A DNA stretch of 64,000 nt from Takakia lepidozioides (GCA_030704615.1 CM060733.1:47058001-47122000); one strand, 5' to 3'. Positions 1 through 64,000 are shown, numbered from the stretch's first letter. Numbers and translations are program-made. Notes: generated from the sequence alone by a model not told the origin.

Positions 1-1416
1 CCCGGATGGCCAAGCTGTGCCAGAAGTTCTTCCAAAGGGAAGACGCTAGGCTGGAACAAATTCGAGGACAACTACTGGAGTTGGGTGTTCGGGTTCTGTA
101 ATAATTTCCTCTCTGATGCAGGGACACTTCTGCTTTTTCAGTCATGTGACAAAGATAGTCGTCGGGCATTGGCATCATACGCGCACATGGAATTGTGTGA
201 ACAGCCTCTACCTTGTGAAAGGGGGTTTCCCTGGTCAGCTGGTATGTCGTCTCCCTTCTGCTTGTGCTTTCATGATGAGTTTCAATGTTCTCTGCAGCTC
301 CACTCTAGAAGAATCTGTCATGATCGACACCGATCATCACCGATTCGTGATAAAAATGATTGTTTTATGCCTGAGTTCTGAATAGCCGATGTACACACTT
401 CCACTATAGATTGTGTTTACCACACTAACCTGCTATCTTTGGCAGACAAGGATGTTCGAGGCGATCTGCCTGCGGAGGATTCGCACCTCAAAGACACCAT
501 CCTCCATCCGCAGCTTTGAGATTTCTGACCAGGGTTGTTTCGTCAACCCCCCCTATGAGCCGCATGTCGATGACATTTTGTACAACTTCAGTCTAGTCAG
601 ACTCTGAAGAGACCAGATGGCACTCCCTAGAGAGGTGCAAAGGAAAAATCCCCAGCATTCATGCAAATACTGTTGGAGTCATGCAGCCACCACTCTGCAC
701 GGGTGGTCGATCTTTCTGTGTCCACAGGTTCGTTCTCTCCCTTCCGAATTGATTTTCTTTCACCAGTTCCATCTGCTTAAATCCCCCCACCAAACTGTTC
801 ATATCCTCCTGTCTGGTGCAGGAGCAACTACTCATGAGACAAGTGAACTATCATCTATTCTCCCACCGGGTATATGAAGGGAAGTTGTTCATAGTGAACT
901 TACCATGCATGCAAGGCAGGCAGATGAAGCCTTTTTGGCATGGAGGGTGATTCTGACCTCTACAACACAGTGCTCCTCCCCCTTTTGTCTGGCTCCACTT
1001 CAGGCACACAGACTGATCGGATTCAAATTCGAAATGATGACGGTCCCGAAGATAAGCAGGTCGACAACGACTTTTCATGTGAGTAAGTGCTAAACCTACT
1101 TTGGGAGCCATACTCAATTTCTCAATAACATCAAAGTTACAGTAATAACTTTTTCAGGCTGTCTTTCAGGAAAGGCAGTGGTGGATCTTCAGGAGATACA
1201 GTCATTTGTGGCGAGTCTGTTTTCAACAGCCCCCTTTCCAATTTTGTGCTTCCTGATTATGCCGAAGCAATGGCACTTCACGCGGCCGAGTCCCTATCCC
1301 CTGAATTTTTACTGCCCGGCCGTAGGTGTAGCCAGCGTAGATCCGGAGTTCTTAAATACTTAGACTTAGAGGCAGAGGAAGCGGGGATACATTGTACTGA
1401 CTCTGAGTCAGACTGA
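1..1416 (+). pseudogene. Multi-exon TE accessory gene of unknown function, 3' part; last exon 1170-1416
   Basis: The last exon after TTTCAG reads KGSGGSSGDTVICGESVFNSPLSNFVLPDYAEAMALHAAESLSPEFLLPGRRCSQRRSGVLKYLDLEAEEAGIHCTDSESD*. The same peptide and stop are conserved in the copy at 47090-47335(-). Upstream GT/AG-bounded segments are visible, but I did not resolve the exon chain. Confidence 0.45.
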
Positions 1417-1499
1417 ACTATGTTCTTTTAATATTCTGTTTCAACCTCTTTGGAAAATGTTGAATCCCCTTCCTCCACCGTTGTTGTTCCTTTGGAAAG

Positions 1500-1920
1500 A
1501 AAAATAATCAAAGAATCAACTACCATTTATATTGCAATATGTATCAATCCATCTCACAAACCTCCCTCACTCTTGTCATATCCATTGTGCTTTCATCTAC
1601 AGTGTATTCATGCGTGCTCCATTCATGAATGTTTTCCTTTGTTCAACATCCATTGTACATCCATCCTCTGTACTCTTTAATCCACCCCACAAACCTACCA
1701 CACTCATGTCATATACGTTGTGCATTCGTCTAAAGTTTTAGTCATGCATCTTCCTGTCATGAATGTATTCCATTGCTCAACATCCATTATACATTCATCC
1801 ATTTGACTCTTATCCATCCCTCATTCATCCATCTACATTCATTTTTCACACTCATCCATCTGTTTATCATCCAACTGTACATTCATCCATTCTTTATTCA
1901 TCTGTTGCTTTCAGGTGAGA
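1500..1920. repeat. Degenerate ATTCATCC/CATCCAT motif array, subterminal region of the element
   Basis: Dense cattcatccat/catccatc variants; reverse-complement counterpart at ~46600-46960. Confidence 0.65.
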
Positions 1921-2181
1921 ATGACCACTGCCTTTTATTATGTCGTCCAGCTTGTTTCCGCAGTAAAGGGTGCCAATACGCGGGAATACACTCCACTTCT
2001 TCCTGGGCGCGTGGTGACGCGGTCTTCAAGTGTGATGACGTGGAGTGAGCCCCGTGATGTGGCATTGGCACAAGGTGACGTGGCGTGAGCGGAGTTGCGC
2101 TCACGCGCTCACGTGACCAGGCTAACGCCGAGGCATCCCTGCTTGGAACTCTATTTGTTGAATCTCTTGATGTCCTTGAAG

Positions 2182-3786
2182 GGGGGCTGCTATTTCATGA
2201 GCCATGAGCCATGAGCGGCATGAGCCATGAGCAGAGTCGTAAGTGTGGAAAAAAACATGAGCAGCACTATTTTCCGGAAATGAGTGTCCGCGGGAATAGG
2301 GTTTAGGGTGCCACGGTCATAGGGGGAGAAGGACCTCCCGATGAAGGAGGTTCGGCAATGTTATTTAGAATTATATATTGAAAGGCAATGTTTCGCGAAT
2401 GGTAGGGTGGTATTGCTCTGTACAATGGGGGCCCATTTCAGCCTACCAGCCATTTGCAAAATTCACCCACACTCCCAATCCCAAACGAAATGAGCAATGA
2501 CGCATTCTCGGAACAATGGACACAGAATAGAATAAAAAGAGGGCACAATGAGGTTTTTATTGATCCACATGAATTGCATTTGAAGCACGTCTACTGTGCT
2601 GATTGTGCCCTCAAATCTTGAGCCCTGTGCCTACTGAATACAAGTCACGTTGTCAATGGGACTTCGACTGCTCTCAGAACTAGCTCATGAGTCCTGGGGC
2701 TCCTCCATGTAAAGTCGATTGCAGCCGTTGTACCGCCCCTAGTGATGTTCACCACAATGTCCTGCCCTTCAATCATACCACCATCGAATATGGAAATCTT
2801 CACGTTTTCGTCGTCCACACCAATGCGAATGTCCCCATACAATGGAGAAGAGGAGCGCACTCCTCGAGGAGAATAGGTCTCTCCGATGGAGTCCACCCAC
2901 GTCCAGTGGCAGCAGTTCCACCGCAACAGCATAGCAGTGCGCCTTCTTCTGCATGGGTGACCGTCGTAGCTGGGAAAATCGGAATCGAGGATGCGCAGGA
3001 GCCACGGACTCCTCAAACCAAGATCGTCACCCCCGCTCGAAGGCGTAGTGGCCTACGATATACTCAAAAGCCACCAATGTTTCCACAATCGAACCAGTAT
3101 CTTCTGTGTAATCTGTGTACCAGATAACAATGTCTCCCGATGTGGCCGAATACATTGCATAATCGATGCCTCCAAAGGGGCAGTCGTCCCGGTTCCGGAA
3201 GCACGGCATCCTTGCAAAGGAGGACCTGAGGACGACTTGGATGCCGATGACCTTGCGGACAGCTACGAAGCCCTTAGATTTTGGAAAAGATACGAAGCGG
3301 AAGAGCAGTCCGGCCTCCAAAATGGAGCATCTGGGTCACACGTACCCACCGACGGAGGTGGAACGTGTTCATCACGCCAGCGGTGGATGAAGCCATACAT
3401 CTTTCTCATCAACAAGTTATAGTTTGAGATCTGCCACCGAAGTCCATCCCCCCGGATGGAAATTCGGCGCCGCATTTACATCGAAGAGGGGATGGACTTC
3501 GTCGTGTCCAGTGGCTATCGGCCCACCTGGCAGTGACTGCCCATAGTTTGCATGGCAGGGTAGGAAACTGAAACGGCTACATTCATGCAGCAGCCAATCT
3601 TCATCGGTCCAGGATCCTGTACGGGGGAAATTTAAATGTGCCCTGGAGTGTGCCCTGGAATGTACCTCACTTCTGTATGACTGTGTTTCATTGTGTTGAA
3701 TAACTCTCGGATTTGGCCCACTGTTTACAATTTGATGTCTCATTTCTACAATTTGTCTGTCTGGTTGAATAAAGCAGAGTAACCGG
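2182..3786. mobile_element. DNA transposon end with CATGAGC repeats, truncated by gap
   Basis: Starts GGGGGCTGCTATTTCATGAGC followed by tandem CATGAGC and CGCGGGAATAGG. The same terminus and motifs occur at 53970-54345, next to a MULE transposase remnant. Confidence 0.6.
2645..3560 (-). pseudogene. Frameshifted ORF of unknown function inside the CATGAGC element
   Basis: Consecutive protein-like minus-strand ORFs (3263-3475, 3027-3320, 2645-3016) in alternating frames; no recognisable domain. Confidence 0.3.
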
Positions 3787-4286
3787 NNNNNNNNNNNNNN
3801 NNNNNNNNNNNNNNNNNNNNNNNNNNNNNNNNNNNNNNNNNNNNNNNNNNNNNNNNNNNNNNNNNNNNNNNNNNNNNNNNNNNNNNNNNNNNNNNNNNNN
3901 NNNNNNNNNNNNNNNNNNNNNNNNNNNNNNNNNNNNNNNNNNNNNNNNNNNNNNNNNNNNNNNNNNNNNNNNNNNNNNNNNNNNNNNNNNNNNNNNNNNN
4001 NNNNNNNNNNNNNNNNNNNNNNNNNNNNNNNNNNNNNNNNNNNNNNNNNNNNNNNNNNNNNNNNNNNNNNNNNNNNNNNNNNNNNNNNNNNNNNNNNNNN
4101 NNNNNNNNNNNNNNNNNNNNNNNNNNNNNNNNNNNNNNNNNNNNNNNNNNNNNNNNNNNNNNNNNNNNNNNNNNNNNNNNNNNNNNNNNNNNNNNNNNNN
4201 NNNNNNNNNNNNNNNNNNNNNNNNNNNNNNNNNNNNNNNNNNNNNNNNNNNNNNNNNNNNNNNNNNNNNNNNNNNNNNNNNNNNNN
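3787..4286. other. Assembly gap (500 N)
   Basis: N run. Confidence 1.
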
Positions 4287-4705
4287 CCTCGTGTAACCCC
4301 ATCATCCCTGTAACCCTCAGCACGTCAGCCCTGTGTAACCCTCATTGTGTAACTCTCACATTGTAACCCCACCATGTAACCTTGATACTGTGTCAATCCC
4401 CTCCGTGTAACCCCCAATCGTGTCACTCCTAGCTTGTGTCACCCCATCGTTTATCCCCAACGCATGTCACCCCTGTTTGTGTAGCCCCTTGGTGCCCGGC
4501 AAAAATTGGCGGGCTCCGAGAGGTGTCAGATATTTTGAATTCAAACCTGGGTTACACGATTCGGTGACATCAAAACCCACGTATAACTCCATCATCGCGC
4601 GTCATTTTCACCAGGTGCGCAGACGTCGTGCGGTCCCGAGGGCTCCGCTGCTTTGCCCGCGTGTGTTCTGCGATTTGTACTATACTGGTGGTACTGTTGG
4701 CGGTA

Positions 4706-7450
4706 ATGGCGTGTGCTGCAGCGAAGGTGCTAGACGAGGAACGCAAAGCAGCATTGGAATCAAATGGTTTGAAAGACGAGGCGGGAGAACTCTGTCATTT
4801 GCAGCATTTGGTATCTCATTTGAAATGCATCCTACAACTGCCCATAGACGGGCTTTTCAATCACACAAACCTCCGTTGGATATGCCAGGTTTTCCAGGGA
4901 AAAGAGAAACGGATATCCATCGAAGTAGTTGTCGTTCCATGGTCTCACATTCCTGATTTTCTGGAGGGAGAAACGAGTAGAGTGGATGGGAAGACCCAAT
5001 TTTATGTTCAAGATCGAAGGTACCATGAGTTGCCAGATCTGACGACACCGCGTGCAAACAGTTATTGTCAGTGGCATAAGTAAGTCACTTACGAGGGTTG
5101 TATAACATTCCCAGCCCCACTTCTTTCTGCTGGCCTAGCAAAGTCGTATATGGCGATAACCCTCCTCGTTTTGTATGCTTTCTTTGTAGGCACCACTGCT
5201 GCTACGGCATCCTGCGATGCAACATTTGGGACCAACGAAAATAAGGTATTCGTGTCACGCTTTACCTTTCATTGCATTCTGAAATGTGAGTGTCATGCAA
5301 CTATTTCCAATATTACAACACTCACCTTATTCATTTTTGTACCATTGCGACATTGCAGTTCCCAATGTATACCATGATGGTGTTCGACGAATGACTCAAC
5401 GACATACTTGTTGCTTATATTATATCAGTGAGAAATAAAACGACTGACCTGAGCCCCTGGATGAAACGTCTTCGCGACCGACTTCTTCAGAGCAAACCAG
5501 ATTGGAGGCCAAATGCTTTTGTTGTCGACGATGCAGACGCAGAAATCAATGTTATCAGGTACACGGCTAGAAGTTACAATGTTCTGAGTCACACAGTAAT
5601 TTACACTACAATTTGCATGCATGAGGGGTTTCATGGATCGGGCTACACTGCTGCTAGTTACACTGAGAATCACAGTAAGAGTTAAACTGCCAATTACACG
5701 AGGGGGTGCATTGCTGCTTGTAACACTTGGAGTTACACTGTAAGTTAATCGAGGGGTTACATGGATTGGGTTGCAGTGTTGTCTGTTATACTGAGGGTTA
5801 TACTATCAGTTAGACAGATGGTTACACTGCCTTGAGTTGGACGGAGAGTTACACTGCTGTGGGTTAGACCGAGGGTTACACTGCTATGAGGTAGACAGAG
5901 GGTTACACTGCGAGTTACACGGCGTGTCATCTGCAATTTTGCATGGATTAGGTTGCACTGCTATAGCCTGTGAGTTACACTGGGAGCATCACAGAGGGTT
6001 ATATGGGTTGGGTCGCTCTGAGAGTTACACGGTGTAACATGGATTGCGTTACAGCGTTGCGAGGGGTTATATGCGTTGGGTTACACTGCTGTGAGTTTCA
6101 CTGATAGTTACATGGCCAGATGCACGAGGGATTACATGAGTCACACTACTAAGAGTCGCACTACTAAGAATCACACTTCGAAGAGTCACACTGCGAAGAG
6201 TTACACTGCTAAGAGTTACACTGACAAGAGTTACACTGCTAAGAGTTACACTGCAAGGAGTTACACTGATGGATTGGGTGGCATTTGATGTGTGTGCGTG
6301 CAGGGAATCGTTTGGGGATGTAGCGATATTTCTATGCCTTTGGCATGTTCGCCGCGCTTGGCTGAAACATTCGTGGCGTAAGATGCCCGATCCATACACT
6401 CGCAATGTTGCTTTAAAACAGCTTGGCGACGTAATGTACGGCATTAACGCCTGTGTGGGAGTCACCCCAGAAGAGTGGGCGCTGGAGCGATTGGAAGATT
6501 TGCATTATTCCTATCCGCTTGCGTGTGACTTCCTACATTACATCAGAATGGAATGGGTCCCAAAACTGAGCATGTGGATCACGGGGGCTCGAAATATTCC
6601 CCATGCAAGTCAGGATACTAATGCCGCAATTGAATCTTGGCACAGAAATTTGAAGGCTCGTTTACGCTCGGGAAAGCAAAGGCTTGATGGCAGGAGAATT
6701 GATTGGCTGATCAGCGAACTCGTGGGTCCTGTTCTAACCCACTATTGGTATAGAGACAACTTGAAATCGAAAGGCTTCAAAATGAATGTACGACAGGAGG
6801 AATTTATCAGCAATGTTGTTTGGACTGCGAGGGAGATCCCTGACGTCAATGTTCATTTGCCCACTATTCCTGGTCATCCGGCGATTGTGGATAGTGTTCA
6901 AACGGCTGGTCAAAGCTACACAATCTATGCACCTGCAACCACCTAGGCTTGTTGCGATTGTCCATGGGCTTTGAAGGGTAACTTTAGCAAACATCAAATC
7001 TGCATTCTTCAATTAATGAAGCCAAATCTGAAGGAAGGGCTTATTGTGAAGCTCTGTGGCACAAAGCTCGGGACCATTCATGGAGGTCTTGACATGTTGA
7101 TGAAATCGGAACTTCCAGATATTGATGCAGAGGAGGAAGTTGTGAATCTAGCAGAGCCTACGGAGTGCTCAGCATCATCCCAGCGTGGTCGGCAGGAGCC
7201 GTCGGATGTTTCATCAATTGAATCTGAGATGAAGTCCCTGTCGCTTCTTGGCAATGAGAGTGAAACAATGCGCAAACATCTGCTTGCCGAGCTTCGTTGT
7301 GTTCGTGGAAGGTTGTCCACTTTACAAGTCAGAATCGACAAAGGTCTGTTGCACCCTCTTCAGGCAGTTCCATTTATAAAAAATGATGATGGAAACAACA
7401 TGTCCCTTACCAGGAAAATGGATTTTGTAGACCGGTTCCATAGTAAGTGA
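4706..7450 (+). pseudogene. MULE-family DDE transposase with C-terminal SWIM finger; exons ~4706-5079, 5190-5245, 5359-5558, 6304-7450
   Basis: Motifs DATFGTN, FVVDDADAE, CLWHVRRAW, QDTNAAIESWH, GRRIDWL and SWIM CDC...(C>S)KH, with canonical GT-AG introns. Inactivated by stops at 5392 (TGA) and 6944 (TAG) and a frameshifting internal deletion near 5208. Confidence 0.88.
5600..6270 (+). repeat. G(G/A)GTTACAC motif array in transposase intron 3
   Basis: Dozens of gggttacac/gagttacac copies, including a tandem AAGAGTTACACTGCT run at ~6140-6270. Confidence 0.9.
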
Positions 7451-7559
7451 CCATTGAGTCCATTGGCAGTGACACTTATTTTGTGATCGCCAGGTTTAAT
7501 ATGAAGTACATGTCTATTCATGGGTTGTTATTCACTTTGCCATTCCATCCACATTCAAC

Positions 7560-8860
7560 CTATGTAACCCACTCAATGGGACACCCACGGGCCGGGGTGA
7601 CACAACGGAGGGTTACACCATCTGGGGTTTCATAACGTAACATAGCTCTACTTAGTGTAACTCGCATCTGTGGTACTCCACACAGTGTAACACAGACGAG
7701 TGTAACCCTCTTCAGTGTAACTCATTGTGGTGTAACTCCAAGTGTAAACTGCAATGTAACTATCAACAGTGTAACCCAGTATATAACCCCATAGAATATT
7801 GCTGTCAGTGAGTGGTGTAACTCTAAGAATTATAAGTTGATGACTACAGTGTGACTACAGGGTCTGGGTTAGTCTGTCGGGGTTACATGACCCTTCAATA
7901 CAGAGTGGGAAGACGTTGAAGTCGAGCACCTTTAGTCGCCAACACTAGCCCCTGCATGTGTAACCCCTCTATGTGCAACCCCTCTATGTGTAACCCACCG
8001 TGCATGTGTAACCCCTCTATGTGTAACCTAATTTGTGTGTAACCCACCCTGTATATGTAACCCATGGACGTGTAATCCATGAGATAGATAATCATTCCGT
8101 TCAACCTATGTTATGGACCAGTGTAGCCCTCCGGAGTGTAACTTGTTGTTGTGTAACCCCAAGAAGTATGTATCCCGACCACATGTGACCCCCACTGTTG
8201 TCACCCCATCGCATGTAACCCATTGTACAATTTGGGGTGCATGCTGTAAACCCCGATGCTACATCGCCCCATCTTATGTATCCCCACAACACGTAGCCCT
8301 TGTATAGGCAACCCTGCCCACTGTCACTGTGCACAGTGTAACTCAGAACTGTGTAACCCTCGAGTGAGTGTAACCCAGAGTGTTGTAACTCCAAGAAGTA
8401 TGTAACCCGACCAGATGTTACCCCCACTATTGTGACCCCATCGTATGTAACCATAGCCCTCATGTATGTAACCCCATGTAGTATAACTCTGAGAACTTCA
8501 GTGCACAAAAACTTCAATGCGAAAAATAAATAAATAAATAAATAAAAATGGGGTTACATGCCACGAAACTCTAGTGTTTCAGCTACGTGACCCTGACATA
8601 GCCAAGAAGGCCCAACCATGTAACCCTGAGAGGCCCATTGCATGTAACCCATAAGTGTAACCCCACGTTGTGAGACCCGGCACGGTGTAACCCATCACTT
8701 ATGTGTGAACCCACAGAGTGTAAGCTTATTGCCCCAGGGCCCCAAGGTGTACCCAAGTACTTGTCTATGACTCCACTTCATGTAATCCAATAAGGTGTAT
8801 CCCTATGTAAGCCCATTGCATGAAACCCAAACTGTGAAGTGTTACGAACAAACCACATAG
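7560..8860 (-). repeat. TGTAACCC motif array between the convergent genes
   Basis: Dense tgtaaccc/tgtaactc copies with local duplications (e.g. 8150-8220 vs 8385-8450). Confidence 0.9.
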
Positions 8861-10399
8861 AAGCAAAAAATGCATCAAGAGACGCTATTTATTTCTTTGG
8901 CCATTTGACCAAGTCTTTGTCCATCTCGTCACACAACCAACTAATCATATGAGTACGGGAAGCTATCATGGTTGACTCGTCGAACCAACTTGCAGTAAAA
9001 ACCCGCCTATGACGGGTTCGATCTTCTGTGGTTTTCACATTGAACTTCCACTCCAAGTAAAATTGCACAAAACAAAGTGCATAATAGCCGCACTCCCAAC
9101 AGCTCCATTGCTGGGGACACTGGCCTCAAACCATTCCATCCTCTCCATGACGTAACTGAAGTCATCAGATCCAGGCATGCAATCAAAGAACGTTATAGCA
9201 AAATTTCGCAAAATTCCTTCAATGAGTTTGGGTCGGGCAATGGTTTTATGGGAGTCCAAATGTACTATCCGACCTCGACGCTCTAAAACAGCAACACTCC
9301 AGTGATCACTGCAACACAAACAAAGCCGTAACGCCAGAATAGAAAAAAAACTCTCCAATGAAACCCATTGTGGTGTAACCCGGCAGTGGTGTAACCCAGT
9401 AGTGTAACCCTTTGTACTGTAACTCTAAACGGTGTAACACAACTAGTCAGCAGTGCAAATCCAAACTAGTGCAACTCAGTGTAGAACAGAGGAGTGTAAC
9501 CCAACATGATCAGTCAACGCTCAAATTACTTACTCGAAGACAATAGGGATGACAACCACGTCCACAAGATCTCGATTCTTTGTGAACACCATCCCTCGGG
9601 CATCCTGAGTGTACCATTCTTGCACCAACCCGAATAGCGTCTGCAGATCGTTACCATTGGTACGCATGACATGCCACTGGAAAGGAGCACAGATGACAAA
9701 CTCAGGTGCGATAGCCTTAAACAAGTTGGCCTCCAGAAGTTTGTTGTAACCCGAGAGCAATGCATCTGTGACAGTTGCTCTTATTTTATACATCGGCTCA
9801 AAATCTGTCTCTTCCAAGTAAAACTGTAACGGGGTAGAAGTCAGGAAGGCATCGCCATAATAAAAACTTCACTATGGGCGCCCTAGGAGGGTCCGACACC
9901 ATTCTGAACTTCGTCAACTACCGTTGTTTTAGTCTGCACAACAAACCGCATATTACGAACATTACAATGCATCATACAAGAGTTATAATCAATATTCACA
10001 ATCAAAGAGGATCAAAGTACAATGAGGTACCTCGAACAATCCCGCAAGTGCTTGGCAAAGACCTCTTGCTGCTGGACAACGTCAACCTCGGAGACCCCTG
10101 CACTTTTGCCTTTCAATTTGGTTCGCTGTTTTTTGGGTGCGACAAGAACAGGTACTCCTTTGTTAGCGCTAGGGGGTTCAGCCAACCGCTTTCTTTGAGC
10201 AGGCGGCCGTTTTGACCTCCTGGGATTCTCTGCAACCCTGACAATGCCGCCGGTAGGGAGAATTTCTGGGCTAGAGGTGACAATGCCGCCGGTAGGGGGA
10301 ATTTCTGGGCCAGAGGTGCCTTGTTCTGAGTTTGCTGCAAGTGCTGAAGACTGCACTCCCTCGTCTGAGATGTGTTGGGGAGATGACTGACCAAGGGCA

Positions 10400-11420
10400 G
10401 AAGTGTCACAGCTCACCTCCTCGGTGCTGCCCCTGTCAATGTCACCCTTCTGTCCAGACCCCTTATCAGAGTCACGCTTCTCGGTGTCACCCTTCTCTTC
10501 GGGTACCTCCTCAGTGTCACACTTCTCAGTGTCACCCTTCTCTTCGGCTATCTCCTCAGTGTCACTCTTCTCAATGTCACCCTTCTCTTCGGCTACCTTC
10601 TCAGTGCCATTGTTCTCGGTGTCACTCTTCTCTTTGGCTGCTTTATCAGAGTCACTCTTCGCAGTGTCACCCTTCTCATCGGGTTCCTTCCCACTGTCAC
10701 CCTGCTGAGTAACAATCTTATGTGTGTCACTCTTCTCAGTGTCACGATGTTCCGCAACATCCTTCTCCTCGTGACTCTCCATAGTGAAACGCTTCTCAGT
10801 GTGACCCTGCTCTGTGTCACCCTTCCAACTGACAACCTCCTCGGTGACACCCTTCCCCATGTCACCCATGTCGATGTCACTCTTCTTTGCATCAACCTCC
10901 TCAATGCCATCCTTGACTGTGTCGTCCTTCTCTGCACTGTCACCCTCCAAGACCATGTTGACGAGCGGAAGAGCGTCATCCGACGCGACTAGTGGCCGTG
11001 GCAAAGGAGTGTCACCCTCCACGACTAATGGTAGTGGAGTGTCATCCATGGCAGGGTTACACTCACGGACATCTGCCATGTGGGTTGGCTGTGGGGTGTC
11101 ACCCCTACCAGTGTAACCCATATCAATGTCACTCTCAACGGAAGTTGCAGTGTTCACGGGCAATGGTGTGTCACCCACGACAATGTCCCTCACGGCAGTG
11201 TCAGCCACACCGGTATCCACAGTGTCACCCTGAGGTGCAGTGTAACCCTCCTTCCCTGTTGCTCCTCTCTGCGCAGTGTCACCCTCAGGTGCAGTGTAAC
11301 CCTCAGTTTCAGGGCCTCCTCCCCTTGCAATGTCACCCTCCGCATCAATGTGACCCACAAAGGCTCGCTGACTGTCTGTCTGCTCAATCCCCCGGACAAT
11401 GTCACCCTCATTACTGACCA
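10400..11420 (-). repeat. Coding repeat (K/E)GDT, KSDT, EGYT = in-frame GGGTGACAC/GGGTTACAC
   Basis: ORF 10012-11583 translation; the + strand shows tgtcaccc/tgtcactc every ~15-30 bp. Confidence 0.85.
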
Positions 11421-12099
11421 CCTCTTCCAATGTGACATGTTGTGGCGCGAAATGACTTGGATCTTCGGTTTGCATCATTTGAACAGTGTCATTCTGAGAG
11501 AGGTTGACCACATGATCCTCACAAATACTTACATTGTTGCATGGAGGGTTCAACACAGCATCTCCAGATTCAAAGTCATACACAGACTCTGGGTCAAGCT
11601 GGTCCCCGGTTCTTCGATTAAGACCTCCAAAAGAAATGACTGGGCTGCGGACAAAGAGGTTCGCACTTGGGTGTTCCTCCTTGATGTATCATCTTCAATA
11701 TCAGTATCAGAATTCACGGGCAAATCCCGCGTCAAGTCTGCTAGGTTCACCCCTAAGTGCAGTTGGGTTGAGTACAATTCACCAATCTGCGACAAAGATA
11801 CAACGGCAGATTGACTTGGAATGATGTCCTCGTCATGTACATCGTCGCTTTGCGGGGCGGAAATTGAATGAAGACGAGGTTTAACCATCTCCTTATCCTG
11901 TAACACAGAGGGTCCATCACTCGTCTGCGCGCCCCCTGTATCGCATTGTGGAGGGGCCCCATACACAACTTCGTGAAGCTCACGTTGAGCCTCAAAAAGG
12001 TTTTTGAACGCATTGGCGACTTGATTGGTCATGAGCTCGGACTCATTTGCATCGGGGGAAAGACAAAGGTTTTTAGTCGTGGAACGAGGTTTTTGAAAG

Positions 12100-12460
12100 T
12101 GCAAGGGTTACACTATGTAAGAGTTACACTAACTAGGACAAGACAGTGGTTCGGATTACACGATGAGGGTTACAACACCCTATTAGAGACAGTAGTTTGC
12201 AATGGGTTACACTACCTGGGTTACGCTAGTGAGATTACACAACGAGAGGGTAACAAATCTAGGGTAACACAACGAGGGGTAACATTAGGGGTACACTGAT
12301 TACAGGGTTACATACTCCGAGGGTTACACTGATTACAGGGTTACACACAGCGAGGATTACACTGAGTACAGGGTTCCACATAGCGAAGGTTACACTAATT
12401 ACAGGATTACACACAAATGGGTTACACGACGAGAGGGGTGACAGTGGATGGAGTAACACT
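12100..12460 (+). repeat. GGGTTACAC array in accessory-gene intron
   Basis: Tandem GATTACAGGGTTACA-like units; similar arrays in introns 9370-9505 and 13360-13560. Confidence 0.85.
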
Positions 12461-15400
12461 TACAGAGATACCAAGGCACTACAGACCCAAGGTCTCTCAT
12501 ATACTGGATGCCCAAACGCGCATTGAAGTCCACTTCTGTTGGTGATTCGCTGAAGAGGCCACAACACCAAAGCTGGATAAACGATTCTTTCTGATGGATC
12601 GCAAAGTGATGGGCGGCGCAACGACCGCTTGCCTTGCAAAACTGTATAGCTCCGTTGATCTTAACTAACCTGTCACCCCACTCTTCTGTACTCAAACTCG
12701 ATATTGAGTCCTCGAGCTCAGAATCCAAGGTCGCAATTCCGTCACCAGGTTGTGCAAAGTACATCAGACTAAAGCCGTAATACTCATCGACCATGTCCTT
12801 CACCTTTGAGGCCGTAAGAGTACTTTCCAGAAGGTCAGTCGTGAACCCCAACCTGGGATGCGTTTGGGAAACTGACCTGCCATGATTTCTTACATCGTTG
12901 TGGGCCAGAATTCTCAAAAGGAGTGTTGGCGGTCCAATGTGCGGTTTGGTGAGATTCTCCATTTGACTGATCAATCCTTCCGCAAAATCGTGAGTGAATT
13001 CCAACGGATCTGGAACAACCAAACCTTCGATTCCATCTACAGTAATAAGTGATGACAAGAGGATTTGAAGTTCTGGCATCGTCAAGGTCGGTATTGCCAA
13101 CAACTGGTTTGTCCATCGTGTCATCATCATGTGAGGCTTGGCTCTCTCGATGGACATGCGTAAGTCTCCCACCTTTTTTCTTTTTCTGCTTTGGCATGTC
13201 AGGATGCCCAATGCTCTCCAAATACTCCTTCACCCGATTCAATTCCTCTATCATTAACGGACCATGATCCGGCTGGGCTGTAAACGCCTTGTGGGCAGCA
13301 ACAACACTGTCCATATCATCGCTTCTAAGATGATGTCGAGCTCCCTGCGCAATACAGTGTGAGGGGTTACACCAGAGAAAAGGGTTACAGCACGAGGGTT
13401 ACACATGAAAAATGGGTTATAAGGAAGGTGGGCTACACGGGGTTACACAGAGGTGGGTTACATGCCATAGGGATTTTTAAAAGGGGTCCTCTGTAGATGG
13501 GTTACACTCTGGGTTACACGCCACATGAGAGACATAGGGGGTAAAACAAAGGGTTACACGGATAGACAATAGCCCAAAATTTGAAAAACAGAGAAATGGC
13601 AGGGAATCTAACTTGATTGTCCGTCGATAGAACCCAACTTGATTTTGCAGCTGTCGCATGGACTGCGCCCTCGCCTCGCGCAACAAATTCTTGGAATGCC
13701 GGCCAAAACCCCTTGTCATTGACATCGGAAATGGGAACTGAGGAATAAGGCCATGCGGTAGCAAAAGGATTGAGCCTGGAGTTCGCTTTCGCAAGATGAA
13801 CCTTGAGCTCCGGTTTCCCCGATTTCCAAAGTTGATTTTCTTTGCAATAGGGACAGGTAGAGGCGGGCTCAATCGCCGCTTGTCTCTCTCGTTAGGAACT
13901 TGCCGAACAGAAGGACCAGGGACAGAAACAGCAGGAGCACGAAAAGATGGAACCTCTGTAGCAGAAGTAGCCGAAGAAGGTACAACAACATGCACTTCAA
14001 TAGGATCTGCAATCTCACCCAAAGCCACCCTATTTTTCAGAATCCATGCATGATATGCATCAACAGCAGAAGCTGGAACAAAATTCACCACATTTTCAAC
14101 AGCCATGGCATGCTTGAGCTCCGCATCAGGAAACGGTTTTGTTTCTTTCGGTCTGGCGATACATGCGGCCGTTCCATCGAGTTCTTATCTACCTTTACTT
14201 CCCCACAGTAAGGACATTTGAGACTTAGGCCGGCCCTTTGCTCCCTCCACCTTGGCCTCTCTACACCTGGTGTGGCAGTATGTGATCATTGTAGCATGCT
14301 CATGCTCAGTGTACCAGAAGCGAACTCGTTAGCCATCCCTCTTCAAGTGATCAAATGGAATAGTAGCCTCTCCAGGGAACAGATAACAATCAGCCATGTC
14401 AAAAGAAAAAGCTGACAGAAGAGAAGAGAAGAGCAAGATCAAGACAAGACCAAGAGAATTCCAAAGAACGCACAGCAGGGAGCACGCACATCAAGGAGTG
14501 CATGAAGAATAGGAAAGGGCTGCGAGAAGGGAAAAACTGAACAATGATCAAAGAACGAAGAACGAAGCTAGCTAGATGTCACCCATAAGGCACGTCGGTT
14601 AAGCAAAAGACGGCGGTTCATTAAAATCTGGCGGCTTGCAATCAACTATATCCGCACTCACTCACACGTGTATGAGTTGCAATCCCGGTGTCACCCGGAA
14701 TAGCGGAGTGTAACCCGTAACCCTACACTTGTGAGCGCAACAAACCAGCCGTTACCCGTATGCGAGACACGTCGAGTGTAACCCTCCGTCATGTACCCAC
14801 ATATGATGTAACCCTTCGTCACAACCTCATGTACCCCTAGTGACTCCCGAACACAACATCGATGTAACCCTGTCATATCAAACCATTAGTATGCAACCTC
14901 TAGATAAAAATGGTCGGTCAACGTAACGCCCCACCCATGTAACCCTAGCCTATGTGGCTCCGTGAGCGCAACATCCAGGTAACCCATCAAACATGTCAAC
15001 CCCATCTAAACCTCCATTACTAAACCGTCTACCAAACCACCATGTATTGAGAAAGAAAACACCGTATAACCCCCTGTGTGTAACCATAGCACACGTGACG
15101 CAGTCATATAAACCATCAGACATGTAACCGGTTGACAGTGCTTGCAGAACACGCAAGATTCGATACGTATTGCATCCAGAATAGCGATGAGTAAGCTGCC
15201 CCGGCTGGTGTGTGAACAAAAGATACACGAGAGGAGAGTGAATGGGCACCCCGTCAAATGAGCAGTTGCTTGCATGGCTAGACCGAAAGAAACAAAACCC
15301 TTTCCTAATGCGGATCTCAGGAATACCATAGCCATCGGGGACGGTGACAAAACAACAAGAATGACATTGAGAAAGAAAAAGGATAGAGACAACCGTATCA

Positions 15401-15689
15401 ATCGTACAGAAAACCGTAATAATAGATTTGCCGGATCGCTGCGAGGAAAGCGTTGTCTTGTATGTTGCTAGGAAGACGATACTGAACTGAATGAACTACA
15501 AATCTTTCGCATTGATGTGTGAAGCCGATTGGGCGCCACGGGAATTGCAGAAAGCTGATGCCCCAAAGCAAAAAAAATGAGCGAGCTAGGAATCTGCAAA
15601 ACGGATGGAGAGAGCAAATTAGGGTTTCGGCCTCCATTTCAACCTCCATTCGGCCGTTGGATAGTTTACACGTGTATGATGTACACGAG

Positions 15690-16740
15690 GCGGAGTTACA
15701 GAGGGTTACATGGAGTGAGGGTTACATAGGGGTGAGGGTGACACTCTGCGGTGTTACAGAGGGTTACATGGTGATGAGGGTTACACCTAATGAGGGTTAT
15801 AGAGGGTCACAGAGGGTTACATGGATCGAGGGTTACATGGGGGTGAGGGTGACACTTTGCGGTGTTATAGAGGGTTACATGGGTTACAAAGGGTTACATG
15901 GTGGTGAGGGTTACAGAGGGTTACATGGAGTGAGGGTTACATAGGGGTGAGGGTGACACTCTACGGTGTTACAGAGGGATACACGGGTTACGGAGGGTTA
16001 CATGGTGGTGAGGGTTACATCTGGTGAGGGTTATAGAGGGTTACATGGAGTGAGGGTTACATAGGGGTGAGGGTGACACTCTGCGGTGTTATAGAGGGAT
16101 ACATGGGTTATAGAGGGTGACATGGTGGTGACGGTTACACCTGGTGAGGGTTACAGAGGGTCACAGAGGGTTATATGGAGTGAGGGTTACATGGGGGTGA
16201 GGGTGACACTGTGCGGTGTTACAGAGGGTTACATGGTGATGAGGGTTACACCTGGTGAGGGTTATAGAGGGTTACATGGTGGTGAGGGTTACAGAGGGTC
16301 ACAGAGGGTTACATGGGGGTGAGGGTGACACTCTGCGGTGTTACAGAGGGTTACATGGTGGTGAGGGTTACAGAGGGTTACATGGAGTGAGGGTTACATA
16401 GGGGTGAGGGTGACACTCTGCGGTGTTACAGAGGGTTACATGGTGGTGAGGGTTACAGGGGGTTACAGGGGGTTACAGGTGAGGGTTACATATTGAGGGT
16501 TACAGGGGGTTACAGGTGAGGGTTACATATTGAGGGTTACAGAGGGTCATGGGGTTACATGGATTAAGAGGGTCACAGAGGATTACATGGGTTGCAAAGT
16601 TTTATAGAGGGTTACATGGAGTGATGGTTACATAGGGGTGGGGGTGACACTCTGCGGTGTTACAGAGGGTTACACCTGGTGAGGGTTACATGTGTTGCAT
16701 AGGGTTGCAGAGGGTTACATGGGTTTACATGGTGGTTAGT
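15690..16740 (+). repeat. Right subterminal GAGGGTTACA satellite with a ~85-130 bp higher-order unit
   Basis: The block GGGTGACACTCTGCGGTGTTACA recurs about 8 times, embedded in GAGGGTTACA(T/G) monomers. Confidence 0.92.
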
Positions 16741-17741
16741 GGTTATTGGCGGACTGGTGTCGCAGAACAACGATGCAGGCGGCGACGACGCCGATGGGAT
16801 GAGAGCGGGGTTGGGGAGGGATTGACCGAGCCCAGCCGGTTGCCTTTCGATGGCTGCCGGAGACGGAGAACCGGTGGTACGGGGTGTCAGGGCTGGACCG
16901 TCCTGACGCGCTCGCATTAAGTTCTTACATTATTCCTATTATCTTCCTTATATATATATATATAGTGAAACTGTGGTAGTCGTGAAAACCCTAGTGTGTT
17001 GTAGTGTTTGTAATGTGGATGTTTAGAAACAAAAATGCTTAGAGTTGTTTGAGTAGGATCATAGCAGAATAATCTCAACATCCGAATGTTGAGATCACCA
17101 CACTTAGAACTATACCTGGCATACGAATCATTGAACTAAGGAGCAGTTAAGTAGGGTTTGTAGCAGAAGCCAGTCAAGACTCTGAGAATTATCAAGCTAT
17201 TCTCACTAAGGAAAACACCCTATCTATGTAAATGATACCCAAGTTCACTAAGCCATGAAGCCTTGCTTTGCTTTGCAAGGAAGGGTTGTGCACAACCAAT
17301 CCACCATGATTCCATTCGCAACAAGCCATGTCTATCGATTATGAATGGCATGAGCACTTAGAGTATTCCAATGCCTCCTATCTAGAATCTCTATCAAGAT
17401 TGGCTAAGGCATAGGTGCATAAATCCGTTCAACAAATACTCTACGAAAAACCAAAAGTATAATATCCAAAAAAACATTGATAAGAGAATTTTGTTCCTAA
17501 AATTTCCATCATCACACTAGGCATTTCATTTTATTTATTGTAATCACACAGATATATAAATTTTCCTACATTCAATCTCTTAGAAGCATAACGGCTTATT
17601 AAAAGTGGGTTAATTTTTCCATTCCTCCATAAAGATCTGAATTCAAACATAAGATGTCCACACAACTGCACAATCAGTCTTGATATGCATGTATACATTT
17701 AGATCCACAAAGTCTTGATGTAGTAGCAACTGCATTTATGA

Positions 17742-18197
17742 TTAGTGAGTGGCCGGAGGACCGGTTTGCCAACAAAGCATATTTGTATTCCAAGTTTTAA
17801 TAATAACGTTGCCGTCATCTTGCACATGGAGTAGGCACGCGTCCGCAACCACACACTCGTTATTTGGTAGACCACTATTCCATACGACTGTGCCCGATCC
17901 ATTTATGACCTGCATGAAGCAAGTAGCATCGAGAGATAAGAAGCAATTTACACCTTGTCCCCATGTTCCGGTGTTCCATCCGGGGTAGACATCATCGTAA
18001 AACACCAAATTGCAGTCATCTTGCATAACAAAGGAATAAGTCCCATTGTCGCTTTGGAGATATTCTCCAGCATGTAGTAGCCCTCCATTCGGCAAGAAGC
18101 TGGGTGGATTTAAAGCTTTTACAAATGATACAACTGCAAATGAAGCCAACGCCGCTAATAGTATAATTTTAGATTTGCTCATACCCAAACCGCTCAT
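17742..18197 (-). CDS. Secreted GNA-related (bulb-type, B-lectin) mannose-binding lectin
   Basis: ATG at 18197, hydrophobic signal peptide, L..GE.L.S.NG.Y.FVMQDDCNLVFY (QxDxNxVxY), VVWNS and LHVQDDGNVII; single exon. Confidence 0.9.
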   Translation of the reverse strand: MSGLGMSKSKIILLAALASFAVVSFVKALNPPSFLPNGGLLHAGEYLQSDNGTYSFVMQDDCNLVFYDDVYPGWNTGTWGQGVNCFLSLDATCFMQVINGSGTVVWNSGLPNNECVVADACLLHVQDDGNVIIKTWNTNMLCWQTGPPATH

Positions 18198-18326
18198 CTT
18201 ATTTGTCTTTGATGGATTGCAATTGTGGATGGATGTTTTTCCTGACTTTTGTAGCAATCTAGGTTATAACTTGCTCCAACAGGCTTTGATTGGGTGGATA
18301 CATACAACTGAGGTGTATGTGTGTTG

Positions 18327-18334
18327 AATTTATA
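18327..18334 (-). promoter_or_regulatory. Candidate TATA box for the lectin gene
   Basis: TATAAAT on the minus strand ~130 bp upstream of the ATG. Confidence 0.3.
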
Positions 18335-18369
18335 GTTGAGAAGTACTGTGGAATGTGTAAGAGGGGCGA

Positions 18370-18565
18370 CACCCTCAAGGGGATCTTTTGATTTATTGGA
18401 CCATGCGGATGATGTCACCCTCAAGGAGATTTTGGATTTATTGAGCCTTGCGGTAGAGCCGGACCAAAAGATGATGTCAAGGTAGGGTTTTGAAGCTTGG
18501 AGATTTTTGGATTTATTGAGCCATGGGTAGAGCCCAACCATAAGATGATGCAATGTAGGCTTCGA
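18370..18565. repeat. Short degenerate tandem repeat (about 3 copies)
   Basis: GATTTATTG(A/G)..C...GATGATG at ~18390, 18437 and 18510. Confidence 0.6.
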
Positions 18566-18569
18566 AATG

Positions 18570-18690
18570 AGGGAAGTGGAAATGCTTATTGCAAAGAATC
18601 TAGATGTTTTCAGTTTGGGATCCACTGATCTAGGACGCACTCCTATTCTCCAACATGACATTGTCACTGAAAACTCAAAACAACATGAAA
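18570..18690 (+). mobile_element. Ty3/gypsy pol fragment (protease-RT linker)
   Basis: LIAKNLDVFSLGSTDLGRTPILQHDIVT matches the DVF...DLG.T....H.I.T pattern. Confidence 0.6.
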
Positions 18691-18889
18691 TTGACCCGAA
18701 CAGGTTCACTTCACAAAACTGGCAGTCAATCACAAGAATTGGAAGATTTGACTTTATCATGTAATTGATTTGTATTTGTGCTTCAGTATTTGTCTGCGGT
18801 GGTCAAGGTTTTCAATTCAATGTCAATGAATATAGCTTGAATATCAAGAAGGTAGTTCACATCCTATTTATCAACGTGACATTGGTTGC

Positions 18890-19430
18890 GTCAGTGTCGG
18901 TCACGACAATTTTTTTTTTTTATTTTATTTATTTTATGTTGTTTTATTTTGTTTGACGGTCACTTGTATTTCATAAAAATAGGGTAGAAACAAATGACCG
19001 CTGCGTGTATGTCATGTTAAATCAACTAAAAGCGACTGTCTCATTTCGGTGGTCACTTTTATTTATTTATTTTAACAGCGGTCATTTGCTTATATTTCAT
19101 AATGACACAAATAAAAAACAAGTGACCACTTTAAATATCGGGCAGTTTCGGCGGTCGCTTGTATTTAAGAAAAACTTATTAATACTTGCTTTGAAAAGAA
19201 CAAACGAAAAAGACGACCGCTGAAATGCGGCGGTCAATTATATTTAAACAAAATATGAAATTCTTGGCAGTTGTTTGCATTTGTTTCAAAGATACATACA
19301 TGCATTTGCCGAATTCAGGCGGTTGCTAGTATTTGCTTTAAACATAAATGCATGCCGCTGAATTTGAGCGGTTGTTTATATTAAAATTTTGAAACTTATC
19401 CACGCGGCCTCTAAAATCTGACGGTCATAT
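18890..19430. repeat. AT-rich array of GACCGC/GCGGTC half-sites, probably a non-autonomous DNA TE
   Basis: Repeated gaccgc...gcggtc pairs; a more degenerate version of 21400-22390. Confidence 0.5.
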
Positions 19431-19599
19431 TTCTGGAAAAATAATTATTTACAATGTAAAATAAGCATATATCCACATGTGTTGTACACCGTGGCTACCA
19501 CGTCATTAAAAAATAGTAGAAGTTAAACATTGGCACCTCATCTGGTCGAAAAACACATTCAAGAATCACGTTGCAAAAAAAAGAAATTTTTTGAAACAC

Positions 19600-21000
19600 T
19601 ATATTGTTTCATAATTTGGGTTGACGGGGCTGCAAAACATGACATACACATTTTTGGCAGTCCCCAACCAAAAAAAGACAAAACAAACAAAACAAATAAA
19701 CTATTTTTCTTTTGTTGGAGTAGACATGGCTACAAAACAAATATGCGTTGGCAGACACTTCATTTTCATCCCTAGTCAATACTTAAACATGAGTTTAAAA
19801 ACAATGTGTTCACATGAGTTGAAAATAAAATAAAAAAAATAATTTGGGTTTACAGGGTTGCAAAACATGGCATGTACATGTTTTGTCGGTCCCCCCCCCC
19901 AGAAAAAAAATAGCAATATAGTATTATGTGGTTTGGGGGGGTTGAGGGGGTTCGACGCACACATGTTCTGCAACCCTAAATTTTTTGGAAAAAACCAAAA
20001 CCAAAAATTCTATTTTTATTTTTATTTTTGGGTGGACGAACACATGATTTACAACCCCCCAAAACATCAAAATAAAGAATTAATTTTGGGAGTTGAGGGG
20101 ACTGCAAAACATTGTCTGTTGACTCACACATGTTTTGCAGCCCCCAAAACAAAACAATATATTGGTATATGTATTTATTATTATTATTTTTTTTGGGGGG
20201 GGGGTGTATGAGGGGGTCAACGCACACATGTTCTGCAGCCCTAAAAAAAATTAGAAAAACCAAAACGAAAACTCTATTTTTATTTATCTACAACCTCCAA
20301 AACATGAAAACTAAGACCAAAGAAACGTTGTTTTTTTACTTTCTGTTTTAATTTTGGGTTGAAAGGGCTGCAAAACATGTGTGCATTTTTTGGGGTTGAT
20401 TGATCGAGGTGCAAAGCATGCCCAAACAAAAAGTTTGTTTTCATTTACTTTAATTTATCTAATTAATTAAGAATGAGTAACAATGAGTTCAAATGAGTTG
20501 AAAACAAAAGAATAAAACACTATATTATTACAAAACTAGGGTTGATAGGGTTGCAGAACATCACACACACATGTTTTGCAGCCTCCCCCCCTAAAAAAAA
20601 AACAAAAACAAAACATTGTTTTGTTTTTTCCTTGGGCGGGGGGGAGGGGGGGGTTGAGGGCGTCGAAGCACACATGTTCTGCAGCCCAAAAAAAACGATA
20701 AAACCAGAAACAAAAACACTATTTTTGTTTTCTTTTTCGGTTGACGCACACACGATTTACAACCGCTCTGTCTGTTGACGCATACATGTTTTGTAGTCCC
20801 AAAAGAAACCAATTTTTTCTTAAAAAAAACTTCCCGGGTTGAGTGGGCTGCAAAACACGTGTTTTTTGGGGGCGATTGACAGAGGTGCAAAGCACACCCA
20901 AAAAAAAGAAAAAAGAAATCATATATTTTTATTTAATTGTTTATTTATGTTCTAAATATTTTTCTTTTCGTGGTTTGGATGAGGGCACGAAAGATGCACA
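19600..21000. repeat. Array of GGGCTGCAAAACATG / CATGTTTTGCAGCCC inverted motifs with an internal ~690 bp duplication
   Basis: Many copies in both orientations separated by A/T/G/C homopolymers; 19790-20000 resembles 20470-20700. Confidence 0.75.
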
Positions 21001-21399
21001 TTTGTCTTTTAGACAACAAAAGAGAAAAAGAAACATATTTCTTGAATTTTTCTTTTTGGTGGTTTTGACTAGGGCCAGAAAACAAGTTTGCTTGAACATG
21101 TCTGCTACGAATATCACACTAGTTGAACAAAATTCAACAAGCACAGTTGCAGCCAAATTGATTTTAATGTCGTTGACGAAAACGAGGTTAAGCAGGCTCA
21201 CACCAGCGCCCGGTTATCAGCGTCACGTCACGTCCGTCAGCGTCAGGTCATGTCAGACCTAACGCTGAGAGGACCTCCGTCACGTCAGGTTCGGGGAATA
21301 TTCTGGTAAAAATAGGACCAGGTAAAATACTGCCACTTAAGCAACCACGTCGTCGACACGGTGGCGGTGGCAAATATATTTTGAAAATTAACAAAATGG

Positions 21400-22390
21400 A
21401 CACGACCGCCAATTATGGCGGTCGCTTTGTTTTTCGAAATTAAAAAAAAAAACGACCGCCGTATTGGCGGTCGCTTCAATTTAAGAAAAAAAAAACCAAG
21501 ATTGGTGGTCGCATTGGTGGTCGCTTTATTTTTCGAAATTAAAAAAGAAATAGTGACCGTCATATTGGCGATCGCTTCAATTCATTTTTAAACAAAAGCA
21601 AGATTGGCGGTCGCCTAATTTAAAAAAGAAAACAAGCGACTGCCGTATTGGCGGTCGCACAATTTTGCAAATATATACAGAACAAGCGACCGCCATATGG
21701 CGGTCGGATAACTTCGGAAAAAAAAAAAAAAAAAAAACAAGCGACCGCCATTTTGGCGGTCGTTTAATTTCAAAAATATATAGAAAAACAAACGACTGCC
21801 ATATGGCGGTCGGTAAATTTAAAATTATACAAAAAAACAAGCAACAGATGAAAATAAGACCGCCACATCGGTGGTCGCTTAATTTAAAATTATACAATAT
21901 TTGCGACCACCAAACCAGCGGTCGTTTTAATGTAATAATATATAAAATAAAAGCGACCGCCAGCCTGGAGATCTCTTAAACTTGAAAATATTAAGATTAA
22001 AAGCGACCGTCTTACTGGCGGTCGCGTTTTTTTAAAATATTAAGAATAAAAATGGCGGTCGTTTTTTTTAAAAAAAATATTAAGAATAAAAGCGACCATC
22101 ATATTGGCGGTCGCTTTATTTAAAAAATATAAACAAATAAAACGACCGCCATATCGGCAGTCACATTATATTTTGAAATAAAAATTAATAGCGACCGTCA
22201 TACGGGCGGTCGCTTAAATTTAAAAATATACAAAATAGAAGTGACTGCAATATTGCACAAAATGAAAGGAAATAAAAACGACCGCAATAGTGGCGGTCGC
22301 TTATTTTTCATAAAAAATAAAAATAGCGACCGCAGTATTAGTGGTCGCTTAATTTCAAAATTATAGTTGTACCGCCATTTTCGGGTGGGC
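21400..22390. repeat. Periodic palindrome array AAGCGACCGCC-N4-5-GGCGGTCGCTT with A-rich spacers
   Basis: About 20 units at ~45-55 bp spacing, counted by eye. Confidence 0.88.
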
Positions 22391-22754
22391 GTTGATTTAT
22401 TCATTTCACTTTCATTTCACCACCAAAGCCACTTCAGCAGATTGTGTATAAGCTCAACACTACAACCCACATCGATCCATTTGGGTTGCTAACAAGTGTA
22501 GAAGTGTTGGGCTATCGCATTGCACTCTACATTCACAACACGTTCATTTATAGGTGACTGTTTTTTGTTGCTTATATCGCTATGGCCTAGGGGAGTGGAT
22601 ATTGGGTGAAGATGAGGGGGAATTGGTATACGGCAATCCCAAATACTGTCAGTGCCACTGGTAATGTTTAGTGCAACCTATGTGGATTAAAGCTTTCTTA
22701 TCGTAAGGATCGGTTGCTCGCTCACCTCAGATTGATGCTTCTGTGAAAGGTTTT

Positions 22755-22935
22755 CTAGATGAAGTCTGGAAAGTCTGAACCACATGTTTGTATAACTAAG
22801 ATTCCTTTGAACAATGGTCTGTTTGTAACAGAACTCCAACCATCGACACATATAGTGCTTCCATATTTTCTGATGCACTCGCCTGTCCTATCGTTGACCT
22901 TTTGGGTAAGCTCGGTCATGGCGTCTTCTAGAAGA
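22755..22935 (-). pseudogene. hAT transposase remnant (DUF659 region)
   Basis: Manual translation LLEDAMTELTQKVNDRTGECIRKYGSTICVDGWSSVTNRPL matches G.TI..DGW.....RPL. Confidence 0.75.
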
Positions 22936-23397
22936 TGGAGTGTTCTGCTCGGAGGTCATGTCCAGATCCAAAGACATTGGAATATTGCCTCCACACTGGG
23001 CAAAATGGCTTTTTACCTGCATAGATGCTTTAGGGCATAAACCCACCCCAACGCTCTTCACACGTTATATGCCAACAATTAGACCCCAACCAAGTCAAGG
23101 CCAGTGTTGGGTGGGTACATCATTCAGGATATAATCTTCAGGCTTGGACTTGTCAATATGAAAACACATTAAAAACTCGCGTAGCCAGGAAACAAAGATT
23201 TTTGTTGGTCGCCGAATATGCATAATTTGTACTTATTTTTTCTTTGCTGGACATGGATACTTAAAAAAGTCTTCTTATTGTAGAAGCCCATTGTGGATTT
23301 ATATATATATAACACTCCAACTTTCTTTTGTCATTTTATCTTTTAAAAAATAAACTCATTTCGTCTCGAGTGCCTTCTCGTGGCCTACCGTTCCGAC

Positions 23398-23625
23398 CAG
23401 TGTTGGACCGGTATCATCAACATCTCATACCAGCCAGGGTATGGTATTGTCGGTGAAGAGGCCTCTTTCATACCTGACAGGTAATGGTATCAATGTAGGT
23501 ATTAAGCTTTTAATGTACCAGTTTGGTATGTATATTGTTTTTGTTTGGCCTGGTATGGTATGGTATCAATATTTCAAATTTCAAATCTTATACTAGGGGT
23601 ATATCAATACTGGTATCAATACAAT
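23398..23625. repeat. GGTAT/ATACC motif cluster beginning CAGTGTTGG; possible hAT end
   Basis: Numerous ggtat/atacc copies; a CAGTGTT start is typical of hAT TIRs; partner end not seen. Confidence 0.4.
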
Positions 23626-23834
23626 TATTTTATTTTATTTATTTATTTATAAACTGAAAAATAAAAATTTGTCCAAATTATACCGCTGAGGTGATCACCT
23701 CAGCGGCTAAGTGCCGCAATTCATAATAACAAGGAGTTGGATCTCACCTTAGGTAATTTGAGGTCACCTTATAAGAGCCATATTACAGGCTGATAAATGA
23801 GACAATGCTCCAAGCCTAAGCAGATTTTTGAATG

Positions 23835-24334
23835 NNNNNNNNNNNNNNNNNNNNNNNNNNNNNNNNNNNNNNNNNNNNNNNNNNNNNNNNNNNNNNNNNN
23901 NNNNNNNNNNNNNNNNNNNNNNNNNNNNNNNNNNNNNNNNNNNNNNNNNNNNNNNNNNNNNNNNNNNNNNNNNNNNNNNNNNNNNNNNNNNNNNNNNNNN
24001 NNNNNNNNNNNNNNNNNNNNNNNNNNNNNNNNNNNNNNNNNNNNNNNNNNNNNNNNNNNNNNNNNNNNNNNNNNNNNNNNNNNNNNNNNNNNNNNNNNNN
24101 NNNNNNNNNNNNNNNNNNNNNNNNNNNNNNNNNNNNNNNNNNNNNNNNNNNNNNNNNNNNNNNNNNNNNNNNNNNNNNNNNNNNNNNNNNNNNNNNNNNN
24201 NNNNNNNNNNNNNNNNNNNNNNNNNNNNNNNNNNNNNNNNNNNNNNNNNNNNNNNNNNNNNNNNNNNNNNNNNNNNNNNNNNNNNNNNNNNNNNNNNNNN
24301 NNNNNNNNNNNNNNNNNNNNNNNNNNNNNNNNNN
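23835..24334. other. Assembly gap (500 N)
   Basis: N run. Confidence 1.
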
Positions 24335-26730
24335 CTCATTGCGAGCATCAAGGGGGAGGATGACACTCGATGGAGATGATCACATTTTACCACCCATGTC
24401 AGCTGATCCGGATCAAACTGGCCATATTCTTGTCTCGGGAATTTTTACGGTGAATGGTCTATCCTTGATTTTGCTGCCGTGTGCTCCTAGGGAGGCAAGG
24501 TTTGGAGTGTTCTCTCAAAAAATGATAATGGAAAGACTCGGGCAGTGGCCAAAACATCAAAGTCAGCTAGTGCATGGGCTCCTGATGTGTCAGGGTCACA
24601 ATTCCTTAGTTGAGGATCCGTGATCATTCGGGAGGTTTTCTTCCAAGAATGCATGTTGAATGCTTTGTCAATTGCTAACAGTGAGGATGATCGGTGTCGG
24701 TTGTGTTGCAGAAGACTGTGGCTGACCTGAAGTTTATAATGGATGCCTTGTTCCAGCTGTTGCCATGCCAGCTACCCAGGCCGGGCCTGATGAATGGGAA
24801 TGGGGAACTGCAAGTAGCAGATATAGCAGTTGCATCAGAGGCTGGGTCTGTAATTGTTGGTGTGTGGACCTCATTTAGAGGTGTGCCTTTGGACAAGAGA
24901 ATAAAAGACTCTATGGAAGCTATTCCTGCTCGGCTACAGGCATTCACTGGTGGATTACTTGCATCAGCTGGGCGATATGTTGTGAAAGGAGAGTTGACAG
25001 ACGGGCCAATATTGGACATGGCTCACCTGCACAAGGCATTGCAAGTATGAATGATGGGCTTTGAAGTCTAGATAGGTGACAGAAACTCAGTACGTTGGTT
25101 GTGCTGTGTGCATAAACCTATACCCACTGTCGGGAGCTGACGAAGTTGGTGGGAAAGTGATGGTGGCTTGTCACTATTCTACATGTTGTTTTTCTACTTG
25201 GTCCATGGATTGGTGAGAGACAGTCACCAAGTCTGTACTGCAATTCTCAGTTTACGGGTTCAAGATGAATCCGCGTTCATTGTTTTGTTGGTATCTGTGT
25301 CTATTTTGTCCTTGCTTCTTTTTTGTCCTTTTTTCTGTTTTCTTGTCTCTGTTTTTCCATTCTTTGCTGGTTGTTTCTGGTTTTCTCCTCTGAAAAACCC
25401 TCTAACCTTCGATCAGATCTTCTCAGTACTTTTTTTTGGCTACCTTTAATTGCAAGTATTGAGATATCTCAACACTTATAAGGATATTTGAATCCTAACT
25501 AATCCTCTCTTTTATACCATGGCAGGCAGTCTACTGAAGCATCTAAAGTTGCAAATGGAGGTCCTCCTAAATTTTAAGCTCCTTGCACAAGTGGTGGTTG
25601 TCCTATCCTACCAACAACCCGAAATTTATCTTGTGTTACCTGCCCATCCAGCCAAGAACGAACTTTTTGACAACGTATTACAGTGAAAAAGTTGGTATCT
25701 TTCTGTGTATATGTTTATATCTTCAGTTGGGCCCAATGCTGAAGGACTGTTGTTTGTGGATGCAGTTTTTCTCACAAAACTTGGCCCTGGCAGACAAAGC
25801 CATTGACACAGACAGAGTGGCAAAGCTGGTTGGTGCAACTGCTGTGCAGACTAAAGGTGCAGCTACTATTGATGCCTTTCTCATAAGTAGAGGATATGCG
25901 GCGCTACTTACCCCTGGTATGTTCTTGTCTTCTGATTCCACACATATGCTTTTTGACCTTTTTCGACAGATATCTTGTCTGATGTTGAGGAAGTGAGCAG
26001 TGACAACCATTACCTTGGGCACTGCCATGTGTTATCCTAAATTTTTTGTACCTTTACAGGCTCACCTGAACTTTGCCATTGAATGTCATGTTTGCAAAGT
26101 TTGACAACCATTATCCTGCTTTGGGTTGTGGAAGTTTGTGCTCTTCAGTTTCTTATGAAGCTCTGTTGTTTGACAATGTCCGTGACAGTATGTGCTGTTC
26201 TGCCCCATGAGCACAACTTTGACCATCTGCCATTGAGTGTGAATGGGGTCGAGGTGCCCTACTGGAGGGCCATGTGTGGATATGTGACCCCTATATCAGT
26301 TGCTGGCAACCCTGTTGTAACTATGCCTCTATGCTTTATCAATGGCAGGCCTTGTGGCATACAGGTCCTCTCTCTCCCTCCCCTCTCTTCAATCACAAAG
26401 CGTAGCAATCGGTTGTAGCTCTTATCCTCTCACTGGTAATATTGGGCTGGTGCAGGATGCTTTCTACCTGTCTGGATTCCGGTTATTGAAGCTAGAAAGT
26501 ATATATTTTGTGTCATTGCAAAATCTGCTAGAGACTGCACCTTGCAATGTTTCAATAAAGCATGCTTCGCAGAATGATTTGTGAACCTTGGCCTTGGTTG
26601 TCAAAAACCCACATCCTGGTGTTGTGTGTAGCAGGTGATTGGCAGGATGGGACATGATGAGGAACTTCTGAGAGTGTGTGCAAGCCTGGAGCTACAGTTT
26701 ACCCATACCCAGCATGGTGTTGACAAGTGA
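24335..26730 (+). CDS. Amidase-signature family protein, 3' part; exons <24335-24449, 24712-25044, 25766-25916, 26189-26364, 26635-26730
   Basis: GT-AG exons join in frame: LRASRGRMTLDG...GIFT|KTVADL...|..IDAFL..YAALLTPV|CAVLPH...TPISVAGNPVVTMP...GRPCGIQ|VIGRMGHDEELLRVCASLE. The 5' part is in or beyond the gap. Confidence 0.82.
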
Positions 26731-27194
26731 AGCACAGTAGGCACAGATGTCTGTAGTACTTCCGTCCTATTGACTCCCTACAGCATCTACCTAGTCTTTC
26801 AGGATATAGCGTACTGCAAAACCACAAAACCACCTCCATCAACTCGTGGTATTGCAAAAACTGGATATTTGCAACGTCTGGTGCCGCCTGTGCACATTAG
26901 CACAGGCGCACATCCTTATTGTTCCAAGGGGAGTAGTATTTGAAGGGTGTCAACCCTGAAATTGAAACTTAGCTGGGTGGGATGCTGACAACACTGCCCC
27001 CACCATTCTAATCACATAGCAAACCGAGGACCAGTTCTGTCCTTCAAAAAATTTACATACCAACCTGTGAAAATCACAAGTTCCTCTGTGCAAATGAAGT
27101 GAACCTGCAAATGTGAATGCCTGATAGGGGAGTCATGTCTGAAGGTTGTGAAACTTAGCTGGAGGGCATGCCGAAAAGGTCCTGTGTAGGTTGC

Positions 27195-27582
27195 CATATG
27201 CCAATGCGGATAAATCAATACTGGTGTAGTTGTTACTGACAGCGGAAGAGCTTCAAATGCTTGCTGACAACACGGTGTCCAGTCAAACACAACATCTTTT
27301 TCCAATAGTTTACTCAGAGGTGCTGCTAACTGTGCATAACCCTAATAAACCAACCTTCTCGAATAGCTTCTTTGTCTAGGGAATCTTCTGAGTCCCTTGG
27401 CATTAATTGGTGCTGGTGCAGCTCTTATAGCTTCTGGCTTCCTGGGATCTACAATATGGCCCATAAGTAGTCCTGAGTTCACACAGAAAGTGCAATTTTC
27501 TGGATTCAACCCAAGGCCCCTCATCCTGCACCTTGCCAAGCAAAGCTCCAACTTCTGCAAATGCTCATTCATGCAAATCTGA
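27195..27582 (-). mobile_element. Ty3/gypsy reverse transcriptase fragment
   Basis: HLQKLELCLARC..GL.LNPE.C.F...G.LMGHIV..., YAQLAAPLSKLLEKDVVFDWTPCCQQAF; similar to 55780-56120. Confidence 0.85.
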
Positions 27583-30500
27583 AGAATAGCATAGGCCTTC
27601 CATCTACTCTTATGATCTCAACCTCTAAATCTTGGCTTCCATAGAGACATTGACAGGAGAAAAGGGCAAGCAAGCTACAGAAGCGGAGCGAACGTAAGGG
27701 AAGAGCGTGCAACACCGCCTGACGAGCTCCAGAGCCAAACCGAAGACTTCGAGCAGACGACTTCCAAGCCTATCGAGACCTGGATTTAAAATCTAAACCC
27801 TAAAGTTAAAACCCCTCGCAGATCTGGCATTGAGCATCGTTTCTCACTGCGTCTTGGTTTTGAGAGCATCGCTGGGTTGAGAGTGTGGATCGATGGCCGG
27901 GCTCAGCAGAAGTATGACGAGGTCCCTGGTCTCTACGACGAGGTCTGCCCTTCGTCATTGTAGGAGCAGCGGAGAGGCTGCGCCAGCACCTACCCGGAGC
28001 ATGGCAAGCGTGAGGCCACCAATTGTTAGACAAGTCCCCTCCCCCAACTCGCATTCTACCAGGTCATTCGTGGAGAGCCGGCGCCCAGGTTCCTTCTTCT
28101 TCAGGTGACTGGATCTCTCTGAGGGCGTTTGTGAAAACGAGACAGAGAGGAGAGGGGGAGGGGGAGGAGTCTTTGATATGTTGAAAATTGGAGAAATGCT
28201 TGCAAGAGGCTTGTGGGGTTTGGACACGGGGGAATGTCGCTAGATTTGTAGCATTTGATGTTTGTTGAAGTTCATGGCTTAGGCTGTATTCCCTGCGAAG
28301 TTGTAAACGAAGCACCACGTGAAATCTGTGTTAGCTTCTAAGATGGTTGAGTTTGTTGGGCCTTGGGACAGACTACCAGGCGAAATGGCATGTGCCCAAT
28401 CGTTGATGCCATTGCACAGTGCTACGGCTGCAACACGCATGGTGGCTCAGCTCAGCTCGACGACGGGCGCTCTATTCCAGGGTATTACCCCCAATGTGTC
28501 TCCTTTCAGCAATGTGTTATTTGTCTCCCTTTTTTACCCACTATCTAGGTAGCGATTCCGTTTGTATCATTCTCCACGGTTGTCACGCTCACAACATCAC
28601 ATGTCACATGTAGCAGCGTGCACTTTGTATCCTCCAAGTCATATAGCTTCTCCATCCATCCTCGGTGCCTTACGAAACTACATCGTTTTCCTTATGGATT
28701 TGTACATGTGGAATTCAAAACTAGTGATTTCATCACCGTCACATTTTGTTGCAGTTCATTGGCCCCACTGTTGCTGTAAGCAAGTTAAATATTGGGATTA
28801 GGACAGACTATGACCATGCATGCACAGCACACTGAGTTGGTGTGAGAGAGAACCATCAGTTTGAAATTGTGCACCTCTGTAACTGGCCTCCATTTTTATT
28901 CCTTGATTTTGTAAGTAAGCACCCCAGAATAGCAAAGATTGCCCCGTCTGGTGTCTTCCCTCTGTCACACTAGTTGTGCCTCGTAGATGTAACATATGCT
29001 ATCAGTTGCAGGGATTGCTGGGCTGTGCATGTTAGGGCCTCTAATTGGCCCGCATCATCTCCATATACATTATTTTCCAATTTTTGCCACCTGCATACCC
29101 ACATTGTAGCAGAACCCATGGTTGCATCCAGTTCAGCTAGATTGACAAATTGAATTACAGACTTTCATGGCCAACATTTTTGCGGTGGTCCATAGGGACC
29201 TTGAGGTACAGGATCCTCTCCGCAGTTTATAGATTCTTTATGGCTGCCACATGCTTAACAAGCAAGACATTGTTCTGTGATGATGGCCTCGAACCGAGTC
29301 TCTTTGGAAGTAAAAGTAAGAATCTCATAGTATGTATTGCAAGCTGTCACCTTCAGAGAACAACCTGCTGACATAGCTTCACTGAGTAGTTCCCATGAAC
29401 ATGAAGTGTCGGGGGACTGTAGCCTCAAGCAATTCAAGCACTTCTGAAACAATTCATAAGTGTGGATTGAGGTGCCTCAATTTTGTATCATGTCTCTATT
29501 TCATGCGCCCAAGGTCCCCCTACCTTAAGAAGATGATTGTGTTGAAGTGGAAGCCTCACGATGTACGGAGGACCGATCAATATGCCATCATTGAGCCAGC
29601 TAAGTTTGCAAAGCTGTGCATCTGGTAGACTGGAGGTTTGGGTTTCTTCGCCCTCATGATCAGTCATGTTTATCCTAGCAAATGTTGAAGCTCATGAGCG
29701 CTGCATGGGCTGGTGGACGTGCGTGAATCAGATGATGAAGACGACACATAGCACATGCGTATGGGCATCCGTTTTGATTGGCACATGTGTAGCCTTGTCT
29801 TGTCACATTGCACATAAGAGCGCTAGGTTACATGATTTAGTGACATGCAAGTCACATTGCATCGCCCTGTTGGTTTCGCTTGGATGATAATTATTGCACC
29901 TGATGGGCACCGAGATAGCATATCGTCCTTGGGCACATGTTGATGCTGAGGCTGCTTGTCAGTGTTGATCCCACTAGGCTTGTGATCTCAACATGGCTTG
30001 TGGTCTTGGTTCAGACTTCAGACTCTAGCAATATACATCTTGTGGCACTTGGTTTATGTTGAGGTTTTCTGCTGGTCTGGTGTGTTGGGCCCCTCATTTT
30101 GTCCATCTTACATCTTCCTGTCATGTAGTCATTATGGTTTGTTTGTCTGCTACATACACTTGTGTCTTTGCTGGACAATGGTGAAGGAGTTAAGTTTGTG
30201 GTTGTCCTTTCTGTCAGGAATGTGGACAAGTGAGGATGGATAATTGAGGATGCTTGAGGTTGAGGACGTCTGTGAGACAGCTGAAGCCAAGAAAACGGAC
30301 TGAAGGAGGATCATACCAGCTCTAGCCCTATATTAATGCAAGAGTTGTTTTGACTGTCTACTTGCTAAATGGCATGCAGTGCCAAAGGGCTCCTCGGCTT
30401 CCACCTTCCCAGTTTTGGAAGAGTTAGGACTGCTGGATCTATCTTTTGTTTCTCATTTCTTCAGATTATTTCCACAATGGCGGAGTTATGCTGTCACATG

Positions 30501-31783
30501 GGGCTGAAATTTTTGTAGTCAAGAGCGAGTTCCTTTCGTTGAGGTGATACCTTGGAGTTTGCACTGTGGGACAAATAGCAAAATGGTCAAGCCATATTTG
30601 TTCAAGTTTAAGTAGGAAGAAAAGTCATCTATCAAATGGCTGTTTGTTGTCTGTGTTTTCCCTATTGAAAGCCTTTGCTTACTCTTTTGCTCTATTGGAT
30701 TTCACGTCTCCATAATAACAAGGTAACTTCAGATCAAAGCATACAGATTTTACATGTCATTCAGCAGCGGTTGTCTAATAATGGAACTGTTTTTTGTGCC
30801 ATTTTCAGTTGGTCCATATGCTGACACTCATTTTACCCCTGTTGTCAATGCTTGCACCGGTGCTGTAACTAGAACCTGTGGAAATGGGTGTCATCACCAA
30901 GTGGGAAGATCGCTTTTGGATCTTGTAGTGATAGATGTCCACTACCACTAAATGCTGATCGACAGAGGCTAGCCTGATTAGAATGGAAGTTGAAGAGTGG
31001 GAAAGCTACACACTCCCAGCGTCGAAATGCGAATGTTGTTTGCCATCGTTGCAACTATCATTCTGTTTTGTTGGAAGATCTTTGTGTTCCTTGAAGCTAA
31101 ATAGCTACAAAATCGTGGCTTCATGTTCCGCCCAAAAATTGTTGAGACAGATCCACTGTGGAAGCTGGGAGATTCCAATCAAATGGTAGAGGCCATAAAA
31201 GATCCAAACAGTTTTCTGAAGTAAGGGGTAAAAACAACTATGGCTTGCTGTATCAAATATAAGATTTTTTCCAACTGGCATTTGTTTTCTTGTTGGCGGA
31301 AATAGGGGAGGAAAACTAAAGAAAGAGTATGCGAAGAAGGAAGACATAAGTGAAACTGAGTTGGTGGGTCTGCCAACGCTAAGTTACTTAGGCCCACCAC
31401 CGCTCAAGACCAGCGATCTGCGTAGCAACGCACTCTCCAGAACATTCTCCTGCTTCGAGGACTGCGGTATGGTGGGGGGCCCGTTATCAGGCACAGCGAT
31501 TCCTGGATGGGTGATGCAAGGGTGGAAAGCAGAAAGAAAGGAAGAAGGGTTCATAGGTGTGTGGCTATGGATCCGGATGCTTTTCATAAGTTGCATGCAA
31601 TTTGACAGAGGAAATACTGCTTTGAAAGTTTGCAATTTGAATGCAGGTGCTGTGCGTGATGTGAATTCTTTTGAAAGTTTGCAATTCGCATCCAGGTGCT
31701 GTGCCTGATCGATATTGTCGGTCTGCAGTGGTGCTTTGCTTTTGATTCAGATTCAGTAATCTGCCAGGCGAGCCGACGCTGCA

Positions 31784-34700
31784 ATGCAACAGTCTCGGCG
31801 TGTTATGCCATCGCCAGGGCAAGAGCAGCAGCTAGAGTGGCCGCATCCACGAGAACTGCAGCTTCAGGCTGCCAGAAGTATGGGGCACGAGGCGTGTGTG
31901 GGCACGTTGGAGGTCCAAACGCCACAGCCCGCAGTGCAGCTGGGCTTCATGTGTGGCAGCCTTCCTGTTCCGACTGTCAGTCCCACCTCAATCGCTTCCT
32001 CCACCCCAATTTCCTCTGTGGAGGCCGCCCTCATTCCTGCAATAAGCCTGCAGAGCCAGCGGTATGAAGCTGTTCCTTAATCTCATTATTCTGAGCTGTA
32101 GGGTAGCGCTATGGGTCGAGCCGGATTGCAGACTATAATGCATGTATGGCATGCGGTTTCGCAGGGCAGCAGCACCGCGCTATCGGTTGCTGCCGATGGA
32201 AACAGACCTCAACACACCACCCTCCAACGGTATCCAGCCAGAGCAGTTGTTGCCAGTCACGACATCACATGATGCGGGAGGTAGGTCCTTTTGTTGTTCT
32301 GGACGTTTTACCTGATGTGATCATGGAGAACTGCTACAATGTGGAAACTCGATTCAAAGGAGAGTGGGCGCTGGGGTTAGGGTTCAACTTGCAAACAATC
32401 TTTGAAGTTTGGTACAGTTGCAGATCGGATTAAATACAGATGAGAAAACTGAACAAATTTAGGGTAGTCATCTGACTTGCAGTTTCTAGTCAATCTTTCA
32501 TATATTTCAATGGAAATGCTGCAGTTTTCCGGCAGAAACTAGTCTAAGCATGGGGCTATACAGCACAGGGTGACTGAAGAAGTGTGGCAGGGGGTAATTG
32601 TGGGTGCAAGGGATTAATTGCTGTGTACTTGGTGGTGTCTTGACATGAAGGATTGTGCAGCGCATGGGGAGGAGGCTATTTAAGCCAACCTATGGCAAGG
32701 AAATGTGAGGCTCTTGCTGTCAGTGCCCTTACTGGATATGGAGATGAGATTGATGTGGTGGCCCCAGTAGACATACTGAAGCAGATCTTCAAGACACCAT
32801 ATTGCAAAGGACGCTTATCTGTAGCCGTGCATCGCATTGGACGCACCCTTATTTTGAATAGTGGGTATGTTCCTCTTCTCCCACTTTTAGGACCTTGGTG
32901 AATAGCATAAGATGGGATTTGGAGCTGGAAGGTGTTTGAATGGGAATGGGCTATTGACTGTCCTTCTGTCGATGTGATTTTGGTTGCAAACCATCAAATG
33001 ACTAATCTCAGCTGCACTTGCTTTCATTTTCCGGCGCTGGACGTAACAGACCTGATATTGAAGAAGGTGAAAAATTAGCAAGACGAAAGAAAAATCAGAC
33101 CAAGGCAATGGAGAGAGCTTTATTTTCAAAATTTGTGCAGCATTCAGTACACGGTGAGGCATGTGATGCGTCCGGTGTCCCCCAGACTCCTGCTACAGGA
33201 GGCCCATCAAATAACAGGAGAGCTGCTGGAAGTGCCTCTAGAAGCTTTGCAGGCTCAGAATCAGGGCATGTGCCATGGCATGTTGTAGAGGAGCATGAGA
33301 ATGGAAGCTGTTGCAGTGAAGATGAAATATGTGCAGCATCAAGGATGCCGACCAAAAAAGGCAAACCAAGGATTTCTTTGAGTCATTGTAGGCGCACCCA
33401 ATGTGGAGTGGGATTAGAATCAATTCAGAAGGCCAGATTTATGAGAGAGAAGCAGCATGACTCTGAATTTGTGCCCAAGGATGCAGAGAAACCACCCAGA
33501 TCCTCTACGTCTGAGGGATTTCTTCGGGTTCTGTTTTGGCAGTTCCAAAACCTGCGCATGCTTCTGGGGAGTGACTTGCTGCTCTTCAGCAATGACAAAC
33601 ATGCTGCTGTCAGCTTGCATCTGATGGAAATTGGTCGGCAGGTGCTACATCCTTTTCAAGTGACTCACAACTGCATAGATTAGTACCTTCGCAAATTGGT
33701 GTTATTTCAGGCTCTGCCAGTTGTGAACCATCAAGTTGTTTAAAGATAGGACTCCTTCCATATTCTATTAGGCAGGCCCTGCAATTGGTGGCAGGGGGAG
33801 AGGGTGGAGGAGATGATTATACTCACTCGTATGATGGTCTATAAGTAGACAGATATGAGAATTTGAAATCGTGCCTGATTGTCGCAGGTCACACCACTCA
33901 TGTGGCTGGATGCATGGCTGGACAATGTTATGGCAAGTACACCTGAGCTGGCTGTGTGCTATCATCGGAATGGAGTTGTTCAAGGTTACGAGCTTCTGAA
34001 AACAGATGACATTTTTCTACTGAAGGGGCTTTCAGAAGATGGCACTGCCGTTTTTCATCCACATGTTGTCCAGCAAAATGCTTCATCCGTCCTCAGATTT
34101 CTCCAAGAAAATTGCAAGCAGGATCCAGGAACTTACTGGGTAGATGTTCTGCTCCTCGTGGTAGAATAACATGATTATGAGTTGAGCACGAGATGGCTAT
34201 CAGCCTATCAGCAATAACATCAGGTGCATGTGAAGTTCTTTGTGAGGGTTTTATTTTATGAAGATGGATGCTATCTATGTTACAGTGACTGTTGGTGGGT
34301 CTTGGAGACATTCTCTGACAAAAAATTGGGTTCTGGCAGCTCTTTAAAAATGCAGGGGAGGATATGATGCAGTTATTTGATCTGTCAGTCGTCTCCAAAA
34401 GATGCTCCACATGCGGGGACAAAGAAGATAAGGGTTGTGGCACACTACCATCATGTAGGAATCAGGGCAACGGTCACTATTCGCTCCCATTGGCGATGCT
34501 CTTGTATCGACTTGCCAATCGCTTGTCCCGTTCCCAGGTAACATTTCATTTAGCCACCTACAGGTGTTAGGTGAATGATGCCAATGTAAGGTTTCTGGTA
34601 TCTCAGGACAACTACATGACTCCAAAGTTGTTAGCAGCAAGAACTTGTGATTGGGCTTATGGTTTGAAGGGGCTTATGGCTTGTATTTCATGGTTGAATT

Positions 34701-37700
34701 TCATATAATTTCATTCATCTTCACAATATAGATTAGTGCAATCAGTATTTTTAGAGTTATTGGTACTGTAAATTAGGATTTCAGGTGATTGTCATGGACT
34801 CTAGTGTTTGACATGCAGGATCCAGCCGACAGATGCAAATGTGCTAAGCTTTTTGGGAAATGTCTGGAATTTATGGACGAGCAAGAGCACCTGGTATTTA
34901 TATTTTCTCTTTGTGCTGTCTTTTGCCTTAGTCACCAACAGATTGTGACCATTAATGGATCAAGTGGTAATACAACTCTTGCTGAGGTTTAGTTACCTCT
35001 CAAATGTGAGTTTGGAGTTTACTGAGGCTCTCACATTGATATATAAGTTTACTAACTTGGGTAAGTTGTTGATGTTATGCGATTCAAGGAACAAAGTGGG
35101 CACCTTACCTCAAACACTGGGTAGCAGGACCTTCATCCGCTGATGACCCACCATATGCCTTAATCATACTTGCTCGACAACAAGCTGTATTGATTTCGTG
35201 TCTAGAAAAGTGGGGACACAGTTGCTCATGTGGGCCTCACGGTGATCCCATGCCGTGGATGTTGGGGAGAAACACTTGGATCTAAAAAGTCCTTATCTTT
35301 GTTATGCAGGTAATTCGAGCTTCTGCACATGAGCATGTAGCAAGGCTAATCTTAGCTTGTTATAAGGAGCTTGGTTCCATGGTGAAGCCCCTCTTGTTGG
35401 AGTCTGGCAAGATTGATACCGCAGTCAATACTGAGTTGAAGCAGCCTGCATTGGGACTACCTTCCCTTCCACCACAGGTTGGGGTGCAGGAGGATGCAGT
35501 GGCTGGAACAATCATATGTGAGTTAGATGCGGATAAGAGTGCAGTTGACACTCTGCTGCCAGCTGTACGAGCATCAAACCACTGCTGTGTGTATGAAGAC
35601 GTGGTGACATTTCCACAGCCAGAAATTTTAGTTGCTGAAAGGTTAGGGGCAACTACTTCAGGCCCTGTTAATCTCACTTCTGCAAGCATCCAAGTTGTGG
35701 AGACTCCATTGTGCTCTCAGGACTCTTACAGCAGTTCCCAGCAGCAGAGTTGCGAAGTAACTCCTCACAGTGCTGGTGAGATGGAAAACAAGCTGGCAAT
35801 GGCTGACAAAGCACCTAAGCTGATGCGGACTATTGCTGGTCCCGTATCTGCCCGTTTGGCAGCTGTGCACCACATCTCCCAGGCCATCAAAGCTCTAAGG
35901 TGGCAAAGGCAGCTTCAAGACGTGGGAGACACTGTCATCAGGTCTGAGAGCATTGTGCCTGTGCAAAATAGACGCATTCAACAGGTTTCTGAGTGCATCT
36001 GTGGAGAGATTGAATGTGTTGCCATTTGTGATTTTAGGGACATAGAGATAGGCTTTGGAATGGACCAGAAGCTTTGGCGATTGCTGTTACTACTCGGTGA
36101 CTCTTACCTTTCTCTTGGACAAGCATATAAAGATGATGGGCAGCTTGGACGAGCACTAAAAGCTGCAGAACTGGCCTGTCTAGTGCATGGTTACATGCCT
36201 CGCTCTACTGTGGACACTTCTACTAAAACTCCTGAGGTTCAAAAAGTTGATATGAACATCTGGCATCAGTTCAATGTATCACCGCAAACTGCCTGTAAGA
36301 AGAATTTGAGAGAGTATGAGAGTCCATTAGAGGTGAACCTTGCTAATGCGTCAACTTTAGTACCAGCGGACAGGGCATCTAAACTCGGAAATACATCAGG
36401 AGCTGGACCGCCTTCAACAGGGAAAGGCTTGTTTTGGGGGAAAGTCTGGACATTTGTTGGAGATGTGTTTGCTGAGATTCAGCGGTCACTCGGTGAAACA
36501 GATCTTTCAGTTCATCAAGAAGCATCACAATGTGAAGAGTTAAAGATGGCCCAAGAGGTGATGAAGGAGGTAAAGCGCCTGAAAAAAAAGGTTAGTCAAT
36601 TAAGAGGCAGTTGCAGCATTTGCAGTCTTACCAGCTGCAGCTGTGAGAATGACAGAGCCAGCAGCGGTAACAGTGCCAGCAGCAGCAATGGTCCTTTTAG
36701 TATCCACACTGCTGTGAAGTATGCCCGTAAGCATAACAAGAAAACCAGTGGCATAAGTTCTAGTCCAGTGGGCTCTGACGTCCCTAATGAGAAGAGCCTT
36801 CGATCAGATCGAAACCTTGATAGTGGTGTGAGCAGACCTGCGGGAGACGTTCCCCCTGGCACTGGCATAGTCACTGGTGCTCCGATTGATGAAGCTTACG
36901 AGGAGACCAGGAAAATAGATCTGGATTCTGGTGTGAAGGAGTTAACGCATGTGAGCAGTGGGGAAGGCTCAACAATCTTGGAGTCCGTGGGTTGCACAAA
37001 CGCTAGAGACATCTTTTCGTACCTTGTGAGACCGATGACTGTGGATTGGGAGATGAACTTGTCAGCAGCGGTGGATTGCTACACTGCTGCAGTAGTTGCT
37101 TACACAGAAGTGCCAGAATGTTGTCAGGACCTTGAAGGGGCACTGCGGAAGAAAGGGTGGGCTTGTAATGAACTGGGGCGAAGAAGGCTTGCTCATGGAA
37201 ATGTAAAAGCAGCAGAAGAAGCATTTGAGACAGCTATCAAAGTGTTCAGGGAGGTTAAAGATTTCACAAATATAGTGTTGGTATACTGCAACTTGGCACA
37301 TGGTCGAAGAGCAGCTGCTGAGGTTTTTGCCTCCCAGTTATCTGCTTGGGAGGAATCCCTCTCTCCCCAGTTTTATCAGGCATACACACGGATTGTATCA
37401 GAAACCAAGTTCTTATATCAAGAAGCTTTGAAGTTTTACGGCACAGGTAGGAGAGAACTCCTGGGGTTGGGAGATGGAGCGGAGCGCTCTTTGAGTGGAC
37501 TGTGGGACGAAGTGCACACACAATTGGCACACACATATCTCAGGTTGGGGATGCTTTTGGCTAGGGAGGAGAAGTTTGCAAAAGCTCACAGGAGTGAAAC
37601 AGAGGGACAGAGATCACTCGAGATAGGGGCTACTGAGGATTCAAGGGGGAGAAAGCTGCCAGGGACTAAAGGGGGGATATCAGCCAAAGATGCAATATTA

Positions 37701-38544
37701 AAGGCATTGGTTCTATATGAGTCTCTGGGTTCTCTACGGGCACAGGAAGCAGCCTATGCACAGTTTCAACTGGCTTGCCATCAGAGGGACTGTTGTCTTT
37801 TTGCCATGGCCATGCAAGCAGAGGAGTGTGGGTTTGAGAAGGGAGACAGCAGCTGTTTCCAGCGAGCCAAGCGATTTGCTTCTTTGGCAGACCTCTACTG
37901 GCAGAAAGCTCTGGAGTACTACCGGGCAGAGACTCACCCTGACATGTTCCTGGAGATATTAATGCAGAAATCGGCTGTCTGCGTGGCTGTAGCACCATCA
38001 TCTCATCCCAACCTGGTGTGTGTTGTTTGCGCATCTTAGGCTTATTTGGCTGTTTTTGTACTTCAGGAGATATAGTTAAGTGTGTTCTTGACTAGGCGAT
38101 GGGGCGACTGGGGAGATTTACATCGATGGTGAAATTGACTTGGATGTTTTTGCGTGTTGACAGATGCTGGAGCAAGCTCTTTCACACTTACTGGAAGGAA
38201 GGCGAGTTCTGTCAGTGAGGGGTTCATCAGGTGTGACTAATGGACAGGGGCTGGAGCAAAGGACATGCAAACCTTCTTCAGATGTACTGGCCAAGTTTAC
38301 ACAACAGCTGCAGACACTTCTTAGGACAATGTTGGGAGTGGCAATGAGTGCAGGAAAACCATCAACTACGAGCTGCAATGGAAGTCTACACATCAAGTTC
38401 CGCAAAAGTAGCATGAGCAGCAATGTGCATGTAGGACCAGCAAGATCTAGTGATGTTGACAGGCTGAGAGAGATGTATCGAAGTGCTTTGACATTCCAAG
38501 AAGATCCTGACTTGGGGGGACTCTATGAAATATGGATCTGTTGA
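31784..38544 (+). CDS. EDRF1: EDRF1-like (erythroid differentiation-related factor 1 homolog) TPR-like protein; exons 31784-32061, 32165-32280, 32651-32864, 33050-33641, 33888-34139, 34340-34537, 34819-34893, 35310-38015, 38164-38544
   Basis: Plant EDRF1-type motifs GFMCGSLPV, APRYRLLPMETDLN, YGDEIDVVAP..ILKQIFK.PY, GPDIEEGEKL, LLGSDLLLFSN, WLDAWLDNVMAS.PELA.CYH.NGVVQGYELLKTDDIF, KKGWACNELG; all splice phases are compatible. The start could instead be 31805 or 31879. Confidence 0.9.
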
Positions 38545-40239
38545 GGTACTGAATGCATCCTTGTCGTTGCCCTTTCCACGTATACCTGCAGTGTGTGATT
38601 CATTGCTTTGCAGATTAGACTAATCCTGTTATTGTAATTGTTGTGATGGAATTGCTGATAGCAACACAGCCATAGCAAGCAAAACTTTTGGGCATTTTTT
38701 GGACACTTTATGCCCTTCTTTTTTTCCAAACTTTCAGCAATTGACTCTTATGCTAAGGAGCAGAATGTAAGGTATTTTGTTGTTGGATGCACATGTAGCT
38801 AAGCAGAGTTGCAGTGTGTGCCATAGCTTTTTATTCCTGTGCTCATTTGGAGAGTGCTTGGAGTGCTTAAGAGTATGGTTGGCTGGATAATGTCCTCAAT
38901 TCCAAAATCTCACTTTTGGATTTATGTGGTGATGAGGTAGAGTGGGTGTGGGAGTGAAAGAAGAAATTGCTTCAGTGGGCTGCAAGTAGGGGGGGTTGTT
39001 TTAGCTCTGTCCATATTGCATTGGAGAGGACCCACAAACACAGCAGAACGTCTAGAGTTTCAACGTGGTATTGTGAAGATTTGTGAAATTTGGATTGCCA
39101 GGCAGGTAGTTTTCAATTCGTCTTGACAAGGTTCGTTGGCCATCATCAAAGTGAAAACCACTCGGAAATAGTTGTTGTAACTGTATTCTTGAGGGTAACA
39201 TAAAGTTGTACATAAGGGATTGTTGAGAATTTATGGACGGTCTGTTGCCAAAGGAGCCCAAGAAGGAATGTGGGTTGCAATATGGCATGCCCTTGGGTTG
39301 TTTGATGCTGACAAGCACAGGCTGGCAAAAATTGTGGATTGCGCAGACATTGACACCATTGCACTTGTGATAGACCTCAGCATATGGTGACAAGATAAGA
39401 AATGTCAGCTTCTACCCTAGTACCAAGTATAAGAAGATTGAATGACAGAGCATTTGGCAAGTGTTGAGGAGTCTGGACAGAGAGGGAGCACACAGGTAGG
39501 AGGTCAGGTGGGCTGTAAAGTGGACATCGACACCCAACTGTGAGGAATGCATCACTATCAACTTCCACTCTACATTGAAGAAAACTGATGAATAATCAAT
39601 TAGCAGCGATGAAGTACAAATGGGTGATAGAGCGCGGTGGAGCTGGACCAATAGTCCCCATTACTAGAGCTTGGAGCATCAATGGAGAAGAGCAAAAACC
39701 TTTGGAAAAGGTGGTGTGGTGGTAATCTTTCAAGTGGATAATGTTTCCAGAGATACCACGCTGGCTATCTTCACAGCAGGGGATGAATTCCGCAATGTAC
39801 TCTGGGTGGGGTTCTGAAAAATCCCCTGGATCCAGCACAACATCGGGCCCACTATCAAGGAGATGCAGTGTCCTCAGCAGGCAGCTGCAATAGTGGATTG
39901 AAGCCTGTTCATGATTGGAGGATGCCACGGCCAGCTCATGCCACGAAGGCAACAACAGCTATGTTGTGGAGTTTAGGAGATGTATGGAGAGTGTGCTGGA
40001 TTGTTGTGGTGAAGAACAATGCTTATCCTGCCTTAATCAAAGTATGCCGACAAGGTTGTTTGACTCCAAAGAGGAGGATTTAGCCAAGAAAACTGGATCA
40101 TGTTCACAGGCCTGTGTCAAAAAATTTCATTATGCACCAAGAGCCCAACATAGCAAGCCATTCATACATTTGGGAAGACTGAGAGAGACTTTTTGTACTG
40201 CCGTGAGATCCATCCTCAGTTTTCTGCTTGCATAGGAAA

Positions 40240-40900
40240 TCAGAGCCACTGTGATGCTCTCTTGCCACAGGATCTTTACAAGCGAACATGGGCTTCAGCT
40301 ATGAGGTCGTCTGTGCTTGAAGATAGAGGAAGAGATTTGTTATCGAGGGCTTTCTGCCCACATTTTGAGGTTTTGGCTTTGTGCGACTTCTTGTGCAAGT
40401 CAAATGCCTTTTCTTGGCTGTGCCAAGATTTGCCTACACAGTTTGATGTGTAGCTTCGTCTGCTACTATTGCCGCAAGAGAATTGATCTGTGGCAGTACT
40501 GTTTGCTGCCCCAACTGATAGAATATCTGTATTGTCAGCAACTCAAGTTCTATGTTGGACCAAAGAAACATCATTCAAGCTCTAAGTACCTGCATCAAGG
40601 TGTCAGTTTACAAGAAAACTTTGTATTTTATGTATGAGCTTAGTTTGTTGAAATCCGATTGTGTAAGTGAGCTGAATGTCGAACACCCTGCTCACCTAGT
40701 CTTTCAAACTTATCTCGTGGGGCACCATTACTATGCAGAGGACCTCATGCAAAGCCCTGATTGAATATCTTGCCAATCATGTTGCTGACTTGTCTGACCT
40801 TGCTGGTTTTGACAATTTTCTTCGAGAGCAGCCAGATATGCTGGCATTCTGGCTGTTCCAGTTGTCAAAAAGCTGAATCGCGAGAAACTACTAATCAGCA
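40240..40900 (+). pseudogene. Decayed BTB/POZ(-BACK)-like gene
   Basis: Across frameshifts: H..VLALCDF, LIEYLYC, LKSDC..EL, and LIEYLANHV.DL..LAGF..FLREQPDML. Confidence 0.5.
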
Positions 40901-41786
40901 TGGCTGTCAACAGTCAAAATTTTGAGAGCTCTCAACAAGTCCTGCGAGCATAAAGGTAGATCTGTGAGATCTAGACAAGGTGGCTCGGTGCATACTCTCT
41001 ATACAAGTAAAGAAAAGTCACTATCGATCAGGTACAGTGGGCGCCGTAGTGTCAGGCATTGTGTGCATTAATGTATAGGTAGCTTCATTGTCTGTGTTAA
41101 TTGGCTCCCTTGTAAAGTAGGCTATCAATAAAGCTAGTTTTCTTGTTAGTGAACTGTCTTCATTCTTCAGTGTAGAATATCTCACGTTGGTGTCTGGTCT
41201 TCCACTGAAAGTGCAAGTGTATCCTTTTGCATTCCCTCTTCTTATGTACAAGTGGTAGAGAGGAACTCCACATGCACACTCTCACAGGACTGAACAGGGT
41301 TGGAATGAAAATGTTGTAATTGCGTCGCTGTACTGTGAAACCTCTTGATCTACTGCCTCGTGACAATCTCCATGGGTTCTAACGTTTCTTCTATTGGCTG
41401 ACATCTTATCAGCTTGAGTCAGTTAATGCATACTGAACCTGTTTCACTGGTTGTAGTCAGATGGTGTGGTGCACCCTGCTCTTTACTAGTTCACCCAACA
41501 TGCCAAACCTTGGAGACCTTGTCTCTCCTCGATCAACATTTTCTTTTTTGTTCAAACACAAATACGATTTAAAATAAAAATAAACGATGGATGAGAAGAA
41601 TCTTTGCATACTGGACACGCAGACTTGCAACTAGTTTTCCTGACTCAATACGATCGTACTTGATATGACAAAATATGCATATGTAATGCAAGAGGCTTTT
41701 GCAACATTTTTATTTTCCTTGGGAAACCATGTTGACTTATAAATCGGTGGCCCCATACTACTCAGGGGCTCTCATTTTTAAACTGA

Positions 41787-43035
41787 CTAGGGTAGCCTGT
41801 GCCGTTGGCCCAAGTGTCCAGGGTCATGTAAGACCAAGTGCAATTTCTTATGTATCCCAATGCGTCTCCTATGTGGAGGCCCAAGTGCTACCTCTAGTGT
41901 AGCCTATGCCGTTGGCCCATGTGTGAAGAATTAAAATCTAAGCCCAAGTGCAATCTTCTATTCATGTATCCAAGTGCATCTCTAATGTAGAGGCCCAATT
42001 GCGACCTCTAGTGTCATCTAAGTCCAAGTGCAATCCCAAAGCCCACTTTGATATTTTTGCAATCTCCCTTGTCAAGGCTTCATATATTGATATATCCACT
42101 TTGCTATTTTTCATGAATTTCCAACAACCCAAAACACTTGAAATTCCCAAATCTACCACATGATGGGCCAATCATAGCTCCAGGAAAGCCCACTTTGCTA
42201 TTTTTTTCGGAATTCTGAATCTCCTATGTCGAGGCCCAAATGCAACCTCTAGGGTAGCCTTTGCCAATGGCCCAAGTGTCCAATGTCATCTAAGTAAGTT
42301 TTTTTTCCACAGAGCCTACGACCAGATTTGAACCGGAGACCTTTCCCTTGATATCTCTCCCGTCGAGGCTCCAACCATTGTCCCAGGAATGCCCACTTTG
42401 CCATTTTTGCTATTTTTGTGAATTTCCAGCGACCAAAAGTACTTGGAATTCCACATCTCCCTCACCGCTTGTCCAAAAATCATGAGACCAAGCACCCCTC
42501 CTGCCGCTCTGGGCCCGCGGTTTGGGAGATCTCAACGACGTCTCACTTCATATATTGATAAAAGTGGCATGTAACTGAGTATTGTAGAATAATAGATATT
42601 TCTTTTGTTATTAAGATTGAGAGTTTTGATAGTGTTGGACGAACTTGGGACGTAATAGCGCGATATGGGACCGATTGGCAGGAAATGGGCAAAATTGCAG
42701 ATTGGATGAAATCACAAATATCAATATATGAATCAAGACGTTTGTTTTGTTTTGTTTTGTTTTGTTTTGTTGTTGAGATCTCCCAAACTGCGGGGCCCCA
42801 GCCCCGGTGCTTGGTGCCGTTGGAAAGCCTTCGATGAGGAGGGGTGCACAGCTTGGTCTCATGATTTTTGGACCGGCGGTGTGGGAGATATGGAATTTCG
42901 AGTCTTTGGGTCGCTGGAAATTCGAAAAAAATGGCAAAGTGGGCTTTCCTGGGGCTATGATTGGCCCATCAGGTGGCAGATTTGGAATTCCAAATACTTT
43001 TGGTCACTGGAAATTCGCAAAAAATAGCAAAGTGA
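41787..43035. mobile_element. Cluster of non-autonomous Helitron-like units; minus-strand units 41787-42090 and 42249-42558, plus-strand unit starting at 42721
   Basis: Minus-strand ends read GGCCAACGGC..GGCTACCCTAG (hairpin + CTAG) at 41787, 41894 and 42249. 5'-TCAATATATGAA starts occur at 42090(-), 42558(-) and 42721(+). 42385-42558 is inverted to 42721-42950. Confidence 0.55.
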
Positions 43036-43967
43036 AAGGTGAGAGAGTGAAATAGACGAAATTTGAAGAACGGGGAGGAGAGACAGGACAGTGGCGAGTG
43101 GAGATTGACGAGTACAGAGGCGAGAACACAGTGCAATTACTGGCCGGCGGAGGTGCGGAAGAGAGTATCAAACGAAGAATTGTGGTTGCAGGGACACTAA
43201 AATGGCCGGCACAAGCACGTACAGCATTGAAAAATCCCTCTTTTTGTCTTCTGTTTCATGTTTTGTGTTGGCCTGTTCTCAATTTTGTGTTGGCCCGCTC
43301 TTGATTCATGTGGCTTGTTCTCGATTCAATTCGTTTGGATCCAGCTTCATTCTATGCTGCACTGCACTGTCTTCAGTGCACTCTCATCTCTGCTTCAGTG
43401 CTTCAGTCCGTGCTTCAGTGCACATTAGGTTTCTGTTTCATTGTTTGCTTCGTTATTTGATTCATTCCTGCTTCATTCTCTGTCAATTTATTTCACTCCT
43501 GCTCCATTCTGTGCTTCAGTGCACTCCTGCTTCATTGCTTCACTGTTGTTTTTCAATTCACCGATGGTTTGCACGATGGTTTTGTGTGGTGGTTTTGTGC
43601 GCAATAGGGTTTGTGTGTGCTTGTTCTGGTCGATTAGGGTAATGGTTTAGGGTGGCGGGAGATTACCGTGCTGGTTGTATTGCTTGTTTTGCTCAATGTG
43701 GTGGTTTTTTTAGGACGGTGGTTTTGGAAATGTCCGGATGTTTATTTCTCAACCGTTTTCTTGATCCCCAAATCCAGCGTTAATTTGTTCTTGTCAATTA
43801 ATAGTTGATGCATTTCTTCCCATTCAAATTCAATTCTGAATGGAAATTTTCATTTCTTATCCAATTTTGTCGAATGTGGCAATTTTGAAAAACCACGATA
43901 GCCTAGTCTACTTTCAGAGAACTCGAACCTAGTAGTAACATTATCATCTGAAATGTTACTTAGAACT

Positions 43968-45944
43968 CAACGACGCAATGGCGTGAGCGTTGCGCGTGAG
44001 CGCGCGAGCATACGCTCACGCCAGCTGACGTGGCGTGAGCCTGCACCCACGCTGACGTGGCGTGAGCGTCATGTTAGCATGCTGATGTGACAGAAAATGA
44101 TGACGTAGCACTGTCCGTCATCTGCCACGTCAGCATTAACATGCGCCGCCTATAACCGAGGATGGTCCTATGACCGTGGAATTAATGTAGGGAATCTTGC
44201 CTAAATAGAATCAAGACTACCATGAGGCCTACAATTGTAGCATCCAACATTGTGCAATTACAAATGCTTGTTTCACTTTACCAATTACGAGGACGAGAAA
44301 ATATCCTCACAAGTGTGCACCTTCCCCCTCCTCAAATAACAATGAGAGTTAGGATCATCTTCAAAAGATGATTGTAGTGCATAGCGACCGCAAGACATGT
44401 AGACTTCGAACGGTGCAATGACAAATGTGCTATTAAAAGTTACCACGAGGCCATATCATTGCACCGCCGACAAATTGATGTGAATTACACATTTCAATCA
44501 TGGTCGTCCACATACCACATTGCATAGTTGATGCTACCCATAGTGTTGTATCCCGCTACAATAGAGTATCGACCTCGTTGAAACTCATAGTGGCCTGGTG
44601 AATGAAGTTGTCACGTTGGGGATCGCAAACCATCCTCTTCAAAAATATGAAATACAAATGTTTGCAGGGTAAGAATTTACCTCTCTTGCCCAAACTGGTT
44701 GATAGCATATTCAAAAATCAGGCATGTACAATTGGGGAAATTGGAAAACCATGATGGTCGTAGGTCCTGTCATGAACAGCAGTTTTGAAAGTGATGATTG
44801 TGAATACCCGACCATATCTTGGATCGGGTACTTCCGTGGTACTTCCAACACGAGCTTGGAGCATTCTTGCGGACTCCACTTTGCCCCAGTGTTTCAGCGG
44901 TTGGAGGGGGAAACGCCAAACGGGCTTTCCATCTCGTTTGGTTGGCCATAAGTCGGATTTGCCGGGGGGACCCGGGAGGACGCAGCAGAAGAAGTAGCAA
45001 CACATGCATGGAGTTGGGATTGTCTCTTCGCAAGGGAAAGGCCTCCTACCACTCCACGCATTTCCATCATCTGAAATCTTCGCTGGTTCCCAAATCTCCA
45101 CGGAGCACAAACGGCCACTTGGAGGAGATGAGACCCACATTCACTCACGACGGAGGCCGCACAGTTCTGCCCACATCTGGCACCCACATCCTTGCGCAGA
45201 CCACGAACTTGTGGTTCTTGGTTCTGGTGACGTCATGGACCTACGCATCAGTTTCAAACTACCGTGAAAGTCGGAGCAGGAGTATCGGGGGCACCCCCCC
45301 ATCCTTGTACCGATGAAGTGCACTTCTCGAAATTAGTTGGCCCTGATCGCTGTACATTTCACACGAGACCCTACCACTTGTGCGTTCTATGTGCCAAACG
45401 TGGGTCGGGGCATGCGGACTCAAGCACATCAAGGGGGTTGTTTTCTCTTCTCCTGCACCATTTCAGTGGCACTGTTTGATGCTGGAGCTTGCCCGTGTTT
45501 GGGAGTTCCTCACAAGAATGGGAGGTTCCGGACATGGAGCTATCATGCACGAGGCTTCGAGAAGTTATCACGATCTGCCCTGTGCGAATCGGAATCCGAA
45601 CCAGGTGGAGTGTTCAATTTCATACTACACGGAGCCGAATCCTCCTCCCCCTTCAGATGTGGAACTAGTCTAGAACAAGTGGTGTTCCCTGGGCATACAT
45701 GCCACCGCCCGTGCTATCTTGATTGGATCCTCATATCTGTTTGCAGCACGCAACATCAACTCCCATTTGTCCGGACCCTTGCCACCAACCCACCTCGCAA
45801 GAAATCACGGTATCGGGTTTTGTTGTTGCAAGGCACGTATCAAATCATCTGTTGTTGCCACATACAAATCCCGACCTCGTTTCCCAGACGGCGCAACCAT
45901 GCGTTGTGCACAGTTTCTGCCAAATTGCAAGATGGCATGTCCGC
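43968..45944 (-). mobile_element. DNA transposon end (CGTGAGC repeats) with MULE-associated SWIM transposase C-terminus, interrupted by an LTR at 45945
   Basis: Terminus CAACGACGC followed by GCGTGAGC repeats (43968-44070); coding remnant 44546-45944. Confidence 0.65.
44546..45944 (-). pseudogene. Transposase C-terminal half with SWIM zinc finger
   Basis: MPSCNLAETVHN.W..SG.RG.DLYVATTDDLIRA, FWFC, WP, and FPNCTC...GKRGKFLPCKHLYFIF; many frameshifts; paralog of 48520-49425. Confidence 0.75.
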
Positions 45945-46340
45945 TGTTAGGGGACTGCTTGGGAGTTTAACGCTTTTACAGGTTCTGTGGGGTACCCTTA
46001 ATTTTTACACAGACTGAGATCAATATTAGGGATGACAGCAGCAGGCTTTAGGGGGGGTTTACACAGCTCGTCACAGCCGCCACAGCCAACACAGCCCAAT
46101 ACAGCCCGACACAGCCGACACAACCAGTCACAGCCCGACACAGCCGTTACAGCCCGTCACAGTCGGTCACAGTCCGTCACAGTCCGTCACAGCCAATCAC
46201 AGCCAGTCACAGCCCGTCATAGCTTCAACAAGCCCAACGCAGTTTTGCACAGTTGTCACAGTACAGGGGACGGTTTAACATGGACAGGAACGACTGTGTG
46301 GGGAACGACATCTGCAGAGGGAAATATGTTACTTCAGGGG
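45945..46340 (+). mobile_element. 5' part of an LTR related to 62121-63051
   Basis: Begins TGTTAGGGGACTG, with GGGTACCCTTAATTTTT.CACAGACTGAGA and a CACAGCC array; truncated by the element starting at 46368. Confidence 0.8.
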
Positions 46341-47639
46341 TGAGGTTAGTTAGCAAGGCGTTAGAACCAGGGATGCCTCGACGTGAGTCTGGTGCGTGAG
46401 AGCCGCGTGAGCGTGGTGACGCAACTGCGCTCACGCCACGTCACCTTGCGGCAACACCACATCACGGGCTCACTCCACGTCATGCGCTTGAAGGCCCCAT
46501 CACCACCGCGCTACAGGAAGAAGTGGAGTGTATTCCCGCGGAAGAGCACCCTTCACCGGGGAAGGAACAAGCTGGCATGACATAATAATAAAAGGACGTG
46601 GTCAATCCCACCTGAAAGCAACAGATGAAATGAAGGATGATGAATGTAGATGGGGAGACAACAGATGGATGAGTGCGAAAAATGAAAGTAGATGGATGAA
46701 TGTGGGATGGGTAATAGTAAAATGGATGAATGTATAATGGATGGAATAATGGAAAACATTCATGACTGGAGGATGCATGAATATACTGTAGATGAATGCA
46801 CAATGTATATGACATGAGTGTGATAGGTTTGTGGGGTGGATTACAAAGTACAGTGGATGAATGTATACTTGATGTTTAATAAAGGAAAACATTCACGAAT
46901 GGAGCACGCATGAATGCACAATGGATATGACAAGAGTGAGTGGGGTTTGTCGGATGGATTCATACATATTGCCATTTTAATGAAAGTGGATTCTTTGATT
47001 TTCTTTTTTTCTGCCGGAACAACTACAGTGGAGTAAGGGGATTCAATGTTTTCCGAAGAGGATGAAACAGAACATTAAGAGACCAAAGTTCAGTCTGACT
47101 CAGAGTCAATACAATGTATCCTTGCGTCCTCTGCATCTAAGTCTAAGTATTGAAGAACTCCGGATCTACGCTGGCTACACCTACGGCCGGGCAATAAAAA
47201 GTCAGGGGATAGAGACTTGGCCGCATGAAGTGCCATTGCTTCGGCATACACGGGAAGCAGAAAATTGGAAAGGGCCTGTCGAAAACAGACTCGTCACAAA
47301 TGGGGGTATCTCCTGAAGATCCATCGCTGCCTTTCCTGCAAGTCACAGCCCGAAAAAAATTATTACTATAAATTTAGGCATAGATATCATCCGGCATAGT
47401 GGGATGTCCAGACGCCCTCTAGAGACGAGCATGTCCCTAATAACCTCCTGAGAGTTTACCTTCTGGAATGACATGAGTTCTTTCACCTTGTCAAGGTAGT
47501 GCACATCAGGTTCATCTGCTTCATCGCTATTCTAAGAGCTCTTGCCTGACTCGTCCCCATCTCCAGAACCTTTTGCCTCTATTCTTGTCTGCTTGGACTT
47601 CACAGTTTTCTCACGATGCCATTCCAATCTTTCAGTGAG

Positions 47640-48517
47640 TAATGTGCAAATAGTGAACGTCCGTACCGACCATCACTCTGTCTCCTCTCAAATCACAGTG
47701 AATGGCGGCACCGACATTCACAACAATCTACAAAACCAAAGCTGATCCAGACGAATGCAAACCAAAACAATATGACTACATAGTGATGGTCGGTACCGAC
47801 AATCACTATGTTTCCGGGCAAACATGTACACTGAGGTTCTGAGCATTAGCAAACGGCGTTAACGACAATGCATTTGACATTACATTTGAAGGACCTGCTG
47901 GATCGGTTTGGTGCAATGAAATATATGTCTAAGTGATTGGCGGCACCGACACTCAGTCTAGTTTAGGGCAAAAATTGAGTGCAGATAAGTCAAAGAGACT
48001 CCATTGTGATGATCGTCACAAACAATCACTGTTTCTTGTCTTCTCGAACGTACTTTCCAATCGATACTCTACATGAATCTACAGTATGGTCGCCAAAAAA
48101 GTGATTGGCGGTACCGCCATTCCACTTCCCTAATCTGTTCAACCTGAAACATAGAAAATGCAATGCAAGACAACTAACTGAATATGCCGACCATCACTCT
48201 ACCTCACGCACACAGGTACATAAAGCTCATGAGGAGAATCGAATGGCGTTAACGACAATCGCACTACACTAGAATCAAATGTCGACAATCACATGTTTCC
48301 TGCTACAGAATGAAAGAGAAGGAGTGTTTGAAAGGCAATCAGACTGACTCTACGATCTGAAGAACAGTGAATGGCGGTACCGCCAGTCACAAACTGCAGG
48401 TGTGGAAAACCATAAACAGAGGAGTACAAAGCAAATCAACATGGCTTCATAGTGAATGGCGGTACCACCAGTCACAAACTGCTGGTGTGGAAAACCATAA
48501 ACAGAGGAGTACAAAGC
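47640..48517. repeat. GTGA(A/T)TGGCGG(T/C)ACCG / ACCGAC.ATCAC motif array with a 66-bp direct duplication
   Basis: Motif recurs about 10 times; 48368-48433 is duplicated at 48452-48517. Confidence 0.6.
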
Positions 48518-48519
48518 AG

Positions 48520-49425
48520 TACACATGATTTGATACGTGCCTTGCAACAACAAACCGATACCGTGATTTCTGCGAGGTGGGGTTGGTGGCAAGGGTCCGG
48601 ACAAATTGGAGTTGATGTTGCGTGCTGCAAAACAAATCTGGGGATCCAAGCAAGATAGCACGGGCGCTGGTGCATGTATGCCCAGGGAATGCCACTTGTT
48701 TCAAGAGTTCCACATCTTGAAGGGGAGGAGAGATTCGGCTCGTATAAGAGGAAATTGAACACTCCACCTGGTTCGGATTCCGATTCGCACAGGGTAGACC
48801 GTGATAACTTCTTCGAAGCTTGGTGTTCCTCTACATGACAGATCCATGTCCAGAACTTTCATTCTGGAGGAACCTCCAACACGACGGCAGGCTCCAGCAT
48901 CAAACAGTGCCACTCAAATGGTGCAGGAGAGCAACAACCCCCTTGATGTGCTTGAGTCCGCATGCCCCGACCACGTTTGGCACATAGAACGCACAAATGC
49001 AAGGTCTCGTGTGAAATGTACAACGATCAGGGCAACTAATTTCGAGAAGTGCACTTCATCTATATCCAGAGGTGGTGCCCAGACTCCTGCTCCGACTTTC
49101 ACGGGTTTGATGCGTCCATACGGTCAACCAGAAGCCAAGAACCACAAGTTCTGGTTCTGCGCAGATGATTGTGGCAGATGTGTGCATGGAACTGTGCGTC
49201 CTTCCGTGGTGATGAAGCCAGCTCTTCCAACCGTTTGGCCCGTCAAGGTGGGAACACATCTCACAAGTCAGGAGATTGCAATGTTGGAGGAGGCAGACTT
49301 TTCCCTTGCGAGACAACCCCAACTGCATGCATGTGCTACTACTTCTGCGTCCTCTCGGGTACCTCCGACAAATCCTCACTTGTGGCCAACCAAACGAGAT
49401 GGAAAGCTTGTTCAGCATTTCCCTC
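48520..49425 (+). pseudogene. Transposase C-terminal region (same family as 44546-45944)
   Basis: DLIRALQQQ..GKGPDKLELMLRAA..PHLEGEERFGSYKRK..SHR.D, WHIER, TPAPTF.G, FWFCADD..RCV.G, VWPVKVGT.L. Confidence 0.75.
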
Positions 49426-52400
49426 TGTCGCGCGGCTTTTACTCACCCATCCCTTCGCTATTCGAGGCGGAAACTCCAAGATTGAAGAGTTGGAAATCTC
49501 TAAGTACTCAGCCCGCGCAGAACAATCAGTCATGACCTACAGCTAGTGTATCATGGGGGTGTTTCCTATTTGTTTCCCTTTTGGTATTCATGTTAACTAT
49601 CTTACCATTGATAATTAAATATCAGTTTGAGTTTATTAATCTATTGGATTCCATCCATTCATTCCACAGCTTCACTCAGATCTCTCTACACAGTGTGTTG
49701 GTATCGTAAAAGTATCCGATTATGATTTATAGGTATCAGGCCGAAGCCAATGTGTCTCTAATCTCCTCTACAATATCATTACAATCTTGCATATATCAAG
49801 CATCTACTCATTTCTCTATCTTCACTTCGTTTTCATCTCTGCCCGATCCCTCTCCTCTATCACAAGAAGTCTCCTCCGAATGTGTGAAATCCCCTTCCTT
49901 CATTCCCAGTTTCCTCCCTTTTATCTTCCTATCCGCGGTTCTAACCGTTTCCCTCACTAACCGTCGTCTGTGAACTAACATGTTCCCTTCAAGGTGTTGT
50001 TCCCCACAGTCGTCCCGGCCTACTCTTCGTTCCCTATGATCGTGACAGCTGTGTCAAGCTGTGTCAAGCTGTGTGGCCTGGCTGTGTGAAAACTGTGACG
50101 GGCTGTGACTGACTGTGCGACTGTGTTTGGCTGTGTTGGCTGTGTAAGGCTGTACGACTGTGAGGGCTGCGTTGATTGTTGTCGGCTGTTGTGACGACTG
50201 TGAGGCTGGCTGTGTTGGCTGTGTCTGCTGTGACGACTGTGCGGGCTGGGTTGGCTGTGGCGTCGGCTGTGACGACTGTGACGGGCTGCTTTGTGCTGTG
50301 ATGCTGTGACGACGGGCGGACGGTGCGTGTCTTGCTGTGACTGTGTTGTGCGACGAGTGATGTGTGACGCCCGACTGTGTGTAACCCCCCTCTACAGTGC
50401 GCTGCTGTCAACCCTAAGGCTCCTGTTGGTCTCAGTCTGTGCAAAAATTAGGGGTACCCTACAGATCCCGTATAAGTGTCTAAGTCCCCGACAGTCCTCT
50501 AACATTACCCCTTCCCCCCTCAAAAAGCCGTGTCCTCACGGTTTACTGATTTCTACTAGCAAACCTTTGTGAGTGAGCTCCTTCTTGACGTTGAGAGTTT
50601 CGTGGCGGACTGTGTGTACGAGCCCGAGGTCTGTTTCTGTTGGACGGAGATGGTTGATCACTACCTGGATAAGTGAGCCCTCTGGAGGCTGATATCGAGG
50701 TAATCTTCCGGCATAGGAGATCCCCGTCGCTTCTTCTCTTCCATCTGAATTGCATTAGTCTTCTCCCATGTCAAAAGAATTCGGTGTGAAGAAGAAAAGT
50801 TGTATCAGATCTCATCGCCTCTCAGGTGTTTTAATTTTCGAACTTTTTGTGTAATCATCTGGGGCATACAATGTTGTCCTACCACATGTCTGGAAGTTTG
50901 TATTTTACAAACATGGTGTGAACCGCTGAACAGCAAAATTGGTGTAGACATGAGCTCCTTGTCTGTCCAGGTGAGTGGGGTAGGTTACCCAATTACTGGT
51001 GCAGCGTGCAAGTACTTCCATGCCACATGTCCCTTATAAAAATGTCATCAATGCCGAATTTCTGTGTTGACAAATGGTTGCAGGCTGCTTGAAACCATGA
51101 GCGAATTTGAGAATCCTTTTGCCATCATAAACTTTTGGGTCATATAGGTACATAGAGGTGGCACTGAAGGTTAATACCCAATGATCTCCACTGGAATAAC
51201 TTTGAAAGCGTGTTTGCATCTTTTGTTGCTCAATGTGGTAACGTACCAGAAAACGCGCAGCGTAGTATAACCCGCACCCCATGACAATACTGCTATCTCC
51301 TTGGTCTTGGTATAAATGAGTCCATGTACAACCTGGAAAGCAATCAATTCCCTCAAATGGTACCTGCCTCGTGCCAGTATTGTGCAAGTGATGATCTTCA
51401 ATAGTCGATTGTTCGGAAGAACTTTAGTCCTAGTTGCCACTGGCATCCAAATACGCATGATTGGTGTAGTAATGTGCGAATGACTGCGGGAGGACTAAAT
51501 TCTTCCAAGCCAAACCAACATGATGGGAATTTGGTTGAAGGGACATAATCAATAGCCCTACTGTACTCCCTTGCAGTGGAGTTTTAGGTGGGTTAAAAGC
51601 GGCATTGCCCCATACCTCCGGCTGTGGTGGCTGTGGTGTGCTTGTAGTAACCACAGGTTCAGCTACTGGTACAGTGACTTGTTGTGGTGGTGGTGGTACT
51701 GGCTCTTGTATCATTGGCATCACCTGCACCTCCTGTGAAGACTGAAAAGCCAAAGTTCTGGCTTGTAAATAAGAAGCCATTAGCTGTTCCTGAGGGATAT
51801 AGACTCTTTGGTCGATGTTGAAGTGAGTTCTTCGACTTGAGTCTGGAGTCGTCTACATCCTCTTGTAACTCTGCTATCCTACTATAGACATTGTCTATAG
51901 TAGTTGTGGCAATGTTCTGCACCTGCAGCTGCCTGAGCTCATTCATCTCGCTTTGCGGGTGAGCTTCCGTGGTGCGCTGGGCCTCTACTGGCCCTTGTGC
52001 TAACAGACCTGCATAAGGCTGTTATCCACCAAGTTGCTTGTGGTTCCCCTGAGAGTTTGCTCCTCTCTCAGTGTATAATTCCAACTGCTGGTTGTAAGCC
52101 TCCATGCGCTTTGCCTGAGGTTCAACCAATTGTGCATAAGCAGCAAGTAGATTTGGCTTCCTTCCAAGCCTTGTTATTGACCGCGATTTCATTTCTATTC
52201 GCCATGATGGTTTGTTGCAACTCCACGATGTGCTTCTCTTGATTAGCTTCAATCTGCCTGTATTGCTTGAAAGTATTTTCATTGCGACAGATTGTATTCT
52301 TCATATCGACAATGAAGCTTCATTTGCTCAACATTCTCTTCTTCTGCCTTCGTACATTTTTACGCTTGACTGTTTATTCTTTTGTAGATTGGTCAAGCAT

Positions 52401-53968
52401 CGTTGTGAACGTAGCACATTGTATCGCCATCCTGTTATGCACTGTCTGCAACTCCGTTGTAGTGCATTCAGTTCTTGCAACTTGCTTTCATGCTTGACAC
52501 CTGCATTTGGTATAGTGTTGCTTATGTGCTTCTTGCAACTGGTCTTGCGCGAGGCCTGCCTCAATAATTGTTGCTTGGCCAATTGCAAAAGCCATTTCTG
52601 TATTTCCCAAGTCCTGCTTCATCTGAGAGTGACCTCTTCATCTACCTTGTTTGCACACTCAGTGGCAAGTCGAGCCTCAAACTCCTTCCTGAGTTCCTCT
52701 TTCAAGGCTGTCAAATGGGTAATTGGAACATGGGATTTGACATAAGTCCCCAACAAATTGAGTGTCATGCCTATGGAAACTCATCAGCATTGCCCTGTTG
52801 AGGGTCATCAGTGGTGAGGTTGCTGCTGTTCCTCCTCATCTTCACACCAGTGTGATGTCTCACTAACCATTCAGGCCATTGTTCCCACCGGATTTTCTTC
52901 ATGAACTACTTTCATCTATCACCGGTGCTACAGTGTCATGACCTTCGCCTGGGGTACCTCGGCACAGGTTGTGTGTATTATATGCACCTCAGGATTTCCC
53001 TTGGGCAACTGTTGGCACCTCTGGGATTTCTGTCTCCTTGACCAGACCAGAATCTTCATAGAGAAGGTCCCCCTTCTCTATTTCTGCCACTATCTGGTCT
53101 GTAGGTGGGAATATCTAACCCTTCACTTTCCAATCAATTATTTCTGGTTGAGCTGCATGGATAACTTGTGACCTTGTGACAAGTCGTTCAGGTGGTTCTG
53201 TGATGGTTGTGATGCAGAAGTAACTTACCCTCCCCTCTCTGAAGGTCCTGCTTCCAGTAATAACCTTTCTTTGTGCTGCTGTGCCCTTCCTGGCCATGGG
53301 CTTGGGAAACATATCATGCGGAATCCGTGAAGCCAGTGGATTCGCCACTACAGTCTTTCCCAGTCTCTGCCTCTTAATCTCAGGTTGCCCTGCTAGTACA
53401 CCCTCACTGTGTGAAGAGCCTTGCTCTTCCATTTGCAGTTGTTTCTGGCTCAAACACTCCCATTTCCTTTCTTTCTTGGCATTAAGTATGCCAGAATCAA
53501 GGATTATTTGAGCAAATGATTGGGCCAGACACTATTATAGGAGACTTTGCGGTAGTACCTTTGTAATCTTTTCATTCCTCTACCAGTGCGTTATACATCA
53601 TGTCCGCCCATTGTACTCTCGTCCCTTCAGGCCTTTGAGTATTTCCTCCGTGAGGATCTGCTCAAATACTGTTGGTTCTGTTTCATGGCAATCAGAACGT
53701 TCAATACCTGGCCTACCTCTTTTAACCCTGGGTACACAGCTTGGTACAAGCATAACCCTGAGTTTTAAAGAAACTCCCTTCTTGGAATAAGTCCTCTATT
53801 TGCAGTCTTGCCCTGTGTGCTCCACATGCACCTGACCTGCTGGTAATCGAAACAATTGCTGGAGGTATAGGGGAGTAATCATCAATTCAACTCCCTTCAC
53901 CGTTGTTGTTCCTGTCCTTGGTTCAAAAGTTCTGCAAAAATTGTAACAGTACTGTCTAGGGGTAGTGT
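49426..53968 (-). mobile_element. Ty3/gypsy element 3' part: extra ORF, PPT (50505-50521) and 3' LTR (49426-50504)
   Basis: Reverse complement of ~58695-63051; LTR bounded TG...CA; truncated at 53968 by the CATGAGC element. Confidence 0.88.
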
Positions 53969-53969
53969 A

Positions 53970-55021
53970 GAGGTTTGCTATTTCATGAGCAGGAGCGGCA
54001 TGAGCGGCATGAGCGGCATGAGCAAGTAGTAGTAACACATCGGTTTTCATGAGCAGAAGTAGTAAAATTCGAAAATAAAAACAATTATAAAAAACAATAA
54101 TTTAATGCAATGTGTCAGGAAAAACAAAATATATTAATCGGCCCTTGAAGGGAAAATTGCATTTTTGACAGTTGTGCTCATGATTATTTCGTCTTCCGCT
54201 CATGCCCAATTCCCCAGCGACATGTGCAAATATGGCGCCGAAATTCGCGGTAATAGGGTCCGTAACCTGAAAAACGGCGACGTATTTCGCGGTAATAGGT
54301 TTCTTTTCTCTGGCGAAAAATGGGAACGACTTCCGCGGCTATAGGTCCCCTCATGACAGTAATTCAGCGCCATTTTTCCAGTGCATTTCGGACTTGCCAG
54401 TTCGGACTTAGCATGTTCAGACGTGCAAACTCACCTCCCGCATATAGTCGCCGAACTGGAGGAAACGATAATGCCACCATGCTAGCCAACTGACCTTGCT
54501 CCCTCGTCTGATTCCTTACAACACCTGACGATGTCCACCAAGCCCGTATGCATGCAAACTGTGTCTCTGCATCATCCAGGTAGGGGAGCGCGCTCTCCAC
54601 GCAAGGACACAGGGGGAACGGTGCTCCTCTCTGAAATCCTGCGCCAACGAGCCTGGTTTGTGTACTCTGGCAAGGCTTTGCAGAAAATGGAACCCACAAG
54701 ATCTCTCCTTGCCTTCCATGGGAACATTGGGGTCTTGCCCGTACACCCTTCGGATGGCAGCCACCAATTTGCTTGTGCGTTGTCTGCCATGAAACCACGG
54801 AAATTCGGAGGGGCAATCCCGCCTTGCCATCTTTTCGTTTATTCCCTGCCAAAGAAGCATCTCTATTGTGTGTCCTCTCCTTTCATCTCACAAATAGCAA
54901 TTGTCATTAGCATCCTGGAGTGGGTGTCGTAGACATGTGCACCCATTGTCACCCCTGGTGATTGTAATTCACTTGATATGGTCGAAATGACCAACCTGTT
55001 TGACAAGTTCCTACTCTCATC
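53970..55021 (-). mobile_element. CATGAGC-terminus DNA transposon with MULE catalytic-domain remnant (54364-55021)
   Basis: TMGAHVYD...LMTIAICEMKGED, F.GFMADNAQANW.AIRRVYG.DPNVPM..KERSC.FHFLQSL (MULE D...CxxH), and CIRAWWTSSG; the terminus matches 2182. Confidence 0.75.
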
Positions 55022-55521
55022 NNNNNNNNNNNNNNNNNNNNNNNNNNNNNNNNNNNNNNNNNNNNNNNNNNNNNNNNNNNNNNNNNNNNNNNNNNNNNNN
55101 NNNNNNNNNNNNNNNNNNNNNNNNNNNNNNNNNNNNNNNNNNNNNNNNNNNNNNNNNNNNNNNNNNNNNNNNNNNNNNNNNNNNNNNNNNNNNNNNNNNN
55201 NNNNNNNNNNNNNNNNNNNNNNNNNNNNNNNNNNNNNNNNNNNNNNNNNNNNNNNNNNNNNNNNNNNNNNNNNNNNNNNNNNNNNNNNNNNNNNNNNNNN
55301 NNNNNNNNNNNNNNNNNNNNNNNNNNNNNNNNNNNNNNNNNNNNNNNNNNNNNNNNNNNNNNNNNNNNNNNNNNNNNNNNNNNNNNNNNNNNNNNNNNNN
55401 NNNNNNNNNNNNNNNNNNNNNNNNNNNNNNNNNNNNNNNNNNNNNNNNNNNNNNNNNNNNNNNNNNNNNNNNNNNNNNNNNNNNNNNNNNNNNNNNNNNN
55501 NNNNNNNNNNNNNNNNNNNNN
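55022..55521. other. Assembly gap (500 N)
   Basis: N run. Confidence 1.
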
Positions 55522-57480
55522 AAGCAGTATTAGAACACTGTGGCAGGCCATGAGTGTACTCATTCATGGATGGCTTCAGTGGTTATAATCAGTGCAAGTG
55601 GCAGAAAAGGACCAAGGAAAACAGCTTTCATCACAGACTGGGGGGCTTATGGCATACAAAGTCATGCCCTTTGGCCTTTGTATGCACCAGCGACCTTCAG
55701 AGAGTGATAAGTGAATCTTTTCATGAGATCTGGATGATTTCATGCAGGTTTTTTGGATGATTTCAGTGTGTAAACAGCTCTAAGAAGGAGCACTTGCATA
55801 ATTGGAGTTATGCCTGGCCAGATGCGATGATAGGTCTGGGATTTAATCCAGAGAAGTGTACTTCTGTGTGAACTCAGGGTGCTCTTGGACCATTGTGTGT
55901 AAGAAGGGACTTCTTTGTGGATCCCAGGAAGACAGAGTCCATTAAAGTCTCTCCACCACCAGTGAATGTTAAGAGTTTCAAGGAGATTCCTTGGGCAAAC
56001 CAGTTTATTACAGAAGATTTGTCAAAAGGTATGCACAATACAGCACCATTGAGAATCTTCTAAGAAAGAAAGTGCAGTGTTTGCCTGGACGCTGAATGTC
56101 AACAGGCGTTTGAGGAACTTACACTATCATTTGTCACGACTAACAACAGGAGAGGCCGCCACAGGAGTGGACGATCAGTTACCTGATGCGAGTTTATTTG
56201 TAATGGAGGTGCAAGGAAGTGCAGATGAATGGTTAGATTGGCAGTGGCCAATCAGATACTACCTTGCTCATGGTCAGTGCCCACCTAGTTATGGTAAGGA
56301 GCAGAGGAAGAGAATTGCTATCAGAGCTTTACCTTATACTATGGTAGGAAGCAGAACGTATAAGTTAGGACCTGATGGAGTACTAAACGATGCTTGTACC
56401 ACCATGAAGTAAATAAGTCTTGGAGGAAGTTCATAAAGGAGTGGCTGGAGGTCATTTTGGAGAAGAGACTACCAGTAGAAAGATACTACTCGCAGGATAC
56501 TGGTGGCCTACTTTGTTCAAAGATGTACATGAGTATTGTCAGAAGTGTGATGAATGTCAGAGGCTAGGACCTTGCAGAGATCTGGAAGAATGGCCTTGCA
56601 TCCTACAATGCCTACGGAACCATTTCAGAAATGGGGACTAGACTTTGTTGGACCAATTAATCCACCATCAAGAATACACGAACAGGTACATAATTACAGC
56701 CACTGATTATACTACAAAGTGGGTGGAAGCTAAGCTTTGAGGGACAACACAGCCAAGTCCACACAAGGTTCCTGTACGAGAACATACTTACACGATTTGG
56801 GGATGTCCTTAAATTTATCAGTGATCAAGGAAGTCACTTCATGAATGAGACCATTGAGTTGTTGACTAAAGAGTTTATGATTGTGCATAGAAAGAGTACA
56901 ACATATTACCCACAGGGTAATGGGCAGGCAGAGGCTACCAACAAAATACTATGTACTATCTTGGCTAAGATAGTCAATGCAAACAGAACGGATTGGGATA
57001 CAAAGCTGCTGACAGCTTTGTGGTCATACAGGACTTCATATAAAGTCACAACTAAGTATACACCATTCCAATTAGTTTATGGTATGGAAGCCTTACTTCC
57101 AGTGGAATTCCTGTTACTACCATGAGAACAGGGAGTGGGGAAAAGAATGGAATTGCAAGACTCCATCAAGGTCAGGAAACATGAATTATACCATGTGGAA
57201 GAAGTACGTGCTGATGCAGCTGATAATATGACCAGAATTCCAGATGAAGCGAAAAGAACAGTTTGATGAAGGCAAGTAAAAGACTTTTAAGACGGGGGAT
57301 TTGGTTCTATGGTTGCAGAAGAAAGGAAAGATTCAAGCTTCTAAGCTCAAATCACCGTGGAAAGGACCTTATGTCATACAAAAGATGTATGATAACAACA
57401 CCGCCATGTACAAACCATTAACAAAGAAATGCTGGAAGAGTGAATGCAAATAAGTTGAAGGGGTACAGTGGTATCCATGA
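55522..57480 (+). pseudogene. pol: pol: RT and integrase, RNase H largely deleted
   Basis: YSFMDGFSGYNQ, MPFGL, FLDDF, H..GGHFG..KIL.AGYWWPTL..C..CQR, TDY.TKWVEA, SDQGSHF, YYPQGNGQAE, WKGPY. QQAFEEL joins directly to HLSRL near 56120. Confidence 0.92.
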
Positions 57481-57589
57481 CAAACCCCTGCAGCATGATT
57501 TGCATGTTGAACCACAAGAGCAGTCACGGCTGCACCAGTGTTACGAACGGAGTATGGACACTAGTTGCTAGGCCCAGCATATACGACCA

Positions 57590-57870
57590 GGGTGGGCAAA
57601 AAAACGTAACACAGCCATATCACAGCCCGCCAAGGCGCACACAGCTTATCACAGCCCATCACGACGTGACACAGCCAACCACAGCCCTCACGACGTGACA
57701 CAGGACACACCTATCACAAGCCAATCACGACGCAACACAGCCTATACACAAACACAGCGTGTCACAAACCCAACAACACGCCTATCACAGCAGCTTACCA
57801 CAGTGCATCACACCTATCACAGGGTAACACAGTATGACACAGCCCTGTCACAGCTCAACACAGGCCTACT
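57590..57870 (+). repeat. CACAGCC-like motif array between pol and the extra ORF
   Basis: Repeated acacagcc/tcacagcc; the same motif is arrayed in the LTRs (62245-62440, 50040-50380, 46060-46260). Confidence 0.75.
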
Positions 57871-58335
57871 AAAATTACACGACCATAGAATCAGTGACAA
57901 GTGGACACATAAAAACTTCAGGAAAATGGATGACGGAAGAGGAAATGGAAATTACTTTAAAATAGACACGTGGAGGTCAGGATGCGACACACACAGCAGA
58001 ATGAAGTGCCGGACAGGTGTCAAAAGAAAGAGGAAAAGAACGGCCGTCAAATGGGATGAAAGGCGGGGCCCATTAATGAATACGGAAAAAGAGAAAACAA
58101 ACGAACGGCAAGTACAGAAAAGCTGAATTCATGTCGCATGTGTGATCTAGTGGACTATCCAACAGGAAAGTCCACTAAAGAAGATAAAAGTTAAAATCCA
58201 GTCACAGCAAATACAGCCAATAGAAAACCAGAGAAATGATCAAGAAAATGGAAGAAAATTGAACGCAAGAGGCGGCATCGTTCTGAGTAACGGCGTCTCG
58301 ACAGGACAGACCATAAATGCTATAACTTGGAAACT

Positions 58336-61300
58336 ATGGAGGAACTAACCAACTATACGCTCGCAATATTACTTACGCAATGGCATAGACACGAAACGAC
58401 AGAGCTGAGCTTTTCTCTTGAACAATGCTTGCAAGCCCCGCAGGCTTACAAGAGATTACCCATAGCTTTCTGCGGCAACCATACGTTTCTGCTTTGTGCA
58501 CTACAGGCATTTCTGCAGTTGTTACAGCCAAAGTAGTTCGTGAGTCTAAGATGAAGAGAGTGAGAGGAATGGAGGAAATCAGGTGAAGAGCACCACAATT
58601 CTGCAGAAACAAACGATGGCTACCCCACAGACGATAAAGATACTGGAGGAGCTGAGATTGGAAGGATTGCAAAGTCTATATTGGACACTACACCATAGAC
58701 AGTACATGTTACAATTTTGCAGAACTTTGAGCCAAGGACAGGAACAACAACGTGAAGGGAGTTGAATTAATGCTTACTCCCCTATACCTCCAGCAATTGT
58801 TTCAATTGCCAACAGGTCGGTGTATGTGGGGGAACACAGGGCAAGACTGCAAAGGGGACTTATTCCAAGAGGGAGTTTCTTTAAAACTCAGGGTTATGCT
58901 TGTACCAAAGCTGTGTTACCCAGGGTTAAAAGAGATAGGCCAGGTATTGAACGTTCTATTTGCCCTGAAACAGAACCAACAATATTTGAGCAGATCCTTC
59001 ACAGAGGAAATACTCAAAGGCCTGAAGGGACAAGAGAAACAATGGGCGGACATTATGTACAACGCACTAGTAGAGGAGATGAAAAGATTACAAGGTACTA
59101 CCGCAAAGTCTCCTATCATAGTGTCTGGCCCAATCATTGCTCAAATAATCCTAATTCTGGCATACTTAATGCACAAGAAAGGAAGGAAATGGGAGTGTTT
59201 TGAGCCAGAAACAACTGCAATGGAAGAGCAAGGCTCTTCACACAGTGAGGGTGGACTAGCAGCACAACCCGAGACTAAGAGGCAGAGAAGGGGAAAGACT
59301 GTAGTGGCGGATCCACTGGCTTCACGGATTCCGCATGATATGTTTCCCAAGCTCATGACCAGGAAGGGGCACAACAGCACAAAAGAATGTTATTACTGGA
59401 AGCAGGACCTTCAGAGAGGGAGGAGGAAGTTACTTCTGCATCACAGCCAACACAGCCACTTGAACGACTTGTCACAAGGTCACAAGTTATCCATGCAGCT
59501 CACCCAAAATAATTGATTTGGAAAGTGAAGGGATAGAGATTCCAACTACAAGCAGATAGTGGCAGAAATAGAGAAAGGGGACCTTCTCTATGAATATTCT
59601 GGTCTGATCAAGGAGACAGAAATCCCAGAGGTGCAACAGTTGCCCAAGGGAAATCCTGAGGTGCATATAATGCACACACCTGTGTTGGAGGTACCACAGG
59701 CGGAAGGTCATGACACTGTACACCAGTCATAGATGAAGTAGTTCAGGAAGAAATCCGGTGGGACAATGGCCTGAATGGTTAGTGAGACATCATACTGTTG
59801 AAGATCGGGAGGAACAGCAGCAACCTCACCGATGACCCTCAACAGGCAATGCTGATGAGTTCCATAGGCAGGAGGACACTTAATTTGTTGGGGACTTATG
59901 TCAAATCCCATGTTCCAATTACCCAATTGACAGCCTTGAAAGAAGAACTCAGGAAGAGTTTGAGGCTCGACTTGCCACTGAGTGTGCAAACCAGGTCGAT
60001 GAAGAGGTCACTCTCAAGATGAAGCAGGACTTGGGCAATACAGAAATGGCTTTGCAGTTGGCCAAGCAACAACTGATTGAGGCCAACCTCACGCAAGACC
60101 ATTGCACGAAGCACATAAGCAACAGCTATACCAAATGCAGGTGCAGCATGAAATCAAGCAAGTTGCAGAACTGAATGCACTAACATACGGAGTTGCAGAA
60201 GTGCATAACAGGATGGCGTTACAATGTGCTACATTAACAACTATGCTTGACCAATCAACAAAAGAAATAAACAGTCAAGCGGAAAAATGTACGAAGCCAG
60301 AAGAAGAGAATGTTGAGCCAATGAAGCTCATTGTCGATATGAAGAATACAATATGTCGCCATGAAGATACTTTCAAGCAATACACAGGCAGAGGGAAGCG
60401 ATCAAGAGAAACACATCGTGGAGTTGCAACAAACCATCGTGGCCAATAGAAATGAAATCGCGGTCAGTAACAAGCTTCGAAGGAAGCCAATAATCTACTT
60501 ACTTGCTGCCTATGCGCAATTGGTTGAGCCCAGGCGAAGCGCATGGAGGCTTTACAACAGCAGTTGGAATTGTACAAGCTAAGAGAAGAGCAAACTCTCA
60601 GGGGAACCACATGCAGCTTGGTGGATAACAGCCTTATGCAGGTCTGGTTAGCACAAGGGCCAGTAGAGGGCAAAAGCCCACGGAAGCTCACCCAAAGCAA
60701 AATGAATGAGCTCAGACTGCAGGTGCAAACATTGCCACAACTACTATAGACAATGTCTATAGTAGGATAGCAGAGTTACAAGAGGATGTAGACGGACTCC
60801 AGACTCAAGTGGAAGACCTCACTTCAAACATCGACCAAAGAGTCTATATCCCTCAGAACAGCTAATGGCTTCTTATTTGCAAGCCAGAACTCTGGCTTTT
60901 CAGTCTTCACAGGAGGTGCAGGAGATGCCAATGATAGAGGAGCCAGTACCACCACCACCACAACAGGTCACTGTACCAATAGCTGAACCTGTGGTTACTA
61001 CAACCACACCACAGCCGAGGTATGGGGCAATGCCGCTTTTTAACCCACCTAAAACTCCAGCTGCAAGGGAGTACAGCAGGGCTATGCTTATGCCCTTCAA
61101 CCAAATTCCCATCATGTTGGATTTGGCTTGGAAAGAATTTAGTCCTCCGCAGTCATTCGCACATTACTACCAAATCATGCGTATTTGGCTGCCAGTGGCA
61201 ACTAGGACTAAAGTTCTTCCAAACAATCGACATATTGAAGATCATCACTTTGCACATACTGGCACGAGGCAGGTACCCATGTTGAGGGAATTGGTTGCTT

Positions 61301-62089
61301 TTCCAGGTTGTACATGGACTCATTTATACCAAGACCAAGGAGATAGCAAGTATTTGTCATGGGGTGCGGGCTATACTACGCTGCTTGTTTTCTGGTACGT
61401 TACCACATTGAGCAACAAAGATGCAAACACGCTTTCAAAGTTACTCCAGTGGAGATCATTGGTATTACCTTCGGTGCACCTCATATGTACCTATATGACC
61501 CAAAAGTTATGATGCAGAAGGATTCTCAAATTCGTTGATGGTTTCAAGCAGCCTGCACCAATTGTCAACACAGAAATTCGGACTTGATGACATTTTCTAT
61601 AAGGGACATGTGGCATGGAAGTACTTGCACGCTGCACCAGTAATTGGTACCCCACTCATCTGGACAGACAAGGAACTCAGTGCCTACACAATTTTGCTGT
61701 TCAGAGGTTACAACAACAAGTTGTAAAATACAAACTTCCAGACATGGTAGGACAGCATTGTATGCCCCAGATGATTCCACAAAAAGTTCGAAATTAAAAC
61801 ACCTGAGAGGCGATGAGGATTCTGATACAACTGTTTCTTCACACAATCTTTTGACATGGGAGAAGACTATGCAATTCAGATGGAAGAGAAGAAACAAAGG
61901 GGATCTCCTATGCCGGAAAATTACCTCGATATCAGCCTCCAGAAGGCCTCACTTATCCAGGTAGTGATCAACCATCTCCATCAACCAGAGACAGACCTCG
62001 GGCTCGTACACACAGCCCACCACGAAACTCTCAACGTCAACAAGGTGCTCACTCACAAAGGTTTGCTACTCGGAAACAGTAAACCGTGA
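58336..62089 (+). pseudogene. Retrotransposon extra ORF: plant-transposon-domain-like N-terminus, long coiled coil, Pro-rich linker, globular C-terminus
   Basis: FCRTFEPRTGTTTVKGVELM.TP.YLQQLF.LP and WADIMYNALVEEM...GPIIAQII resemble env-like/extra ORFs of Athila/Tat-type elements. Gln/Glu-rich heptads at 59950-60800. Conserved in the inverted copy; many indels. Confidence 0.65.
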
Positions 62090-62120
62090 GGACACGGCTT
62101 TTTGAGGGGGGAAGGGGTAA

Positions 62121-63051
62121 TGTTAGAGGACTGTAGGGGACTTAGACACTTATACGGGATCTGTAGGGTACCCTTAATTTTTGCACAGACTGAGACCAAC
62201 AGGAGCCTTAGGGGTGACAGCAGCGCACTGTAGAGGGGGGTTACATAGCCCACACAGCCGACACAGCAGTCACAGGCCACACAGCCAACACAGCCCGTCA
62301 CAGTCGTCACAGCCCACACAGCCCGTCACAGTCGTCACAGCAGACACAGCCCACACAGCCCACACAGCCAGTCACAGCCCGGCACAGCCACACAGCCAGT
62401 CACAGCCAAACACAGCCAGTCACCGCTTGACACAGCTGTCACGATAATAGGGAACGAAGAGTAGGACAGGGAACGACTGTGGGGAACAACACCTGTGAAG
62501 GGAACATGTTAGTTCACATACGACGGTTAGAGAGGGAAACGGTTAGAACCGCGGATAGGAGGATAAAGGGAGAAACGGGGAATGAAGGAGGATCATTATT
62601 CGGAGGGGGACTTCGGAGTCAGGCAGGAGATGGAGAGCACGATGAAGGAGGAAAGAGGATTAGTAGATGCTTGTTATATGCAAAGCGGTAGTGATATTGT
62701 AGAGCAGATTAGAGACATAATGGCTTCGGCCTGATACCTGATAAATCATAATCTGATACTTATACGATACAATCACACTGTGTAGAGAGATCTGAGAGAA
62801 GCTGTGGATTGAATGGATGAGTGAAGGAAACCGATAGATTGATGAAGCAACTGATACTTAATTATCAATGCCAAAGGTAGCTAAGATGAATGCGAAAAGG
62901 GAAACGCATAGGAAACACCCCCATGATACACTAGCTGTAGGTCATGACTGATTGTTCTGCGCGGGCTGAGTACTTAGAGATTTCCAACTCTTCTATCTTG
63001 GAGTTTCCGCCTCGGATAGCGAAGGGATGGGTGAGTAAAAGCCGCGCGACA
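62121..63051 (+). repeat. 3' LTR (~930 bp)
   Basis: Follows the PPT; TG...CA; both boundaries coincide with the inverted copy 49426-50504. Confidence 0.9.
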
Positions 63052-63434
63052 GTTCATGCAAGCTGTAGAATTATACTGTAGGGCAGATTAGAGTCACCAT
63101 GGCATTGGCCTGATACCTGATTAATCGTAATCTGATACTTATTCGATACAATCGCACTGTGTAGAGAGACATGAGTGAAGCTGTGGAATGAATGCATGAT
63201 TAACTGGAACTTAGTAGATACTGAAGCAATCTGATGCTTCAGTATACACGGTAAGGTAAATTGATAACATGAAGGCAAGAAGGAATACAAATAGGAAGCA
63301 CAACCATGATTCACTAGCTGCACGTCATGACTGATTGTTTTGAGCGGGCTGAGTGCTTAGAGATATCCAACTCTTCTATCTTGGAGTTTCCACCTCGGAT
63401 AGCGAAGGGATGGATGAGTAAAAGCCGCTCGACA
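63052..63434 (+). mobile_element. 3' half of a second, more diverged LTR of the same family
   Basis: Repeats ~62690-63051 with substitutions; ends AAAAGCCGCTCGACA. Confidence 0.82.
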
Positions 63435-63511
63435 ATGTGGTGTCGTGGAGTGCGATGGTTGCAGGATATGCACAGCAAGGGCGCGGGATGGAGGCTTTGG
63501 AGTCCTATGAG
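63434..63511 (+). pseudogene. Isolated PPR motif (PLS-class-like) fragment
   Basis: NVVSWSAMVAGYAQQGRGMEALESYE. Confidence 0.75.
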
Positions 63512-64000
63512 CACCTTCTTCAACACATTTCAACCTGTTTTCCCTATTATCAGAGTCGTCCCTAGATTTTCAGGTTGAATTCTGCAAGTTAGTTTGTTGG
63601 TGCAAAAAGGTGAATGCTTATTGGAAGCGCAAGTCAGCATAGGAACTTGTGTGATAAGTAGGGTTAGGGTGTTTGCTGGAACACATCTAGGCTGTCATTG
63701 TGAGCTGCTAGCAGCAAGGCAAGGATGTGTGCATAATTTGTGCAGAGGCAGAGATAGCTGAAGGAGCAGGGATAGAGAGTGGGTCCAGATTCATCCAAGA
63801 GGGCCAGATTTCAAGCACAATATTACTTATGATTCCATGTGGATCAATAGCTACAAGAAATCTGCATGGATAGATGGTCAACTGGATGCCACAGCAGCAG
63901 CGGCACAACTAATATTTTAATCAAGGCACCTTCTTCAACACATTTCACCCTATTTTTCCCTCTTATCAGAATCGGCCCTAAATTTCCATGTTGAATTCCG
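63512..64000. repeat. Direct repeat of ~70 bp at ~416 bp spacing, running off the window
   Basis: CACCTTCTTCAACACATTT...TTATCAGA.TCG.CCCTA.ATTT.CA.GTTGAATTC at ~63512 and ~63928. Confidence 0.65.

Follow-up and report, generated by a model that had tools for sequence, protein, structure and literature searches.

In the CACTA element En/Spm, subterminal repeats of 12 bp are bound by the element-encoded regulator TnpA. The moss element described here resembles En/Spm in having many copies of a short motif in both subterminal regions, in inverted orientation, but En/Spm belongs to another superfamily and its repeats are subterminal only, with none in introns or spacers. Until now, a layout saturated with a motif was on record only in Arabidopsis, from transposons that shield themselves against silencing. 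Among these, VANDAL21 (Hiun) with VANC21 and VANDAL6 with VANC6 are of Mutator type and carry a transposase together with one or more accessory genes (PMC5735166, PMC10398659). The non-coding DNA of VANDAL21 contains arrays of a 9-mer to which VANC binds, and these target arrays differ in the repeat unit and have the core alone in common (Hosaka 2017, PMC5735166); the VANC proteins contain variable regions made of tandem peptide repeats (PMC5735166). VANC is reported to be dicot-specific, and its kinship to MAIN was recognised by structure only (PMC13547354). It was also stated in the preliminary description of the present locus, correctly, that some VANDALs carry VANC genes with a captured Ulp1 domain; these act on their own motif, and Ulp1-carrying Mutator-like elements occur in melon, rice and grapevine too, the capture of Ulp1 being recurrent in plants (PMC13317346). 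In addition, the Mutator transposase AtMu1c alone binds the inverted ends of its elements and hypomethylates and activates the cognate copies, AtMu1 and BRODYAGA2 (bioRxiv 10.64898/2026.08.24.746577).

Here we analyse a stretch of 64,000 nucleotides of the moss Takakia lepidozioides (the window, in whose coordinates the positions below are given). We hold with moderate confidence that the region 4287-16948 is a defective copy of a multicopy moss family of Mutator-like transposons, the motif arrays of which are putative multimerised binding sites. Like VANDAL21 and VANDAL6, the element has a transposase and an accessory gene, and one motif of 8-9 bases is repeated in tandem, often in one orientation per block, upstream of the genes, in introns and in spacers while being scarce in exons. 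As in VANDAL21, the arrays lie upstream of and within both genes and, as in VANC, part of the accessory protein is variable and built of tandem peptide repeats. By contrast, VANC is reported to be confined to dicots (PMC13547354) while the present host is a moss, inverted ends are long in the relatives of the moss element but absent or short in VANDALs, the motif density is higher in the moss element, with about 100 exact copies, and the motif also codes for part of the accessory protein, in which no VANC, DUF1985 or PMD similarity was detected. The likeness to VANDAL is real in layout only. With KAONASHI/KIU the moss element shares a putative Ulp1-type protease at the C-terminal end of an accessory protein within a Mutator-like element, and KIU elements act on their own non-coding motifs (PMC13317346), but the N-terminal partner in KAONASHI/KIU shows no sequence relation to the N-terminal part of the moss protein.

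Organization of the element

From left to right, the element consists of an end lost in an assembly gap, a subterminal array, the transposase gene on the plus strand, a spacer, the convergent accessory gene on the minus strand, a motif block, a subterminal array of about 1 kb and a GC-rich terminus. The features are as follows.

3787-4286: assembly gap of 500 N, in which the left terminus and the outermost stretch of the left array are hidden
4287-4556: left subterminal array of the motif, 5' of the transposase start, mostly TGTAACCC on the plus strand
4706-7450, plus strand: transposase pseudogene, exons at about 4706-5080, 5190-5247, 5359-5561 and 6304-7450
5562-6303, plus strand: transposase intron 3, motif arrays with units of 27, 45 and 15 bp; 19 plus-strand and 2 minus-strand sites
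7451-8888: 3'-3' spacer separating the two convergent genes, units of 15-17 and 33 bp, 38 motif-like sites, of which 32 are on the minus strand
8889-14336, minus strand: accessory pseudogene, ATG at 14336-14334, stop at 8891-8889
8892-9829, minus strand: Ulp1-like (C48) protease region, with one frameshift
9309-9535, minus strand: motif-bearing accessory intron, splitting the Ulp1-like region
10031-11690, minus strand: large exon, acidic low-complexity linker, repeats at 10400-11420
12105-12463, minus strand: accessory intron with motif array, 33-bp unit, 11 sites, all on the plus strand
12464-13344, minus strand: exon with an orphan N-terminal domain, no detectable relative and no confident fold
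13345-13600, minus strand: motif-bearing accessory intron, 8 motif copies, all on the plus strand
13780-14220, minus strand: two CPYC...H modules, Cys codons at 14216/14207 and 13855/13846, read as candidate zinc fingers only by eye
14700-15130: block of 11 minus-strand motif sites, upstream of the accessory gene
15268-15332, plus strand: partial copy of the accessory 5' exon in inverted orientation, with 83% identity to 14102-14166
15600-16740: right subterminal array of 59 motif-like sites, exclusively plus-strand, 17-bp subunits in higher-order units of about 120 bp
16741-16948: GC-rich (60%), CpG-rich, motif-free stretch, candidate right terminal inverted repeat

Position 4287, which had been taken as the end of the element, is in fact the border of the gap, and thus the assembly lacks the left terminus together with a portion of the left array. 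As the gap covers the left end, terminal inverted repeats and a target site duplication have no left end for comparison in the window. By likeness to the inverted ends of the relatives, which are 250-370 bp long in L004, L005 and L001, the stretch 16741-16948 is probably the right terminal inverted repeat, with its left partner in the gap.

Both genes of the window copy are broken, so that this copy is dead and can make neither protein. The transposase gene has in-frame stops at 5392-5394 and 6944-6946, where the relatives have Trp at both positions, and about 1.1 kb of it is gone, between exon 1 and the first catalytic Asp. The accessory gene has at least four frame breaks, near 9120-9131, 11553-11688, about 13040 and about 13880, and is broken further within its first 150 nt. 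The decay of both genes is not mentioned in the preliminary description. The family is multicopy: one public sequencing run contains a second copy (L002, protein P0007) with a DNA identity of 93.3% and a protein identity of 95%, in which the last transposase exon and the SWIM domain are intact.

The motif arrays

The motif GGGTTACA has 103 matches in the window on both strands, 101 of which are inside 4292-16719, where shuffled sequences give 1.84 on average and at most 7. Under exon models derived from open frames, splice sites and homology, the non-coding part of the element (6,520 bp) contains 96 exact matches and the exons (6,142 bp) contain 5 (binomial p = 5e-22). All the compartments in which the motif had been described are indeed rich in it, with 1.5-5.1 motif-like sites per 100 bp. 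The accompanying claim of scarcity in exons holds for the conserved exons, with no exact match in the transposase exons and one, at 9745, in the Ulp1-like exons, and fails for the large accessory exon, which is filled in frame with the one-base variant GGGTGACA (21 relaxed and 4 exact sites in 10031-11690). The VANDAL trait of a short motif in tandem non-coding arrays that is rare in exons is present here, with the family specificity judged within the window, the other 47 kb of which contain 2 matches, i.e. the chance level, and against relatives having other motifs.

The nine compartments with arrays differ in unit length and in flanks, with only a core of 9-10 bases in common. This speaks for pressure on the core rather than for the spread of one satellite. 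The occupation of every non-coding compartment by the motif, noted before, is confirmed here, and the tandem arrays with differing units and common core follow the same pattern as the VANC targets (PMC5735166). The motif polarity changes from block to block with no clear rule; the two end arrays are the densest, and the left one is in the inverse orientation of the right one, which is what end-binding sites would be expected to show. Introns and the spacer, distant from the ends, contain about 40% of the sites.

We propose that the RGGGTTACAY arrays are putative multimerised sites for a sequence-specific protein that would be encoded by intact members of the family. In the proposed pathway, the arrays would have grown by tandem duplication wherever the sequence was free to vary, and the growth would have reached the disordered coding linker too, there in multiples of three bases. 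The arrays may then let the family protein find all the copies, for transposition and probably also for activation or de-silencing.

It is noted, as a counterpoint to the binding-site view, that slippage can enlarge tandem arrays even where they serve no function. If the present arrays are functionless, replication slippage, unequal exchange and gene conversion would have carried a short, slippage-prone unit into all DNA free of coding constraint. This is in line with the facts that all the arrays are tandem, that the repeat number varies between copies, that the motif entered even a tolerant exon and that triplets of this 8-mer are present in more than 120 unrelated metagenome contigs, the last of which also means that the word itself is not special. 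Under neutral slippage, however, independent seeds would not yield the same core in nine compartments with different units and flanks, and 101 exact copies remain in an element old enough to have many gene-disabling mutations. We consider such an origin unlikely. Much less probable still is that the motif is read by a host factor, e.g., a Myb-type protein binding telomere-like repeats, by which the element would borrow host transcription or chromatin states. The core contains GGGTTA, close to telomere-type repeats, but the motif is distinct from the telomere unit of plants, the rest of the window contains about as many sites as expected by chance, and a relative in Ceratodon has another motif, which fits family-specific readers better than one host factor.

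The transposase and its relatives

The assignment to Mutator-like elements made at first sight is borne out by relatives that match the Pfam MULE and SWIM models and by exon 4, which matches 54 proteins. Single exons of the window gave no Pfam match. The MULE domain PF10551 is matched partially, over residues 3-76, by relative P0018 (E = 6.6e-5, 23.7 bits, below the cut-off of 27.6), and window exon 3 aligns with residues 8-60 of P0018 (E = 2e-11), a part covered by that match. The SWIM model PF04434 is matched above the cut-off in P0001, P0002, P0004 and P0053 and at the cut-off in L003, while P0007, from the same family as the window copy, reaches 18.9 bits versus the cut-off of 19.6. In the window copy the signature D...D...CxxH...E is readable and the SWIM is broken, with one stop and the third Cys changed to Ser. 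The intron 3 array is kept in L002 with a changed repeat number.

The following intact element of Ceratodon purpureus is informative about the clade.

CM026444.1:3429611-3439649 (L003:6904-16942): intact Mutator-like element

It has inverted repeats of 265 bp with 100% identity, flanked by a 9-bp target duplication CAGGTGTGT. Its transposase is 36-45% identical to that of the window with the same exon order, and the layout with convergent accessory genes is alike. It differs in that its motif is CTGKCCTAA, with 18 copies over 10 kb, which lie chiefly in upstream, intron and spacer DNA and are far sparser than the motif of the window element, and in that it has two other accessory genes, one of them for a C2H2 zinc-finger protein. 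Neither an Ulp1 domain nor a homologue of the window accessory gene was found in it, and the transposase is the only protein common to the two elements. Because this element gathers its own non-coding motif with no Ulp1 found, Ulp1 looks dispensable for motif build-up. L005 and L001 show little or no build-up, and thus the trait is not general in the clade.

A reading that we tentatively regard as possible is that the motif is the binding site of the transposase, with the end arrays assembling the transposition complex, the internal ones arising by secondary spread, perhaps as activator sites, and the accessory gene being captured, unrelated cargo. The inverted orientation and high density of the end arrays would be explained in this way, and the Ceratodon relative, sharing only the transposase, has a weaker form of the trait with another motif. 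AtMu1c would be the model for such a transposase, and the recurrent capture of Ulp1 by plant Mutator-like elements makes unrelated cargo plausible. Yet AtMu1c binding is confined to the inverted ends, whereas the moss sites are also in introns and the spacer, and the sites far from the ends are not needed for transposition alone. In addition, the window transposase has no recognisable DNA-binding domain, the relevant segment being missing in this copy; it is the corresponding segment that in the Ceratodon transposase contains a Cys/His-rich candidate DNA-binding region.

The accessory gene and the reading of the motif

The accessory protein consists, in order, of two Cys-x2-Cys modules, the orphan domain, an acidic motif-derived repeat linker and the Ulp1-like protease. 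The Ulp1-like end, as described before, is moderately supported: on the minus strand, DHW (His 9304-9302), LDS (Asp 9256-9254), PQQ (Gln-Gln 9113-9108) and ECG (Cys 9092-9090) give His, Asp, Gln and Cys in the right order. The only PDB match of the exon with His and Asp is the Ulp1-like SUMO protease 6dg4, with HW...LDS aligned, at E = 0.67, and the neighbouring exon gives chance PDB matches as strong as this. A feature search of the Atlas, to be taken as a lead only, placed 27 of the 30 named clusters in Peptidase_C48 (0.91). The search of the single Ulp1-like exons with Pfam (PF02902) gave no match, the domain being divided by the intron and the frameshift, and a homologue search for this part found none. 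In the linker, the repeats at 10400-11420 are the motif variant translated in frame as Gly-Asp-Thr or Gly-Tyr-Thr, and the coding repeat periods of the large exon (15, 39, 45 and 54) are all multiples of three.

For the N-terminal part, a piece of 194 residues has no match among 1.84 billion representative proteins, and its fold is predicted at pLDDT 35. No accessory piece matched DUF1985, DUF287 or PMD in Pfam, and no VANC-like chain was found by sequence in the PDB with two N-terminal pieces, including that of 194 residues; by Pfam and sequence searches the protein therefore does not fall into the VANC family as defined by DUF1985 and the MAIN/PMD-like fold (PDB 9LNK). Thus, of the earlier interpretation as a VANC-like self-targeting system, the Mutator identity, the Ulp1-like end and the motif arrays stand, while the VANC-type similarity of the N-terminal part was not found in Pfam, protein and PDB sequence searches. 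Since the kinship of VANC to MAIN is visible by structure only, a very remote relation of the accessory protein to VANC may have escaped these searches.

It could still be supposed, as a VANC/KIU analogue, that the large accessory protein reads GGGTTACA via its N-terminal part and that the Ulp1 strips SUMO from chromatin factors, lifting silencing. The Ulp1-like domain is joined to an extended N-terminal region, specific to the family and containing two Cys-x2-Cys...His modules, which suits this supposition, as do the VANDAL21-like placement of the arrays, the VANC-like tandem peptide repeats (PMC5735166) and the precedent of VANC genes with captured Ulp1 that act on their own motif (PMC13317346). 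It is weakened by the lack of VANC, DUF1985 or PMD homology, by the orphan N-terminal domain, by a zinc-finger reading made by eye only, by the Ceratodon relative gathering its own motif where no Ulp1 or accessory homologue was found and by the broken state of the gene in the window copy; we regard it as rather improbable, and no link between the accessory protein and the motif was found. The de-SUMOylation step is pure conjecture.

As for what reads the motif, the transposase is at least as likely as the accessory protein, because the Ceratodon relative accumulates a different motif of its own although no Ulp1 domain was detected in it, and because no relative of the accessory N-terminus could be detected. 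The transposase is thus a tentative choice and the accessory protein a doubtful one, the rest of our expectation falling to neither of them or to no reader at all. More speculatively, and with little confidence, we suggest that mosses may have evolved their own sequence-specific self-protection of Mutator elements, independent of dicot VANC, in which a reader of the RGGGTTACAY arrays would lift the silencing of cognate copies; this reader would be the fusion of zinc fingers, orphan domain and Ulp1 with a motif-coded linker, and sister families would have other motifs and readers.

Membership in KAONASHI/KIU, which comprises flowering-plant Mutator-like elements of the non-TIR type, was considered and rejected, with the VANC part not found, the host being a moss and the relatives having long inverted ends. 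The Ulp1 capture in KAONASHI/KIU was dated to the monocot-eudicot split (PMC13317346), and thus a case in a moss would be either a separate capture or much older.

Motif arrays in the non-coding compartments

The 64-kb window holds 103 copies of the 8-letter motif GGGTTACA, both strands being counted, and 101 of them lie at 4292-16719, within a copy of a Mutator-like transposon that has a transposase gene on the + strand and a convergent accessory gene on the - strand. Dinucleotide-preserving shuffles gave a mean of 1.84 copies and a maximum of 7. With exon models based on open reading frames, GT-AG sites and homology, the 6,520 bp of non-coding sequence contain 96 exact copies and the 6,142 bp of exon sequence only 5 (binomial p = 5e-22). 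It was claimed in the preliminary description that the motif saturates both subterminal regions, transposase intron 3, the intergenic spacer, three accessory-gene introns and 14700-15130, and this is borne out, with 1.5-5.1 motif-like sites per 100 bp in every one of these compartments. The companion claim of scarcity in exons stands for the transposase exons, having no exact copy, and for the Ulp1-like exons, having one, but it does not stand for the large accessory exon, which the variant GGGTGACA fills in frame. Position 4287, taken before as the element end, instead borders a 500-N gap in the assembly (3787-4286).

As found with Tandem Repeats Finder, the unit length is specific to each compartment:

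Repeat units of the motif arrays, by compartment (Tandem Repeats Finder)
transposase intron 3: units of 27, 45 and 15 bp
spacer: units of 15-17 and 33 bp
accessory intron: unit of 33 bp
right end: 17-bp subunits within higher-order units of ~120 bp
accessory exon: units of 15, 39, 45 and 54 bp, every one a multiple of three

When the sites are aligned with their flanks, compartment by compartment, the flanks differ and the core RGGGTTACAY is the only part that is common to all compartments. Each block has one motif orientation, which switches from block to block, with the left and right subterminal arrays being mutually inverted. We rejected nested insertion of short derivatives of the family as an explanation of the internal arrays: every intron array runs in one orientation, and no intron has a paired inverted one. 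Another account is that such tandem units, each with its own length and flanks, have grown neutrally around the shared core, which we consider improbable. Somewhat better than even, in our judgement, is the reading of the arrays as putative binding sites for a protein encoded by the element. It is noted that a telling CpG pattern was also sought in the arrays and rejected, CpG being only slightly lower there than in exons, and that a search of metagenomes for motif triplets at close spacing gave more than 120 contigs, none of them related in DNA or protein.

Mutator identity and the moss relatives

Transposase exon 4 (6305-6943) matches six proteins at 42-47% identity, and a profile search with it brings in 54 proteins, including annotated Ceratodon purpureus proteins and many from metagenome and sequencing-run contigs. 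One relative protein, P0018, matches the Pfam MULE domain (E = 6.6e-5, a truncated match), window exon 3 aligns to the MULE-matching part of P0018 (E = 2e-11), and SWIM is detected in several relatives. Inverted ends of 250-370 bp are present in the relatives' loci L004, L005 and L001, and L003:6904-16942 (Ceratodon purpureus CM026444.1:3429611-3439649) is a complete Mutator-like element of 10,039 bp, with inverted ends of 265 bp at 100% identity and a 9-bp duplication, CAGGTGTGT. Therefore, the family is a Mutator-like element, probably with inverted ends as in these relatives. From its perfect ends and the duplication it also follows that insertion of the Ceratodon element is very recent and that the element may still be active. 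By analogy with the relatives, the right inverted repeat in the window is probably 16741-16948, a motif-free stretch rich in GC and CpG; the inverted-repeat search found no partner for it because the left end falls in the assembly gap. Further 500-N gaps lie at 23835-24334 and 55022-55521.

The accessory pieces of the window have no counterpart in L001-L008, profile comparisons with the relatives' accessory proteins included. The Ceratodon and metagenome elements have two other convergent genes that are conserved between them, one with a classical C2H2 finger, and none of their genes gave a Ulp1 match. In L003 the zinc-finger gene is accompanied by the other conserved gene, whose function is not known. 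A word of its own, CTGKCCTAA, is present 18 times in the 10 kb of the Ceratodon element, where resampled sequence gives 7-8 at most; the copies are found at the inner borders of the inverted ends, in front of the transposase gene and in its introns, and in a 15-bp tandem in the spacer. In L005 the build-up is marginal and in L001 there is none. Therefore, the build-up of motifs differs from element to element in the clade, draws on words specific to each family and seems able to do without a Ulp1 domain. Since the transposase is the only protein common to the relatives' elements and the window family, some weight shifts towards the transposase, or towards non-homologous accessory readers, that is, proteins recognising the motif, in each family.

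We also observed that L005-L008 (JGI metagenome contigs Ga0558085_0010827, Ga0558092_0005652 and others) carry the same Mutator-like element of 8.7 kb in four metagenome samples, which encodes an identical 367-residue protein. The shared element therefore indicates plant DNA in these four metagenomes, probably from a moss.

The accessory gene

14336 to 8889, - strand: accessory gene, coding in order for two modules, a region with no relatives, a linker and a Ulp1-like domain

The N-terminal start has two Cys-Pro-Tyr-Cys...His modules, and in the acidic linker of ~340 residues the motif is translated as Gly-Asp-Thr or Gly-Tyr-Thr. Upstream, at 15268-15332, part of the accessory 5' exon (14102-14166) recurs inverted and head-to-head at 83% identity, and the motif block 14700-15130 sits between the two copies.

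It had been proposed that the gene carries a Ulp1 domain. In favour of this, the Ulp1-like motifs His, Asp, Gln-Gln and Cys come in the correct order, and in the Atlas feature search Peptidase_C48 appears in 27 of the 30 named matches. All these searches covered the domain exon by exon. Against PDB the His/Asp exon matches a single entry, a Ulp1-like SUMO protease in which both residues align. The E value of 0.67 is of chance strength: another Ulp1 exon, X, gave chance PDB matches to SmpB, which sets the noise level of that search near E = 0.5. Pfam on the single exons of the region gave no match, nor did the homologous-protein search with the His/Asp exon, and the C-terminal Ulp1 piece gave noise or nothing against PDB. 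We hold with moderate confidence that the predicted protein ends in a Ulp1-like domain.

The suggestion of an N-terminus of the VANC/DUF1985/DUF287 type found no backing. When 20 stop-to-stop pieces were compared with Pfam at a limit of E = 10, the one match was to Extensin, of low complexity and within the repeat exon. The second Cys-x2-Cys piece gave noise or nothing against PDB. The 194-residue N-terminal piece has no match among 1.84 billion representative proteins, noise only against PDB and a score under the recognition level in Atlas, and its AlphaFold model has a pLDDT of 35. With these searches, the N-terminal part has no link to VANC, DUF1985, DUF287 or PMD.

Decay of the window copy and a second copy

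Both the transposase and the accessory gene are broken in the window copy, which the preliminary description did not mention:

5392-5394, +: premature in-frame transposase stop; relatives have Trp
6944-6946, +: premature in-frame transposase stop; relatives have Trp
near 9120-9131, 11553-11688, 13040 and 13880, and in the first 150 nt, -: frame breaks of the accessory gene

Both stops are G-to-A changes of Trp codons, and the third SWIM Cys has become Ser. The distance from exon 1 to the first catalytic Asp is 0.36 kb in the window versus 1.1-1.9 kb in Ceratodon, L005 and L001, and in Ceratodon the segment that is missing here includes a Cys/His-rich stretch, which, as read by eye only, may be the usual Mutator DNA-binding region; Pfam does not recognise it. 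The window copy is dead; what it offers is a record of the family layout, not a working element.

A same-family copy is present on contig L002 of run SRR15431198, which encodes protein P0007 with 95% protein and 93.3% DNA identity to window 5857-7468. There the SWIM finger is intact, and the intron-3 array is kept with repeat numbers that differ from those of the window. Transitions make up 76% of the differences between the two, and C-to-T-type changes are in excess in the window copy, with 15 falling at CpG, as would be expected of a methylated, silenced copy.

Comparison with known systems

VANC21 binds YAGTATTAY, which the non-coding parts of VANDAL21 hold at high density and in a single orientation; the arrays are fast-changing tandem repeats, and the variable regions of VANC proteins contain peptide repeats in tandem (Hosaka 2017, PMC5735166). 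All these cis-features are matched by the window element. That some VANC-type genes carry a Ulp1 domain, as the preliminary description stated, is confirmed: in some VANDALs the VANC gene has captured a Ulp1 domain, the capture being dated to the monocot-eudicot split (PMC13317346). VANC is reported to be dicot-specific, with a structure that resembles MAIN (PMC13547354), and by its sequence the window element falls outside the VANC family. Judged from its DNA, it at least looks like, if not works like, a VANDAL-type self-recognising transposon.

As to the reader of the putative binding sites, a Mutator transposase alone has been shown to be capable of binding its own ends, lowering methylation and activating cognate copies (2026 preprint, 10.64898/2026.08.24.746577). 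The transposase is a possible reader here, though a tentative one, and the accessory protein an unlikely one.

One plant lineage is known to have transposon proteins that counter silencing in a sequence-specific way, and our literature search turned up no account of elements of this kind in bryophytes. The bryophyte family has the same cis-layout, with one short motif in every non-coding compartment, together with an unrelated accessory protein that carries a Ulp1-like domain. If self-recognition is true of it, it would represent convergent evolution and provide a second system for the co-evolution of a transposon protein and its DNA target. Because the moss relatives form a graded series, from no build-up through 18 copies in Ceratodon to ~100 in the window, the question is open to comparative testing. 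What is new is the decay and deletion of the window copy, a further family copy among public reads, the placing of the family in a moss Mutator-like clade with inverted ends and a 9-bp duplication, and a relative without a detectable Ulp1 domain that gathers its own motif too.

Other repeats in the window

46002-46340, 50067-50447, 57572-58123 and 62010-62410: blocks rich in ACACAGCC and CACAGCCC (26 and 18 copies)
56694-57122: integrase-like open frame
21403-22292, alternating strands: dense CGACCGCC array

The ACACAGCC/CACAGCCC blocks have a common translated start and occur in direct and inverted copies. They look like retrotransposon LTRs with short-motif arrays of their own, and the idea that the ACACAGCC set is a sister Mutator element was rejected, the set belonging to LTR-retrotransposon-like repeats. 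The CGACCGCC array has 18 copies in 0.9 kb of an A-rich, low-GC stretch.
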